NCBI GenBank assembly: GCA_965224085.1
Contig: CBDCYI010000005.1
Span: 544,001 to 608,000, forward strand
DNA: 64,000 bases
Source of the DNA: Candidatus Marinacidobacterales bacterium
GTDB taxonomy: Bacteria; Acidobacteriota; Vicinamibacteria; Marinacidobacterales; SMYC01
Reading direction: 5' to 3'
Shown here: positions 1-64,000 of the stretch, piece by piece
Layout of the letters: the number at the start of each line of letters is the position of its first letter
How positions within the stretch are numbered: the first letter of the stretch is position 1
The notes under the pieces: generated by a model
Databases searched by the model: none
What the model saw: the letters and a program-made list of their open reading frames with translations, nothing else
Told to the model about the DNA's origin: nothing
Program-made: the position numbers and the translations under genes

Positions 1-1298
1 GCGAGGAGCCCGAAAAGGCCGGCACCCGCCATGATGAAGTGGAAATGGGCGACGACGAAGTACGTATCATGCAGCTGGATATCGACGGCGTTGGTACCGA
101 GAAAGACGCCGGTCAGCCCGCCTGTCACGAAGAGCGACACGATCCCGAGCGCGAACAGCATCGGTGTCGTGTATCGAATCTTCGCCTTCCACAGGGTGGC
201 GAGCCAGTTGAACACTTTCACAGCGGATGGAACGGCGATGCAAAGCGTCGTCATCGTGAACATCGTTCCGAGGAAGGGGCTCATCCCGGAGACGAACATG
301 TGGTGCCCCCAAACGACGAAGCTGAGCATCGCGATCGCGATGATGGCGTAAACCATCGAGTGGTAGCCGAAGATCGGCCGCCTGGTGAAGGTGCTGATGA
401 TGTCGGACGTGAAGCCGAGCGCCGGCAGCATGATGATGTAGACCTCTGGATGACCGAGGAACCAAAAGAGGTGCTGCCACAGAAGCGGGGAGCCGCCCGA
501 ATGCGGGAAGAGCGTGTCACCGATGAAAATGCCCGCGGGTAGATAGAAGCTCGTGCCCAGGCCGCGGTCGAACAGAAGCAGAATTGCGCCCGCTGCGAGC
601 GCGGGAAAGCTGAGAAGGCCGAGAATGCCGACGAGGAACTGCGCCCATGTGGTCAGAGGGAGCCGCATCATCTTGAGGCCCTTGGTCCGCAAGTTCAGGA
701 TCGTGACCACGAAATTAAGGCCGCCCATCGTGAACGACGCGACGAAGAAGATCATGCCGACGATCCAGAGCGTTTGGCCCATCGCCGATCCGGGAATGGC
801 CGAACGGATGGCGGAGAGCGGAGGGTAGGCCGTCCAACCAGAAGCCGCGGCGCCGCCTTCGACGAAGAACGAGATCAAGATGATGATCGCCCCCGGAAGC
901 GCCGTCCAGAAAGACAACATGTTCAGGAACGGAAACGCCATGTCGCGGGCCCCGACTTGGAGCGGGATGAGGAAATTTCCAAATCCGCTGACGGGCCCGA
1001 GCGATAGCACGAAGAACACCATGATGGTGCCGTGCATCGTGAAGAGCATGATGTAGAACTCCGGCGTCATCACACCCGACGCCATCCCGGCGGGAAAAAG
1101 CGTCTCCCAGAACTGGGCATGCTGCCCGGGCCAGCCGAGCTGGAGCCGGACCAACATGGCCAGCGATCCACCAACGACAGCCATGAACATGACCAGCGTC
1201 AAGTACTGCTTGGCGATCATTTTGTGATCGAAGCTGAAGATGTACTTGCTGATGAAGCTCTGTTCGCCATGGCCGTGGTCGTCGTGACCTTCGCTCAT
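1..1298 (-). CDS. coxA: Cytochrome c oxidase subunit I, A-family (runs off the left edge)
   Basis: Manual translation from ATG 1298 (RBS GAAGGAG upstream): MSEGHDDHGHGEQSFISKYIFSFDHKMIAKQY..., WQHLFWFLGHPEVYIIMLP, VWGHHMF. Missing from the ORF track because there is no stop in the window. Confidence 0.95.
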   Translation of the reverse strand, partial: MSEGHDDHGHGEQSFISKYIFSFDHKMIAKQYLTLVMFMAVVGGSLAMLVRLQLGWPGQHAQFWETLFPAGMASGVMTPEFYIMLFTMHGTIMVFFVLSLGPVSGFGNFLIPLQVGARDMAFPFLNMLSFWTALPGAIIILISFFVEGGAAASGWTAYPPLSAIRSAIPGSAMGQTLWIVGMIFFVASFTMGGLNFVVTILNLRTKGLKMMRLPLTTWAQFLVGILGLLSFPALAAGAILLLFDRGLGTSFYLPAGIFIGDTLFPHSGGSPLLWQHLFWFLGHPEVYIIMLPALGFTSDIISTFTRRPIFGYHSMVYAIIAIAMLSFVVWGHHMFVSGMSPFLGTMFTMTTLCIAVPSAVKVFNWLATLWKAKIRYTTPMLFALGIVSLFVTGGLTGVFLGTNAVDIQLHDTYFVVAHFHFIMAGAGLFGLL

Positions 1299-1334
1299 GC
1301 CATCATCTCCTTCTTATGAATCCAAAACGCTAAA

Positions 1335-2150
1335 TCAATTGGCCTGACTTTGCTCGGCGAGCCAAGTGTCGTAATCAGCCTGGCTTCGAATGCTGAGAAA
1401 ACCCCGCATGCGGTAGTGCCCCAGACCGCAGAGCTCGGCGCAAGCAATCTCGTACTCGCCGATTTTCGTCGGCGTGAACCATACCGAAGTCTGAATGCCC
1501 GGCATGAGATCTTGCTTCACTCGGAAGTGCGGAAGAAAGAAAGCGTGCTGCACGTCCTTCGAGCGCAGCAGGACGCGCACCGGCTGGTCGACAGGAAGCA
1601 CCATCTGGTTGATGAGATGGAGGTCATCGTTACCGGCGGCGTCATCCGGATCGATGCCGAGATAGTTCTCGAGCGAGTAGAGCTCGGGGCGCCATGCGCC
1701 GAACTGACCGTCCTCGCCCGGATAGCGCATGTCCCATTGGAACTGGGCGCCGACCGCTTCGATCGTGAACACGTCCGTCGGGGGCGCGGCTTTGACGTCC
1801 TCCCAAAGCACGAGTCCGGTGAAGACGATCGGGACGAGAACAACGGCGGTACCAATCGTCCACGTCACCTCCATCTTGTGGCTATCGTGCCAATAGCTGC
1901 CCTCGGCGTCGTCGCGGTGGCGAAACTTCCACATGTAGAAGGCGAGAAGACATTGGACGACAATGTAGAGAACGCCGGTGATGCCGAGGATGACGTAATA
2001 GAGCGAGTCCAGGGACCCACGATCCGACGCAAGCTCGGGGACGTCGTATTTGAAAAAATAAGCGACGGAGACGAGCACGATAGCCCAGAGGGCAACGGCC
2101 AAAGCCATCCCGTGCTTCGCGTCTCGGTTTGCCTGGATATTCTCTGCCAT
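1335..2150 (-). CDS. coxB: Cytochrome c oxidase subunit II
   Basis: TM helices; CuA motifs DVQHAF and CAELCGLGHYRM. Confidence 0.95.
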   Translation of the reverse strand: MAENIQANRDAKHGMALAVALWAIVLVSVAYFFKYDVPELASDRGSLDSLYYVILGITGVLYIVVQCLLAFYMWKFRHRDDAEGSYWHDSHKMEVTWTIGTAVVLVPIVFTGLVLWEDVKAAPPTDVFTIEAVGAQFQWDMRYPGEDGQFGAWRPELYSLENYLGIDPDDAAGNDDLHLINQMVLPVDQPVRVLLRSKDVQHAFFLPHFRVKQDLMPGIQTSVWFTPTKIGEYEIACAELCGLGHYRMRGFLSIRSQADYDTWLAEQSQAN

Positions 2151-2193
2151 AAGTCGTCCTTATGAAGATTAAGGTGTCGGAAACGTCTTCTAT

Positions 2194-5013
2194 CTATTCC
2201 GCATAGCGCATCAGGTACGCAGCTACGGCGCGCATCTGCGCTTCCGAGTCGCCTTCCAGAACGTTCGGGAGCGGCGTGATGTGATTGCCGTCGTTGTCGA
2301 AGGGCCAGAACTGCGGCATCTGGGTGCCCGGAGTAATCGATTGCGGATCCTTCATCCAGTCGACGAGCCATTCTTCGCGCAGCCGCTCACCCGTCAAGCG
2401 GAAGCTCGGCGCGAGCTGCGAAGCCTCCATCACTCCCGCCGCCTCCGCGACGTGACAACGCTCGCATTGCAGGCGGTCCAGAAGCTGGCTTCCTATGCGG
2501 AGCGTCGCCCCATCCACCGGCGCCGCGGCCGACGTCGCGAAGGGGTGCGTCTCGTCCATCGCCATGAAGCCCGAGACGACCGTGTTGAGCTGCTCGTCGT
2601 CGAAGTGGAAGGTCGGCATCCGTACATTCAACCAAAACCGAACTTCTGTCGGATCCTGGAAAAATTCGAACAACCAACTCGGCTGGGTGCGTGCGCCTTG
2701 CGAATTGAGGTTGGGCGGGCGGAAGCCGACATCTTCGCTCATCACTTCTGTCTCGTAGATGCCTCCACCGAATCCGTCCACGAGGTGGCATCCGCGGCAG
2801 TTGTACTCGTGGATGAGAACACGCGCTTTCTCCCCGATCGCCTCATTGGCGCTCAAGTTCTTCCTCGCTTCTCTAGGAAGCTCGGTCCGCGTCTGGCCGA
2901 GTACTCTCGTTGCGATGGCCTGGACCTCGTCGTCGGTAAAGCCGAAATAGCCCATCCGAAGTTTTTCGGGCGCGCTCTTCTCTTTGCCCCGGTCGTAGCT
3001 ACGCGGTTCGTGGAGCTTGTTCTCGAGCCACGTTTGACGTGTATGCGGGATGTCGATATAGCCGAAATCGAGGCGGGTGACCATTTTCGAGCCCCACGTC
3101 GAAAGATCGACACCGATCTTTTGCGCCTCCTCGAAACCTTCGATTTCGTGGCAGCCGAAGCAGCCATAGCGAAGAATGAGACGCTCACCGCTATAAAGCG
3201 TTTTCTCTTCCGCCGACATTCCGCCGAGCTGGTCCTCCGCCTGTGCGTTCGGAAGTCCGGTACGGAGAAACTCGCGCGTGATGTCGTCGAGCGCGGCGCC
3301 ATCGATCTGCGGTACCGGGAGCCGCTCGAAGGTCTCGTTCCGGAGCGTCATCAAATAGGCCGCTACATCGGCCGCTTCTCGATCGGTGAGCCGCAGATCG
3401 GGCATGAAAGTCTCTTCCCAGTAATGCTTGGGATCCTTCACCCAATTGTAGAGAAACTCGCGGCTGACTTTGCTTCCGACTCCTACGAGGCTCGCGCCGC
3501 GCGTTCGGTACCAGTCGACTTCCGCCAAATTGCTCTCATCGGTGACGTGGCAGCCAAGACAGCCGACGCTCTCGACGAGGGCGCGGCCTCGATCGACGTC
3601 TCCGCCTGGCACGACGCCGTAGGTGAGCGGCTTCGCTTTGTCGAAGATGTAAGACACGATGGCGGCGACTTCGGTCCCGTTGCGGGCGCCGACCTCGGAA
3701 TCGAGATTGTTCTCGAGATCCCAGAATCGCGGCATGTAAGTCGATTGCTTGAAGCTCTTCGGATCCTTGACCCAACGTGCGGCCCATTCAGGCGTCGTCT
3801 TGGCGACGATATGCTCGAGCTTGGGCCCGACATTACGTTTGTCTTCGAAGCCCACCGTGTTGTGGCAGCCCCAGCAGCCGGCCGCTTCGTAGAGCTGACG
3901 GCCCCGGTTGAATTCCTCAGCGCCCGGAAGAAGAACCTGGTCCCCGTGGCACTTCTGGCATCCAGCCTCGGCCATGCCGTTCTGATACATCGGCTTGTCC
4001 CAGTAATGGTCCTCTTTCCATCCGTACTTCTCGACCCACTCGTGCTCTTGCTCTTCGTTTTGTGGCGTGTGGTTCACGCCGACGAAGTCGATGGCGCGGC
4101 CGCGTCCTTCGTGACAGGAGGTACAGCCGAAGCTGTCGCGAGCATGGACGGCCTCACCGGAGACATAGAGGTCGAGGTTCGGATGCGTCCGGAACGGTTG
4201 CTCCGCATCGGCATAATCCGGGTTGTCGATCCCGAGATGGCACGTTTGGCAGCGATCGATGCGCGGCACGACCGCGAAGTTGAGATCCTCGGTGACGTTC
4301 GCCAAGAGGACTTGCTGAACTTCGATGCTCGGATCGATGAAATCGACCATCGGCAAGTTCCGGAAGGTGTTCGGAACATTCTGCGCGATCGCGTTCGCTT
4401 TGCGCCGCAAGAGCGTCGCCGCCTGGGTCAGGTCTTCCCGCTCACCGCTGAGCGCACTCACTTGCGCCTGCGCGTCTCGGATGTTTCTCTGAACGGCGTC
4501 GAGGTCGTACTCAATGGCCAGACGGTCATCGCGGGCGGCGAAGAACTCGGTCGAGAGCGCCTCGAACTCTTCTCCACTGACCCGCTTTCCATAGGGCGCG
4601 GTCGTCCCTTCGTGCTCGGTCTCTTCGAAGAAGAACTTCTTCGAGTCATAGACGGATTTGAGACTGCGCTCCTGGATGTCCGCTAACGTCCACCGATTGT
4701 CGAGCGTTTCGCGCTCAGCCTCCATTTGCTCGATTTCGGCTTGCTTCACGTCGAGCTCTTGCGTTGCCGTGGCGAGCTCGCCTTCGATCCTCTGAAGCTC
4801 ACGCTGATTGACGGCAGCGTCCGCCTCCGCGATTTGACGTCCGGTCAATTCCCGTTCCATTTGGGAGAACTGCCGTTGGTAACCCTTCCACTCGCGCGAG
4901 TAGTCCGCCCAAATCATCCAGAGGGTCGTGACAAACAACAAGATCGATGAAATCCCAAAAACAACGTTGAGCCCGCTGATGTCGTAAGCGTGTCCTGGAG
5001 CCGGTTTCGCCAC
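2194..5013 (-). CDS. Membrane-anchored octaheme cytochrome c with N-terminal coiled coil
   Basis: Eight CxxCH motifs (CQTCH, CTSCH, CQKCH, CWGCH, CLGCH, CFGCH, CRGCH, CERCH); N-terminal TM helix. Confidence 0.9.
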   Translation of the reverse strand: MAKPAPGHAYDISGLNVVFGISSILLFVTTLWMIWADYSREWKGYQRQFSQMERELTGRQIAEADAAVNQRELQRIEGELATATQELDVKQAEIEQMEAERETLDNRWTLADIQERSLKSVYDSKKFFFEETEHEGTTAPYGKRVSGEEFEALSTEFFAARDDRLAIEYDLDAVQRNIRDAQAQVSALSGEREDLTQAATLLRRKANAIAQNVPNTFRNLPMVDFIDPSIEVQQVLLANVTEDLNFAVVPRIDRCQTCHLGIDNPDYADAEQPFRTHPNLDLYVSGEAVHARDSFGCTSCHEGRGRAIDFVGVNHTPQNEEQEHEWVEKYGWKEDHYWDKPMYQNGMAEAGCQKCHGDQVLLPGAEEFNRGRQLYEAAGCWGCHNTVGFEDKRNVGPKLEHIVAKTTPEWAARWVKDPKSFKQSTYMPRFWDLENNLDSEVGARNGTEVAAIVSYIFDKAKPLTYGVVPGGDVDRGRALVESVGCLGCHVTDESNLAEVDWYRTRGASLVGVGSKVSREFLYNWVKDPKHYWEETFMPDLRLTDREAADVAAYLMTLRNETFERLPVPQIDGAALDDITREFLRTGLPNAQAEDQLGGMSAEEKTLYSGERLILRYGCFGCHEIEGFEEAQKIGVDLSTWGSKMVTRLDFGYIDIPHTRQTWLENKLHEPRSYDRGKEKSAPEKLRMGYFGFTDDEVQAIATRVLGQTRTELPREARKNLSANEAIGEKARVLIHEYNCRGCHLVDGFGGGIYETEVMSEDVGFRPPNLNSQGARTQPSWLFEFFQDPTEVRFWLNVRMPTFHFDDEQLNTVVSGFMAMDETHPFATSAAAPVDGATLRIGSQLLDRLQCERCHVAEAAGVMEASQLAPSFRLTGERLREEWLVDWMKDPQSITPGTQMPQFWPFDNDGNHITPLPNVLEGDSEAQMRAVAAYLMRYAE

Positions 5014-5032
5014 GTTTCACTCCACCTCTAAG

Positions 5033-6175
5033 CTAGATATTGAAGAAAATCTCGGGAAACGCCACGATGTATTTCAAATCCCACATCCATCTCATGTACA
5101 TCTTGATGGGTAGACTCATCATGAGAAGAAACAGTGTGACGCCCACGTAATAGCGAGCCGGGCCCATCTTCTCGTAGTACTTGTGGAGGCTCATCCATCG
5201 CAGAAATCCTGGGAATTTTTCCTTCGGAAGCGCCAGCGCCACAGGAAGAACGCCCATGTAGAAGAGAATCATGAGGATACCGAGCCACTCGCGGTAGATA
5301 GGGTAAATCAAATTCGTGACGAAACCGGAACCCGGCGCTGGGCGTGGCAGTGGCACTTCGAGAAACCTCACCCAGAAAAAATCCGAAATATTGACGTTTA
5401 GAAGCGGCTCGACACGATGCTGGTCCCAATATTCATAGGGCCCAAAGAAGTTCCAGTTCGGCCCGCGCAGAAATGTCCCAGAGATCACGAGGAGCACCCA
5501 GAGCACGAGGAACCCGTAGAGAAAGATGGCGATCTCCGCGCGACGCTCTTTGAAAGTGAAGTAGCCGTTCCCTTTCGGGTTCGTGTCGATATAAGGAATC
5601 GCCATGAGACCTACAAGGATGAGCGTAGGAAAGACGACGCCCGCGAGCCATGGGTCGAAGTAGACGAGCATTTCCTGAAGGCCGAGGAAGTACCAGGGCG
5701 CTTTCGACGGGTTGGGCGAATCTGCGGGGTTTGCGGGCTGCTCGAGAGGCGCCGGCAACAAGATCGACCAGACGACGAGCCCGATGGTGAGAAGAACCAT
5801 GCACAGGAGCTCGACGTAAACAAGGTCCGGCCACACCCAGACCTTGTCCTGTTCCTGCTTCTCCATGGGCTCTTCCCCTGCCGCGATCCGCTTGTCGTTC
5901 TCGACGCCTTGATGCATGGCGAACCAGGTAAGAAACGCCACGAGAAACAGCATGAAGGTGATCGGCACGTTGTCCGGTTTAGCGACGATGAGAAAGAAGT
6001 TCGGATCGAACATGCTCAGGAAATAAACGGTCGTCAAGATGCCGAAGAAGATATAGGCGACCTTCTTCGACCATACCTCGGTGTATTTGAGCGATAGCCC
6101 GAACGCGATCGTGGCCACGGTAAAGAGCACCGTCGGCCCGGAAGACCAATTGATGATGTTTTTGAGGAAATCCAT
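5033..6175 (-). CDS. Cytochrome b C-terminal / subunit IV-like protein (PetD/QcrC-like) with extra TM helices
   Basis: VWPDLVYVE, PLEQPANP...NPSKAPWYF (PEWY-equivalent), LMAIPYID. Confidence 0.85.
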   Translation of the reverse strand: MDFLKNIINWSSGPTVLFTVATIAFGLSLKYTEVWSKKVAYIFFGILTTVYFLSMFDPNFFLIVAKPDNVPITFMLFLVAFLTWFAMHQGVENDKRIAAGEEPMEKQEQDKVWVWPDLVYVELLCMVLLTIGLVVWSILLPAPLEQPANPADSPNPSKAPWYFLGLQEMLVYFDPWLAGVVFPTLILVGLMAIPYIDTNPKGNGYFTFKERRAEIAIFLYGFLVLWVLLVISGTFLRGPNWNFFGPYEYWDQHRVEPLLNVNISDFFWVRFLEVPLPRPAPGSGFVTNLIYPIYREWLGILMILFYMGVLPVALALPKEKFPGFLRWMSLHKYYEKMGPARYYVGVTLFLLMMSLPIKMYMRWMWDLKYIVAFPEIFFNI

Positions 6176-6214
6176 AACGCTCAGCCCTGGGTTTCGAACG
6201 AGAAGCGAAAGCGA

Positions 6215-7012
6215 TTACATGGGACCGGAGATACCGCCATCCTTACGCACCCTCCAGAAGTGCACGGACATCAAAACAGCCGCGACCAGCGGCAACCCGA
6301 CACAGTGAAGCACGTAGAAACGCAGCAGCGTGTTCTCGCCCACAGAGCGTGCGCCGAGCAAGGCGAAACGAGCGTCGTTGCCGGAATTGATGAGATTGAT
6401 ATCCCCTAGTTTCAAGGCCGCGCTGAGCGGCCCCTCCGTTCCTAGCAGCGGTGTCGCTCGAGCCATATTCGAGCCCACGGTGATGGCCCAGATAGCGAGC
6501 TGATCCCAAGGAAGAAGGTAGCCCGTGAACGAGAGCAGGAGAGTGAGCACGAGAAGGATGACGCCCACGCCCCAGTTGAACTCGCGCGGCGGCTTGTAGG
6601 AGCCCGTCATGAAGACGCGGAACATGTGGAGCCACACGGTAATGACCATTGCGTGCGCGCCCCAGCGATGAAGCTCACGCATGAGACCGAGAGGCACGTG
6701 CTCGCGGAGATCGATGATGTCGGCGTAAGCGTACTCGACCGTGGGCCGGTAGTAGAACATTAATAGAAGGCCCGTCAAGGTCAAGACGAGAAACAGGAAA
6801 AAAGTGATGCCGCCCATGCACCAGGTGTAGCGTAGCTTGATGCCGGCTTTGCGTGACTTCACCGGATGAAGATGAAGAAACACGTTGGACATCATCACGA
6901 GCACGCGGTTCCGATTACTCGTCAGGGCCCCGTGGCGGAAGATGGACTTCCACACTTGGGATTCCGTCATCGCGTCCCACGCGCCGCTGAATGCGTTTAG
7001 AACCTTCTGCAC
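6215..7012 (-). CDS. petB: Cytochrome b6-like N-terminal subunit
   Basis: WCMGGITF (heme ci Cys), [44 protein letters not shown]. Confidence 0.92.
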
Positions 7013-7045
7013 CGAAAACTCCTCAATTTCGCTATTCGGAATGAA

Positions 7046-7606
7046 TCAGGAGAGACTCAAAAATGATTCCGGATCGCTCCATTGCCCGGCTTCCTGCTTA
7101 TAGATGCGGCTCTTGTCGATTTCCACTTGGCCATCTTCAGCCATGACGATCCGATGGCGCTCGAGCGGCCTGGGCGCGGGGCCCTCGAAATTGATGCCGG
7201 TCATGTAGAAGCCGCTCCCGTGGCAGGGGCATTTGAATTTGTTCTCTGCTTCGAGCCAGTTCGGCGTGCATCCGAGGTGGGTGCAGATCGTGGAAAGCGC
7301 ATAGATGCCTTCTTCGTTCCGCACGATCCAGACTTGGTAGCGTTCTTTGAAGCGCGTGTCGACGACGCCGATGGCGAAGTCGGCGGGAAAGCCTGCCTTG
7401 AAGTTGGATGGCGGCTCGGTCAGGACGTTCGGAAACATGAAACGGCCCATGGCCGTGAGGCCAGCACCGGCCGCAGCCGCGAAGAACGTCCACCCGAGCG
7501 CAACCCAGTTGAACTCGCGTCGCGTCACGTCCTTTTTCTTCTTCTCTGTTTTCGCGGCGGGAGCCGCTGCTTTCTTTGTCTCGTCAGGCTTTGTCTCGTC
7601 AGCCAT
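7046..7606 (-). CDS. petC: Rieske 2Fe-2S subunit of the bc complex
   Basis: Tat motif TRREF; CTHLGC and CPCHGS. Confidence 0.93.
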   Translation of the reverse strand: MADETKPDETKKAAAPAAKTEKKKKDVTRREFNWVALGWTFFAAAAGAGLTAMGRFMFPNVLTEPPSNFKAGFPADFAIGVVDTRFKERYQVWIVRNEEGIYALSTICTHLGCTPNWLEAENKFKCPCHGSGFYMTGINFEGPAPRPLERHRIVMAEDGQVEIDKSRIYKQEAGQWSDPESFLSLS

Positions 7607-7774
7607 ACGTCCACCTAGATTCGAGGGTCTCTCAGGGACTATTCGACTCGAAATGTGTTAACGGCCACGCGTTGGGAGCTTGGAAGGAATTCCATGCCAA
7701 CAAATGATTGTATTCGCCACCAGCAAAAGGTGTCAAGGCTCGAAAACGTTCGAAAACGCTCACCCAACTCATTG

Positions 7775-7798
7775 AAAAAAGGAGCCGTGTCACGGCTC
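7775..7798 (-). terminator. Intrinsic terminator overlapping the stop of the HEAT-repeat gene
   Basis: Minus strand GAGCCGT-GAC-ACGGCTC followed by C-TTTTTT. Confidence 0.55.
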
Positions 7799-8722
7799 GG
7801 GGACCGGGTGAGCGATCGCGTTCTCGGAGAGAGCCGCCAGGGCGGAAAGAGCCTCCTCGCGAAGAACGAGATTGGCGTGCGCGTCCGCCACTTCCTGAAG
7901 TTTCGCGGTCAACGTCTCGCCACCGACGATCGCCACCGCCTGTATGGCGCTCTGGGTAGCGAGGAGCTTTTGCGACCGGTCCATATCCGTGAGCCCTTCG
8001 AGAAACGGCTCGTCCAGCATCTGCAGAAGTTGCGCCTCTCCGGAGGTGTCGTGAAGCTGCGCGAGCGCAACTGCCGCATTCCAGGACACGTCGCGCTCGC
8101 GATCGGAGAGCGCCACTCGAAGCCGCGGGACCGCTTTATCGTCGCCCAGTGCGCCCAGAGCGTAGACCGCCATCTTCCGCACGCCGGCATCGCTATCCCC
8201 GACCAGCTCGAGGACAGGATCGAGGGCCCGCGCGTCGCCAATCGAGCCGAGTGCCCACACCGAATACAGCCGCGTGCTCGGCTCGTCGTCGCCGAGTGCA
8301 GCGACGAGCGCCGGAACCGCGGACGGATCGGCGAGATGCCCCAGGGACAGAGCAAGATAGTGCCGCACTCTAGGGTCGTCCTTCTCGGCTTCCTCGAACG
8401 CAAGGACCATCTCTCGTACGAGGCCTTCCATCCGGCGCTTCTCGTCGTCCATCGTGATGATCTTGGAGAGCTCGAAAGCAGCCTGCCAGCGCCGGTTCGC
8501 GCTGCCGGCGCGCACCTCGTTCAGATAGTCGACACCCGTTTTCTCATCCGATACCAGCCAGGCAAAGAAGACGAAGACACCCACACATGAAGCGACCACG
8601 AAAGCGGGGACGACGAAGAACTGCAGCGCCGTCCTCCCGAAATCGAGGTCGTCGTCGAGCTCCGGCGGTGCCGGTGAGGACTCGGGAGGGTTTACGGTGG
8701 GCGCTTTCTCGTCTTCCGTCAT
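7790..8722 (-). CDS. Membrane-anchored HEAT-repeat (PBS-lyase-like) protein
   Basis: Repeated D.D..VR..A..ALG.LGD..AVP.L units after one TM helix. Confidence 0.85.
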   Translation of the reverse strand: MTEDEKAPTVNPPESSPAPPELDDDLDFGRTALQFFVVPAFVVASCVGVFVFFAWLVSDEKTGVDYLNEVRAGSANRRWQAAFELSKIITMDDEKRRMEGLVREMVLAFEEAEKDDPRVRHYLALSLGHLADPSAVPALVAALGDDEPSTRLYSVWALGSIGDARALDPVLELVGDSDAGVRKMAVYALGALGDDKAVPRLRVALSDRERDVSWNAAVALAQLHDTSGEAQLLQMLDEPFLEGLTDMDRSQKLLATQSAIQAVAIVGGETLTAKLQEVADAHANLVLREEALSALAALSENAIAHPVPEP

Positions 8723-8776
8723 TATTATTGGGGCGCCATCTTATCCCGACCCGCCAACAGATCAAAACTCTAGATA

Positions 8777-10460
8777 GTACCCGTCCTGGCGGACGTAAGA
8801 GGTTGAGAAAAAGGGAGTAATCGCAAATTTAGGGCTAGTCTTCTGAGGGGTTGTCGCTTAGAATCGAAGTCGTCAAAAACAAGAGTCTAAACGACTTAAC
8901 TCCAAAGGAGACCAGCCCTAAATGCGAAAAACAATCATTCCACAACCAAGCCTATGCGAGCCCTGGCTGGAGGTGGAGCACGCGCGCGAACTCGAAGCGA
9001 TCTCGTCGGTGCTCGATGCCCATCCTAAGCTCAATGAGCTGGTACTGCAAGACCTGAGGTCGGTCACCCCATCGGCAGGGAGCGATGTTGGTCGTGGGGG
9101 AATGAGCGCGGAGCAGGTTCTCCGGGCGTTGTTGGTCAAGCAGCTGAATCAGTTCACCTATCGGGAGCTGGCGTTTCACTTGGCAGACTCTCGAAGCTAT
9201 CGGACGTTTTGCCAGCTCGGCATCATAGAGCCGAGCCCGTCGAAGTCGACCCTAGCAGCAAACATCAAAGCCGTGAAGTTCGAAACGCTGGAGAAAATCA
9301 ACCGAGAGTTGGTGAGTGTTGCCGAGAAGACCGCGATCGAAAAAGGAAGAAAAGTACGAGTGGACTGCACGGTAGTGGAGTCGAATATTCATTCTCCTAC
9401 GGACTCCGAGCTTCTTTATGACTGCGTCCGAGTTCTCACTCGCCTCATGTGCCGAACTCGCGAACTGCTGGGTACAGTAGTGGTCTTCGGCAATCGAACG
9501 CGTCGAGCGAAGAGACGTCGACTGGGAGTTCTAAACGCGAAGGATAAGGAACAAAGGCGTCGCGTCTATCGAGATCTACTGAAGGTGTCGGAAGAAACCT
9601 ATCGCTCCGCTCAACGCGTTGCAGACCAGTTGGACGAGTCCGGCTTGACCGAGCCGGTGAAGCGAGCGAGTGCGGAGAAGATCGCCGCGGATTTTAAGCA
9701 CTTTCTCGTCCTCACCGAAAAAGTCATCAACCAAACTCGGCGTAGAGTGATTGATGAAGAGCGTGTGCCTGCGGAGGAAAAGGTCGTTTCGATCTTCGAA
9801 GAACACACCGACATTATTCGCAAAGACCGGCGCGAGACTCTCTACGGTCACAAGGTGTGTTTGACTGGTGGCTCGTCCTCGATGATTTTGGATTGCGTGA
9901 TCTTGGATGGGAATCCGTCCGATTCAACTCTCGCGGAAACCATGATCGACCGTCAAGTCGAACTCTACGAACGGGCCCCGCGCCAGGTTGCCTACGATGG
10001 CGCGTTTTCTTCAAAGGCAAACTTGGAAGCCATCAAAGGCAAGGGAGTTGAAGATGTTGCCTTTACCAAGGCTCACTTCGCGGTGACCGATATGGTCAAG
10101 AGTTCCTGGGTCTATCAACGCCTACGGCGATTTCGCTGCGGAATCGAAGGCGTCATTTCGTTCTTGAAACGAGTCTTTGGTCTCGACCGATGCACATGGC
10201 GCTCATTGCCTTCTTTCAAATCCTACGTATGGAGTTCCATCATCACCTGCAACCTGTTGGTAATGGCAAGGCACCTATTACGATAATAATGATTACTCTT
10301 ACTGCGTTTATAGCCATGGATTGCTGACGATTCGCCTCTCGTTTCGTCCAAGATTTTCATTCGCTTCCGAGCCTACGAGGTGCCGACTGAAAACGTATAA
10401 TACCCACATCTTCGATAGGCCTCTCGTACACCACAAGTTATGGTGTTTCTGGACAGGAAC
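8777..10460 (+). mobile_element. Insertion sequence (ISNCY/IS5-like DDE), 1684 bp
   Basis: Ends GTACCCGTCC / GGACAGGAAC (imperfect IR); flanking direct repeat TAGATA at 8771-8776 and 10461-10466. Confidence 0.85.
8922..10286 (+). CDS. DDE transposase (DUF772-type N-terminus)
   Basis: RVDCTVVESNIHSPTDSELL, AYDGAF, RFRCGIEGVISFLKRVFGL. Confidence 0.92.
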   Translation: MRKTIIPQPSLCEPWLEVEHARELEAISSVLDAHPKLNELVLQDLRSVTPSAGSDVGRGGMSAEQVLRALLVKQLNQFTYRELAFHLADSRSYRTFCQLGIIEPSPSKSTLAANIKAVKFETLEKINRELVSVAEKTAIEKGRKVRVDCTVVESNIHSPTDSELLYDCVRVLTRLMCRTRELLGTVVVFGNRTRRAKRRRLGVLNAKDKEQRRRVYRDLLKVSEETYRSAQRVADQLDESGLTEPVKRASAEKIAADFKHFLVLTEKVINQTRRRVIDEERVPAEEKVVSIFEEHTDIIRKDRRETLYGHKVCLTGGSSSMILDCVILDGNPSDSTLAETMIDRQVELYERAPRQVAYDGAFSSKANLEAIKGKGVEDVAFTKAHFAVTDMVKSSWVYQRLRRFRCGIEGVISFLKRVFGLDRCTWRSLPSFKSYVWSSIITCNLLVMARHLLR

Positions 10461-10469
10461 TAGATAACC

Positions 10470-12290
10470 TCAAAGACTCGGGCTTGCCTCGACGAAGCCT
10501 TGGCGAAGTCGGGCGATTTCCTGGTCTTTGTACTGCAGCTGATAGAGCTTGTAGTAGATGCCACGCTCGGCAAGAAGCTCCTGATGGGTGCCCACCTCCC
10601 GAACCCGCCCTTTGTGAAGCACAACGATACGATCGGCTCGTTGGATGGTCGAGAGGCGGTGGGCGATCACGATACTCGTTCGGTTCTCGAGCAAGCGCTC
10701 GAGCGCTTCACGGACCAGGATCTCTGTGTGGGTATCGACGTTCGACGTCGCTTCGTCGAGAATCAGGATCTTGGGATCGTGGACGAGGGCGCGCGCGAAA
10801 GAAACGAGTTGTTTCTGCCCCGCGGACATCGAGGCGCCCCGCTCCGCGACTTCCTCGTCGAGACCACGCGGCAGCGTCGCCACCCACTCGTTCAAATTGA
10901 CGACGCGGGCGGCCTCGGCGACGGCTTCATCCGAGATGGACTGGTCCCCGAGGCGAATGTTCGACGCGATGGTCCCCGAGAACAAATGGACGTCCTGAAG
11001 AACCATCCCGAACTGCCGTCGTAGCTTCTTCAGATCCCAGTCGCGCACGTCCACGTCGCCCACAACCACCTGTCCCTTTTGGGCATCATAGAGACGCATG
11101 AGCAGGCTCGTGAGCGTCGACTTCCCAGCGCCAGTATGCCCTACGACCGCGACCGTCTCACCCGGACGGACGGTGAGATCGACGTCTTTCAAGACCCAAT
11201 CCTCACCGTCATAGGCGAATGAAACGTTATCGAAACGGATGTTTCCATCGTCGCGCCCCGCTGCGACGATATTAGATGGCGTGGCAGGGGTTCGAATCTC
11301 GACTTCGGTATCGAGAAGATTGAAGATGCGCTCCGAAGACGCCATCGCGCCTTGCAGTATGTTGAATTTCTCCGAAAGATCGCTAATGGGGCGGAAGAAC
11401 TTCTCCGAGTATTGGATGAACGCGACGAAGCCGCCGAGCGTCAGAGTCCCGAGAAGGAGTTGTCCGCCGCCGTACCAAACGATGAGTCCAATAGCGACGG
11501 CGCTCAAGACTTCCACGACCGGGTAAAAAATCGAGTAGTGAAGGATGGACTCGATATTGGCTTCCGTGTGCTGCCGGTTGAGCTCACTATATTGGCCGAA
11601 CTTGCGCTCTTCCTGACCAAAGAGCTGCACGACCTGCATCCCGACGATGTTCTCCTGGATGAAGGCATTCAGCATGGCGACACGGGTGCGCACTTTGCGG
11701 TAAACCGCCCGAACCCGCCGTTTAAAAATCATCGTCACCACGAAGAGCGCAGGGAGCACCGCGAAAGTCACGAGCGCGAGCTTCCAATCGATGTAGACGA
11801 GGACACCCATAATGCCGAGCAACATGAAGAAATCGCCGAAGATGGTGACGACGCCCGAGGTGAAGAGCTCGTTGAGAGCATCCACATCGGTGGTGACGCG
11901 CGTCACGAGACGCCCCACAGGGTTGCGGTCAAGAAATGACGATTGGAGCTTCTGCAAGTGCGAGAAGATCTCGCGTCGCATATCGGCCAGCACGCGTTGG
12001 CCGGCCAGGTTCATGATGTAGATTTGGAAATATGAGGCAACGAATTGGAGGGCGAGCGCGAGAACGTAGACAGCAGCTATCGTGTTGAGCCCAGACAGGT
12101 TACCGACCGCGATGTAATCGTCGATGGCGATTTTGGTGAGGATGGGGCCGACGAGCTTGAGTGCGGAAGCGACGAGAACCAAGACGAAGGACACCACGAC
12201 CCGAAGCTTGTACGGCCCGAGATAGGCCAAGAGACGGCGCATCAAGCGGCCGTCATATACTTTGCCTAGGGTCTGTTCTTCATTCAGCAT
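10470..12290 (-). CDS. ABC exporter, fused TMD-NBD (MdlB-like)
   Basis: GHTGAGKST, MSAGQKQ, ILDEATS. Confidence 0.93.
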   Translation of the reverse strand: MLNEEQTLGKVYDGRLMRRLLAYLGPYKLRVVVSFVLVLVASALKLVGPILTKIAIDDYIAVGNLSGLNTIAAVYVLALALQFVASYFQIYIMNLAGQRVLADMRREIFSHLQKLQSSFLDRNPVGRLVTRVTTDVDALNELFTSGVVTIFGDFFMLLGIMGVLVYIDWKLALVTFAVLPALFVVTMIFKRRVRAVYRKVRTRVAMLNAFIQENIVGMQVVQLFGQEERKFGQYSELNRQHTEANIESILHYSIFYPVVEVLSAVAIGLIVWYGGGQLLLGTLTLGGFVAFIQYSEKFFRPISDLSEKFNILQGAMASSERIFNLLDTEVEIRTPATPSNIVAAGRDDGNIRFDNVSFAYDGEDWVLKDVDLTVRPGETVAVVGHTGAGKSTLTSLLMRLYDAQKGQVVVGDVDVRDWDLKKLRRQFGMVLQDVHLFSGTIASNIRLGDQSISDEAVAEAARVVNLNEWVATLPRGLDEEVAERGASMSAGQKQLVSFARALVHDPKILILDEATSNVDTHTEILVREALERLLENRTSIVIAHRLSTIQRADRIVVLHKGRVREVGTHQELLAERGIYYKLYQLQYKDQEIARLRQGFVEASPSL

Positions 12291-12316
12291 TCAACACTCA
12301 GGAATATCAAACCGTT

Positions 12317-14053
12317 CTAGATGCGGTTGAGCTCCTCCTCTAGTAGTTGCTTTTCGTACAGGCTGGCGTATAGGCCTCCGTGTTCTATCAGGTGTTCGTG
12401 GGTTCCTCTTTCGACGATTTGACCTTCGTCCAAGACGCAGATTTGGTCGGCGCCTTTTACAGTGCTGATGCGGTGAGACACCAATAACGTCGTTCTTGAT
12501 TTCATTACGCTGCTCAGCTGCGACAGGATGCGTTCTTCGGTCTCGGTGTCGACCGCCGACAAAACGTCGTCGAGAATCAGGATCGGAGGGTCGACGAGAA
12601 GCGCCCTTGCGATCGTGGCACGTTGGCGCTGGCCGCCCGATAAAGTGATGCCGCGCTCACCGACCATCGTGGCGTAGTCGTCCGGAAAATCGGCGATATC
12701 GCCGTCGAGGCCCGCTAAGGTCGCGGCTTCCGCTATCTGGTTATCGCTGACTTCGGCGCGGCCGAAAGCGATGTTCTCTCCGACACTTTCGGAGAAAAGA
12801 AAGCTTTCCTGCGGGACGAAGCCGACCGCGCACCGGAGTGCTTTGAACGAGAGGCGTCGCACGTCGTTGCCGTCGACGAGGACGGCGCCGTCCGTCACGT
12901 CGTAGAGCCTTGCGACGAGCCGGGTCAACGTGCTCTTGCCAGAGCCGGTGCGCCCAACGAACGCCACCGTTTGCCCAGGCTCGATAACGAGATTGATGTC
13001 GCGCAGCACGCGACCGCCATTGCCATCCCCTGCATAGCTGAAGCTCACCTCCCGGAACTCAATGCGGCCCGAGACAGGCTCTTCGAATCGCTCGGGGCCA
13101 TCGCGCAATACGGGCTCTTCGTCGAGAATGGCCGTGAGCCTCTTCATCGACGCGGCCCCGCGCTGATAGATATTGACGACCCAGCCAAGGGCGATCATCG
13201 GCCAACTCAGCATGTTGAGATAGGCGAAAAACGCGACGAGCCCGCCGAGTGTGATCTCCTCGTTCACAACCATAGCTCCACCCCACCAGAGAACGAGCGC
13301 GGTCCCGATGCCAATGAGCGAGGCGAGCAGAGGATGGAAAGCGCCGGAGAGCTTCACGAGCCGCATGATGCGCGCAAAATAGTCCTCGTTCTCGTCCGCG
13401 AACAGTCTGCGCTGGTGATCCTCCTGCGCATAGGCTTTCACAACACGCGTTCCAGACAAATTCTCCTGCGTGAGCGCCGAGATATCGCTCATCTTTTCTT
13501 GAATGGACACGAAGCGTTTGTGGATCGCAGAGCCGAATTTCTTCACCGCGTAAGAAATGAGCGGTAGGACAGCGAGTGCTATGAGGGTGAGCTTCCAGCT
13601 GATCGCGAGCATGAAGCCGAGCGCGCCAACGATGACGATAAGCGTTTCGGCCGGGTACATGATGCCAGGGCCGACCACCATGCGCACAGCGCTGATGTCG
13701 TTCGCAGCGCGTGACATCAAGTCGCCGGTGCGCCAACGCTGGTAAAAGGACGAGCTCAAACTCTGCAGGTGCTCGAAATAATCTCCGCGAAGGTCGTACT
13801 CGACGCGGCGGGAAACGCCGATAAGAAGACGCCGCATCCAGAAACGAAAGAACCCTCCGAAAACGGCAAGCGCTACGATGATACTGGCGTAGAAGGCAAG
13901 CTTCTGCACCGTGACGGCGACGGTGAGGTCGTCGATCGTCAGCCTGAGCACTTGCGGCGTAAGAACCGACGCGGTTTTCGTAAGGACGAGCGCTATCATC
14001 CCGAAAACCATTGCTCTCGGGTAGCGCGCGATATAGGGGAAGAGGCGGCTCAT
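12317..14053 (-). CDS. ABC exporter, fused TMD-NBD (MdlA-like heterodimer partner)
   Basis: GRTGSGKST, LSGGQRQR, degenerate Walker B ILDDVLS; start placed at MSRLFPY. Confidence 0.9.
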   Translation of the reverse strand: MSRLFPYIARYPRAMVFGMIALVLTKTASVLTPQVLRLTIDDLTVAVTVQKLAFYASIIVALAVFGGFFRFWMRRLLIGVSRRVEYDLRGDYFEHLQSLSSSFYQRWRTGDLMSRAANDISAVRMVVGPGIMYPAETLIVIVGALGFMLAISWKLTLIALAVLPLISYAVKKFGSAIHKRFVSIQEKMSDISALTQENLSGTRVVKAYAQEDHQRRLFADENEDYFARIMRLVKLSGAFHPLLASLIGIGTALVLWWGGAMVVNEEITLGGLVAFFAYLNMLSWPMIALGWVVNIYQRGAASMKRLTAILDEEPVLRDGPERFEEPVSGRIEFREVSFSYAGDGNGGRVLRDINLVIEPGQTVAFVGRTGSGKSTLTRLVARLYDVTDGAVLVDGNDVRRLSFKALRCAVGFVPQESFLFSESVGENIAFGRAEVSDNQIAEAATLAGLDGDIADFPDDYATMVGERGITLSGGQRQRATIARALLVDPPILILDDVLSAVDTETEERILSQLSSVMKSRTTLLVSHRISTVKGADQICVLDEGQIVERGTHEHLIEHGGLYASLYEKQLLEEELNRI

Positions 14054-14100
14054 TTTGGCAAAGCGCTGAAGAAACCAGTATAGCGCTTCGCCAGCAATCC

Positions 14101-14130
14101 GCATGCATGCACGCACGCATGCATGCATGC
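14101..14130. repeat. GCAT/GCAC tetranucleotide tract
   Basis: gcatgcatgcacgcacgcatgcatgcatgc, intergenic. Confidence 0.7.
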
Positions 14131-14168
14131 AGCAATCAGGGTTCAGGACCGTGTTTCGGTGTTGTTCT

Positions 14169-15734
14169 CTACTTTGTTAGGGTGAAGCGGAAGCGGACTA
14201 CGTTCGTGGTTTTGGCGGGGACTCGGAAGACCACATGTCTTTGGTCTAGGGTTAGGACTTCGCCGCTTTCTATTCTTAGGGTGCCTGGGATCAGGTTCCG
14301 GGTGGTTTGGAAATTGAAGTGCCAGCGGCCAGGGTCGATGGGTTGAGTCAGGAGGCGGGCTTCTACGATGTTTTCGCCAGGTCGGGCGGTCAGGTGGTGT
14401 TGGTGCGGTGTGGTCCCACTCGTGGTTTCGGCGGTAGAGTCGTTTAGCGATATTTGGGCGCGTTGAGTTTGGTTGCCTTTTGGGAGCTCTAGGTGGCTCG
14501 TGAACGAGACTTCGGTGCGTTTTGTTCTCGACTCTGTTGCGGCGACGCTTTGGCCTTCGACCACGATGAACTGCGTGGTCGTGTCTTGCCTTCCCTCTCC
14601 GTTGGTCACGGTCAGTCTCACGCCGTAGATGTCGGGCTTTGCGAATTGTCGTGAGACAAAGACGCCTTCGGCGCCCGGACGGCCATCACCGAAGTCCCAC
14701 TCATAATTCGTGATCGCTGAGGCGCCACCGTCACGATCGCCAACCGAGCACTCCCCATTGAAGTTGATGGACTCGTTGGCCGCGATCCGTGGGGGGTCTG
14801 GCGTCGGGGTGAAACAGGCGACGGGAGTCGCGCGCACGCGGACGACGCGTGAGGTGTTGTCGGTTCTTTGTCCCTCGCTCACCGTGAGCCGGACCGAGTA
14901 GATCCCTCCCGGCCGAAAGAGATGCTCCACGCTCGAGCCCGTTGCGGTCTGCCCGTCTCCGAAATCCCAGGTGTAGGCCATAACACTCGCCGGCGTGGTG
15001 CACGATGCGTCGAAGAGGATCGTTTCTCCGGACTCGATATCCGGGATCGGGTCGGGCGTGAAACAAGCTCGAATCGCGCCGGGAGGTTCGGGTGTTGCTC
15101 CGCCATCCTGCGGTGACTCTTCTCCGGCGATCACGAGCGCAGCCACACCCGCCCCCGCGCCGGCAGCCGCAAGGACGCCTAGCGTCGTGCCAGACCACGT
15201 GCCACCCGCTCGAATCCCGTCGGAGCTGAAACCGTTCGGGAACTCGCTCTGATCGCTCGCCGTGCGTTCGACGCGAACGTCGTCGGTGACCGCGCTCGGG
15301 GCGGTTCGGGCGCCGGGGCAGCCCCCCATCAACACGTTGACCATGTGTACCGGCGACTGAAATTCGGGCGCGCTCGACTCAATAACATAGAGGACACGGG
15401 CGGCCTCGGGAAACGGCTTGGGAAGAGCGACTTGAAACAAAGCCCCGCTTGGAGGCCGGAACACGACCTCGTACCAACCTGAGTCCGTCTCCGCCTTGAA
15501 TCGAACTTTGAGTCCGCGAATCACCCGCGCCGCTTCCGCACTCGACGTCCGAGCTTCGATCAGCGGAAACGCTTCGGTATCCATGCACGGGGCGGGGCTG
15601 TGCTCGATCGGCTGCGCGAAGCTCGGTGAGCCTGCGGCCAAGAGAGCGACACTGAGGGTCACTAGGGTGATTCTGGGCGAAGCCGCGGTCAAGAGAGCGA
15701 CACCGGTAAGGGGCACTAGGGTGATTCTTGCCAT
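14169..15734 (-). CDS. Exported protein with two PKD domains
   Basis: Signal-like N-terminus MARITLV...; YTWDFGDG and YEWDFGDG, G.Y.VRLTV; overlaps the upstream stop. Confidence 0.8.
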   Translation of the reverse strand: MARITLVPLTGVALLTAASPRITLVTLSVALLAAGSPSFAQPIEHSPAPCMDTEAFPLIEARTSSAEAARVIRGLKVRFKAETDSGWYEVVFRPPSGALFQVALPKPFPEAARVLYVIESSAPEFQSPVHMVNVLMGGCPGARTAPSAVTDDVRVERTASDQSEFPNGFSSDGIRAGGTWSGTTLGVLAAAGAGAGVAALVIAGEESPQDGGATPEPPGAIRACFTPDPIPDIESGETILFDASCTTPASVMAYTWDFGDGQTATGSSVEHLFRPGGIYSVRLTVSEGQRTDNTSRVVRVRATPVACFTPTPDPPRIAANESINFNGECSVGDRDGGASAITNYEWDFGDGRPGAEGVFVSRQFAKPDIYGVRLTVTNGEGRQDTTTQFIVVEGQSVAATESRTKRTEVSFTSHLELPKGNQTQRAQISLNDSTAETTSGTTPHQHHLTARPGENIVEARLLTQPIDPGRWHFNFQTTRNLIPGTLRIESGEVLTLDQRHVVFRVPAKTTNVVRFRFTLTK

Positions 15735-18391
15735 GCGACACGAAACCCGACAACGCTTTCCTTGGCCTCGGGATGCAGAAAATTGCGACCCGCCGCCGAC
15801 AGATAGCGCTCGTCGTTGAAATAGGACCCGCCTTTCAACACACGCGTATGGGTCGTAAGGGGGCCCATGGGATTGACCGGCGTCGTGTTTTGCCGTGTTG
15901 GCGTCGAGCCGTCCTGGCACCACTCCCACACGTTGCCCGCCATATCGTAGAGCCCTTCCGGCGTCGCGCCGTCTTCAAAAGAGCCGACCGGCCTCGTGCC
16001 GCCATCCTGCCTGCGATTGACGTTGAAGTTGGCCGTGGCCGCGGTGGGAGCCCGCTCCCCCCAAGGATAAGGCCGCCCGGACGGGCCGCGGGCCGCGAAC
16101 TCCCACTGGGCCTCGGTGGGTAGATTGCCGCCGAGCCAAGCGGCATAGGCCATCGCTTCGTACCAGCTCACTCGCGTCACCGGATGGTCGTCGGGCGCTT
16201 CCGGATCATATTTCGGATCGAATCGCCGGTACTCGGAATTCGTAACCTCGGTGCGCTGAATGGAGAACCGGGAGACCCGCACCTGCCAGCCACCGTCATC
16301 CGCGGTCATCCCCAAGTCGAAGGCACCGCCCGCGAACGAGACACGCCGAAGCCCGACCGAACTGGGCGGTGCGGCGTAACCCGCCTCTTCGCAGAACCGC
16401 TTGACGAGCATGTTCCGAAGCTCCCGCTGTCGCTGTGTGGACGGCTCCCGTTCCAACGCGTCCAAAGCGACGAGAAGCGGGACGAACTCTCTCGCGGAGG
16501 CAAACCATCGCTCGTCGACACGCGCCAAAACTGCGTTCGAATCCTGGCTTCCCCTCACGAGGATATCCAAAGCTCCCACGACTTCCCCCGGGTCGCGGCT
16601 AGAAAGCCGTATCCGAAGAGCCTCGACCAGAGCATTGTTCGTCTCTTGAACTTGTTTTTCGCTGTCCTCGATCTCTTCTTGACGCTCCTCTGCAAGGCTC
16701 CGTTGCCGATCCGCTAGATTTCTCTGGAGTCGCGCGTCCTCGGCCGCGCTCTCGGCATCCGCCCGCGCGCTCACCGCCCCCTGCCGCTGCAAAACGGCCT
16801 CCTCACGCTGCGCATCGGCGATGCCCTTCAAGCGGGACGCTTCGGCCGCGGCTTGCTCGGCAAGCTCGCGCGTGTTCTCCGCCTCTCGCTGCTGACGTTC
16901 GGCCTCACGCCGCTCGGCTTCCGCGATGCCACGTTGCTCTGAAGCTTCCGACGCAGCTTTCTCGGCAGCCTCTTTCGCCGCCGCGAGCGCATCGGCTTGC
17001 TTCTGCGCGAAATAGGCCCAGGCCATGCCGCCGAGTGCACCCACCGCGAGCACGAAAACAAGGAATAGAATAGCGGCTGTCTTCAGGCTCTTTCGGTGAC
17101 GCTCCTCCACTTCGCGCACCGCCTCGGCTTCTCGCGCGCGACGGCGGCGCTCGTCCCGGCTAGTCGTCACTACTCCGGTGAGAAGGTCGTGGGTGAGCTC
17201 CAGAAGCTGCAAGCGCCCTCGCTCCTCGACACGCACGAGCCGCCGTCGTACCAGCTCTTCGATGTCGTCCTTCGTCACTCCCGGAACGCTCAAAGCTTCG
17301 TCATACACGACAAGATTGCGAAAGCCGCGCCTCGTGAGAAGTTTTTCCTCGACGAAAGTGCGAACCGACTCGCTGAGATCCGCGACGCTACGCTCGTAGA
17401 AACCGTGGAGGACCTGCTCTTGCGAACCCTCGACCATCTCGCCAGTGATCCGGGACTCGCGCCGTTCCTGGCGCTGGCTGTTCAGCTCTTGGCAGACGAC
17501 GCTCAAGAGTGCAGGCTCGACTTCGAGGTCAACGAGCTCCTCGTCTTTCTTCGCAGCGGCGACGAAACGCACGATGCTTTCGGCGACGTCAGGAGCGATG
17601 ATCTCCGGTGCCTGGTTGACCACCTGAAGGGCAGCCACACCGTTCATGCGTCCGAGACGAAAACGGTTATGGGCGATTCTGCCCATGCGCTCCCCGAGAC
17701 CTTCGAGGTCCGGAAGAAAATCCTCGCGGAGCGTCAAAAGAACTTTGTATCGGTGGCGGTCGAAAGCAAAACGGTCTGCTTCGCTCTTCTCCTGATTCGG
17801 GGGCTCCATCTCGAGCCGTGACTTCAGCTGCACCGGCGGCCGCCCTTCGACGAGGTCAGCGAGCTCAATGATGAACGCGTGCGTCGCTTGAGAGCGCGCC
17901 GGGTCGCGCTCTCCGAACGTGAAGACCTCTTCGAACTGGTCAAAGACGAGCAGAGGCCTCAAGACCTGATGCCGTGGGCTCCAAAACTCGACGTCGCTAC
18001 GGTGAAAATATTCCCAGAGCGTTTCTTTCGTGAGCGGCTCGGGTGCTTCGACGCGCGCATGGGCCGTCGCCTGCACGACGGCGTTCTTCACTTGAGCGAT
18101 AAGATTGGGTTTACTAGGCGAATAGTCTAGACGGATATAGACGGGGAACACGTTCTCGCGCCGAAGACGCGGGAAGAGTCCAGCCTGAAGAATCGAGGAC
18201 TTGCCGAGTCCCGAAGGCGAGAAGAGGATGGTTAGACGCTCGCGCTCCACCCGCCGAACGAGCATCTCGGACTCGAACTTGCGCCCGTGAAAATACCTCC
18301 AGTCGTCCTCGCCAAAGGGCAGCAGCCCCGGCCACGGATTTTCGTCGCTGAGCCCGACCCCGGCCGGAAGTGAGGAGGATTCGACGTTCAT
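15716..18391 (-). CDS. nSTAND1 NTPase + TM + coiled coil + FGE-sulfatase (SUMF1-like) domain protein
   Basis: NPWPGL...YFHGR, SPSGLGKSS, LVFDQFEEVF, ELTHDLL; TM AAILFLVFVLAVG; TEVTN, LPTEAQWEFAARG, GLYDMAGNVWEW, GFRV. Confidence 0.88.
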   Translation of the reverse strand: MNVESSSLPAGVGLSDENPWPGLLPFGEDDWRYFHGRKFESEMLVRRVERERLTILFSPSGLGKSSILQAGLFPRLRRENVFPVYIRLDYSPSKPNLIAQVKNAVVQATAHARVEAPEPLTKETLWEYFHRSDVEFWSPRHQVLRPLLVFDQFEEVFTFGERDPARSQATHAFIIELADLVEGRPPVQLKSRLEMEPPNQEKSEADRFAFDRHRYKVLLTLREDFLPDLEGLGERMGRIAHNRFRLGRMNGVAALQVVNQAPEIIAPDVAESIVRFVAAAKKDEELVDLEVEPALLSVVCQELNSQRQERRESRITGEMVEGSQEQVLHGFYERSVADLSESVRTFVEEKLLTRRGFRNLVVYDEALSVPGVTKDDIEELVRRRLVRVEERGRLQLLELTHDLLTGVVTTSRDERRRRAREAEAVREVEERHRKSLKTAAILFLVFVLAVGALGGMAWAYFAQKQADALAAAKEAAEKAASEASEQRGIAEAERREAERQQREAENTRELAEQAAAEASRLKGIADAQREEAVLQRQGAVSARADAESAAEDARLQRNLADRQRSLAEERQEEIEDSEKQVQETNNALVEALRIRLSSRDPGEVVGALDILVRGSQDSNAVLARVDERWFASAREFVPLLVALDALEREPSTQRQRELRNMLVKRFCEEAGYAAPPSSVGLRRVSFAGGAFDLGMTADDGGWQVRVSRFSIQRTEVTNSEYRRFDPKYDPEAPDDHPVTRVSWYEAMAYAAWLGGNLPTEAQWEFAARGPSGRPYPWGERAPTAATANFNVNRRQDGGTRPVGSFEDGATPEGLYDMAGNVWEWCQDGSTPTRQNTTPVNPMGPLTTHTRVLKGGSYFNDERYLSAAGRNFLHPEAKESVVGFRVAWQESP

Positions 18392-19728
18392 GCAAGACTC
18401 GCGCTGCGATAGCTACGCTGAAACTGTACGACCTTCTCCACGAACTCGGAGCTCGGCCCGCCGTGCGGGAGGCTCTCCCACGGGGGCGCGCCGAAGTCGT
18501 TCGGGAGCACGTCTTCTGACGTCCGGACATCATCGACCGCAACCGGAAGAATGAACGGTCCCGAAGGCACTAGTCCTTTAGCCTCCAATATAGCCTCGAC
18601 CCAGTCGGGGCGGAAAAAGCGTCTCCGCGCGGTCGAAGCCCGCCGCGAAAGCACCGGCACGAAGAGCGCACAGCTGGTGACCACGTTTCGGAGCTTTCGC
18701 TCCCACTTGCCGCCCATATCCAAATCGTCATTGCCGAAGATGACATCCACTCCGGCCCGATCGAGAGCGTCGCGAATCGACTCGGCCGCGTCGCGATCGG
18801 CCTCCGCGTAGCTCACGAACACCGCCCCGGATTGCATGCCGGACGAGGCGACCAACGACAAGATGGAAGACGGCGGCTCGGACTCCTCGATCGGCGCGGA
18901 ATCGTGGACACGCCGGGAAAGCTCGTCGATGAAATCCAAAGCGCCCGCAGCGTGGAAGATCTTCGCGCCTCCTCCGAAATGCTGCAGCAAAACAACGTCT
19001 CCTCGCACGGAATTCTGTCCCCTCGTGGGGACCAAGTCGACTTTCGCCTCCAGGCGGCGGCCGCTCTTCGTATGACCCACGAAGAAGTTGATGAGCCAAT
19101 CGTCGAAACGGCTCCCAAGGACCAGAAGGTTGCTTCTCTTGAGCTTGTCCAGCAAGAGATTCGGAGCGTCCTCGCCTTTCGACTGCAAGAGCCGGACGAA
19201 CTCGCCAATATCTTCCCGGGTAACAGCGTAGCTCTGCGGCGTCGCCGAGAGACGGCCGAGTAGATGAAACACCGCGGGCCGGTTCAAGCGGTCGAACTCC
19301 CGAGGAAGATCCTGTTTGTCTGTGGGCGCATGGGTAAAAACGAGCGTTTGCCGCTGCTCGTCGAACCGTTCCTGATTGATCGCCCGCTCGATCAAGAAGT
19401 CAAACGTTGTCGTGACGTAAAGCTTGAAACTCGTGATCCGAGCAAGCTTCAACAGTGGCTCGGGCACCGCAAGCCCGTCGAGCTCCCGCAGCACGACGCG
19501 AAGACCGTGGTAGAGGTCCTGAACGTCGTTTGAGCCAGCAAGATAGCGCCGCGCCACCTCAAAGAGCTCTTCCCTGGCAGGCAAATCCCGCGCTGACACA
19601 CCCAAATACTCGGCAAGCCGCTCCGCAAGAAACGGATAAAGAAGCCTCTGGTCCCCCTCGTTCTCCACGAAAAGAAGATCCTGCCCCACCACCGGGACCA
19701 CCGACTCCTCTTCAACGAGCTGGATCAA
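18388..19728 (-). CDS. SIR2-like + TIR domain protein
   Basis: VVPVVG, YVTTTFD, VFHLLG, LLVLGSRFDDWL (SIR2_2-like); VFVSYA...DRDAA..IRDAL...GVDV...CALFVPVLS (TIR_2); ATGA overlap with the next gene. Confidence 0.85.
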   Translation of the reverse strand: MIQLVEEESVVPVVGQDLLFVENEGDQRLLYPFLAERLAEYLGVSARDLPAREELFEVARRYLAGSNDVQDLYHGLRVVLRELDGLAVPEPLLKLARITSFKLYVTTTFDFLIERAINQERFDEQRQTLVFTHAPTDKQDLPREFDRLNRPAVFHLLGRLSATPQSYAVTREDIGEFVRLLQSKGEDAPNLLLDKLKRSNLLVLGSRFDDWLINFFVGHTKSGRRLEAKVDLVPTRGQNSVRGDVVLLQHFGGGAKIFHAAGALDFIDELSRRVHDSAPIEESEPPSSILSLVASSGMQSGAVFVSYAEADRDAAESIRDALDRAGVDVIFGNDDLDMGGKWERKLRNVVTSCALFVPVLSRRASTARRRFFRPDWVEAILEAKGLVPSGPFILPVAVDDVRTSEDVLPNDFGAPPWESLPHGGPSSEFVEKVVQFQRSYRSASLA

Positions 19729-19867
19729 CTGCTCCCAAAAAAGCTCAGAATGAACGATCGCAAACCTCCTCCACGCTTCTAGTGCTCAATGCTCGCTCTC
19801 TCTTGACCTTGCCCCGAGCTCGCCCGGCGTGCCGTCGGCCCATTCGGGCCGGAGGAGCGAAGCGAGC

Positions 19868-19901
19868 AGCAGGGTGCAGATGACTTTTTCAGCACCCTGC
19901 T
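19868..19901. repeat. Inverted repeat resembling an IS/MITE end
   Basis: AGCAGGGTGC...GCACCCTGCT 10-bp stem; minus strand reads CTAGCAGGGTGCTGAAAAAGTC. Confidence 0.4.
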
Positions 19902-20009
19902 AGTCCGTTCCAAAGGACTCTACCGAACCAGAACCCCCCCCCGCGCAAACCCATTACCCCAAAGCCTCCCGTCCCTTTTTGCGTGCCTTTCGTGGCATCT
20001 CGGCTTCGT

Positions 20010-21995
20010 CTAACGCGGCGCCCCTTCAATCCGCCCAGCCCCCTCGTCTACAAGGCTCTGATACCCCACATCCCCAAGGCTCCGATAAAGAGCAAGCGCC
20101 TCTCGACGCGCGCCCTGCTCTTCGAGAGCGCGCGCCCTGTTGTAAACGAGGTCAGAAGCATCATACGGCGCAACCGGATCGATGTTTCCCAACGCCTCTT
20201 CGAACGCGGCCATCGCACCCGCGAAATCGCGCTGTTCGAAAAGCTGAAGGCCGCGCTCAAGGGCGGTGTCTTCATGCTCCAAAAGAACATTTCTTCTGAA
20301 ATAAACGGGCCCGCCCGGGAAGGGATCGACAAGGGCGCTCCTGACTTCGACGAGCTCGCCATCGAGGACGGCCGCCGCACAATTTTCGTACACGACCTCA
20401 CCGCCGCGCACGAGACGGAGCCCGCTGCAGTCCTCTCCGGCGGCGTAGTAAAAAGCAGCGTCATCGCCCACCGCTTCGACACCGCGAGGAACGTCATCCT
20501 CCGGAGCGAGAAAGACGAGCTTCAAATCGTGACCATCATCCTCGAGCACGAAATTGAAGTGACGCAACCCATCGCTCGTTTGAAACGGTCGCTGCATCAG
20601 AACCTGTCGCGGATCGCTCTCGATGACGTGCACGAAGGAAAAGCCTCGAGCTGGCGGGGCCGTGCGGCGTACGTTCGCGTCGATCTTCCGGACCTCTTCG
20701 AGAAGACGATCACCGATATCGGTCCCGAGAAGTGCGAGCGTCCGGGTCTTCGAAGCGCTGGCGCCTTCGAGTTTAGAGAGGGCGGCCATGACTTCGAAGC
20801 CTACGTCGCGGCTTCGCGACCCGCGCGCAACGCGCTGGGCCAATCGCCGCAGCTGTTCGTAAAGATCGTCGAGTGGCGCGGGTCCCGCCTCGAGCTTCTC
20901 GATCTGGTCGATCCATTCGTACAGCGCGCGCTGCTCGTTGACTTGCCGCTCGAGCGTCACGATAGGAACACTCGCGTGCTCCGGTCTCTCCTCGGTCGGC
21001 AGGTCCGGATCATCGAGGAAGTGAAAGATCGCTTCCACGCGCCGGCGGATCTCGCTCGCGCGAAGATCCGGATACATGGGAATGCGGATCTGCGTGATCC
21101 CGCCGCGAGCGACGACGCGAAGCTCGCCATCCCCGTAAAACCCAACGCTCGGCGGCAACCCCGCGAGACGCCCAACGCCCACCGGGATCGCAAGCAGACG
21201 AACGATGCGCCGAGCGATCGGAAGCTCCGATTCTGGAACGAAAGCAGCGACAAAGAAAGGCGCGTCACGCTTCCTAGCTTCCGTGACGGGGACCATGAGA
21301 CCATCGAGCTGCTCGCTGCAATAACCGCAGGCGTCCACAGGAACGTAGACGACAAGACGCCCTCCGAGCTTGTAGAGCTCGCCTGTGTTCAAATTTCCCG
21401 CATCGGTCACGACTTGGAACGAGGGGAAAGCGCCCGGAAGCAGCTCGATGTCGGGGAACTTACTCTGAAGCTCGGGAAAACGCCGCGCGTCGAGGCTCGC
21501 TTTGAGCGCATTGCGCGAGCGGAACAACCCCGACTCGAGGAGTCTTGCTTCGAGGCCGATGCGGTCCGCTTCCGGACTCAGATAAGCATCGAGCACAAGC
21601 GCGACGCGCTCGGCCCCGTCCAAGTCTTCGTCGTCCGCCATCAAAAGAAAAATCTCGGGGTCGAGTTTCATCTTCGCCGCGCGCCTATAGGCTTTGCGCG
21701 AAGCGCGCCATTCTTCCTGGGCGGCCAACGCGTCACCAAGGGTTCGAAAATAGGCCGCTCGCCGTTCACGATAGGTCTCGCGCGCCTCTAGAATCATGTC
21801 CTCGAACAAGAGGCCTTTGTCGGGACGCGATTCGAGCTCTAGCTCGGGGAGGAAGCTCAACGAAAGCGCGAGCGCCTCGCGCGCCTCGGCTTCAGCACCG
21901 GCTGCATCTGAAGCTTCGAGTTTCTGGCGCGCATTCTCATGTGCCGTATCGGCGCTGGCTTGAACGAGAAGCGCCAGAACGACGAGGGTATTCAC
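20010..21995 (-). CDS. Exported TPR protein with a thioredoxin-like CxxC region
   Basis: Signal peptide, TPR-like helices at both ends, VDACGYCSEQL. Confidence 0.6.
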   Translation of the reverse strand: MNTLVVLALLVQASADTAHENARQKLEASDAAGAEAEAREALALSLSFLPELELESRPDKGLLFEDMILEARETYRERRAAYFRTLGDALAAQEEWRASRKAYRRAAKMKLDPEIFLLMADDEDLDGAERVALVLDAYLSPEADRIGLEARLLESGLFRSRNALKASLDARRFPELQSKFPDIELLPGAFPSFQVVTDAGNLNTGELYKLGGRLVVYVPVDACGYCSEQLDGLMVPVTEARKRDAPFFVAAFVPESELPIARRIVRLLAIPVGVGRLAGLPPSVGFYGDGELRVVARGGITQIRIPMYPDLRASEIRRRVEAIFHFLDDPDLPTEERPEHASVPIVTLERQVNEQRALYEWIDQIEKLEAGPAPLDDLYEQLRRLAQRVARGSRSRDVGFEVMAALSKLEGASASKTRTLALLGTDIGDRLLEEVRKIDANVRRTAPPARGFSFVHVIESDPRQVLMQRPFQTSDGLRHFNFVLEDDGHDLKLVFLAPEDDVPRGVEAVGDDAAFYYAAGEDCSGLRLVRGGEVVYENCAAAVLDGELVEVRSALVDPFPGGPVYFRRNVLLEHEDTALERGLQLFEQRDFAGAMAAFEEALGNIDPVAPYDASDLVYNRARALEEQGARREALALYRSLGDVGYQSLVDEGAGRIEGAPR

Positions 21996-23173
21996 GCTTC
22001 CTCCAAAAGCTTCCCGAGACGCTCCGCGGCCGCGTCGAGCGTCTCCGTCTTCTTGCAGAACGTAAAGCGAAGCTTTTGAGCGCCGTCATCGGGAAGGTGG
22101 TAGAAGCTCGAACCTGGAACCGCGGCGACACCGACCTTCTCGATGAGATGACGGCCGAAGCCGACGTCATCGGGGAAGCCGAAGCCCGAGATGTCCGTCA
22201 TGATGTAATAAGCGCCTCCGGGCGGGTAACAACGAAAGCCCGCTTGCTCGAGGCTCTTCATGAGTATATCGCGCCGCACTTCGTAACCCTCGGCAAGCTG
22301 GTCGTAATACGAGGGCGGTAGACGGAGCGCCACCGCCGCTGCTTCTTGAAGCGGCGCGGCGGCGCCTACGGTGAGAAAGTCGTGCACTTTGCGGATCGCG
22401 CTCGAGAGCTCCTCGGAGGCGACCGCCCATCCGACGCGCCAGCCCGTCACGGAATAGGTCTTCGACAGGCTGTTGATGGTGACGGTGCGATCGGCCATCC
22501 CGTCGAGCGACGCCAACGGAACATGCCTAACACCTCCGTAAACGATGTATTCGTAAATCTCGTCTGTGATTGCGATGACATCCCATTTCTGACAGAGCGC
22601 CGCGATCGCCTCGAGCTCACCCCGCGTATAGACCTTGCCGGTAGGGTTGTTCGGCGTATTGATGATGATCGCGCGGGTTTTGTCGTTGAAGGCTTTTTCG
22701 AGCTCGTCTGCGTCGACGTGCCAATCCGGCTCGTGAAGCTTGACGTAGCGCGGGACCGCGCCGGAGAGGATCGCGTCCGGGCCATAGTTCTCGTAATACG
22801 GCTCGAACACGATGACCTCGTCACCGGGATCGACGACCGCGAGCATCGTCGACATCATCGCTTCGGTCGAACCGCAAGTAACCGTCAGATGAAGCTCCGG
22901 ATCCACGTCCATCGCGTAGACGTCGCGATAGCGGTCCGCGAGCGCGTCACGAAACGATTTCGCCCCCCATGTAATCGCGTATTGGTTGACGTCGCGCCGC
23001 ACGGCATCGACGGCGGCCTCTTTGATCTCGGACGGCGCGGCAAAGTCCGGAAAGCCTTGCGCGAGATTGATGGCATCGTGCTTCGCCGCCAGCCGGCTCA
23101 TTTCTCGAATGACCGACTCGGTGAATTGAAGGGCTTTTCGGGAAGCTAGCGGACGGGTTTGGGACTCGGGCAT
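21992..23173 (-). CDS. PLP-dependent aminotransferase class I/II (YbdL-like)
   Basis: INLAQGFPDF, NTPNNPTG, DEIYE, SLSKTYSVTGWRVG. Confidence 0.93.
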   Translation of the reverse strand: MPESQTRPLASRKALQFTESVIREMSRLAAKHDAINLAQGFPDFAAPSEIKEAAVDAVRRDVNQYAITWGAKSFRDALADRYRDVYAMDVDPELHLTVTCGSTEAMMSTMLAVVDPGDEVIVFEPYYENYGPDAILSGAVPRYVKLHEPDWHVDADELEKAFNDKTRAIIINTPNNPTGKVYTRGELEAIAALCQKWDVIAITDEIYEYIVYGGVRHVPLASLDGMADRTVTINSLSKTYSVTGWRVGWAVASEELSSAIRKVHDFLTVGAAAPLQEAAAVALRLPPSYYDQLAEGYEVRRDILMKSLEQAGFRCYPPGGAYYIMTDISGFGFPDDVGFGRHLIEKVGVAAVPGSSFYHLPDDGAQKLRFTFCKKTETLDAAAERLGKLLEEA

Positions 23174-23215
23174 GGCTTTATCGTTACCTCGGAGCGGTGG
23201 AAAGAACGAAGGATT

Positions 23216-25499
23216 TCAGGGCGCCGCGGCCGCGGCGACGTCCACCCCACCGTAGAGGCGACGATACAGCATCTCGTTTCGGAGCACCAGCTTGACGTAT
23301 TTGCGCGTCTCGTCGAAAGGAATTTCTTCGATGAAGACCTCAGGGTCGATGGACATATCCATCCCGGTCCAGCGCTTCACGCGATGAGGGCCCGCGTTGT
23401 AGCTCGCGAGCGCGTAGTCCACACGCCCGTTGAAGCGGCCGAGAACGTCTTTCAAATAGCGCGTACCGTAGCGGATGTTGATCTCTGGATTGTAGAGCTC
23501 CCGGGTGCTGTAGCGGCGGCGCTCCTGCCTCGCGACCTGGCGTCCGGTCGCTGGGATGAGCTGCATCAGGCCACGAGCTCCGGCGCGTGAGCGGACGCGA
23601 GGATTGAACGTCGATTCCTGGCGAATGAGCGCAGCTACGAGATAGGGGTCGAGACCGCGCGCGTTCGCGTAGTGGTCGATGTGTTCGCGATACAGAAGAG
23701 GATAGAAGAGCTCCCACACAGCACGCGGGAGCAAGTCGCCCGTCGCGGATGCGTGAAAAGGGAACGCCTCGCGTATCGTAATGATCGTTTGAAGCGGGCG
23801 TCCCTCGCTGTAGTGGATCCAGGCCGCCATCAGGAGAAAGGCCGCATCATCCCGCTGGCCCCGTTTACTATCGACTGCGGCCTCGGCATCCTCGAGCGCT
23901 CTTTTCGGAAGACCAACGGCCAGAAGCTCAGCGATCCGTTTCTGACGTTCGACGCGGTGAACGCTCATCGCGTCGGAAAGATCAATCCCTTTCCGCGCCT
24001 CCTCGATCGTCGCGATCGAGCTTTGCCGCCCCTTCATTTCAGAGAGATGCTCAAGCGCCCGCCGGCCATAGTAGGTATTCTGGTAGCCGAGCATGACCTG
24101 GCGGTACAACGCGTCCGCACGTTCGAACTCTCCGGCTTCCTGGTAAGCACGTCCAGCCCAGTAGAGAAGACGCGCGAGCTCGCCCGCCCGCGGCCGTTCG
24201 CGGCCGTTCGCGCGCGCTCTCTTCGAAGCCGCGTCCCGCCTCCTCGAAACGGCCACGACGGTAGGCGTGCCAGTGCACGCGCCATCGGGCGTCGAGCGTG
24301 TGCTCTCCCTGGGGGAACTGCTTTATGACCTGGTTGAAGCGGGTGAACGCTTCGTCGAGCTCGTCGTTCTCTTCGTAGTGGTCTGCGAGCCGCACCAAAG
24401 CCGCCGCCGTCCACTTGCTGTGGGGAAAGCGTCTCTCGAGCTCCGTGACACGCGCGAGTTGCGTCTTCTGGCGTCGAAGCCGCCGCGCGACTTGTGCTTG
24501 ATAGTAGAGCGCCTCGGGCGCGAGCTCGTCGCTCGTGACGCGCTTGAAGTTCGCAACCGACACGGTGAGCTGACGGCGTCGATACTGACTGACCCCCATG
24601 CGCAGCCGGACGAGATCGACATCGGCAACTTTGCGGTAGCGCTGCAGCAAGGACGCGTAGCCGTTATGGGCGTCGCGATAGCGCCCCTGCTCCATAAGAA
24701 TCCCGGCGCGTTTCATGCCGAGCTCGTAGTAACGAGCAGGCTCGACTTCGGGAAGTTTCTTACGAAGGCCCGTCAGGCGGCGTCCGCCATTATTCGCTCG
24801 ATTGTGCTGAGGGAGCTCGTAATAGAGCGTCTCGAGCACATCGACAGCGTCCTGGAACCGGCCGAGGCCGATGAAAAGATTCGATAACTCGTCGAGCGCG
24901 TCCCCGCGCGCCGCGTCATCGGTGCTTTGGGTCAACGATCCGAGCTTTCGAATGGCTTCCTCGCGCTCACCTTTGGCTTTTAAAATCCGGGCGTAACGAA
25001 GGCGCGCCTCGTCCATCAAAGGGAAATCCGGATGGGAAGCCTCGAGCGCAGCGATTGCTTTGAGCGCGTCCCCGGGCTTCGAGGCTTCGAGCTCTCGTGC
25101 TATGTAGAAGAGCGCGAAGCCTCCGAGCTCGGTGTCATCAATCTCCGGCGTGCGGAACGACTCCACAGCCGGAGCGATCCGCTTCCTCTCGAGCTGGTGG
25201 AGCCCCAAAGCAAAAGCGGCGAGACCGCGTGTGCGCGGGGACTGGCTTCGGTCGTTCGAGAGCTCTTCGAGCTGGGCGAACTTCTCATTGCGAGGCGTAT
25301 TACTTAATAATGTTGAGACTTGCCGCAGCGCCGGGGCCGGGTCACCCAACGGCGCCCACGGAAGCTCGCTTGGAGCCAGCGCCTCGGGCTGGGATGCGGG
25401 AGATGACGACGGGGACTGGGCGGCGAGCAGACCAAGAAGAACGATAGCGAACACGAGGAAGAAGACCGGAGCCAAGACCTTCCCCGACCCTAGATACAT
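23216..25499 (-). pseudogene. slt: TPR-containing soluble lytic transglycosylase, frameshifted
   Basis: C-terminal IRQESTF, ARGLMQL, ASYNAGP, ETRKYV; frame broken by tandem CGGCCGTTCG x2 at 24191-24210. Confidence 0.85.
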
Positions 25500-25642
25500 C
25501 GGATTTCCCCGCGTCCCTTTCTTTGTTTAGACGGCCGAATCCGCCGGCCTCCCGGAATTGTATTCTTTGATTGTAGCAAACGCGCGGTCAAAAGCCTCAA
25601 AAACAGGAGACGAAAACCGCTAAAGCGTGTCCGAATAGGCGC

Positions 25643-26906
25643 TTAGCCTGCTGCCAAGTCCTGCCCCATCGCTCCAGAGTCCCCATCAGCCAGGATGCGG
25701 ATGAGCTCGTCGTTGAAATAGGACGACTGAGAGCGGACAGGCTCGGGTACGCGTTCTTTGTAGAGCTGCCGGCTGCGCACCGTGCTGGGACCGCCCCTCT
25801 TGAACCTTCGTTTCGTTGTACAGCTTGATCTCGGAAACCAAAAGGCGCGCGAACCGCATGGCCTCTTCGTGCTTCGTGCGGGTATCCGAGTCCATCGAGT
25901 CCAAGTCGAGCGCCCCTGTGGCGGGAGGGGCGGCGGTCGGCTTTGGGGTGTCCGTCGCAGGGCTGACAGCAGCGAGATCCGCACTTTTGAACATGACTGT
26001 TCCGGATTCTCCGTCCTCTGTGTCGGGAACGTCGGACGCGGGAACCGCGGGCGGTTCAGTAATCGGCGGGGGTGATACCGGTGGCGCCGGCGGCGGCGGT
26101 GGGCGTGATACCGGTGGCGGCGGCGGCGGGGTCGCCGGTGGCGCCACATGCTCGCCGGTTTTCACAGCAGATTTCTGAGCGCTCAGAGCATCGAGAAGTT
26201 TCGAGGAATAAGCGGTGAGGATCTCGAGCGCTTCCGTCTCCCGGAGTGGGTTCGGACCATCACCGCTATCGGCATAGACGATCGCGGCGATACGATCATG
26301 CAAGACGAGGGGCGTGGCAAAGATGGACGAAGGCAACACGTTGCCGATACGCGAGAGCAGTTGGATATTGTCCGGGTGCTTGTTGCTCTCACCAACAAAA
26401 GACGAACGCGAGTTGATGACCTCGGTGAAAACCGTATCGGCCGTTGTCGGAACCGAGATGCGCTTGATGCCTTCATCGTCGAAGCCGGGACTGTCGTCGA
26501 AGCCGCGTCCGTTCCAACCAAAGCAAGAGCCCCCTTTGAGGATGAACAGCGCAACGCGCGGGGCGAACTGAGCAAGCTCTGCGAGAAGCAGCGTCAATAC
26601 CTCGGTCAGCGACGTGCCGTCGTCGATCTTCGTGAGCGACACGCGCACGCTTTTGAGCGAACTCCCTCCCCCGTCACCACCACTGCGGCCGCCGCCGGTC
26701 AAACTGGAGACCTCGCGCACAAAAGCGAGAATGCGTTCCTCGTCGATGTTCTCCTCGTACTTCGACATCTGATCTTGAAGAACATCGAGTTTCTTGAGGA
26801 GATCGTCTTGAAGACCGGAGACCTCCTCGCGGAGATCATTCGACCACGTCGACACGAGCGCGTGAAACACGGCTAGCGATTTGGCACGGAGTTGATCGTC
26901 ACTCAT
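25643..26906 (-). pseudogene. GAF-like domain protein with Pro-rich linker and C-terminal RFARLLVSEIKLYNE domain, frameshifted near 25780
   Basis: One frame reads to EGRSQH; another resumes RSRQLYKERV...YFNDELIRILADGD. Confidence 0.65.
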
Positions 26907-27065
26907 CGGGGGCTGTGGTGTAAGTCTTGCTAAGAGAGAGACATTGGCCGGCAACCGGCCCGAATACACTTATCCCTTAATCGGTAAACCATTATGTGTC
27001 CTACTTCCACATAAGTCAACACGAACAAAGACGTTGCCGTGTGCAAGCCGGCCCCGAGTCCCTCC

Positions 27066-27094
27066 TTGCCAGAAACTTGTGATCGGAGTAAAAT
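27066..27094 (+). promoter_or_regulatory. Sigma70-type promoter of tmRNA
   Basis: TTGCCA-17 bp-TAAAAT. Confidence 0.7.
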
Positions 27095-27115
27095 ACTTGT
27101 GAAGAAGAACTTGCA

Positions 27116-27465
27116 GGGGGCGCCCTGGGTTCGACGGAGATAATTGATTTCGAGGTGGCATGCCGAGCTCCCATCCCTCGTTAAACGGTGGGAAAACACA
27201 CAATTGCTGACCAAGAGTTAGCTTTAGCCGCGTAAGCCGGCTACGTTCTCCCGGGTTTCGCCCGCCGTGCTCGGGAAGAACGTCATTCAGGTGGGCTAGC
27301 CGGACATTCGCCCCGCGTGTCCAGCGAAACTTAGGGGATAACTTTCATCAGGTCCTTGCCGGCTCCTAACTGATTGGAAGTGAAGCTTAACGGGAACCGG
27401 ACACGCATGTAGAGGCCTCGGAAGAAGATCTTCGGACGCGGGTTCGATTCCCGCCGCCTCCACCA
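27116..27465 (+). ncRNA. ssrA: tmRNA, tag peptide ADQELALAA
   Basis: GGGGGCG...GGTTCGAC 5' end; GGTTCGATTCCCGCCGCCTCCACCA 3' end; GCT GAC CAA GAG TTA GCT TTA GCC GCG TAA. Confidence 0.97.
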
Positions 27466-27476
27466 TTTAAACTACT

Positions 27477-27693
27477 CTAGTTCCTCGTGTTAACTTTTTC
27501 ATCCAACCCCGTCTCCACAATGTCTCCAAAACGAGAACCGGTTTTTGGTTGCTCCAACAAACGAATCGCACCTTCCACCGCTGCCGGGCTCAAGTGCATG
27601 TAACGCTGCGTGGTCGTGATGTCTTTGTGACCGGCAAGCTCCTGAATCGCCCGAGTGGGTGCCCCGCGCATCGCGAGGTGCGAACAAAACGAA
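27477..27693 (-). pseudogene. Tyrosine integrase C-terminal stub (copy 1)
   Basis: [33 protein letters not shown]; broken in the His codon of LRH. Confidence 0.85.
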
Positions 27694-28019
27694 TTAATAG
27701 CGGTTTGCAGGAATCGAGCGAAGCACGGCGTTACGCGAGGCACGATGCTTGTAGAGCGAGCATTCGTGCAAACCGTAATTGAACTAAGCCGCCCAGCTAG
27801 CGGCAACTATGCATAAATTGGAGTGAGAAGACGGTCGGACAGGAAGTCGGAGTTGGACGTCAGGGAGTTGCGAATCGACAGAGATATGGCGGGGAAGATA
27901 GAAGAAGGGCCTACCCGGTGCGGTAACCACCACGGTAGCGTTATGAGTTCGCGACGAGACACACGAGTCCGTTTCAACGACCGGTCGGCGTTGTGAGAGG
28001 CGGAGCGAAAGCATCGTGA

Positions 28020-29267
28020 TCATGACTCATCTGGAGGGGAGCGGATCTGGAGGTTGATCCGTCGAAGCTTCGTGGAGAGAGGGCATCGGAGCATGCGACC
28101 TTTCTTGCAGCGGGGACAGATGGTGAGGTCGATGCCGGTGAGCTCCTTGAGCCGCTCGCGCCAGTCCTTGTCCTCGGTGGCACGCGAGCTGACTTGCACG
28201 TCGTCGGCGTCGGTCGTGGGTTTTGTTTTCTCATCGAGCAACTGGCGCGCGACTACGAGCTTGGTGGTCGCATTGGAGGAGGCCATTAAGCCGAAATGGC
28301 GAATCTTGACGAAACCTTTCGGCAGTACGTGCAGGAGGAAACGGCGGATAAATTCCTCTGGGGGGACGGTAACGGTATTACCATTCTTGGTGGCGAAGCA
28401 GACGCCGTAGTGGTCGATGCGAATGAGTCGGCGGTTGGAGATGCCGACCCGGTGGGTATATCGGCCGAGGTAGTTGAAAACCTGCTCTGGGCCACCGAAG
28501 GGTCGTTTGCTGTAAACGACCCAATCGATGCGGTAGAGCTTGTCTTTCAGCTCCCGGAAGCGAGGTGGGTTTCTGAGGTGGGAAGCGTTTGCGCTCAACT
28601 CAAGCTCATCTTGGTCGTAAGCGAGCCTAAGGGCATCGAGAAACTTGCTGCGAAAAAGCCGCGACATGGCCTTGACGGGAAACAGAAAGCGAGGGTTTGC
28701 GGCGTTCCACAGCTGCTGAGGGTGGTTGAGCCCGCCCCCGGAGACGATGCAATGCAGGTGTGGATGGAACAGGAGCTTCCGGGTCCAGGTGTGCAGTACG
28801 GCGGTGAAGGCAAGTTGAGCTTCGAGCCGGCTTTGGCCGAACTCCAATAGAGTTCGCGAGGCGGCGCGAAACAGGAGGTTGAACATGAACTTGGGATTGT
28901 CTCGGGCGAGAGGCTTGAGTTGCTGCGGGAGGGTGAAAACGACGTGGAAATAGTGAGTCGGAAGAATCCTCTGAGCTCGCTGCTCCATCCACTTCGCCTG
29001 GGCTAGGCTCTGACACTTGGGACAGTGCCGATTGCGGCACGAGTTAAACGAAGGCGCCGCGTATCCGCAAGCGTTACACACGTCGAGATGGCCACCTAGC
29101 ACCGCCGTGCGACAGTTCTCTATAGCCCACATCACCTTGCGCTGCTCGGCTGTCAGCGCATGGGTTTGGCGAAAGCGTGGACCATGTTCGCGGAAGATTT
29201 CCGCGATCTCGAGCAGTGGCCGTGGTGGTGACTCGACGCGGGAAGGACACAGCCCATGGGGCTGCAT
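28020..29267 (-). CDS. IS91-family (Y2 HUH) transposase
   Basis: SCRNRHCPKCQ, HVVFTLP, LHTW, HPHLH, YLGRY, RRFLLHVLPKGF.KIRHFG. Confidence 0.93.
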   Translation of the reverse strand: MQPHGLCPSRVESPPRPLLEIAEIFREHGPRFRQTHALTAEQRKVMWAIENCRTAVLGGHLDVCNACGYAAPSFNSCRNRHCPKCQSLAQAKWMEQRAQRILPTHYFHVVFTLPQQLKPLARDNPKFMFNLLFRAASRTLLEFGQSRLEAQLAFTAVLHTWTRKLLFHPHLHCIVSGGGLNHPQQLWNAANPRFLFPVKAMSRLFRSKFLDALRLAYDQDELELSANASHLRNPPRFRELKDKLYRIDWVVYSKRPFGGPEQVFNYLGRYTHRVGISNRRLIRIDHYGVCFATKNGNTVTVPPEEFIRRFLLHVLPKGFVKIRHFGLMASSNATTKLVVARQLLDEKTKPTTDADDVQVSSRATEDKDWRERLKELTGIDLTICPRCKKGRMLRCPLSTKLRRINLQIRSPPDES

Positions 29268-29273
29268 GATGAG

Positions 29274-30134
29274 CTAGCCGAGCTTTTTGCCCTTCTTCGT
29301 TCCCAGCAAATCGAGAGGGCTCTTGATGCGCCCCAAGTGCTTTGCTGTTACCTTTGTGTAACGGGCCGTGGTCTGGATGGAGGCATGACCGAGCAGTTGC
29401 TGCACGGTACGAATGTCTTCACCCAGTTCGAGCATATGTGTGGCAAAACCGTGGCGCAGCGAATGAGGAGTGATACGTTTGGTGAGCCCCGCCTCAGCCA
29501 CGGCCTTACGAAGAGCCCAGCGAACGCCATCGTCTGAGATGTGGGCACCAGGATTACGGCCGGGAAACAAGTACTCTCCGCGAGGGCGAGTGGTTTTCCA
29601 GTAGTAGCGCAGGAAGCTCAACAAACGTTCGCTGAGCGTGACATAGCGGGCCTTGGAGTTCTTGGCGTGACGAATGTGCAAGAGCATGCGTTTGGAGTCG
29701 ATGTCGGAGTGCTTCAGACAGCACACCTCGGAAACGCGCAGCCCGGCGCCGTAGGCGCTCATGAGAATCGCGCGGTGTTTGACGGAGTGAACGGAGTGAA
29801 GCAAACAATCGACCTCCTCGCCGCTCAAGATATCGGGTAACGTGCGAGGTTTCTTGGGCCAAGGAATCTTCGCCACCTCCTCCGGGCGGTTGAGTGTGGT
29901 TGCGTAGAGAAACTTGAGAGAGGCGACGTACATGTGGTGGCTGGCCGGAGAGGCCTTCTTCTCGTTAACGAGATGAATCAGATAATCGCGGGTCTCCGGC
30001 TCGCCCATCTCGGCGGGTGAGCGCATGTAATGTGCCGCGAAATGGCGCGCTCGCAGCAGATACTCCTCCTGCGTGGAGCGTGCGAACCCCTTCAGTTTCA
30101 TGTCGGCAAGCATTTTTTCGCTAAGGCATCCCAT
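29274..30134 (-). CDS. Tyrosine recombinase (integron-integrase-like SAM N-terminus)
   Basis: GLRVSE, HAKNSK, HSLRHGFATH, LGH, TARYT: full catalytic set. Confidence 0.93.
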   Translation of the reverse strand: MGCLSEKMLADMKLKGFARSTQEEYLLRARHFAAHYMRSPAEMGEPETRDYLIHLVNEKKASPASHHMYVASLKFLYATTLNRPEEVAKIPWPKKPRTLPDILSGEEVDCLLHSVHSVKHRAILMSAYGAGLRVSEVCCLKHSDIDSKRMLLHIRHAKNSKARYVTLSERLLSFLRYYWKTTRPRGEYLFPGRNPGAHISDDGVRWALRKAVAEAGLTKRITPHSLRHGFATHMLELGEDIRTVQQLLGHASIQTTARYTKVTAKHLGRIKSPLDLLGTKKGKKLG

Positions 30135-30412
30135 GATTATTCCTCCAGTGATTTAGCAGACGACGACCATCGCCGCCCGCGGGGGACAGGGATGATGCCA
30201 TGTGTGAGAGAGCGGTTCCGAGAAACGCAGGACTCGTTGTCCGGAGCGAAGATCGAACGAATGAAGACGACGGCGAAGCCGTCCTCCTTAATCCCTTCTG
30301 GCTCCCGTGGCCCGGAAAAACAAGGGAAACGGGTTAGAGGCGAGTGAGTTCACCGCGGCTGGCTTGCCGTGCAAAACCCGGAGTCCGGAGCCCCTGCCGG
30401 AGGCACCCGTCC

Positions 30413-30539
30413 GCCCATCGCCCATAGTGACTCGCATCATGGCGCGTAGGTCGTGTCCAGGGCGGCGCAGCCGGCGCGCGAAGCGCGCGAAACCCTTGAC
30501 ACGACCTGCGCGCCGTGATTCCCTGGAAGGGCGATGGGC
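30413..30539. repeat. Long nested inverted repeat
   Basis: 11-bp outer arms, 27-bp inner arms (24/27 match), GCGCGC-GAA-GCGCGC in the loop. Confidence 0.8.
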
Positions 30540-30672
30540 TGCGGCGAAAAAGGCGCAGGCAAAATGCCCCCAGTTTGGCTCACCAGTTCGGGAGAGCTTG
30601 CAGGTCCCGCCGCCGCGCGAGCGGCTTAGTTCAATGACGGCTATGCCGAATTCGGCATAGGCGACATAATGC

Positions 30673-30831
30673 ACTTCAGCGACGCTCTCGCTCCAGGCGG
30701 GAACGCCGGTGCACGTCGTCTCGCAGCGTCTCGGGCACAAGAAGACCGACATCACGAACGACATCTACGCGCACGCGCTTCCTTCGATGGGCCGGGACGC
30801 GGCCACGAAACTTTCGTCGCTCTTGAGGTGA
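30673..30831 (+). pseudogene. Tyrosine integrase C-terminal stub
   Basis: Manual translation TSATLSLQAGTPVHVVSQRLGHKKTDITNDIYAHALPSMGRDAATKLSSLLR*. Confidence 0.85.
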
Positions 30832-30835
30832 TTGG

Positions 30836-31138
30836 ATGGTAGAGGACCGTATCGATAAAGCTACTAAATGGGCCACCACCCACGAGGCGTGCGGTGGCAA
30901 TGTAGAGCCGAAGGAACCCTCCCGTGAGGATTTCAAAATAGTCGGTGGCGTATTGTTAGGCTCGTACCGCGAGGTTACTTGCACCGGTTGCGGCGGGCTT
31001 TATCGTGACTTTGTGCCGATGGAGCAGGCCCTGGAGCGTGTCGCGTTCCTCGAGGAAATATGCAAGAAAGAGGGGATTAACCTCGAACCTCGAATTCCTC
31101 CCAGCAATGCTCTTCTGCCTCTTGATTCTCGGTTTTAA
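30836..31138 (+). CDS. Hypothetical Zn-ribbon protein; 3' end probably chimeric
   Basis: HEACGG...CTGCGG; follows the stub with RBS GAGG. Confidence 0.45.
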   Translation: MVEDRIDKATKWATTHEACGGNVEPKEPSREDFKIVGGVLLGSYREVTCTGCGGLYRDFVPMEQALERVAFLEEICKKEGINLEPRIPPSNALLPLDSRF

Positions 31139-31631
31139 TCGACTTGGGTTTGTTCTCGACGAGTTCAGCCGGATTGACGAGGATCTTTTTCTTGCGCTGT
31201 GCGAGCTTCAGAATGTTGAAAATAATCGCCGAGTGTTGTTCTAGAGTTGATTGAGCGAGTGTCTCTTGTTTGTCGAAGTAGTATTCTTCTATGTGCTCGG
31301 GTTCGAGCTGTTGCAGACGAATCGAGCTTAGAGCTGGCTTGATGTGCAAGTCGAGGACGCTTCGATAGGTTTCTATCGTTCGCTGACTCTTGCGAGACTC
31401 GACGTAGGTTGAGAACCAAGTCTCTGACCATTCGCCAAATGTGAGCTTCGAGGGATCTACGTATTCACCACGGCGAACGTCACCGAGGAACTTGGTGATC
31501 TGATCTTCAACCTTTCGTTTGGTGCTCTCGGTGATGGTAAGTTGCTTGCGCCGTCCTGTCCCGGGATCTATACCCACGTCAATACGAGCGAACCAAGAAT
31601 TACCACGTTTTTTCGGTTTCGATCCTCTCAT
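31077..31631 (-). pseudogene. Integrase N-terminal part (arm-binding + core-binding), catalytic domain missing
   Basis: WFARIDVGIDPGTGRRKQ, LTFGEW, TIETYRSVLDLHIKPAL, NPAELV; premature stop. Confidence 0.8.
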
Positions 31632-31984
31632 GCTGTCATTCCTAGCCGTTTGTAGATCTCAATTCGGGAGATTCGGATCACACGTTTTCTTCCGTAACGC
31701 TCAGCGGGAAGCTCTCCGCCGTTGACCATTTCACGCACGAGACCGGGACTGATATTTAGCGCGTCTGCGGTCTGCTGTACATCGCACATATCCGGAAGGC
31801 TCTCGATCTTAATCTGTCGTTTGATTCTTCGTTGCTTGGCGCGGGAGAGGCGCTCGATGAGGGTTAGAGTACGAGGACCGAAGATAGCTTCCTCGCGCTC
31901 CCATTGCTGCTCGGCGAACTCATAGCCATCTTCGAAGTGCTGACGCCATGCGGGATCGTCGACCATTGGTTTATGCGCGCTCAT
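31628..31984 (-). CDS. Excisionase-like HTH protein
   Basis: DVQQTADALNISPGLVREMVNGGELPAERYG..IRI; ATGA-coupled to the integrase. Confidence 0.75.
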   Translation of the reverse strand: MSAHKPMVDDPAWRQHFEDGYEFAEQQWEREEAIFGPRTLTLIERLSRAKQRRIKRQIKIESLPDMCDVQQTADALNISPGLVREMVNGGELPAERYGRKRVIRISRIEIYKRLGMTA

Positions 31985-32169
31985 GAGATTCCCCCTCTAG
32001 CAGCTACTAATCCACCTTCGTCACTGGGGACGTAGTAGTACTCTCCGAGCCTGCCGTGGCATACAGAACACAGCAGCGTTCCATCATCACACCCGTTCGG
32101 TATGCCGTGGCATACAGAACACAGCAGCGTTCCATCATCACACCCGTTCGGTATGTTCATCCATCTCAT
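31981..32169 (-). CDS. Small Cys-rich protein with an internal duplication
   Basis: IPNGCDDGTLLCSVCHG x2; coupled to the xis-like gene. Confidence 0.45.
   Translation of the reverse strand: MRWMNIPNGCDDGTLLCSVCHGIPNGCDDGTLLCSVCHGRLGEYYYVPSDEGGLVAARGGIS
32052..32155. repeat. Perfect 51-bp tandem duplication
   Basis: Units start at 32052 and 32103. Confidence 0.95.
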
Positions 32170-32429
32170 GTTGTTTCATCCTTCCGTTGATGTCGGAGTC
32201 AATTGATTGTGCGTAGTTTGTACCGTGCCGTGTCTGTTGCTACTCGCTACGAAGCTCTAACTCCATGTTCTTCAAGCGCCAACGCATCGCTTTGACCCGC
32301 TCTTGTGGCTCGCGAATGTCGGCGCTCTCAATCCGAATCGACTCTTGAAGCTGCTCTTTTGTTGCTGTATCGATTCGATGAATTGCTCCGAGTCGATTCG
32401 GATGAACGCCGGAATCGCCATTTTTTTAT

Positions 32430-32498
32430 CGTGGGTGGCATTGGCTGCTCCCTATCGAACACTACCTTCTTTACCGTGGGTGGCATTGGCTGCTCCCT
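32430..32498. repeat. 24-bp direct repeat (RBS + ATG on the minus strand)
   Basis: CGTGGGTGGCATTGGCTGCTCCCT at 32430 and 32475. Confidence 0.85.
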
Positions 32499-32523
32499 CT
32501 TTCTGTTTGGTGGCCAGGATTGG

Positions 32524-32718
32524 CTACTTCTTTCGCGTCCGTCGTGCAAGGTGAGTAACCAAGACGTCACGGACATAATCGGAGAGCGTGCGATCCGCTA
32601 GGGATGCTCTGCGTTCCAGTAGCTGCTTAATTTCATCCTCGACCAACACGATGACGCGCGAAGATCTAGGTTTGCTTCCTACAAGTGGTCGTCCGCCTAG
32701 ATTGTTTCGTCTTGCCAT
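32524..32718 (-). CDS. Ribbon-helix-helix DNA-binding protein
   Basis: GGRP...RVIVLVEDEIKQLLERRA...TLSDYVR. Confidence 0.65.
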   Translation of the reverse strand: MARRNNLGGRPLVGSKPRSSRVIVLVEDEIKQLLERRASLADRTLSDYVRDVLVTHLARRTRKK

Positions 32719-33025
32719 AACTCGATTATAAGTGGTTTCAGGTAAGTTAACTCCCGAGCGATTCACATTTTTTTTATCCTGTGGAGGGGCGACAAGTAAC
32801 TGGAGATGAGTAAGTTGCAGTAGATTGTCTTATCGCGGGCGTGGGGAGGTGATATAGGAACGCGAATTGTCATATGAGCAACATAAAGTGTCATATAGGA
32901 TCAAGCAATCGAGTCGAAAGTCGCCATGAGGACATTTGAGCGCATTCGGCAATGCAACCATCGATTGAAGATCTCCTTCAAGACACTATGGTGCGCACAT
33001 ACCAAAAGGCGGCACCTTTCGAAAT

Positions 33026-33415
33026 CTACCGCCCCATCTTCGTTGCGATCCTGTCAGCCAGGCCGGGAAGAGAGGCGTTCGCAGCCCGCTCAAGGAATTT
33101 TGCTTTGCTCGGGTGGGTCTCATGCACAATGGTGGCGTAGTCCACAAACTCGCCTCGTACGCTAGCGCCACCAAACGCGACCTCGAATCGGATTCCTCGT
33201 GCAGAAGCACTCCGCACTAGGTGGCCAGAATCGCGAAGCCGCCCGGTATCGACAGGAGCCCGCTCTTTGGCGTCCTTGAGCAACGAACGCAGCTCTGCCT
33301 CAGTTTCTGTCGCGATGTTCTTCAAGATGTCTTTGCCGAATGTCTCCATGGACGTTGAGATGCGCCTCGTCTCACGCTGTAGTCGACGTGTATCGATTAG
33401 TGACTTCCTAGGCAT
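33026..33415 (-). CDS. HK97 gp10-like phage morphogenesis protein
   Basis: AKERAPVDTGRLRDSG, YATIVHE, KFLERA. Confidence 0.75.
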   Translation of the reverse strand: MPRKSLIDTRRLQRETRRISTSMETFGKDILKNIATETEAELRSLLKDAKERAPVDTGRLRDSGHLVRSASARGIRFEVAFGGASVRGEFVDYATIVHETHPSKAKFLERAANASLPGLADRIATKMGR

Positions 33416-33802
33416 AGCAACTCGTCTTTGTTAGCGGTCAGCACGCGAGCGTGCAGGAGAACGCTCGCCCGCAAACTGGTGGGGTGCTGCGGGACACATC
33501 ATCGATAGGAGGCCAACCGTGATGAGTCGTGCTGCCGCCATCTCCGTCACGCTCTACTCGGTGTTGGCCTCGGACTGACGCAGCCACACCTGCTGAGCCA
33601 ACGGTGACGATTCCAATTTCGAGACAGCATCCTCAAGAATGTTTTGAATCTTGCTGTGATCTACCGGAGCGGCCTTCTCCACACGCGGGCCTTCTCCTGA
33701 TCGTTCGCCGTAGATTTCGGGATTGTCGGCAAGGTACCGAACAATCGCCATCGGCTCGCTCTCGTTCGGATAGCTCTCGGTGGCTTCTTTCTCGAGAGCT
33801 AC

Positions 33803-35050
33803 ATGGACGCTGGCAACGAGGCTCGTTGGACGGCCAAGCGAGGTGATTTCCTCGCTATGTGCGCAATCAATCAGATCAGATCAAAGAGACCTTCTGAGAA
33901 TCCTTTTCAATCACGGACCGCTCATGTTGTCCGGTCGTTGAAGCATCCAGACGAGGTCCGGACGCTGCGGCGCGTATACGGTTCAGGATTCTTCCTAATC
34001 GGAATATTTGGCAGCGAACAATCGCGGCTAACATTCTTGACGGAGGACAAAGGAATTGGAAAACAGAAAGCGAAGAAGCTCGTCCGACGCGATGCCAGCG
34101 AGGAGAATGAGCTTGGTCAGCGCACCAAGGATACGTTCCACTTGTCGGATTTTTTTGTATATCTTCACGCGGATGACACCAGGCGTAAGAAAGAAATCTG
34201 GCGTCGTCTAGAACTGATTTTCGCCAATCCCTTTGTGACAACGACTCCGGACGAGTATGCGATGTATCTCGCACACGCAGCGTCGCTGCGATCCGCGGAT
34301 CTATCTCGCGAGGTTGGCGCTGTCATTATGTCGAAGGACAACGACATCATTGCGACTGGGGCGAATGACGTACCCACCGCACGGGGAGGCTTGTACTGGC
34401 CGGGTGCGAACGACCGTAGAGATTACAAGATGGGATACGATTCGAATGCGCGCATTCGGAACGAGATCATCATCGACGTTATGAAACGATTGCATCCAGA
34501 GGCTTCAGCGATGGATGAGGCAACCTTGTTGGCGCGAGGAAAAGAACGGCTTAGAGGCAGCGAGCTTTTAGGTATTACCGAGTACGGGCGGGCGGTACAC
34601 GCCGAGATGGAGGCAATCCTCCATTGCAGTCGTGTCGGGGTGACACCTACGAACGGGACACTTTATTCGACCACGTTTCCGTGTCACAATTGCGCGAAGC
34701 ATATTGTAGGTGCCGGGATTAAGCGTGTTGTATTCATTGAACCTTATCCAAAAGGCCGCGCCGAGGAGCTTCATTCCGACTCGATTCTCATTGGACCGGC
34801 AAAAAGAAGTCCCAAGAAAGTAGTTTTTGAACCTTTCTTTGGAATTGGGCCTAGGCGATTCTTTGATCTTTTCTCAATCAGGCTGGGCTCCGGTTTCCCC
34901 TTGAGGCGCGCAGAAAAGGGTAGGAAGGTGGAATGGAAAAAAAAGGGGGCACAGCCCCGTATTCCGATGCTCCCAACTTCGTATCTTGACAGAGAGACTT
35001 TCATCGCGGATGAGCTGAATGGGCTAATTCCTGAGGGAGACGAGAAATGA
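33803..35050 (+). CDS. Anti-phage dCTP deaminase (AvcD/Dcd-like), apparently 5'-truncated
   Basis: SLKHPDEV, LRSADLSREVGA, GANDVP, YGRAVHAEMEA, TTFPCHNCAKHIV, IEPYPK. Confidence 0.88.
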   Translation: MDAGNEARWTAKRGDFLAMCAINQIRSKRPSENPFQSRTAHVVRSLKHPDEVRTLRRVYGSGFFLIGIFGSEQSRLTFLTEDKGIGKQKAKKLVRRDASEENELGQRTKDTFHLSDFFVYLHADDTRRKKEIWRRLELIFANPFVTTTPDEYAMYLAHAASLRSADLSREVGAVIMSKDNDIIATGANDVPTARGGLYWPGANDRRDYKMGYDSNARIRNEIIIDVMKRLHPEASAMDEATLLARGKERLRGSELLGITEYGRAVHAEMEAILHCSRVGVTPTNGTLYSTTFPCHNCAKHIVGAGIKRVVFIEPYPKGRAEELHSDSILIGPAKRSPKKVVFEPFFGIGPRRFFDLFSIRLGSGFPLRRAEKGRKVEWKKKGAQPRIPMLPTSYLDRETFIADELNGLIPEGDEK

Positions 35051-35220
35051 AAAAGGCTCGCAAAGCGACCGAGAAGGAGATCAAGGAATTTCGCACTGCC
35101 GCTAAGCTGGCTTCCCAAGAGGTGGCGAATTGGCCTGAGTGGAAAAAGACAGGACTCAAATTGGCGTCCCGTGAGGATTCCCGCAAAAATGCTGACAAAG
35201 TCACTGAGGAGCCGAGTTGA
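35047..35220 (+). CDS. 57-aa basic peptide translationally coupled to the dCTP deaminase
   Basis: ATGA overlap with GGGAGA upstream; MKKARKATEKEIKEFRTAAKLASQEVANWPEWKKTGLK... Confidence 0.65.
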   Translation: MKKARKATEKEIKEFRTAAKLASQEVANWPEWKKTGLKLASREDSRKNADKVTEEPS

Positions 35221-35611
35221 CACGCGACAATTCCTAGATCGCTTTTCTAAACAGCAAGGGGAGCCATCGATCACTACGGACAATCGCGGGTTGTCCGAAA
35301 CCCCGACACAGGGGGGGTATCGCGGGAGCGCGCTGGCCGCTGACAAGCGATCCCTGGGAAGCCAAGGGATTCCCCCAAGAACTGTTAAACACGTTTGCAG
35401 CGGAAGTCCAGGTGTCGGATTATTGACGTGGGTCAGGGTCGGTTTATCCAGATCAATGCCTTGGCGACTGTCTTGTCAGTAACGGAAATCCGAGCGGCGA
35501 TTCTACGTAGACTTAGGCCGAGGGCGTGCAACTGCGCTACCTGGCCAGCAATACGTTGATAAAGAGGTGGCTCCACAGTCTCGAGCAAGGCGACCTCCAG
35601 AGTAATCTCCG

Positions 35612-35645
35612 CCGTGGTTCGAATTCTTTGCGTCCGTGTCCACCA
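35612..35645 (+). other. Degenerate att site (displaced tmRNA/tRNA 3'-like fragment)
   Basis: GGTTCGAATTC...TCCACCA, followed by sequence homologous to the ssrA flank. Confidence 0.55.
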
Positions 35646-35656
35646 ATCAAAGTACT

Positions 35657-35884
35657 CTAGTTCCTCACCTTAGCTTTTTCGTCCAAACCCGTCTCCACAA
35701 TGTCTCCACTTTCAGAGACGGGATTGCGGTTCTCCAGCAAACGGATCGCGCTTACGACTGCGGCCGGACTCAAGTGCATGTAGCGCTGTGTCGTTGTGAT
35801 GTCCTTGTGGCCGGCAAGCTCCTGAATCGCCCGGGCTGGTGCTCCGCGCATCGCGAGGTGCGAACAAAACGAATGACGAAGCAC
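35657..35884 (-). pseudogene. Tyrosine integrase C-terminal stub (copy 2)
   Basis: [37 protein letters not shown]; 189/230 nt identical to copy 1 by manual count. Confidence 0.85.
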
Positions 35885-35888
35885 GGGT

Positions 35889-36129
35889 TGTGGTTTCCAT
35901 TTACTCGTCCGGGCGCGTCCCTATTGATCTTTCTCGGCTGTGGCGGTCACTATGCCTTCATGCTCCGATCGCTCCTGTGCTCACTCATCTCGGCGTTCAA
36001 GACGCACCGCTCGCTGGCGCTCGAGAATCTCGCCCTTCGGCAGCAGCTCGCTGTGCTCCAGCGCTCGGTGAAACGGCCACAAATCTCGGATCTTGACCGC
36101 GGTTTCTGGGTGCTCTTGTGCCGATTCTC
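35889..36129 (+). mobile_element. 5' fragment of an rve-type (IS481/IS3-like) IS
   Basis: TGTGG end; ORF from 35960 MLRSLL...LALENLALRQQLAVLQRSVKRP..DRGFWV, cut by the next IS. Confidence 0.6.
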
Positions 36130-37216
36130 TGCCTTGGTGCACAACTCGCGATCTCGGTCCACAATTGTCCTGTACTCGCGGATACGAGGTTCCCCATGAG
36201 CATTTTCAAACGCACTCAGCGGAAGTATGTGAAGAAGGCCTATCGCGTGAGGAATTGGCGTGAATATGAGGCGGGTCTACGCAACCGCGGGAGCCTGACC
36301 GTCTGGATCTCGCTCACCGCCGGCAAGCTTGTGAACTGGGACGCGCCCTGGCCAAGGAGGAGGAAACCGGGCCGTCAACGCAAGTAGTCGAACCACGCCA
36401 TCGAGACGGCTGTCACCCTGGGCATGGTGTTTCATCTGTCGTCTAGGCAGAGCGAGGGATTGCTGCGATCGTTGTTCGCTCTGATGAAGCTAGACAATGA
36501 TGTGCCCGATCACACCACGATCTCGAGGCGCAAGGCGAAGCTGGGTAAGGTCCCCTTCTACCAAGACAAGCAGAAGACGCCGTTGCACATCTTGATCGAC
36601 AGCAGCGGTCTCGCTGTCCACGCCGGCCAGCTGCGCAGAGCACCAAATAGCAGGGACTATCGCAAGCTCCATCTGTGTGTCGACGAGCAGAGTGGCGAAG
36701 TCGTCGCCGGCGAGCTGACGAGCAAAAGAGCCCGCGATTCATCGCGGGTTGCATCGCTTGTCGGACAGAGCGACAGTCCCATCTCATCGGCCAGAGCTGA
36801 CACCGCATACGACGCCAGCGGCGTCTATGAGGCAATCGAGAATCACAGCGCTCATCGCTCGCCGAGGGTGCTGATACCGCCGCGCAAGGGCGCCCTGCTC
36901 GCATCGGGGCCGGCGAGCAGCCGACAGCGCAATCGCAACATTGCAGCACAAGCTCGGCTCGGCAAACGAAAGTGGCACACAGAATCGGGCTACAGCAAAC
37001 GGAGCAAAGTCGAGACAACGTTCCATCGCTACAAGGCTATCGTGGGCTCAGCGATGCGAGCGAGAGGGTTGGCGGCACAGAGAGTCGAGGCAAGGATCGG
37101 GTGCAAGATTCTCAACACCATGACGGCGCTCGGGATGCCTGATAGCGAGATGATCGGATGATGGGAGTCGGGGCCAAGCGAGCTCTCGGCCTCTATCGGA
37201 GTTGTGCACCAAGGCA
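36130..37216 (+). mobile_element. IS5-family (IS903-group) element
   Basis: Perfect 18-bp IR TGCCTTGGTGCACAACTC; no target duplication. Confidence 0.88.
36196..37161 (+). pseudogene. IS5 transposase with in-frame TAG at 36385
   Basis: YRVRNWREYEAGLRNRGSLTVW, VPDHTTISRR, IDSSGL, ADTAYD, GYSKRSKVET. Confidence 0.88.
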
Positions 37217-37672
37217 CCCGTCCGGTGTGATGAAGACGTTGTGAACGCCGCCAAGCGTCGGGATCCGCTTCACGACTTTCCCTTCGTCGAGGTGGATGAC
37301 GTCGACGAATGCGTCTTGCCGCGTGATGGCGACATAGATCTTACGCCCGTTCGGCGTGATGGCCACATTGTTGGGCCGGCCGGTGAGCGGGATCTGCTTC
37401 GACACTTTCAGGGTGTTCGTGGGAACGATGTCGAGTGTGTGGTCGACCTCATTGCTGAAGTAGAGCGCGCTTCCGTCGGGCGCCGAGGTCACGCCATGCG
37501 CCATGGGAAGCCCAGGGATTTCGTCCACGATCTCGTGGGTTGCCGGATCGATGATGTGAGCGTTGTCGCCTGCGGCGTTCGTTTGGATGATACGCACGGT
37601 TTGGGCCCCAAGGGGAGCCGCGAGAAAGAGTGTCGTCACCGATAGGCGAAGCGCTTTGGCCAGTTGGGTCAT
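37217..37672 (-). pseudogene. YncE/YVTN beta-propeller protein, 3'-truncated by the IS
   Basis: Signal peptide; repeats SAPDG, ITPNG, ITPDG ending at the IS terminus. Confidence 0.8.
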
Positions 37673-37731
37673 GTCTGCCCCCTTTGTGAGTCCGCTAGAC
37701 GGGCACAGCCTGTACGAATTCGGCGAAAGTT

Positions 37732-38712
37732 TCAACCGATATCGGCCTGCTCTTTCACATATTCCGCCGCTTGGCGATGGGTGGCGAACCAAACGCCGTC
37801 CTTGGTGCCTATATAGTCGATCAGCTCTCGCAAGATGACGATGCGGGAGCGGTGGCCGATATAGTGCGGGTGCATCGTGAGAAGGAACATCGTGCCTTCC
37901 TCGTAGGCGACGTCGAACTCGTCCTTGTAGACCTGAAGGACGTCGCGCGGCGCGCTGTAGCGGCCGCCTAGCGGGTTCAGGAGAGGCGCGTCGTCGAGGA
38001 TCCATTCGACGGGAAGCTCGATGAGCCCGGTGGGCTCGCCTGCCGTGTTGAGCTCGTAGGGGCGATCGTCCGCCATTAGAGAGCTGTCGTACAAGAAGCC
38101 GAGGTCCCGGATGATGCCGAGGGTGTTCGGGCTGAAGTTCCACGACGGAGCACGGTAGCCGACGGGGCGCTCTCCGGTGGCCTGCGTCAAGTAGTCCACG
38201 GCACGTTGGACGAGCTCACGTTCCACGTCGGCGGGGAGGTCCGAGTTTCGCTCGTGAATCCAACCGTGGACGGCGAACTCGTGGCGGCCGGATGACTGAA
38301 TCACGCCGCCCATTTGTGGGTTGAGCCTCAAGCTTTCCGAAGGGATGAAAAACGACGCGGGGATCTCGTGACGGTCGATGAGGCCAACGACGCGCTCAAG
38401 CGCGACGCGTGCGCCATACTCCCCTTGGGAGAGCGAGCCGATGGTGGGCTCTCCGTAGCGCAGCGCGATCGTCTCGTTGTCGACATCGAAGGAAAGCAGC
38501 ACCGCGACACGCGCGCCGCCGGGCCAGCTGTCTGGTTGGAGATTGCGGCCAGCGCGGACTTGGTTGACGGTCTCGTCGATCTGGTCGACCGTCCACTGCC
38601 AACCGGGGACGACGGTCTGTTGGTTTTCTACCTCGGCAGGGGGTGACGGCGACACGCAGGCGGTGGCGACGAAAGCTGCCGTCATCGCAGAGACAATGAG
38701 GTTGGTTTTCAC
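37732..38712 (-). CDS. Polysaccharide deacetylase (CE4) lipoprotein
   Basis: Lipobox ATAC; LSFDVD, HGWIHE, GYRAP, YDSS, TMHP. Confidence 0.9.
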   Translation of the reverse strand: MKTNLIVSAMTAAFVATACVSPSPPAEVENQQTVVPGWQWTVDQIDETVNQVRAGRNLQPDSWPGGARVAVLLSFDVDNETIALRYGEPTIGSLSQGEYGARVALERVVGLIDRHEIPASFFIPSESLRLNPQMGGVIQSSGRHEFAVHGWIHERNSDLPADVERELVQRAVDYLTQATGERPVGYRAPSWNFSPNTLGIIRDLGFLYDSSLMADDRPYELNTAGEPTGLIELPVEWILDDAPLLNPLGGRYSAPRDVLQVYKDEFDVAYEEGTMFLLTMHPHYIGHRSRIVILRELIDYIGTKDGVWFATHRQAAEYVKEQADIG

Positions 38713-38727
38713 GGGATTCTCCTGGGC

Positions 38728-38905
38728 TTAGTGGTTCGGCAGGACTTTGCTCGTCCCGACCGTGCGATTGACGCTGATGCGGCCATTGCTCATGACAAGG
38801 AGGGGGTTTTTGAGCACGGACGGTTGCTCGAGAGGATCTCGGTCGAAGACGAGCAACTCCGCCTCGAGGCCGGCTTCGATGGCTCCCGTCTGATCATCGT
38901 ACTCC
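38728..38905 (-). pseudogene. Amidohydrolase C-terminal remnant
   Basis: Manual translation TGAIEAGLEAELLVFDRDPLEQPSVLKNPLLVMSNGR. Confidence 0.55.
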
Positions 38906-38968
38906 TAAGTGCGGTGGTCGATCCCCGCAGGGCGAGGATATTAGCACTGGAGGCTTGGGAGCGAAAAG

Positions 38969-39385
38969 CTAGCCGTACTTTTTCTTCATGTACCCGTAGG
39001 ACTTCGTCACCAATTCCTTCAAAACCCTGGTGCCGAGGTCTTCCAGCTTATTGAAATACAAGCAGGACCTCCCCGTTTTGTGCTTCCCGAGCTTCTTCAT
39101 CAAGCTGCTGTAGCGCTCGAAGCCAGGCATGACGTAGACCACGAGGTTCTTGCTGCGGGGAGAAAAGCCCGTCATGAGCATATCTCCCTCACGGCCGGTC
39201 TCGTACTTGTAGTGATAGCTGCCGAAACCGACCATGCTGTCACCCCAGATCTTGGGTTTCTTGCGCGTGACCGACTTCATCATCTTCAAGAGCGCAAACG
39301 CGTCCCCGCGCTGTCTTTCGTTTTTCAGGCCTTTGAGAAACTTCTCGACGCTCGAATCGGTCGGTACGGTTTTCATGTTCGCCAC
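38969..39385 (-). CDS. DUF1801 (YdhG-like) protein
   Basis: WGDSMVGFGSYHYKY, GFSPR, KLGKHKTGRSCLY. Confidence 0.85.
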   Translation of the reverse strand: MANMKTVPTDSSVEKFLKGLKNERQRGDAFALLKMMKSVTRKKPKIWGDSMVGFGSYHYKYETGREGDMLMTGFSPRSKNLVVYVMPGFERYSSLMKKLGKHKTGRSCLYFNKLEDLGTRVLKELVTKSYGYMKKKYG

Positions 39386-39605
39386 GGACGGACTACTCCT
39401 TTTCGGGCGATCCAAATTTCGTGAGCGGCACGTCGACCCAGCTCTCGTTCTCCCACACTTGGAACAGCTCGCGGAGCTCGGACGAGTCTAAGCGCAGGAT
39501 GTGCCGTAGTAGTAATGATGTTGGGACGATGACCGAGTCGAGGTTGCGCAAGAGCCTTTAGACCTGTAAACTGCCTCTCCAGTAGGGGCTAGGGAGGCGA
39601 CCCTC

Positions 39606-42017
39606 GTGAAGGGACGACTTGTAATCTGCGCAATACCCGTGCTGCTCGTGATGGCGGTGTTTTGCGGCTGGGCGGCGCCCGAGAACCCCGCCGTCGACCT
39701 CAACGGCATCATTCAGGACAACTGCGTCACTTGCCACAACGACGCCACGCTACTGGGAAACCTTTCGCTAGAGCTGTTCGACGTCACGGCGGCCGCGGAG
39801 CACGGGGAAACCGCTGAAAAAATGATCCGTAAGCTTCGCGCCGGGATGATGCCTCCCCCCGGCATGCCGCGGCCCGAGGGCGACGAGCTCTTCCTGCTCG
39901 CCACGACCTTGGAAGAGATCGTCGACGCGGCCGCCATGCGCGACCCCAATCCGGGCGTCAAGAGCTTCCAGAGACTCAATCGCCCGGAATACAAACTTGC
40001 CATTCGTGACCTTTTGGCGCTCTCCGTCGAAGCGGGAGACTGGCTACCGCTCGACCAGATGAGTGCGAACTTCGACAACATCGCCGATGCGCAGACACTA
40101 TCGCCGATGCTGCTCGAGGCCTATCTCAACGCGGCGGCCGATATTAGTCGCTTAGCTCTCGGGAATCAGAACGCCCCCACCGTCGACCACACATACAAAA
40201 ACCCGATCTATCTCTCGCAACACCCTTGGGACCACATCGAAGGCACGCCCTACGGAACGCGAGGCGGCATGGTCGTCGACCACGTGTTTCCCGCCGACGG
40301 TGAATATGTGTTCGGGATGACCTTCGGCTCCGGGGACAACTCGAGGCTCGAAGACGTGGACGTCTCCATCAACGGAGAGCGCGTCGGCTTGCTTCACTAC
40401 GCGAAAACGAGAGGTGGCGCGGACGGACGGGGCGGCACGCCCATTCGAACCGAGCCGATCGTCGTACGTGCAGGACAACATCGCGTCTCCGCTGCGTTCA
40501 TCCGCAGGTCCGACGGCCCCTACGAAGACCTGATCCGCCCTCACGACTGGTCCTTCGCTGGAGGCGGTTCGGGGGGCGCTGGCATTACGACGCTGCCGCA
40601 CTTGCAGAATTTGATCGTGAGCGGCCCTTACAACACAACGGGACTCTCGTTGACGCCGAGCCGTCAGCGGATCTTCTCCTGTCGCCCGACGGCCGAAAGC
40701 GAAGAGCGGCCTTGCGCGGAAACGATCCTTGCTCGGCTCGGGAGCGAAGCATACCGGCGGCCGATGACTCCGAGCGATATCGACGGACTCATGGGGTTTT
40801 ATGATACCGGCGCTAAGAAAGGCAGTTTCGAGACCGGTATCCGCACGGCGCTCGAGGCGATGCTAGCGAGCCCAAACTTCGTGCTGCGGCTCGAGCGGCA
40901 GCCGGCAAACGCGGCACCTGGTGAAGTCCAGCGAGTCGCGGATTTGGATTTAGCGACCCGTCTCTCGTTCTTTCTCTGGGGCACACCGCCAGACGACGAG
41001 CTGCAAACGGTGGCAAGCGAAGGCAATCTCTCGAGTCCGTCTGATCTCGAGCGCCAGGCCAAGCGCATGCTCGCCGACCCGCGCGCCGAAGCACTCGGGA
41101 CGCGCTTCGCCGCGCTGTGGTTCCGGCTCCAGGACTTGTACAAAGTCCGCCCCGATCCGAACTTCTATCCCAATTTCGACGAGAACCTCGCCGACGCCAT
41201 GCGGCGCGAGACAGAGCTTTTCTTCGACAACCTCGTGCGCGAAGACCGCAGCTTGATGGAGCTGTTCGACGCCGACTATACGTTCGTGAACGGCCGCCTC
41301 GCCAAGCATTACGGCATTCCCAACGTCGCGGGGAAAGAGTTCCGCCGCGTCACCTATCCCGATGACACACGTCGTGGCCTTTTTGGTCATGGCAGCGTGC
41401 TCGTGCTTACGTCGATGGCGAACCGTACGTCTCCCGTTCTCCGCGGCAAGTGGATCATGGAAGTGCTGATGGGGACGCCTCCGCCGCCGCCGCCGCCCAA
41501 CGTCCCAGCCTTAGAAGACACCGAAGGCGTTCAAGGAGGCCGGGTGCTCACGACGCGCGAGCGCCTCGAGATTCATCGCGCGAACCCGACATGTAACTCC
41601 TGCCATCGGTTCATGGACCCGATCGGGCTCGCGCTCGACAACTTCGATGCGACCGCGAAGTGGCGGCGACGTGAGAACGGCGCACCGCTCGACACGCGCG
41701 GCGAATTCTATGACGGCACTCCGATCGCGAATCCTCCTGAGCTCGTCGAGGCGCTCTTGAAGCGCCCAGCGCTGCTCGCGAGAAACTTCGCCCATAATCT
41801 CCTCGCTTACGCTTTGGGCCGACGTGTCGAGTATTATGACCAACCTACGATTCGCGCGATCACCAAAGAAGCCGAAGCGAACGACTATCGCGTGTCGACG
41901 TTCATCTTGGGCGTGGTGATGAGCGACGCATTTCGGATGAAACGAGAAATACCCGTCGCTGCTGATCAAGTCGACGACAGCAGGACCACTGCAGTAACAA
42001 AGACCAAAGGAGCTTAG
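39606..42017 (+). CDS. DUF1587/1595/1592/1588/1585 cytochrome c-type protein
   Basis: CVTCH, RLNRPEY, RLSFFLW, RTSPVLRGKW, CNSCH, DPIGLAL. Confidence 0.9.
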   Translation: MKGRLVICAIPVLLVMAVFCGWAAPENPAVDLNGIIQDNCVTCHNDATLLGNLSLELFDVTAAAEHGETAEKMIRKLRAGMMPPPGMPRPEGDELFLLATTLEEIVDAAAMRDPNPGVKSFQRLNRPEYKLAIRDLLALSVEAGDWLPLDQMSANFDNIADAQTLSPMLLEAYLNAAADISRLALGNQNAPTVDHTYKNPIYLSQHPWDHIEGTPYGTRGGMVVDHVFPADGEYVFGMTFGSGDNSRLEDVDVSINGERVGLLHYAKTRGGADGRGGTPIRTEPIVVRAGQHRVSAAFIRRSDGPYEDLIRPHDWSFAGGGSGGAGITTLPHLQNLIVSGPYNTTGLSLTPSRQRIFSCRPTAESEERPCAETILARLGSEAYRRPMTPSDIDGLMGFYDTGAKKGSFETGIRTALEAMLASPNFVLRLERQPANAAPGEVQRVADLDLATRLSFFLWGTPPDDELQTVASEGNLSSPSDLERQAKRMLADPRAEALGTRFAALWFRLQDLYKVRPDPNFYPNFDENLADAMRRETELFFDNLVREDRSLMELFDADYTFVNGRLAKHYGIPNVAGKEFRRVTYPDDTRRGLFGHGSVLVLTSMANRTSPVLRGKWIMEVLMGTPPPPPPPNVPALEDTEGVQGGRVLTTRERLEIHRANPTCNSCHRFMDPIGLALDNFDATAKWRRRENGAPLDTRGEFYDGTPIANPPELVEALLKRPALLARNFAHNLLAYALGRRVEYYDQPTIRAITKEAEANDYRVSTFILGVVMSDAFRMKREIPVAADQVDDSRTTAVTKTKGA

Positions 42018-42021
42018 CGAA

Positions 42022-43425
42022 ATGTCGACTATCAAGGGAAAACACTTGCCCCGCCGAACGTTTCTTCGCGGTCTAGGCGCAAGCGTCGCGCTTCCCTTCT
42101 TGGACGCGATGGTGCCGGCCGGACGCCGGGCAGCGGCGGCAGCCACGGCAGCGGTCGACCGCACGCCGCTCGTGTGCATCGAGGAGGTCCACGGCCTCGC
42201 AGGGTGCAACGAGTGGGGAGCGAGCCGGCATCTGTTCGCACCAAAGACGACGGGCCCGGATTTCGAGCTGAGTGAGGAAAACGCGTTGAGCTCTCTAACG
42301 CCTTTCCAGGACTACCTCACGATCGTCAGCAACACCGACGTGCGCATGGCAGAAGCGTTCACGCCTCCCGAAATCGGCGGCGATCATTTCCGCTCGAGCG
42401 CTGTGTTTCTGACGCATAGCCATCCGAAGCAGACCCAGGGCTCCGACATCTTCGCGGGCACATCCATGGACCAGCTATACGCGAAGCGCTACGGTCAAGA
42501 CACACCGATGCCGTCGATGCAGTTCTGCATCGAGAATCTCGACCAGGCCGGTGGCTGCACCTACAACTATTCCTGCGTCTACACGGACTCGATCAGCTGG
42601 GCTTCGCCGACACAACCGCTCCCGATGATCCGCGACCCGCGCGTCGCGTTCGACATGCTGTTCGGCGCCGGCGATTCTCCCGAGGAGCGAGAGGAGCGTC
42701 GCCAGACACGCCGCAGCATTCTCGACTGGATTGCGGAAGACGTCGTGGGGCTGCGCGGGCAGCTGGGCGCCACGGATCGCCCGCGCCTCGATCAATATCT
42801 CGACAATGTCCGGGAGATCGAGCGGCGCATCCAGATGGTCGAAGCACACAATCGCGGGGGCGATGTCCGCGAGCTTCCCGAAGCACCGCCAGGAGTTCCC
42901 GATTCCTTCAAGGAGCACATGAAGCTCATGTACGACCTTCAAGTACTGGCGCTCGAGACCGACATGACGCGCGTCATTAGCTTCAAGCTCGGACGCGACT
43001 CCCAGAACCGCACTTTCCCGGAAAGCGGCTCGAACCGGCCGTTCCACCCGGCTTCGCACCACCGTAACTCCGAAGAGGGGGTCCTCGAGTTCAACAAGAT
43101 CTGCCGTTACCGCATGAGCATGCTCCCCTACTTCCTGGAGAAGCTGAAGGACTCGCAAGAGAACGGCGTCTCGCTCCTGGACAAGACGATGATCGTTTGG
43201 GGCTCTCCGATGGCGGACCCCAACATCCACAACCATCGGCGCTGCCCGCTCGCGCTTCTCGGAAAGGCGAATGGCCACCTCAAGGGCAACTTACATCTCA
43301 AGGCCGCCGATGAGACGCCGATGGCAAACGTCATGTTGACCTTGCTGAACGAGCTCGGATTGGACGACTTGACCACCTTTGGAGACAGCACCGGCACGTT
43401 CGACTTGACGACGAGCGCAACTTGA
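42022..43425 (+). CDS. DUF1552 (HXXSHH) protein with Tat-like leader
   Basis: PRRTFLRG...LPFLDAM, HPASHH. Confidence 0.9.
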   Translation: MSTIKGKHLPRRTFLRGLGASVALPFLDAMVPAGRRAAAAATAAVDRTPLVCIEEVHGLAGCNEWGASRHLFAPKTTGPDFELSEENALSSLTPFQDYLTIVSNTDVRMAEAFTPPEIGGDHFRSSAVFLTHSHPKQTQGSDIFAGTSMDQLYAKRYGQDTPMPSMQFCIENLDQAGGCTYNYSCVYTDSISWASPTQPLPMIRDPRVAFDMLFGAGDSPEEREERRQTRRSILDWIAEDVVGLRGQLGATDRPRLDQYLDNVREIERRIQMVEAHNRGGDVRELPEAPPGVPDSFKEHMKLMYDLQVLALETDMTRVISFKLGRDSQNRTFPESGSNRPFHPASHHRNSEEGVLEFNKICRYRMSMLPYFLEKLKDSQENGVSLLDKTMIVWGSPMADPNIHNHRRCPLALLGKANGHLKGNLHLKAADETPMANVMLTLLNELGLDDLTTFGDSTGTFDLTTSAT

Positions 43426-45296
43426 GAATCGGGCTAGGCCTCATGGCACTCGGCATTCTCAGTGCCTTGCTCTTTATGGGGGGCGTCTTCGCGGCGCCTT
43501 CGAGCTCCCCAGTCGCGGACTTCGCCACACAGGGAGATCGCGACGCGGTGCGCACCCTTCTTCAGCAAGGGGCGGACGTCAACGCCGCGCAAGGCGACGG
43601 CATGACGGCGCTTCACTGGGCCGCCGAGCTCGGCGACGCCGAGATGGCGGAGATGCTCGTCTTTGCGGGTGCGAATGTCGAGGCGGAAACGCGCGTCGGC
43701 CACTACACGCCGCTTCACATCGCCTGCCGGAACGGCAGCGTCGGCGTAGCAGAGGTTCTGCTCAAGGCCGGAAGCAACGTCATGGCACGCACCATGCCCG
43801 CGGGGTCGACCCCGCTTCATCTGGCGGCCGCATCGGGCAGCGCAGACATCGTGCGCTCGCTCGCGAGCCGGGGCGCCGAAGTGAACGCGAAAGATCATGA
43901 ATGGGAACAAACCCCGCTCATCTTCGCATCCGCCCAAAATCGGGTCGCGGCGATCCAAGCGCTTCTCGAGGGCGGCGCCGATCCGAGCATCGCGAGCAAA
44001 GTGATCGATCTCGCGGCGGATCGCAAGCTAGCCGAAGCCGGGGAAAACCGTCAGAAAAAAGTTCTTCGCTCGTACATCATGAAGAACGAGATCGAAGGCG
44101 AATTCATCCCGAGTGCGAGCCAGTTCCAAGCGGCAATCGTCGCGGGCCGCGATCTCTATCTCTCGGGCGAGCTCCCCGAGATCTCCGAGGCGGATCCTAA
44201 CGAGCGCCGTTTCACTCCGCGCATGGTTTTGAAGAGCAAAGGCGGTCTGACGGCCCTTCTGCATGCCGCACGTCAGGGTCACACCGAAGCCGTCATGGCG
44301 CTTCTCGAAGGTGATGCGGACATCAATCAAGTGAGCGCGGGCGACGGCACGAGCCCACTTCTCATGGCGACCATCAATGGACAGAACGATCTTGCGCTTC
44401 GACTATTGGGGCGCGGCGCGGACCCGAACGTGGCCGCGAAGGTCAACGGGGTGACGCCGCTCTGGGCCGCCGTCAACGCAAAGTGGCAGCCTCGCACACG
44501 TTTCCCGCAACCGCAGGAGCATGATCGCCAGGACGTGACTTATCTCGACGTCATGGACGCATTCTTGAAGGCGGGCGCCGATCCCGACGCGCGGCTTCTG
44601 AGCCACCCGTGGTATATGGTCTATACCGGCTGCGGCAATCGGAACTGCGGCCTCGAAGACACCAAAGGCTCGACGGCTTTTTGGCGCGCCGCCTATGCGA
44701 CGGACGTCGACGCCATGCGTGTTCTCGTCGCTCATGGCGCCGACCCGCACATCCCGAGCTTGACCCCACCGCCGCGGCGGCCTCGCGCAGGCACCGCTTC
44801 GGAGTTCACCGACACCGCCGAGATACGACCGGTGCAGCCTTTCGGACCCGGCCTTTGGCCCGCGACGGATGAGCGCACGGTCAACCCAGATCCGTCCGGT
44901 CTTCCACGCGTGAAAGAAGGTGACCCAGGCGTCTTCCCGCTTCACGCTGCCTCGGGCGTCGGCTATGGTGAAGGTTTTGCCGGCAACGCGCACCGCACCG
45001 CGCCGGGCGCTTGGCTCGGCGCCGTCAAATACCTCATCGAGGAGCTCGGCGTCGATGTGAACGCGCGCGACTTCAACGGCTACAACGCACTTCACCACGC
45101 CGCCGCGCGCGGGGACAACGAGATGATCTTGTATCTAGTGGAAAAGGGCTGTGACGTGACCGCCGTGAGCCGCACCGGTCAAACGACCGCGGACTTGGCC
45201 AACGGTCCTGTGCAGCGCGTGTCTCCGTTCCCGGAGACCGTGGCGCTTCTCGAGAGCCTCGGCTCGAAGAACAACCACAACTGCGTGTCGTGCTGA
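43422..45296 (+). CDS. Exported ankyrin-repeat protein
   Basis: Many G.TPLH.AA/ADVN repeats; C-terminal NNHNCVSC. Confidence 0.9.
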   Translation: MRIGLGLMALGILSALLFMGGVFAAPSSSPVADFATQGDRDAVRTLLQQGADVNAAQGDGMTALHWAAELGDAEMAEMLVFAGANVEAETRVGHYTPLHIACRNGSVGVAEVLLKAGSNVMARTMPAGSTPLHLAAASGSADIVRSLASRGAEVNAKDHEWEQTPLIFASAQNRVAAIQALLEGGADPSIASKVIDLAADRKLAEAGENRQKKVLRSYIMKNEIEGEFIPSASQFQAAIVAGRDLYLSGELPEISEADPNERRFTPRMVLKSKGGLTALLHAARQGHTEAVMALLEGDADINQVSAGDGTSPLLMATINGQNDLALRLLGRGADPNVAAKVNGVTPLWAAVNAKWQPRTRFPQPQEHDRQDVTYLDVMDAFLKAGADPDARLLSHPWYMVYTGCGNRNCGLEDTKGSTAFWRAAYATDVDAMRVLVAHGADPHIPSLTPPPRRPRAGTASEFTDTAEIRPVQPFGPGLWPATDERTVNPDPSGLPRVKEGDPGVFPLHAASGVGYGEGFAGNAHRTAPGAWLGAVKYLIEELGVDVNARDFNGYNALHHAAARGDNEMILYLVEKGCDVTAVSRTGQTTADLANGPVQRVSPFPETVALLESLGSKNNHNCVSC

Positions 45297-46063
45297 GGGG
45301 AAGCGTGAAAAAGGCGCTCGTCGCGATCCTGATAGCACTTGCCGCGCCTGCGATGGCACAGGAGAAGGCACCTCCGCCTTGGGTGCAGATGAACGTCATA
45401 CAAGTCGATCCGCAGATGGTCGACGAGTTCATGGCCGTTCAGCGCGAGTTCTCGGCACGCGCCAAAAAAGCCAAAGTTCCGTGGCGCAGCGTGAGCCGCA
45501 CGCACGTTTTCGGGGACACTTATCGCTTCGTCGTCATGTCGCCGGTGCAGAATCTCGCGAGTTATGACGCCGCGCGCGACGCCGACCCGGAAACCGAATC
45601 GCTCATCAACCGCCTCCGGCGGTGTGTAACCAGCCGTACGAGCTACGCCGTCCGCGTACTTCACGACGTCTCAAATCCGTTGCCGGAAGGAGAAGAGCCA
45701 GACCTAATGGTCGTGAACATCGTAAACGTTGCGCCGGGACACGAGCAGGACTACATGAATGTGATGATGGAGGACTTTCTCCCGCATTTCAACGCGGCTG
45801 AAGTTCACCATGCCACGGGCGCGATGACTTTTGGCGGCGAATCGGGCTTCGTGCACGTCTTCTACTTCGACGACTTCGCCGAGCTCGACAAAGGCTCTCC
45901 CGTGATGCGGGAGCTCGGCGCGCAAGGCGCTCAGAAGGTGACCGCCAAGTTCGGCGGCATCGTCTCGAGCAGCGAGACCTGGATCATGAAGCGCGTCCCC
46001 GAGCTCAGCTATGGTCCGGAGCCCGAAGCCACTAACACGACACGCCGTAGTCGGTCGTTCTGA
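45290..46063 (+). CDS. Exported hypothetical protein (NIPSNAP-like duplicated domains)
   Basis: Signal peptide and two similar V.P....F halves. Confidence 0.55.
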   Translation: MLRGSVKKALVAILIALAAPAMAQEKAPPPWVQMNVIQVDPQMVDEFMAVQREFSARAKKAKVPWRSVSRTHVFGDTYRFVVMSPVQNLASYDAARDADPETESLINRLRRCVTSRTSYAVRVLHDVSNPLPEGEEPDLMVVNIVNVAPGHEQDYMNVMMEDFLPHFNAAEVHHATGAMTFGGESGFVHVFYFDDFAELDKGSPVMRELGAQGAQKVTAKFGGIVSSSETWIMKRVPELSYGPEPEATNTTRRSRSF

Positions 46064-46092
46064 CTAACCCACCACCTCCCCGAGCAGATACT

Positions 46093-46536
46093 TTGCTTGC
46101 GGAGCTTCGACGCCTCGAAGTCTCGCATGTTGTGGGGGTTCCGGATAACAGCTCGGCCGCTGGCGAGGCCTTCGCGGTCGCTTCGGGTCTCTGGCTCGGA
46201 GGAGCTCACCCGGTCGTGCTCATCCAGAACACGGGACTCCTCGAGAGCGGCGACAGCTTGCGCGGGACCGTGATGCGCATGGGCGTCCCCCTGCTCTGTC
46301 TCGTGACCTACCGTGGGTACGACAAGCTTTCGAATCAGGACGGTGCGCAGGACGAAATGACGCATGCAGACGTGGACTCCGCGGCCGTCGTTACCGAGCC
46401 GACGCTCGACGCGTGGCGCGTTTCTTACGAGCTCTACCGCTCCGCTGACGACCTGACCCGCATCGCGCGTGCCGCCGCGCGCGCCGAGGCTGAATCGCGG
46501 CCCGTAGCCCTCCTCTTGACCCGATCTCTGGTTTGA
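46093..46536 (+). CDS. TPP-dependent decarboxylase alpha subunit (ComD-like), probably internally deleted
   Basis: VVGVPD, GEAFAVASGLW, IQNTG, YRG. Confidence 0.65.
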   Translation: MLAELRRLEVSHVVGVPDNSSAAGEAFAVASGLWLGGAHPVVLIQNTGLLESGDSLRGTVMRMGVPLLCLVTYRGYDKLSNQDGAQDEMTHADVDSAAVVTEPTLDAWRVSYELYRSADDLTRIARAAARAEAESRPVALLLTRSLV

Positions 46537-46539
46537 CCC

Positions 46540-47127
46540 GTGCTGACGAAACAAGACCTCCTCGAGCCCCTCGCGCGCTTGCGCACCGACGAGGTCGTCA
46601 TCACAAGCATGGGCGTCGTCCGACCGTGGGGCCGGCTGTCGAAAAGCGATCTCGACTTCGCTTCGGCCGATAGCGCCATGGGCCACACCGCCGACCTCGC
46701 GCTCGGCGTCGCCCTCGCCCGTCCCGAGCGGCGCGTGCTGTGCTTGAACGGCGACGGCAGCATGCTGATGTCGCTCGGCACTCTCGCCACTATCGTCGAA
46801 GCCGGAGCGGACAACTTCGTGCTCTTCGTGATCGTGAACCGCACTTACGAGATCACCGGCAATCAGGCGGTTCCCGGAGGTGCTTTCGTCGATTTCGCGG
46901 GGATGGCGAAGGCGGCCGGTTTCGCGGTCGTCCATCACTTCGACGACGCGAATACCTACGCGTCCGCGCTTCCGGGCATTCTGAAAGACCCAGGACCGGT
47001 TTTCGTCAGCGTCACGGTGACGCCCGAATCCGAGGGACCGATTAGAAGAAGCGATGCCGAAGAGGCACGTTATTTGAAGACGTCGCTCTTCGACTGGTCG
47101 CGCCGATTCCGACAGGCACTGAGGTAA
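46540..47127 (+). CDS. TPP-dependent decarboxylase beta subunit (ComE-like)
   Basis: SAMG, GDGSMLM...N..YEITGNQ. Confidence 0.8.
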   Translation: MLTKQDLLEPLARLRTDEVVITSMGVVRPWGRLSKSDLDFASADSAMGHTADLALGVALARPERRVLCLNGDGSMLMSLGTLATIVEAGADNFVLFVIVNRTYEITGNQAVPGGAFVDFAGMAKAAGFAVVHHFDDANTYASALPGILKDPGPVFVSVTVTPESEGPIRRSDAEEARYLKTSLFDWSRRFRQALR

Positions 47128-47152
47128 ACTCTAGCCTTATGGAGACACCCCA

Positions 47153-48070
47153 ATGAACGCGAGCTCACTCATGTCCGGCGTACTCGCGCCGGTCGTCACC
47201 CCTTTCAAAGACGACTACACGCCCGACAGGGACCGATACCTGAAGCACTGCCAATGGCTCGCGGCGCAAAATTGCGGCCTTGCTGTGTTCGGGACGAACA
47301 GCGAAGCCAACTCGCTCTCGATCGAGGAACGGATGTCGCTTCTCGACATGCTCGTCGAAGGAGGCGTCGACCCGAAGCGCATGATGCCCGGCACCGGCTG
47401 TTGCTCGATCCCCGACACCGTGAAGCTCACGAAGCACGCCATCGACCACGGCGTGGGCGGCGTCCTGATGCTGCCACCTTTCTATTACAAGAACGTGAGC
47501 GACGAAGGCCTCTATCGCTCGTTCGCTGAGATCATCGAACGCATCGGCGACGACCGCTTGCGCATCTACCTCTATCACTTTCCGCAGATGTCTGCGGTGC
47601 CTCTCGGGATCGAGCTCGTGGGACGCCTCACCGAAGCCTTTCCCGAAAACGTCGTCGGGATGAAGGATAGCTCCGGCGACCGCGAGAACTTGGCAGCGAT
47701 GCTGCGCACCTTTCCCGGCTTCGGATATTTCGCGGGAAGCGAGTCACTGCTTCTCACAAACATGCGGGCCGGAGGCGTCGGCTGCATATCAGCGACCGCC
47801 AACATCAACCCTGGGGCCATCGACGGTCTATTTCAAGAATGGCAAACGGACCAAGCGGACGCGCTCCAGGAATCTCTAAACCGGGTGCGTATGACGGTTC
47901 AGCAATTTCCGCTCGTCCCAGCGCTCAAGACCATCATCTCGCACTACGCTTCCGACTCGGAGTGGAACCGGCTGCGGCCACCGCTCGTCGAGCTCGACGA
48001 CTCGCAGCGAGAAAAACTGATCGCCGAGCTGCAGTCGCTGAATTTCGAGATGCCCGGCCTAGCCGATTAA
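47153..48070 (+). CDS. Dihydrodipicolinate synthase family aldolase
   Basis: VTPF, GTNSE, LYHFP, GMKDSSG. Confidence 0.88.
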   Translation: MNASSLMSGVLAPVVTPFKDDYTPDRDRYLKHCQWLAAQNCGLAVFGTNSEANSLSIEERMSLLDMLVEGGVDPKRMMPGTGCCSIPDTVKLTKHAIDHGVGGVLMLPPFYYKNVSDEGLYRSFAEIIERIGDDRLRIYLYHFPQMSAVPLGIELVGRLTEAFPENVVGMKDSSGDRENLAAMLRTFPGFGYFAGSESLLLTNMRAGGVGCISATANINPGAIDGLFQEWQTDQADALQESLNRVRMTVQQFPLVPALKTIISHYASDSEWNRLRPPLVELDDSQREKLIAELQSLNFEMPGLAD

Positions 48071-49608
48071 TCGATCTCCTGCGCCAGCACCGCGAGGATC
48101 ACCCGAATCCCTTCGACGAAGTGCCCGACGCGAATGTTCTCGTTCGGGCTGTGCTGATTGTTGTCCGGGTTGACGCTCGGGACGCCTACCGCCGGAACGC
48201 ATAGGGTTGCTACGAAAGGCGAGATGGGAATCGAGCCCCCCGCCGTCCGGATGCGGATCGGCGCTTCGCCGTAGACATGGGTCATCGCGGCGGTGAGCCA
48301 GCGTCCGGGCTCGGAGTCGAACGCGGTCCGAAATGCGCGATAGGAGATTTCAGACTCGAACGCCGCAAGCTTCGAGTGGGCCTTTCGCTCCGCGTCGGTC
48401 GGCTCGCCGTCCACCAAGTGATATCCCTGATCCACGATGTGCTGGCGGATCGAGGCCAATAACTTTTCGGGATCACTCTCGACCACGAGGCGCACGTCGA
48501 CCTCCGCCACCGCTTCTGCGGGGATGATCGTCCGCACCTCGTCACCCACCCAGCCAGCCGAAATACCGCGCACGTTCAAAGACGGGTACTGCACCGCTTC
48601 CTGCAGATTTCTTCCAACCTCGTCGGGCTCGGCGATCCCGAGCCAATCGTGGATGAAGGCCTCGTCATCAGGCACGGCTTCGAGGATGGCTTCGGTTTCT
48701 CGATCGAAAACAATGCCGTCGTAAAAGCCCGGGATCGTCACACGCCCGCGCTCGTCCTTCATCGACGCGAGGAGCTTCGCAAGCCGCAGTACTGGATTCG
48801 GCGCGTAGTTTCCGTAATGGCCACTATGGACGGGAACACGGGGCCCGAACACCGTCAGCGTAACCGTCGAGATGCCGCGGGCGCCGAACTTCAATGTAGG
48901 CCGTCCCGAAATATGCGGCGGCCCGTCGAGAATGAGAAGCATGTCGGCCGCAAGCAGGTCCCGGTGCTCCTCGACCGCCGGGGGAAGGTTCGGCGAGCCC
49001 ATCTCCTCTTCGGTGTCGACGATGACTTTAAGATGGAACGCGGGCTCGACACCTGCCGCCCGCATCGCGTCGAGCGCCGTAAGAAACTGCACGTTCGGCC
49101 CCTTCGAATCGGAAGCCGAGCGCGCAAAGATCCGCCAATCCCGCCAATTGCCTTCACGCGGGCTGAAGAGCCGATCCCAAGGGATCTCCTCCACGCCGCC
49201 GGAGCTGCTCTCGGCCTTCAGCACAGGCTTGTACGGATCCTCTTGCTCCCAGCGCGTTTTGTCGACGGGCTGGCCATCGGACTGAAGATAGACGAGGACG
49301 GTCTTGTCGGCCCCCTCGACTTTGCGTTCACCGAAAAGGAGCGCGCTTCCTTCTGTCGGCAGCTCCCGCGTGTCGAAGCCACGCGCCGTCAGCGCCGCGT
49401 CCATCCAATCGAGGACTTTTCGGATGTCCTTAGGGAAATGCGCATCGTTCGGGATGCTCAGATAATCACGAAAGTTTCGAAACGCGGCATCGAGCTCGGC
49501 CTCGGTGAGCGCGTCGAGTTGGATTCGATCGAGCTGCTGCGCTCCGATGGGTTGGGCCAGCAATGAGATCAGAGCGACGAGAGGAGGAAGCATATGGAAA
49601 GAACGCAT
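48067..49608 (-). CDS. Exported M20/M25/M40 metallopeptidase
   Basis: DGQP, ARSASDSKG, EEEMGS, HSGHYG, NQHSPNE. Confidence 0.88.
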   Translation of the reverse strand: MRSFHMLPPLVALISLLAQPIGAQQLDRIQLDALTEAELDAAFRNFRDYLSIPNDAHFPKDIRKVLDWMDAALTARGFDTRELPTEGSALLFGERKVEGADKTVLVYLQSDGQPVDKTRWEQEDPYKPVLKAESSSGGVEEIPWDRLFSPREGNWRDWRIFARSASDSKGPNVQFLTALDAMRAAGVEPAFHLKVIVDTEEEMGSPNLPPAVEEHRDLLAADMLLILDGPPHISGRPTLKFGARGISTVTLTVFGPRVPVHSGHYGNYAPNPVLRLAKLLASMKDERGRVTIPGFYDGIVFDRETEAILEAVPDDEAFIHDWLGIAEPDEVGRNLQEAVQYPSLNVRGISAGWVGDEVRTIIPAEAVAEVDVRLVVESDPEKLLASIRQHIVDQGYHLVDGEPTDAERKAHSKLAAFESEISYRAFRTAFDSEPGRWLTAAMTHVYGEAPIRIRTAGGSIPISPFVATLCVPAVGVPSVNPDNNQHSPNENIRVGHFVEGIRVILAVLAQEID

Positions 49609-49707
49609 AGTGGCTGCATTGTAGGAGACGCGCGCCTGCCGGTGTTACCCCCAGATCGCTGTCAGAGGTAGAATCCGAGGTCGCGTGCAGCAGAGATGGA
49701 GGGTGTC

Positions 49708-49855
49708 ATGCGCAGTCGAATCCTCGCGTTCATGGGTGTTTTCACGGTCGCGCTCGTAGGCGTCGCTCCGGCAGCGCTCGCGCAACAAACTGGCGCCGAC
49801 ATCCCCCGGACGTCGGATGGCAGGCCTGATCTTTCAGGCACCTATGACACGGATT
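49708..49855 (+). pseudogene. N-terminal remnant of an exported protein
   Basis: RBS GGAGG, signal peptide and PRTSDGRPDLSG, then unrelated sequence. Confidence 0.5.
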
Positions 49856-50278
49856 CCACGCGTCTCGGTCCAGGCCTAGGACGTGAGAAAAAAGTTCAGG
49901 ATTTCGCCCAGGGCAGGAGTGCGGATATCGGAAAGACCGGTGCTGAAGATATAGAGCTTCGAAGCAATCCACTTGGACGCCGTCTGCCCCGTGAGCCGGG
50001 GCGCCCTCGTCGAGTCGAGCGTACGGCGTCGATGCGCGATGTTCAATAAGCGGGCGCGGCTCAACTCTTCCCAGACAGAGCTCAATCGACGGCACCGGTT
50101 CACCGACGCGGTCGGTTGCTTTGCCGAAGTCCAGCTCGGCGATGTATAGGTTTCGTACCAATCCTTGACGTGCGCGATGAAGGCATCGGGACCGACGCCG
50201 GAAGCTGTGAGCTCGTCACGCGTCGGAAGGCCAAGATATCTGAGAAGCGCGTTCTCGATTCGGAGTCTCGATGAGCAC

Positions 50279-51181
50279 TCACTCGAAAATGGAATAGCCG
50301 CTGGTCGCGGTTTCCTGCGCAAACAGCTCCGAGAGTCGCTTCGTCGTCGCGCCCACTTCGCCGCTACCGATCCTCCTTCCGTCGAGAGATACCACGCCCG
50401 CGAGCTCACCCATCGTTCCGGTGCAGAACATCTCCTCTGCGCGATAGGCATCGGCCTGGGAGATGCGTGCGATCCGGGACACGATCGGTTCGCGCTCGCA
50501 GATATCCAGAACCGTTTGTCGTGTGATCCCCTCCGGGCAGGCGTCTGCGGGGCTCGTCGTCACCAAGCCGCCCGTTACCAAAAAAACGTGGGTCCCGTTC
50601 GCCTCGGCGATGAACCCCTCCCGATCGAGCATTAGCGCCGTGTCGACGCCCGCGACGTTGGCTTCGACCTTCGCCAGAATGGACTGGATCAAATTGTTGT
50701 GGTGAATCTTGGGATCCAGGCAATCGGGCGGAAACCGTCGGATGGAGCTCGTGATCATCGTCAGGCCGGTCTTGTCGTAGACGGGCGCTTTCCACTCCGG
50801 CAACACGATGAGGGTCGCGCCTGATTGGTTCAGCCGCGGGTCCATACCGGACGTGACCTTGTCACCGCGGGTGAGCGTCAGCCGGATGTGGACTCCGTCC
50901 GTCATGTGGTTGGCCTCTAACGTGCGGCGAATTTCGCGGATGATCTCCTCGTGCCCTGGGATCTCTGCAAAGGCCATAGCCTTTGCCGACCCGCGGAGCC
51001 GATCCAAGTGCTCGAGCAGCCGGAAAATACGTCCTTGGTAAAGTCGGAGTCCCTCCCAAACCCCGTCACCCCCCTGTACGATGCTGTCAAACGGGCTCAC
51101 ACCGGCCTGGTCGCGGTGCACGAGAGTGCCGTTGATGTTGACGATGAGGTCCTTGTTGCGGGGATCTGCGGTCTGAAGCAT
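50279..51181 (-). CDS. Aminotransferase class IV (IlvE/D-amino acid-like)
   Basis: GDGVWEG, HLDRL, IAEANGTH, EGITR, GTMGE. Confidence 0.9.
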   Translation of the reverse strand: MLQTADPRNKDLIVNINGTLVHRDQAGVSPFDSIVQGGDGVWEGLRLYQGRIFRLLEHLDRLRGSAKAMAFAEIPGHEEIIREIRRTLEANHMTDGVHIRLTLTRGDKVTSGMDPRLNQSGATLIVLPEWKAPVYDKTGLTMITSSIRRFPPDCLDPKIHHNNLIQSILAKVEANVAGVDTALMLDREGFIAEANGTHVFLVTGGLVTTSPADACPEGITRQTVLDICEREPIVSRIARISQADAYRAEEMFCTGTMGELAGVVSLDGRRIGSGEVGATTKRLSELFAQETATSGYSIFE

Positions 51182-51189
51182 GACTACTC

Positions 51190-52524
51190 CTAAAGGGATG
51201 TGTCGCGGCGGCGGCCGCGCAGCCAGAAAAGCGAGACGGGAAGGCCAGAGGCCACGAAGGCGATGTCGACGAGCGAGTTCTCCCACTCGAGCACCGCCCG
51301 ACTCACGAGCAACGCGAGGACTCCCACCAGATAGATGGCTGGAAGGACCGGATAGCCCGGCATTCGAAACGCCGTCTTTTCCCCGACCTGCTCGCGACGC
51401 AACTTGAAAAGCGCGACGGTCGTTAGGCCGTAGAAAACGAGGATGGCGAAGACCATCCCGGAAGCGATGCTCTCAAAGGAGCCGCGAACGACCAGAATGA
51501 CGGCCGCCCAGCCCACGTGTGCGAGGATGGCCCGCGAGGGGCTACGGAAGCGGGAGTGCACGTGGTGCAGCCACTGGAAGAACAGCCCGTCCTTCGCCAT
51601 CGCGTAATAGACGCGGCTTGAGGACATCGTCGTGCCGTTGATGCTGCTGACGGCAGAGATGATCGCCAGCACGGCGACGACGCTCGCACCGAAGGGGCCG
51701 ACCATCATCGTCGCGACGTCCGACGCGGGAGTAGCCGTTGCCCGCAGCCCGTCCATACCGAGCGCGTAGTGATAGATCGTCACGACGGTCCAATAGATGA
51801 GAAGTACTATCCCGAGCCCCAGGACCATGCTGCGCGGGATGACATCGCGCGGGCTCTTCATTTCTCCGGCGACATAGCCCACACGATCCCATCCCGTATG
51901 CGTGAACACGATGAGCATGAGCGCGGGGATCACATTGCCGAGAAAGCCACGGTCTGGAAGCGGCGGCAACCGCGCGCCGAGGTGATTCTCCGTTTCGCGG
52001 AGAAGCACGGCGAAGAGCACGGCGAAGAGTATCAACCCTCCCACTTTCACGACCGTCGTCATTTTCTGGAAGCGACTCGCCCACCGGATGCCGATATAGT
52101 TGAACGCACCCACGAGCGCGAGAATGGCCAAGGCAGAAGCGGTGTGGGACCACCCAGAGTGCGGTACGAAATACCCGATGTAGTCCGAGGCAACGAGGGC
52201 GAGGCCGGCACCCGGGCTCGTCCGGATGATGAGAAGCTGCGCCCAGCCAAACATGAATCCCGCGAACGGCCCGAAACACGTGGTGATATAGGCGTATTCG
52301 CCACCCGTCGCAGGAAGCCGCGTCCCGAGCTCGGCGTAGATCAGACCTCCGACGAGAACGAACAGGCCGACCACTACCCAGCAGGTCATGACCGCCGCAT
52401 AGGACTCGAGGTAGCCGGCGATGAGGTAAGGAGTGGAATAAATGCCGGAGCCGATCGTGATCCCGATCAGAAGGGCAACGCCGTCAAAGGTCCGAAGGGA
52501 TTTCTGAAGTTTGGGCTGGGCCAT
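51190..52524 (-). CDS. APC-family amino acid permease
   Basis: IGSGIY, YAELG..P..GGEY, AGEMK.P, SRVYYAMA.DG. Confidence 0.92.
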   Translation of the reverse strand: MAQPKLQKSLRTFDGVALLIGITIGSGIYSTPYLIAGYLESYAAVMTCWVVVGLFVLVGGLIYAELGTRLPATGGEYAYITTCFGPFAGFMFGWAQLLIIRTSPGAGLALVASDYIGYFVPHSGWSHTASALAILALVGAFNYIGIRWASRFQKMTTVVKVGGLILFAVLFAVLLRETENHLGARLPPLPDRGFLGNVIPALMLIVFTHTGWDRVGYVAGEMKSPRDVIPRSMVLGLGIVLLIYWTVVTIYHYALGMDGLRATATPASDVATMMVGPFGASVVAVLAIISAVSSINGTTMSSSRVYYAMAKDGLFFQWLHHVHSRFRSPSRAILAHVGWAAVILVVRGSFESIASGMVFAILVFYGLTTVALFKLRREQVGEKTAFRMPGYPVLPAIYLVGVLALLVSRAVLEWENSLVDIAFVASGLPVSLFWLRGRRRDTSL

Positions 52525-52863
52525 TCAAATGTACGCGCTGAAGTGCCACTTTATGGCATGCAGACTCGCGAAGCGTCGAACGCGTAGGTCGGGCGACTCC
52601 CCGACGCGCTCCGGCTACCATCCCTCCTGCAGATGATCGAATCGGATCAGGCGAGGGGCACACTCGTCATCCTTCATGGCGGGCGGAAGGTGAGCTTCCA
52701 TATCCACCGAGGGGTGGTGCGCGTCATGCGAGCGTCGGTCTGGCCAAGGGTTGGCCATTTCCAGTGCCTTTCGTCCCAAGATGTCGGCGACTAGACGTAC
52801 GGAATCACACGGCGGCGACGGTTGAGTTCGAATTTTGAGCTCCGGCGTCCAACCGCCGTGCCA

Positions 52864-54162
52864 TCACTCCGCGCTTTCGGCTGTCCAACGCGCGCTCAAG
52901 GCGACACGGTCGACCTTTTCCCCGCGCAAGTACACCGCGAAGACTCGCCGCGTGTTGGTGATGTCGTCGAGCGGGTTCGCCGTGAGCACGACGAAGTCCG
53001 CGCTCTTACCCACTTCGACGCTACCGATCTCCGTCAGGCCCGCCACGTCTGCGGCGTTGCGCGTGGCGGAGACGAGCACCTGCCCGGGTGTCATCCCGGC
53101 CGCGACCATATCCTCCATCTCGACGTGCGGGGCCCAGGGATTGTTGCCGTCGGTACCGAAGGCGATCCGCATGCCCTCCTCGCTGAGCCGCGCCAGATTG
53201 CGCGCCTGGATGGCGAACGATGCCTGGGCCTCCGGCCGCTCCGTCGCCGCGGCCTGCATCTCCGCAAGCTCCTCAGGTGGCATCGAGCCGCTCAACCAAT
53301 CGAGGTCCGTGGGTATGCCACGATTGGGCATATTCGGCACCAGCACCACGTTCGGGCGCTCTTTAACGAGCTCCACGAACTCGTCGTCGACGTCCTGGTC
53401 GCGGACGCCGTGCGCGAAGGCATCGATGCCCGCGCGCAGGAGTCCTTTCGCGTCTTCGAGGGCGAAGATATGGGCGGTGACCCGCACGTCGTTCTGGTGT
53501 GCCTCGTCGATGATCGCGCCGTAGAGCTCGGGGCTCAGCTTCTCGTACTGCCGGTTCCGGTTGTCGACCCAGATTTTAATAATGTCGACGTTGCGGGCCG
53601 CTTCGTCGCGAACGGCCTGCCGGGCTTCTTCCTCGGTCGTCACCCAGTGGGGCACGTCCGAGCGTCCTGGCTCGGGCGACGTGATGCCGCGCCCGGCCGA
53701 CCGGTACTGCCCCGCACCTGGAATGAGCTCGCCGCGTACTTCGAGCGGCGCACCCTCACCATCATGCCCCAAGCTCATGGCCGCCCCGACCCCGTGATAG
53801 GCGCGACGCTCGAGATCCTCGATGAGCGCTTCACGCGTGGTGCCAAGGTGCGTGTGGGCATCGACGATCGTAGGGATCACGGTCATGCCGGCCAGATCCA
53901 CTCGTTTCGCGCCCGCGGGCACGTCCACCTCGCCGGCCGCGCCCACCGCCAGGAACTGGCCGTTGTCGACCGCGAACGTGGCGTTCTCGATAATCTGCCC
54001 GTTGCCCACGATGAGCCGCGCCCCCTCGTACACCGTGGCGGTCTCCGGCTCTTCGGCCGCCTGTTCGGGGTCCGGACCCGAGCAGGCTGACATCGCCAAA
54101 AAGGTCAACAACAGCCCGGCGGTGACGTTCGGTACGTGCCATTCGTTCTTCATTCGGTACAT
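52864..54162 (-). CDS. Amidohydrolase-family lipoprotein
   Basis: DAHTH, FGTD, G.VEVGKSADFVVL.ANPL; exact start uncertain. Confidence 0.85.
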   Translation of the reverse strand: MYRMKNEWHVPNVTAGLLLTFLAMSACSGPDPEQAAEEPETATVYEGARLIVGNGQIIENATFAVDNGQFLAVGAAGEVDVPAGAKRVDLAGMTVIPTIVDAHTHLGTTREALIEDLERRAYHGVGAAMSLGHDGEGAPLEVRGELIPGAGQYRSAGRGITSPEPGRSDVPHWVTTEEEARQAVRDEAARNVDIIKIWVDNRNRQYEKLSPELYGAIIDEAHQNDVRVTAHIFALEDAKGLLRAGIDAFAHGVRDQDVDDEFVELVKERPNVVLVPNMPNRGIPTDLDWLSGSMPPEELAEMQAAATERPEAQASFAIQARNLARLSEEGMRIAFGTDGNNPWAPHVEMEDMVAAGMTPGQVLVSATRNAADVAGLTEIGSVEVGKSADFVVLTANPLDDITNTRRVFAVYLRGEKVDRVALSARWTAESAE

Positions 54163-54375
54163 CAGATCCTCCCAGCAAAAAGAAGTGATAGGACTAGCAC
54201 TTTGTTCCGCTCTCTCGGCACGCTTTTACCGAGCGACCCGAACCGTTCCTTCTCCAACAAGGACCGACGCACACCCCTGATAATCGCATGGTCTTTATCC
54301 CAGGTTCGGCGCGGGTGCCGGAAACCGGTCGCATCCCCTGTGAAAACGCTTGTTATAACACAAATGGTAATTAAT

Positions 54376-54852
54376 CTAGTGACGGGCGTCGGGATAATGG
54401 TCGGCGTCGGCGTAGATGATGCGCCAGCTGCCGTCGCGAAGACTCCAGACGAACGTCGTTGGCCCTCGCAGTCGCGTCGTCACGCCATCTCCGTCGGTCA
54501 CGATATCTCGAAAGACAAGCGACACGAACGCCTGGTCTCGCGCAAGCACCGTCACTTCGACGTCCGACCACGTCGTCTCGAACCGCTGCAGTGCCGGCAT
54601 CGTCGACCGGATCTGCGCCGCCACCGATTCGTAGTCGACCCGAGCCCCGTCCGCATACATATAGAAGTCGGGTGCGATGAAGTCAAGGATGGCCTCGACG
54701 TCGCGCCGGCGCTCAGCGTCCGCGAACGCATCCACCGCCGCCAGCACGCTCCCCTCGTAGTTGCCGATCGCCTCGTAAACGAGGGACTTGTCGCCGAGTT
54801 CGCGGTCCAAGCGCGCAATGGATCGTTCCAAGACGTCGGGCTTAAAGAGCAC
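54376..54852 (-). CDS. NTF2/SnoaL-like protein, possibly a frameshifted or fused relic
   Basis: RDVEAILDFIAPDF...WRIIY; a signal-like leader from ATG ~54940 is out of frame at a TTTT run. Confidence 0.5.
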   Translation of the reverse strand: MLFKPDVLERSIARLDRELGDKSLVYEAIGNYEGSVLAAVDAFADAERRRDVEAILDFIAPDFYMYADGARVDYESVAAQIRSTMPALQRFETTWSDVEVTVLARDQAFVSLVFRDIVTDGDGVTTRLRGPTTFVWSLRDGSWRIIYADADHYPDARH

Positions 54853-55076
54853 AAAAGCCCGGGAGGGATCGATCCTCCCCCGCTGCTTGTGAAACCGCCA
54901 TTGCCGCGACGAGAACGAGCAGGGAGTGGTAGGGCATCATGGCATCCTCCTTTGCTCGAAGAGTCTAAACGCCAGGGCGCGTCGCGTCATCTCCTCGGCT
55001 CGGTTGATGAGTTTCATGATGCGTCGGCGCATGAGCGAGCACGCACAAAGATGACGTCTGTCGGTGAAGGTGAGAA

Positions 55077-57698
55077 CTAGAACCGAAAGAGACGCGTGAG
55101 CTTCAAGACGACGCTGCGGTTCTCGAGGTGCGGGTAACCGGAGGAGAAGGTGTCGCGCCCGTCGCTATAGACGACGAAGAGGTCGCTTCCCGGTTTGTAC
55201 TCCCAGCGGAAACGAACGTTGGTCGAAAGGCTGTTCGCTTCGGAGTTGTATTGAACCAAAGCACCCACGAAACTTCGTGGCGACATGGTGTAGGTCGCGC
55301 GAAGTCGAATGAGATTCGTCGTGAAGGACCCTTCGGCGAGATCGATCCAGTTCAATGACAAGTTGGGCTCGAGAGAGAACCGTGAGGTAACGTCGACGCG
55401 GCCGCGCCAGGTGAGCTCGGTTCTCGTTCCGCTGAAAAAGCTTCCCACCTCGGCTCCCAAAAAGCCGGACACGGGGCGGTGGCTGCTGAAATAGAAGAAC
55501 ATCCGAACCCGGTCGAAGTTGTACGCGCCCGCCGGGATCGTCACCCAGTCGCTAATCTCGAAGGGCTCAAAGAGAAACTCGAAGCTCCGCTCGTAAGTGA
55601 CGTTCGAGAAGTCGCCGCTCTCGAAGCGGGTGCGCGCCTCGAGCTCGAACTGCTTCGTTTCGACGTCGCCGGCCGTCGTCTCGAGGTAGTTGTACTTTGC
55701 CTCGAACTCGAACTGGCGTATGGCGGCGATGCCTCGCGGCCGTGGACTATATCGTAGCGATCCGGACGTCTTGCGGATATCGTCGCGACGGACGAACCCG
55801 ATCTCGGGGTTGAAGTTCGGATCGATCAAGAGGTGTTCCGCGTCGAAGCCGTATTTATCGTTTCGATAGCGAACGGAAGCGCGGTAGCTCGTGTCACCTG
55901 CCTCTACGTTCGGTGTGTCCGTACGCGCGTAGAAGGCGTTGAAGTTGAGGTTCTCGTAGAAGGTGAAATTTCCATCGAGCCCGTAGGCGGCGTTGGACCC
56001 GGTTCCGTCGAGGTTCTCGTTTCGGTAGGTTCCGATGAAGCCGATGGTGCTTCGCCTGAGCACGTCCCGCTTGATCCGCATGACGGAGAAGTTCGTCTGC
56101 GGAATCCCCGCCTCGTCGACGGACCGCGTCGAGATGTTCAGGAGCCCGAGGCTGAAGGGACCGGCTCTACCGGTAAGTCGGCCACCAGTAAGGATGGGGA
56201 CCTCGCTGCTCCCGCTCAGACCGATGCGCCGACTGAAAAAAAGGATCGGTGTGTCCGACTGGCCACCGAAACCTCCGCGCCGACCGGATTGGCGTCCACC
56301 GAAGTTGAAGATGCCCTGGCCTTCGAGGAAAAACTCGCGCTTCTCGGGGAAGAACAGACCGAACCGCGTCAGGTTCACCTGCGACTCGTCGTCCTCTACC
56401 TGGGCGAAATCTGTGTTGTAGGTAAAATCAGCCACGAGGCTCTTGGTCACTCCGTACTTGACGTCGACGCCGAGATCCGCATCACCCTGGTTCTCGAAAG
56501 GAACATCCGCCTCCAAGTTGGTCGTCGAAGACGCCGTCGCGTACGGCTTGACTTCGAGGTTCATCGACTTCGCGGGCGGTTCGATGCCGACCAGAGCGGC
56601 CGCCACGGACAGCTTCTTGATCCCATCGCGATTGAAGGCCGCGGGCATGGGGGTCAAGTAACTTCGCTCGTTCTTCCATTTGATGTTGCGCCGGAAGTTG
56701 ATGCCCCAGATTTGCGTGGCGCCGGCACGATACCGGAGCGACTTGAAGGGGATCGCCATCTCGACCGTCCAGCCCTCGGCGAAGCGTCCCGATTTGACAT
56801 ACCAGATCGTGTTCCAGTCGCTGTTCGTATTGCGCTCGTCTGTGACCTGCGCGTCGTAGAGCGCCCCGAGGGGATTTGTCTGGAAGAGAAAGCCGTTTCG
56901 GCGATCGTAGAACGTGTCCAAGATGACGGCGAAGCTGGAGCTGCTGAACTCGATTCTCCGGTTGTCGCGCCGCATCTCGTTGGCAACGATTCGTTCCGGG
57001 TGCGAGTCCCAGAGCCGCGCGGAAAAATAGACGTTCGACTCGTCGTAGAAGACCCACACCTCGGTCTCCTCGGTCGCAGGTCGCCCTTCCAGAGGTTCCT
57101 GCTGAATGAAACCGTCAATGGCCGGGGTCGTCGCATAGGCGCGTTCTTCGAGGCGCCCATCGACGTCGAGCGGTTCGTTCAAGCGAACGGCGCGCAGTGT
57201 GGCACGCCCTCCCTCGTCGCGCGTCAGGACCTCCGGATCCTCCGGCGCCGGAGGCCCGTCGATCAGGAGAGCTGGTGCGGCGTCGGCAGCCGGCCCGGTC
57301 TCGGTAAGGAGCGCGACGATGGGTGGCGCGGGTGTCACCGTCTCCGTTGGTAGAGGTTTCGGCTTGGGCGCGGGTGGTGGTGGTGAGGGCGGTGGTGGTG
57401 GTGGCGACGACGCCGGTGCGGCGGCCGCCAAAGGTGGGGCGCTACCGCCATTGGCCTCTTCGGTGGCCGCGAGATTGACATAAGAGCTCGGCACCGAGCG
57501 GAGCTTCCCGTCGGTAGTCGTAAACTGAACGGATGCACCTCTGATTTCGTAGGCCTGAATCGCCATGCGGCTGCCGTCGACGAACACAAGGGTTTGATTC
57601 GCCGTGGCGGCGGACGCTCCGGCCACGCATAGAGAAACAATCGCTACGAGGGTGAGGCGGGGTGTCATCGTCAGCCGGGTTGACATCTGGACGTGCAC
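55077..57698 (-). CDS. DUF5916 / CBM9-like outer-membrane protein
   Basis: VDGRLEE, WTVEMAIPFKSLRY, NTDFAQVE, FFPEKREFFLEG, FFSRRIG, terminal Phe. Confidence 0.88.
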   Translation of the reverse strand: MHVQMSTRLTMTPRLTLVAIVSLCVAGASAATANQTLVFVDGSRMAIQAYEIRGASVQFTTTDGKLRSVPSSYVNLAATEEANGGSAPPLAAAAPASSPPPPPPSPPPPAPKPKPLPTETVTPAPPIVALLTETGPAADAAPALLIDGPPAPEDPEVLTRDEGGRATLRAVRLNEPLDVDGRLEERAYATTPAIDGFIQQEPLEGRPATEETEVWVFYDESNVYFSARLWDSHPERIVANEMRRDNRRIEFSSSSFAVILDTFYDRRNGFLFQTNPLGALYDAQVTDERNTNSDWNTIWYVKSGRFAEGWTVEMAIPFKSLRYRAGATQIWGINFRRNIKWKNERSYLTPMPAAFNRDGIKKLSVAAALVGIEPPAKSMNLEVKPYATASSTTNLEADVPFENQGDADLGVDVKYGVTKSLVADFTYNTDFAQVEDDESQVNLTRFGLFFPEKREFFLEGQGIFNFGGRQSGRRGGFGGQSDTPILFFSRRIGLSGSSEVPILTGGRLTGRAGPFSLGLLNISTRSVDEAGIPQTNFSVMRIKRDVLRRSTIGFIGTYRNENLDGTGSNAAYGLDGNFTFYENLNFNAFYARTDTPNVEAGDTSYRASVRYRNDKYGFDAEHLLIDPNFNPEIGFVRRDDIRKTSGSLRYSPRPRGIAAIRQFEFEAKYNYLETTAGDVETKQFELEARTRFESGDFSNVTYERSFEFLFEPFEISDWVTIPAGAYNFDRVRMFFYFSSHRPVSGFLGAEVGSFFSGTRTELTWRGRVDVTSRFSLEPNLSLNWIDLAEGSFTTNLIRLRATYTMSPRSFVGALVQYNSEANSLSTNVRFRWEYKPGSDLFVVYSDGRDTFSSGYPHLENRSVVLKLTRLFRF

Positions 57699-57829
57699 GC
57701 GACTTACAGTAACACTCTACGCCCCCGGCCGCACCAGCCATCTTCAGTCCGGAGTCCCAACGAATATCCAGTACCCGGCGATGGGAGTTCACCTCGTCCG
57801 GCTCGCGGCGGCCGTGGTCCAGTTCGGCA

Positions 57830-57886
57830 TTGACACGCGAACCCGGTCTGCATTACAATAATGAATATGAAATCGGGTTTCATGTT
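57830..57886 (+). promoter_or_regulatory. feoAB promoter with Fur-like palindrome
   Basis: TTGACA-18 bp-TACAAT; ATGAAA-TCGGG-TTTCAT immediately downstream. Confidence 0.7.
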
Positions 57887-57892
57887 TAACTT

Positions 57893-58156
57893 ATGAGCAC
57901 AACCTACGAGAAGGTGCCCGCCGCGTCCATGTCCCTGGCCGACCAGTCTCCCGGGTTTCGGGGCCGGATCCTTGCTCACAAGAATGGCGGTGTCGCTTTG
58001 CGCCTCCGGGAGCTCGGCTTTGTCGCGGGCACGGCGGTTTCCGTGGTTCGGCGCGGCCTTCTAGGCGGTCCTTTCGAGGTCGAGCTCCGCGGTTACCGTA
58101 TCTGCTTGCGCAGAAACGACATCGCTGCCATCGACGTCGAGCCCTTCATGTCCTGA
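57893..58156 (+). CDS. feoA: Ferrous iron transport protein A
   Basis: RLRELGFVAGT.V.V...GGP..V.LRG. Confidence 0.9.
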   Translation: MSTTYEKVPAASMSLADQSPGFRGRILAHKNGGVALRLRELGFVAGTAVSVVRRGLLGGPFEVELRGYRICLRRNDIAAIDVEPFMS

Positions 58157-58163
58157 GCACGGA

Positions 58164-60068
58164 ATGAGCACCGCGGCTGTCCCCGTCTCGCCGCTACGTG
58201 TGGCGTTGGTCGGAGCGCCCAACTCGGGAAAAACCACCGTCTTCAATGCCTTGACGGGCGCGCGCGCAAGGGTCGGGAACTACCCTGGCGTCACGGTGGA
58301 GCGTCGCGAAGGCGCGATGCGGAAGAGCACGCGCGCAGTAAACGTGCTCGACCTGCCGGGAAGCTACAGCTTGAGGGGCGAGACCCTCGACGAGCAAGTC
58401 GTCGAGCGCGTGCTCGAGGGTGAGCTCGACGACAAGCCGGACGCGCTTCTAATCGTCGTCGATGCGACCACGCTTCAGCGAAGCCTCGCGATGGTGCTCG
58501 AAGCGCTCGAAGCGCACGCCGAGCTTCCTTCGGCGGTCGTCGTCACGATGATCGACGAAATGCGCGCCCGGGGCGGCAAGATCGACTTCAACAAGCTGTG
58601 CAAGACGCTCGGGACCCCTGTCTTTCCCGTTGTCGGTCACCGCGGTGTGGGGATCGACGCGGTCTTTCGCGCGCTCGAAAAACCGGAGGATTGGTCGCGG
58701 CCAAAGACGTTTCCGCGAAGTGAAGGGCCCGAAGCCCGCTTTGCGTGGGTCGACAAAGTCTGCGTGGACATTGGCGCGACGAAGATCAAGCCCGACAGCC
58801 GAAGCGACCGTGTCGATCGCTGGCTACTCCATCCTTTCGTCGGCGTCCTCGTCTTCGTGGCCGTCATGGTGCTCGTCTTCCAGAGCATCTTCAGCTGGGC
58901 CGTCCCCGCAATGGAAGGGATCGAGGCTTTCTTCGGTGAAGTGGGGCGGCTCTCCCGCGCCGTGCTGCCGGCAGGTATTCTGACCGATCTTTGGGCGGAC
59001 GGCATCGTCGCTGGAGTCGGCTCCGTCCTCGTTTTCCTGCCCCAGATCATCATCCTGTTTACGCTCATCCACTTTCTCGAAGACGTGGGCTACATGGCGC
59101 GGGCCGCGTTCGTCGTCGACCGGATCATGGGGTGGGTGGGCCTCCAGGGCCGCTCCTTCGTCGTGCTGCTCTCCTGCTCAGCTTGCGCGGTTCCGGGGAT
59201 CATGGCGGCGCGCACTATCCCGTCGCCTCGAGACCGTCTCGCAACGATCCTCGTGGCGCCTTTCGTGACGTGCTCGGCGCGACTTCCGGTCTACACGCTT
59301 CTGATCGCGGCTTTCATCCCTGCAGCAACCATCGGCGGTTTCGTCGGCGTGCAAGGCCTCGTGATGTTCTCGCTTTATCTTCTTGGAGCGCTAACGGCGC
59401 TCGCCGCGGCGGCCGTTCTCAAGGCCACCGTGGTGCGCGGCAAAATCGCCACGTTTTACATGGAGCTCCCTCCTTATCGGATGCCGACGTTGAAGCTTTT
59501 GGCCACGCAGGTCGCGCATAGCGCGCGCGCCTTTGTCCGGCGGGCCGGGACCATCATCTTTGCCGCGTCCGTCGTCGTCTGGGCAACTCTCAACTTTCCG
59601 CGCGCGGATGCCGGGGCCGAGATGACAGCCGAGGCGGCGGCGCAATCGCAGCTCGAAGTCAGCGTCGCGGGGCATATCGGCCGCGCCATCGAACCGGCGA
59701 TCGAGCCTCTCGGCTACGATTGGAAGATTGGTGTCGGCCTCATTGCGAGCTTGGCGGCGCGCGAAGTCATCGTCGCGACCCTCGCTCAGATCTACGCCGT
59801 GGGGGATCCAGACGATTTCGACGGCTTACGCGGCGCGCTTCGAAGCGACCTCAACCCCGAAACGGGAGAGCCCGTGTTCAACATCGCGGTCGCCCTGTCG
59901 CTTCTCGTGTTCTTCGTGTTCGCGCTCCAATGCACGTCGACGATCGTCATCATGGCGAAAGAGACGGGCTCGTGGAAGTGGCCGGCATTCGCTTTCAGCT
60001 ACATGTTCGCGCTCGCCTATCTGGCGAGCTTCATCACCTTCAAAGCAGCCTCCGCCTGGCTTCTCTAA
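58164..60068 (+). CDS. feoB: Ferrous iron transport protein B
   Basis: GAPNSGKTT, GNYPGVTVE, DLPGSYSL, CSARLPVY. Confidence 0.95.
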   Translation: MSTAAVPVSPLRVALVGAPNSGKTTVFNALTGARARVGNYPGVTVERREGAMRKSTRAVNVLDLPGSYSLRGETLDEQVVERVLEGELDDKPDALLIVVDATTLQRSLAMVLEALEAHAELPSAVVVTMIDEMRARGGKIDFNKLCKTLGTPVFPVVGHRGVGIDAVFRALEKPEDWSRPKTFPRSEGPEARFAWVDKVCVDIGATKIKPDSRSDRVDRWLLHPFVGVLVFVAVMVLVFQSIFSWAVPAMEGIEAFFGEVGRLSRAVLPAGILTDLWADGIVAGVGSVLVFLPQIIILFTLIHFLEDVGYMARAAFVVDRIMGWVGLQGRSFVVLLSCSACAVPGIMAARTIPSPRDRLATILVAPFVTCSARLPVYTLLIAAFIPAATIGGFVGVQGLVMFSLYLLGALTALAAAAVLKATVVRGKIATFYMELPPYRMPTLKLLATQVAHSARAFVRRAGTIIFAASVVVWATLNFPRADAGAEMTAEAAAQSQLEVSVAGHIGRAIEPAIEPLGYDWKIGVGLIASLAAREVIVATLAQIYAVGDPDDFDGLRGALRSDLNPETGEPVFNIAVALSLLVFFVFALQCTSTIVIMAKETGSWKWPAFAFSYMFALAYLASFITFKAASAWLL

Positions 60069-60077
60069 CGGCTCCGC

Positions 60078-61319
60078 TCAGCCCTTCACGCAAACGATCT
60101 GCTTCAGCCGATGAACGATCTCGACGAGATCGCTCTGCGCTGCCATCACCGCGTCGATGTCCTTGTAGGCCGCGGGAGTCTCGTCGATGACGCCCTTGTC
60201 CTTGCGGCACTCGACGCCTTGAGTCGCTTTGACGTGATCGTCGAGCGTGAACTTCTTCTTCGCCGCGGTTCGTGACATGACCCGGCCAGCGCCGTGGCTG
60301 CACGACTCAAAGCTCTCAGGGTTACCTTTGCCGCGGACGATAAAAGAGCGCGCGCCCATGCTGCCAGGGATGATCCCGAGATCGCCGATGCCGGCTCGAA
60401 CCGCGCCCTTGCGGGTCACCATGACATCGTCCCCGTAGTGATGCTCGCGCGCCACGTAGTTGTGATGGCAGTTCACGACTTGCTCTTTCGCACGAAAAGC
60501 TGGCACGAGATTCGTGTCGCGCACCGCTTCGGTGACCGCCTCCATCATGAGCTCTCGATTGGTCGCGGCGTAACGCTGCGCCCAGTCGACCGCAAACCAG
60601 TAATCGTCAAAATGCTCACTCCCCTCCTCGAAATAGGCGAGGTCTTTATCGGGCAGATTCTGCAGATGACGCCCCAAGTCCTTTTGTGCGAGCTGAATGA
60701 AGTGCATGCCCGTTCGGTTTCCGACACCGCGGGATCCCGAATGCAGCATGAACCAAACGTCGTCATCTTCATCCAAGCAAATCTCGATGAAGTGGTTTCC
60801 CGACCCCAGCGTGGCGAGCTGGTTCACTGGCGGATTGTTGCGGTCGAGCTTCGGATATTTTGCGACAACGCGCTCGTAGCCTTCGCGCAGACTTTCCCAC
60901 GCCTTGACGTTCCGCTTCGGAACATTGCCGAACGCACCGCGGTCGCGCCGGCCACCGTGATGCGAGCGGCCATGAGGGACGGCTTTCTCGATCGCGCTGC
61001 GAAGCGGCGCGAGATTATCCGGCAAGTCGGAGGCCGTGAGGCTCGTATGCATGGCGGCCATGCCGCAGCCGATATCGACGCCCACGGCCGCGGGGATGAT
61101 TGCCTTTTTCGTGGGGATGACGCTTCCGACCGTTGCGCCCAGCCCCCAGTGCACGTCAGGCATCGCCGCGATCCAGCGATGGATGAACGGTAGCTGCGAG
61201 GTTCGCAGGAGCTGGTCCTTTGCCTTCAGATCCAGGGGTACGCCTCGGACCCACGCCTTGACGGGACGACTGGCCGGCGCCCCCTTGGGCGTATCGAATG
61301 TGACATATCGTTCGCTCAT
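60078..61319 (-). CDS. rtcB: RNA 3'-phosphate/5'-OH ligase
   Basis: MPDVH, VGVDIGCG, GSGNHF, HSGSRG, HHN, PGSMG, SHGAGR, E.P.AYK. Confidence 0.95.
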   Translation of the reverse strand: MSERYVTFDTPKGAPASRPVKAWVRGVPLDLKAKDQLLRTSQLPFIHRWIAAMPDVHWGLGATVGSVIPTKKAIIPAAVGVDIGCGMAAMHTSLTASDLPDNLAPLRSAIEKAVPHGRSHHGGRRDRGAFGNVPKRNVKAWESLREGYERVVAKYPKLDRNNPPVNQLATLGSGNHFIEICLDEDDDVWFMLHSGSRGVGNRTGMHFIQLAQKDLGRHLQNLPDKDLAYFEEGSEHFDDYWFAVDWAQRYAATNRELMMEAVTEAVRDTNLVPAFRAKEQVVNCHHNYVAREHHYGDDVMVTRKGAVRAGIGDLGIIPGSMGARSFIVRGKGNPESFESCSHGAGRVMSRTAAKKKFTLDDHVKATQGVECRKDKGVIDETPAAYKDIDAVMAAQSDLVEIVHRLKQIVCVKG

Positions 61320-61428
61320 GGCGGTTTTCCTCCGCTAGATTCGATTCTTGCACAATCAACGGCGCTTGCAGAAGACCGCCGTCAACCCTTACCCTTGGCT
61401 CTGCGAACGGACGGACGCGCGGGAGCCT

Positions 61429-62440
61429 ATGACGACGACGACATTCGAAGCCGCACAGATCGTATTGCCCTGCAAGAACCTGGACGCAACACTTTCCTTT
61501 TTCACCGACCGGCTAGGCTTTCGCCTCGAGACGATTCACCCCGCTGACGATCCGTCGGTAGCGGTGATCTCGGGATACGGCGTGCGTCTCGAGCTGGGCG
61601 CGCGGAGGCGACGGCGCCCCAGGCGTGCTTCGCCTTCTGTGCGACGACCCCAGAAAGGTCGCCGACGGTGCCGCCGAGCTCACGGCGCCGAACGGGACCC
61701 GCATCGAGCTCGTCGACGCCAATCCACCGCTCGTCGTACCAGCCACGAAATCGTCTTTCGTCTTGAGTCGGAACGACGACGACGCCCTCTGGCACGCGGG
61801 TCGCGCCGGCCTGCGCTACCGCGACCTCATCCCGGATCGGCTCGGCGGCGCCTTCATCGCTTCTCACATCCAGGTTCCGGACGCCGGTCTGGTCCCGGAC
61901 TACGTGCACTTCCACAAGATTCGCTTCCAGATGATCTACATTTACAAGGGATGGGTTCGCGTCCTCTACGAAGACCAAGGGCCAGCGTTCGTGATGCAGC
62001 CGGGCGATTGCGTGTTGCAGCCACCGCTCATCCGGCATCGCGTGCTCGAAACGTCGGATGCTTTCGAAGTGATCGAGATCGGCCACCCCGCCGAGCATGA
62101 AACCTTCGCGGATCACCAGATGGAGCTTCCGAAACCAACGAACGACCCGGACCGCGATTTCAGTGGGCAGCAGTGGCTCTGCCATTACGTCGCCAAGGCG
62201 ACGTGGTCGCCCTTCCGTATCGAAGGCTTCGAGTCTCGAGATATTGGAATTTCTACGGCGACCAACGGCCTTGCCAGCGTCCGCGTGGCGCGTCTTTCGA
62301 GCAAGCCCTCGGGCGAGCTCGTCCGCCACGACGCGGAGTTCCTCTTCACGTTCGTGCTCGAGGGCGGGATGACCCTCCGGCGCGGCGGTAGCGACGACGA
62401 ACACCTCGGCGCCGGCGATGCGTTCGTGCCCTCTGGTTGA
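61429..62440 (+). pseudogene. VOC + cupin protein, frameshifted (~61597) and 3'-truncated
   Basis: N-terminal [14 protein letters not shown] and [20 protein letters not shown] lie in different frames. Confidence 0.75.
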
Positions 62441-63355
62441 TACAGGCGCAGCGTGAGAAGCACAAAGAACGCCGCCTGCACCCACGTGAGCGCGAGGCTC
62501 ATGAGGCTCGCGAGCAAGAACAGCCCGCCCATGACGAAGGGGAGAAACAGCATCGAGCTTTGAAACATCGCCACGAGCCATCGACCGAGACCCGCACCGA
62601 TGCCGAAGGCGACCGCCGAGAAGAGCGCGCCGCCGAGCGCCCAGACAACGTACGCGGCAGCGAGCCCGACGCGATGGCCTGACGTGCGTGTTTCGCTCGC
62701 GCGAAGCGCCAGAGAAGGCCGGACGTCTTCGAACAAATGAATCGGAAGAGCGAAGGCCCAGCCGATGAGCTTCGGAACGAGGACGCCCGCGAGACCCGCG
62801 ACGATCACCCCGATGATCGCGATGGCCATCCAAAACTCCGGCGGCCTTTCGCTCAGGTAGTAGTTGATGTCGTATTCGGTGAGCAGCTGCCAGAAAACGA
62901 GGGCCGCGAGCGCGCCAAAAGGCGCAACGATCAGTAAAACGCGTGCGACGAGCCGGGCGGTAAGAAGAAAGACCGAGCCGAGATAGCGCGTGGCGCCACG
63001 AAGTGCCGCCATCACGCCGAGACGCTCACCGGCGCAGATGGTCAGAAGGGCGGCTTGCTCGAAGGTGACGAGCGTGATGTTCGTCGAGGCCACGACCACG
63101 AGAGCGACGAACCCGAATGGGCTCAGGACGAAGAACAAGATGTCCTCGTCGGCGAGCACGACATCGCCGGAGAACGAGACGAAAGCGCGCAACGCAAGCG
63201 CCACTACCGGCGTGAGGAACACGAAGGCGGCAATCTGGTAGATGACATGCGCTCCGAGCAGGCGCGGCCCAAACGCCGGCAAAATCCCTGCTTACGTCGA
63301 TGAAAAGCGCTTTGGTCTCCTTGAGGAGCGCGCGGGGGATGCGCTCTTTTAGCAC
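62430..63355 (-). pseudogene. Glycerophosphodiester phosphodiesterase membrane-domain protein, frameshifted (~63269), catalytic domain lost
   Basis: Multi-TM; LADEDIL, LLTEYDINYYL..RPP; breaks after LRLYQPEG. Confidence 0.6.
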
Positions 63356-63487
63356 GACAGACCCGTCCGGCTAGCAGTTATTAATGATGACCGCTCAGTG
63401 GTATGCTACGCTGGCTATAGCGTAGGGATGAACGCCAGGGCTCTGGGGCCCCCCCCTCGGCTAAAGGCCCGTAAGGTGAGGCAATTA

Positions 63488-64000
63488 ATGAAGTTCATGG
63501 CGGCAAGGCTGGGCGCCGCGACCTTCTTTGTGACTTTCGCGTCGAGCGTCGCTGCGGCGCCTAACGAAGGCACACAAGCCGCCCAGGCTCTGCTCGAGGA
63601 CACGTGTCAGGTTTGTCACAACGACGTGACGCTCGTGGGCAACATGTCCCTCGATGCGTTCACCGTGTCCGCGGCCGAGCAGACGCAAGAGCTGGCCGAA
63701 AAAATCATCCGCAAGCTCCGAGCCGGCATGATGCCCCCCGCGGGCATGCCCCGGCCGAGTGAAGAGAGCCTGCAAGCGCTCGCTGTCGAGCTCGAGACGC
63801 GGCTCGACCAAGTGGCGTCTCTAAACCCGAACCCCGGACGGCGTACGTTCCAGCGCCTCAACCGCGCCGAGTACAGCGCCTCGATAAAAGCGCTTCTCGA
63901 TCTCGACATCGATGCGGGCGCTTATCTTCCCCTCGACACGAAGAGCGCCAACTTCGACAACATCGCCGACGTGCAGCTCTTATCGGCAACGTTGATGGAA
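63488..64000 (+). CDS. Second DUF1592-family cytochrome c protein (runs off the right edge)
   Basis: Manual translation CQVCH, EKIIRKLRAGMMPP, FQRLNRAEY; paralog of 39606. Confidence 0.88.
   Translation, partial: MKFMAARLGAATFFVTFASSVAAAPNEGTQAAQALLEDTCQVCHNDVTLVGNMSLDAFTVSAAEQTQELAEKIIRKLRAGMMPPAGMPRPSEESLQALAVELETRLDQVASLNPNPGRRTFQRLNRAEYSASIKALLDLDIDAGAYLPLDTKSANFDNIADVQLLSATLME

Follow-up and report, generated by a model that had tools for sequence, protein, structure and literature searches.

What might a STAND-type ATPase, a SIR2-like/TIR protein and an exported PKD protein accomplish together, when their genes overlap on one strand? The stretch of DNA analysed here (the window) is 64,000 nucleotides long. 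Its minus strand carries gene A (18388..19758, 456 amino acids; assigned by Pfam and its conserved start), which encodes the SIR2-like plus TIR protein; gene B (15716..18391, 891 amino acids; Pfam, alignments and motifs), which encodes a type-II membrane receptor running from an nSTAND1 NTPase through a transmembrane helix, a stalk and a helical domain to an FGE fold; and gene C (14169..15734, 521 amino acids; Pfam, alignment and model), which encodes an exported protein made up of a signal peptide, an N-domain, a Gly/Ala-rich hydrophobic stretch, two PKD domains and a C-terminal beta-sandwich. Direct reading of the sequence places all three genes at the coordinates given by the first-pass annotation, and bears out its description of co-directional, overlapping genes: A and B share 4 nt (GCATGA, the stop TGA lying within the ATG context) and B and C share 19 nt (ATG of C at 15734, TAG of B at 15716-15718). 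The reading that we favour, with a probability of about 0.5, is that A, B and C form a translationally coupled cassette of a periplasm-surveying, membrane-spanning NLR-like receptor system. The combination of a membrane-spanning ATP switch, an exported partner and a NADase-like protein lacking the usual catalytic residues makes this probably an unusual envelope-watching defence or signalling device. The unit, the trans-membrane layout and the PKD partner of the first-pass interpretation have stood up to analysis; its NAD module, as worded, has not, and its claim of novelty goes too far.

The start of gene A is non-canonical, an ATC at 19758-19756 (ATC in 10 of 11 sequences, ATT in the other). 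A Shine-Dalgarno sequence, AGGAGG, lies 6 nt 5' of it (19765..19770, minus strand; sequence reading), and GGAGG recurs at the same spacing in the window and in 9 of 10 orthologues, with GAGGG in the tenth (L106). Conservation thus supports the start originally picked at 19758, non-canonical codon notwithstanding.

That the three genes constitute a unit, as had been proposed, is upheld by their order: of 13 stretches fetched, 12 preserve it, and the thirteenth is cut by a contig end. The stretches that bear the trio come from a single Acidobacteriota family, of which they cover at least 8 genera; between genera only the A, B and C gene families are common, and flanking genes are common within a genus only. 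A search for the STAND part of B found it in 14 of the 18 other family genomes and in none of 42 genomes from elsewhere. Amino acid identities within a genus and to other genera are 91-94% and 64-71% for B, 85-90% and 54-63% for C, and 85-91% and 45-59% for A; the corresponding values for a housekeeping aminotransferase are 92-95% and 73-81%. Since identity declines in step with that of the aminotransferase, the cassette is read as vertically inherited. Its neighbours in other genera are housekeeping genes (pyruvate kinase, a PGI-like protein, a Cys/Met PLP enzyme, EamA), and no reverse transcriptase was found among the eight neighbouring ORFs scanned at the window locus. PADLOC names no system for the cassette, its ThsB and LmuA models reaching only E ~0.02.

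Vertical descent, housekeeping neighbours in place of defence islands and the lack of a PADLOC match fit resident signalling as well as they fit immunity. They invite the proposition that envelope state is reported by a complex of B and C in the periplasm, with A as a non-catalytic adaptor, in a resident device for envelope signalling or assembly. The absence of catalytic residues from A, the place of C in a family of exported envelope proteins that is specific to this lineage and the C-terminus of the FGE domain of B, which is highly conserved and not diversified in the orthologue alignment, all speak for this proposition. Other facts pull against it. The rate of evolution of A is about double that of the aminotransferase. 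Two copies look decayed (stops and frame breaks at L111, a frame break in B at L110), although these being metagenome assemblies, errors are possible. The nSTAND1, TIR and SIR2-fold domains have so far been described in conflict systems, to judge from the portion of Kaur, Iyer, Burroughs and Aravind (2021, eLife; PMC8195603) drawn on here. The exchange of ectodomains described below is also what sensors show when the selection on them changes. On balance we hold such a resident function to be unlikely.

Pfam divides protein B into an nSTAND1 match (residues 19-406, E 7.2e-28) and an FGE-sulfatase match (residues 684-887, E 8.9e-45). The NTPase module (17174..18337, minus strand; Pfam and motifs), which would be cytoplasmic, has its Walker A motif GLGKS at residue 61 and its Walker B motif LLVFDQFEE at 147. 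Pfam finds neither a domain nor an adaptor N-terminal to it, in agreement with the original description of a STAND ATPase devoid of a fused effector. A hydropathy scan yields one hydrophobic segment (residues 434-462), which accommodates a single transmembrane helix (about residues 437-462; 17006..17083, minus strand) preceded by RHRKSLK. Beyond the helix lies a charged helical stalk (residues 463-600; 16592..17005, minus strand; delimited by composition and conservation), rich in Ala, Glu, Arg and Gln, with no Pro and only 3 Gly; its 140 residues are read as a putative coiled coil. A conserved helical domain (residues 601-683; 16343..16591, minus strand; orthologue alignment), for which no Pfam match was found, links stalk to FGE fold.

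The FGE-fold (FGS) domain itself (15731..16342, minus strand; Pfam and structure alignment) would be periplasmic. Alignment with the solved FGEs 2q17 and 6muj puts N859 and L864 at the positions of the catalytic Cys pair, which is likewise replaced in 10 of 10 aligned orthologues; the loss of this pair noted at first reading is confirmed. PorK, of the type IX secretion ring, acts as a protein-binding scaffold and not as an enzyme. Like B, PorK/GldK has a periplasmic non-catalytic FGE fold, and the domain matches family models and solved structures of these proteins (TIGR03525, E 3.5e-22; 9ots and 9mzu, E 4.6e-12), with family scores far under the cut-offs (79 bits vs 350). PorK differs from B in being a lipoprotein of a secretion machine and in having no NTPase.

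The pairing of A with a membrane-bound STAND protein extends well beyond this family. An A gene lies directly upstream in all 9 loci whose STAND match has at least 38% identity, and in 22 of 24 further loci. Among the best 120 homologues of B, WD40 forms included, 119 have a hydrophobic segment after the NTPase, which substantiates the trans-membrane architecture claimed for B; the segment is also present in 6 of 6 proteins at loci L002, L003, L004, L007 and L008, four of which have WD40 repeats (Pfam). The ectodomains of the A+B module are swapped across phyla, FGE, WD40, PF11901 and short forms all being represented. A together with an nSTAND1-transmembrane-ectodomain protein is a widespread, multi-phylum two-gene module with interchangeable ectodomains. 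No C-like protein was found at the loci of the two-gene relatives. The first-pass annotation had missed the multi-phylum pair.

In protein C the N-terminal beta-sandwich (residues 43-178; 15201..15608, minus strand; taken from the complex model), which carries the loop V134-L-M-G-G-C139-P-G141, found no known family in Pfam or in a further family search; strong matches to it sit at the cassette position. Two PKD domains (PKD_4, E 9.3e-32; residues 222-301 and 305-393; 14556..15071, minus strand; Pfam, alignment and model) each hold an invariant Cys pair (C224/C245 and C307/C329), and a modelled C-terminal beta-sandwich (residues 405-521; 14172..14522, minus strand) recurs in paralogues. Signal-peptide-like N-termini in 11 of 11 aligned orthologues, together with three invariant Cys pairs in the same 11, place C outside the cytoplasm. 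Between N-domain and PKD domains, hydropathy marks out a Gly/Ala-rich hydrophobic stretch (residues 183-205; 15120..15188, minus strand), which is conserved in orthologues, varies from 23 to ~48 residues across C and its paralogues, and is bordered in them by acidic and Pro-rich sequence. It could be a membrane helix, which would place the PKD domains in the cytoplasm; in the model the stretch has pLDDT <30 and no helix.

A partnership between B and C, suggested at the outset with the PKD protein as co-receptor, is made plausible for the FGE ectodomain by complex prediction. The FGE domain and the N-domain of C give ipSAE values of 0.72, 0.72 and 0.74, whereas the best of 3 controls stays at 0.00; contact agreement between runs is at least 53%, and the partner's pLDDT is at least 76. 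Of 80 solved complexes 58 reach the mark that this pair attains, and of 110 mismatched pairs 2 do, a calibration that is rough with own alignments. Of the 17 interface residues contributed by C, 10 are invariant, compared with 27% in the rest of the N-domain; on the FGE side the figure is 7 of 19, compared with 39% elsewhere, that is, no extra conservation. Residues 858-859, 863, 870-873, 876 and 878-880 of B are predicted to lie at the interface. In the prediction the invariant GGCPG loop of C is clamped in the former substrate groove of the FGE domain, which in an active FGE receives the Cys-containing peptide substrate.

Protein A would be cytoplasmic and at the effector position of the system. 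As originally described, gene A encodes SIR2-like and TIR domains on a chain of its own: Pfam matches to SIR2_2 (residues 113-233, E 5.2e-11) and TIR_2 (residues 313-410, E 2.8e-13) both exceed the cut-offs. The AF2 model (pLDDT 79) is closest by Foldseek to ThsA (8bto, 7uxt, 6lhx), then to Avs5 SIR2-STAND filaments (9nc9, 9jap) and DSR2 (E 4e-9 to 1e-4). These matches, and a gene standing in the place of an N-terminal effector, commend the notion, which takes the first-pass account at its word, that A is a functional NAD+-consuming effector like those of Thoeris, DSR or Avs5, activated by the STAND protein and killing or arresting the cell by NAD+ depletion. The residues tell against it. In the SIR2-like domain (about residues 1-290; 18889..19758, minus strand), T118 takes the place of the Asn and L167 that of the His (probability 97.6, E 3.8e-12 and 199 columns when aligned by hhalign with 20 canonical SIR2_2 domains); in the TIR domain (about residues 310-432; 18463..18831, minus strand), I390 stands at the catalytic Glu position (W386+4) in profile alignments to three solved NADase TIRs, AbTir, PdTIR and SARM1. 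Tallied over 151 family sequences, the Asn site holds T in 125, S in 12 and N in 5, the His site holds L, F or M in all 151, and the TIR Glu is kept in 12. By eye, the N-terminal Gly loop is G-Q-D-L-L, compared with G-A-G-T-S in a canonical SIR2_2 protein of the same genome. A shifted active site is conceivable, D120 (the Asp of a TTxFD motif) being conserved in the family alignment and H165, two residues before the canonical His, in 109 of 151 sequences.

Family-wide replacement of these residues makes ordinary NADase activity doubtful and leaves the "stand-alone NAD-related module" of the initial account unsupported as worded; textbook NAD+ hydrolysis is disfavoured as output, and a working NADase seems improbable to us. 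With the canonical residues replaced, it is gene position and constancy that point to an effector role, and an output of non-canonical chemistry or of assembly and scaffolding is suggested by the loss of Asn and His from the SIR2-like domain and of Glu from the TIR domain.

In the favoured mechanism, that of the periplasm-surveying receptor, the nSTAND1 ATPase would lie in the cytoplasm while helix and stalk hold the dead FGE domain in the periplasm, where it would grip the N-domain of C by its invariant Gly-Gly-Cys-Pro-Gly loop. We infer that something entering or damaging the envelope might disturb the FGE-PKD complex by binding, cleavage or displacement; the disturbance would pass through stalk and helix to the ATPase, which would oligomerise and then engage protein A. 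The direction of signalling, like the trigger and the output, is part of this proposal, and could be reversed, with A sensing in the cytoplasm, B switching and the output falling at the membrane or in the periplasm. The non-catalytic look of A, the transmembrane segment in 119 of the best 120 clade members and the Gly/Ala-rich stretch conserved in C and its paralogues would suit inside-out signalling, which we nevertheless regard as very unlikely: STAND proteins sense through their C-terminal domain and give their output from the N-terminal side, as is established for the family and restated in the part of bioRxiv 10.64898/2026.10.19.760177 used here. Its output might take the form of clustering of transmembrane helices, or of release of C with insertion of the Gly/Ala-rich stretch into a membrane; but one helix per protomer is a weak pore candidate, and the two-gene relatives do without a C-like protein.

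How the receptor reading relates to described systems can now be stated. PADLOC's silence agrees with the first-pass view that no named system matches, but related classes have been described, and the cassette is best read, from its domains, as a membrane-spanning variant of the STAND NTPase-FGS conflict systems (PMC8195603, as far as drawn on here), which include the nSTAND1 clade. Common to both are a central nSTAND1-clade NTPase, a C-terminal FGE-sulfatase (FGS) lectin-like domain, there interpreted as sensor, and TIR-type domains, there among the outputs, with effectors sometimes on separate chains. In that account, however, the FGS sensor is intracellular, whereas in B it would be made periplasmic by helix and stalk; an EAD or effector precedes the NTPase, with separate effectors carrying the same EAD, whereas B has nothing N-terminal; and FGS genes are often linked to diversity-generating retroelements, whereas the FGE C-terminus of B is conserved. 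The portion of PMC8195603 considered describes neither a PKD partner nor a SIR2-like/TIR protein, both of which are present here. nSTAND1+FGE and NACHT+CLec proteins of Thiohalocapsa PB-PSB1 are targets of diversity-generating retroelements, which hypermutate them, and carry EAD8 (PMC10907252, again in part). The former share with B an nSTAND1 module and a C-terminal FGE/C-type-lectin fold, interpreted as antigen sensor; a periplasmic location is predicted there for some CLec domains of STAND systems, and the part of PMC10907252 at hand describes no SIR2-like/TIR partner, dedicated exported partner or Cys-Pro loop contact.

A resembles Thoeris (ThsA SIR2-SLOG, ThsB TIR) in joining a SIR2 fold to a Rossmann-like second domain, and the cassette resembles Avs5/AVAST5 (SIR2-STAND) in coupling a SIR2 protein to a STAND switch. 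The cassette differs in that the SIR2 Asn/His and TIR Glu residues are not conserved, in that SIR2 and TIR share one chain, and in that the STAND stands apart as a membrane-spanning protein from a different clade. A likeness in topology is shown by the receptor-like ParA proteins, type-II single-pass proteins in which a constant cytoplasmic NTPase is joined by a transmembrane helix to a variable extracellular sensor, and which are interpreted as immune receptors; they use ParA and not STAND, nSTAND1 appearing only as a fusion partner in the part of that report consulted (bioRxiv 10.64898/2026.10.19.760177).

The three genes lie in the order A, B, C on the minus strand: gene A (18388-19758, 456 amino acids), which encodes the SIR2-like and TIR protein; gene B (15716-18391, 891 amino acids), which encodes the receptor; and gene C (14169-15734, 521 amino acids), which encodes an exported protein. 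The A/B junction reads GCATGA, with the ATG of B overlapping the TGA of A, and gene C begins with an ATG at 15734, 19 nt ahead of the TAG that terminates B. Pfam assigns SIR2_2 (residues 113-233, E 5.2e-11) and TIR_2 (313-410, E 2.8e-13) to A, nSTAND1 (19-406, E 7.2e-28) and FGE-sulfatase (684-887, E 8.9e-45) to the single chain of B, and two PKD domains to C. The hydropathy profile of B has one hydrophobic segment only, at 434-462, between the NTPase and the FGE-sulfatase lectin-like domain (FGS), with the Arg/Lys-rich sequence RHRKSLK on its N-side. Ala, Glu, Arg and Gln are abundant in the stretch that follows (463-600), which contains 3 Gly and no Pro and is read from this composition as a helical stalk or coiled coil. 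The Walker A (GLGKS at 61) and Walker B (LLVFDQFEE at 147) motifs of B are invariant in 10 of 10 orthologues; by these intact motifs B is a STAND protein of the active-switch type.

The FGE domain of B is a different matter. Alignment to the solved FGEs 2q17 and 6muj places N859 and L864 at the two catalytic cysteines, and the same replacement is found in all 10 orthologues and in the listed homologues; the Cys pair of the active FGE/SUMF1 motif GGS[YF]xCxxxxC is not present in B. The possibility that B is a true FGE enzyme was rejected on these grounds. Public records nonetheless name the B orthologues (P0274-P0343) 'formylglycine-generating enzyme required for sulfatase activity' or 'SUMF1/EgtB/PvdO family nonheme iron enzyme'. 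Since the Cys pair is missing, these names constitute, judged by sequence, a systematic misannotation of STAND receptors. The coordinates, junction reads, Pfam assignments, hydropathy and Cys replacement thus bear out in every particular what the first-pass annotation had described, a three-gene operon at 14169-19758 with overlapping genes, this domain make-up and a Cys-less FGE.

The start of gene A is unusual. The first canonical start codon in its frame is a TTG at 19728, and the peptide encoded 5' of this TTG is conserved in 10 of 10 orthologues examined; upstream, the frame runs no further than an in-frame TGA at 19788-19786. The frame opens with ATC in the window and in nine of the ten orthologous loci (L100-L109), and with ATT in the remaining one (window 19756-19770, minus strand). 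This codon stands six bases after a Shine-Dalgarno-like purine run, which is GGAGG in all except L106 (GAGGG). The distant A relatives that are paired with a WD40-propeller ectodomain start with ATG. AUC and AUU initiate translation poorly, and the conserved ATC/ATT probably serves as a weak start by which the amount of protein A is kept low. Given the two gene overlaps, A, B and C are probably translated as one coupled unit. Between 13800 and 20200 a scan found no promoter-like site; its 6 terminator-like sites compare with an expectation of 6.4.

Genes A and B travel together far beyond this lineage. Among the 80 loci of a first scan of one-genome-per-species contigs, all nine with a STAND match of at least 38% identity (L001-L009, from Acidobacteriota and several Proteobacteria) have an A homologue directly upstream. 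A second scan, seeded with a distant nSTAND1-TM-FGE protein, yielded 24 further STAND loci, by their record titles from Verrucomicrobiota, Gemmatimonadota, Acidobacteriota, Cyanobacteriota, Desulfobacterota and Bacteroidota; A lies directly upstream on the same strand in 22 of these, and the two exceptions are one locus without upstream sequence and one that is fragmented. One hydrophobic segment follows immediately upon the NTPase in 119 of the 120 best B homologues (the exception is a 527-residue fragment), and it does so independently of the type of C-terminus: FGE, WD40, PF11901 or a short domain of ~170 residues. A charged helical stretch follows the membrane segment in all 42 B homologues displayed. 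The segment is also present in 6 of 6 STAND proteins checked at L002, L003, L004, L007 and L008, and, at the chosen threshold, in 13 of the 17 ORFs of judgeable length at the 24 further loci. The STAND proteins of L002, L003, L007 and L008 end in C-terminal WD40 propellers and have no FGE. No C homologue was found at any of the 80 loci of the first scan (E 1e-5). The upstream position of A in 9/9 and 22/24 loci and the membrane segment in 119/120 homologues argue that A, together with an nSTAND1-TM-stalk protein of variable ectodomain, is a conserved two-gene module to which the family of the window's organism has, on the sequences compared, added C. The clade is large: of 8,000 proteins scored for B, at least 2,461 match at E <= 1e-20, and A comprises 2,518 clusters (50% identity) at E <= 1e-30. 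A contig scan for distant nSTAND1-TM-FGE proteins (36-55% identity) yielded non-FGE members and FGE-only genes.

Some variants of this module deserve separate mention. At L003, from a Holophagales MAG, two tandem A-like genes lie between two nSTAND1-TM-WD40 genes (54-10914), and the second STAND protein carries a C-terminal GmrSD_N (DUF262) domain beyond its propellers. Two further ectodomains occur on the nSTAND1-TM-stalk chassis among proteins P0344, P0347, P0348 and P0364 and the 626-697-residue forms P0345-P0385: PF11901 (DUF3421) and a short conserved domain, which has the motif LLIRQAALSGD.

The AlphaFold2 model of A (pLDDT 79) finds its nearest Foldseek match in ThsA, followed by the Avs5 SIR2-STAND filaments and DSR2, which makes the assignment of a SIR2 fold, as modeled, sound. 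The relationship is remote in sequence: single-sequence and SIR2-only profile searches of the SIR2 part found nothing among PDB sequences, an earlier hhalign and hmmsearch comparison with one canonical SIR2_2 domain aligned just the TTxFD motif, and the link was found only by Foldseek and by hhalign against canonical SIR2_2 domains. In the latter comparison, with 20 canonical SIR2_2 domains of related genomes, the SIR2-like profile of A aligns over 199 columns with a probability of 97.6 (E 3.8e-12). This alignment puts T118 of A at the Asn of TTN[FYW]D and L167 at the His of KLHG (K[LM]HG). In the TIR part, profiles against AbTir, PdTIR and SARM1 (7uwg, 3h16, 6o0u), anchored on the (D/E)-W pair, put I390 at the catalytic Glu, four residues past W386. 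These replacements are family-wide. At the SIR2 Asn position, 116 close homologues have Thr (114) or Ser (2), and 151 rows (the window and the best 150 of the 2,518 A clusters) have Thr in 125, Ser in 12 and Asn in 5; at the His position, the close homologues have Leu, Met or Phe only, as do 151 of the 151 rows, with no His; Glu occupies the TIR position in 8 of 116 and 12 of 151, respectively. Protein A has neither the Asn and His of the defence-type SIR2 NADases (ThsA, DSR2, Avs5) nor the Glu of the catalytic TIR NADases (AbTir, SARM1, ThsB-type), and by residue identity it is not a canonical NADase. The earlier proposal of a stand-alone NAD-related module is, as worded, not supported, and neither is the simple equation of SIR2-TIR with NAD+ depletion. 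Other residues of A are conserved (D120, D150, D183, E279, R283, the E/D before W386, and H165, which lies two residues before the canonical His position), and A may have a shifted active site. The window's own genome has, elsewhere, a canonical SIR2_2 gene (L114:997-1947, on contig C5 near 1,963,000) with GAGTS, TVNYD and KMHG motifs; the C-terminal portion of this gene appears to be truncated or frameshifted.

The model of C (pLDDT 76) has five parts: a signal-peptide region, an N-terminal beta-sandwich (N-domain, 43-178), a Gly/Ala-rich stretch (183-205), two PKD domains and a C-terminal beta-sandwich. The N-domain belongs to no known family in Pfam, and the ESM Atlas gave unnamed Acidobacteriota clusters below 0.9; Foldseek of the whole model returned generic Ig-like/PKD domain strings only. 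All 11 C orthologues begin with signal peptides of short hydrophobic core and share three invariant Cys pairs (C50/C139, C224/C245 and C307/C329). The hydrophobic Gly/Ala-rich stretch, which in paralogues is up to ~48 residues long, has a pLDDT below 30 and no helix in the model; the sequence after it is acidic and Pro-rich, an argument against a cytoplasmic location of its C-side, and C is read as extracytoplasmic throughout.

The first-pass annotation had cast the PKD protein as a partner of the receptor, and modeling of the complex agrees. When B(580-891) and C(43-521) are modeled, each with its own alignment, the complex is predicted with ipSAE of 0.72, 0.72 and 0.74 (the best of three controls scores 0.00), at least 53% contact agreement between runs and partner pLDDT of at least 76. 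In calibration, 58 of 80 solved complexes attained the mark, and so did 2 of 110 mismatched pairs; these counts are only rough for models made with own alignments. The model supports binding of the B FGE domain to the N-domain of C and does not show it. The confidently predicted contacts on the FGE side (858-859, 863, 870-873, 876 and 878-880) fall in the segment that bears the Cys pair in active FGE, N859 standing at the first Cys position; those on the C side are 49-50 and 133-141, the latter being an invariant V-L-M-G-G-C-P-G loop. Ten of the 17 C-side interface residues are invariant, as against 27% in the remainder of the N-domain; for FGE, the core of the interface is invariant, but the interface taken as a whole is not enriched (7/19 invariant vs 39%). 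It is in this groove that active FGE binds a Cys-x-Pro-x-Arg peptide, and the FGE-peptide structures 2aij and 2aik are among the FGE hits of B. The loop of the window's C reads C-P-G-A-R, with an Arg that is not conserved, so that it should be called substrate-like, no more. Distant paralogues of the N-domain (26-38% identity) are common in related genomes; the GGCPG loop is missing from them, and neither FGE nor STAND genes adjoin them. Pairing of FGE with this type of domain is therefore not general. A lineage-specific family of exported proteins (L115-L120, in genomes G013, G017, G001, G011 and G009) also has a signal peptide and a C-like N-domain, with a PPGF..GI motif, followed by a hydrophobic Gly/Ala-rich stretch (25-48 residues) and a linker rich in Pro, Ser and Thr; its members often end in the beta-sandwich that also closes C. 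Their Gly/Ala stretch is a candidate membrane hairpin, in-plane anchor or insertion element.

The STAND part of B is found in 14 of 18 other genomes of the same family. The 42 genomes compared from elsewhere in its order or class (a count that includes one unpublished genome, G027) lack it, and FGE domains are their only matches. Conservation of the neighbourhood, which the first-pass annotation had named as a check, holds for the trio itself: A, B and C keep their order and strand in 12 of 13 stretches around B matches, and the thirteenth ends inside B at a contig end. ORF clustering of nine loci of other genera and the window finds A, B, C and their antisense shadows as the only common families. 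These results led to the rejection of chance adjacency of the three genes. Close homologues bear source labels of Vicinamibacteria or Acidobacteria. The copies at L111, which has stop codons as well as frame breaks, and at L110, whose B gene has a frame break, look damaged, though assembly error is possible.

The window's cassette is flanked downstream by two ABC half-transporters and upstream by a TPR-like protein, an aminotransferase and an SLT transglycosylase. A scan of eight ORFs around it gave ABC transporters, a transposase, two TPR proteins, one ORF without a match, the aminotransferase and the SLT protein. The flanking genes are syntenic only in the four genomes of the same genus, and on that ground the two ABC transporters and the TPR protein upstream were rejected as parts of the system. 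The transposase, of IS5 type (DUF772 + DDE_Tnp_1; 8922-10286, plus strand), is found next to the two ABC transporter genes, ~4 kb from the cassette on its downstream side. Of ten neighbouring genes scanned in other genera, four have no Pfam match, and the others include those for pyruvate kinase, a PGI-like protein, a Cys/Met PLP enzyme, an EamA transporter and an FHA protein; such surroundings do not constitute defence islands. Identity to the window decays in parallel for the neighbouring aminotransferase (92-95% within the genus, 73-81% in other genera), B (91-94% and 64-71%), C (85-90% and 54-63%) and A (85-91% and 45-59%), a pattern that suggests vertical descent of the cassette within this family; A is its fastest-evolving member. 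Vertical inheritance, housekeeping genes as neighbours and a protein A without catalytic residues would also suit a cassette that serves envelope signalling of a non-immune kind, an alternative that we regard as unlikely, though deserving of weight.

What is already described provides a place for the cassette. PMC8195603 documents STAND NTPase-FGS combinations across bacteria and archaea, names the nSTAND1 clade, lists TIR among the outputs and treats FGS as an intracellular, lectin-like sensor of invaders that is often diversified by retroelements. In its main text the word 'periplasm' is absent, and 'transmembrane' is used six times, never about STAND-FGS proteins; the main text of PMC7159879 does not mention SIR2. 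PMC10907252 has nSTAND1+FGE proteins as targets of retroelements and some STAND C-type-lectin domains as predicted periplasmic; a 2026 preprint includes FGE-sulfatase-like sensors among STAND sensor types; and bioRxiv 10.64898/2026.10.19.760177 gives the same type-II receptor layout for ParA NTPases. On comparison with PMC8195603, PMC10907252 and the preprints, the cassette is classed with the STAND NTPase-FGS systems, departing from those described in four respects. It shares with them (Kaur et al. 2021) the fusion of an NTPase (NACHT, MNS or nSTAND1) to a C-terminal FGS. Its first difference is its membrane-spanning layout: the FGS of B lies beyond the predicted TM segment, whereas theirs is an intracellular sensor. 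The second is that it lacks an N-terminal adaptor: their N-terminal adaptor domain (EAD) or effector, with EAD-matched separate effectors, has no counterpart here within the reach of Pfam, which finds no further domain on A or B, and the NTPase of B starts at residue 19. The third is its constant partner A, with degenerate SIR2 and TIR sites, and the fourth its dedicated exported partner C, predicted to be held by the dead FGE groove. Their frequent link to diversity-generating retroelements is not seen in the neighbourhood either: no reverse transcriptase is among the eight ORFs scanned there, and the C-terminus of the FGE domain is conserved.

Thoeris, in contrast, consists of a separate ThsB (TIR) and ThsA (SIR2-SLOG or TM-Macro) and has no STAND protein, whereas the cassette has SIR2 and TIR on one chain and a STAND gene adjacent; the PADLOC match to ThsB has an E of 0.019. 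As had been anticipated, PADLOC-DB 2.0 yields no named system, its best matches being TIR-only fragments (SAVED_TIR, 7.9e-6; PDC-S66, 4.7e-4), with none for C, and an NCBIfam scan gives no family-level match for the cassette proteins. A literature search of main texts found no mention of a SIR2-TIR fusion and no relevant paper on a transmembrane STAND protein, though supplementary tables may list the architecture.

To our knowledge, the STAND/NLR-like immune receptors of bacteria that have been studied to date recognise phage proteins in the cell interior. The B clade, in its predicted topology, has a single layout of another kind: a cytoplasmic ATPase, a TM helix, a stalk and an exchangeable periplasmic domain, with the SIR2-like/TIR gene adjoining. 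On the best-supported reading, which follows the usual STAND order of effector gene, NTPase and C-terminal sensor, the periplasmic FGE-C complex would be the sensing end, the B ATPase the switch and A the output; signalling in the reverse direction, from inside out, appears improbable. The logic may be of the guard or bait type, with C as the thing watched, which fits the dedicated FGE-C contact. A bolder reading, to which we give a probability of roughly 0.3, is that a large, multi-phylum class of NLR-like receptors spans the inner membrane and surveys the periplasm, not the cytoplasm; that here it guards a dedicated bait, whose Cys-Pro loop is held by the pseudo-enzyme FGE as a mock substrate; that loss or distortion of this grip fires the ATPase; and that A, lacking canonical catalytic residues, signals by assembly or by an undescribed chemistry. 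Phage tails, ejected proteins, bacteriocins and contact-dependent weapons reach the envelope first, and, if the cassette is immune in function, NLR-type switches can watch the envelope. The predicted contact between the dead FGE groove and the invariant loop of a dedicated partner is mutable and thus offers an unusually concrete handle. Protein A poses a biochemical question of its own: the role of SIR2 and TIR folds that lack NADase-defining residues in a family still under selection.

Two other features of the window may be recorded. At 14100-14135, at the very start of the downstream ABC transporter gene, a run of GCAT/GCGT tetranucleotides (gcatgcatgcatgcgtgcgtgcatgcatgc) forms a possible slippage-prone tract, and a tmRNA gene at 27116-27465 (plus strand) specifies the tag peptide ADQELALAA.
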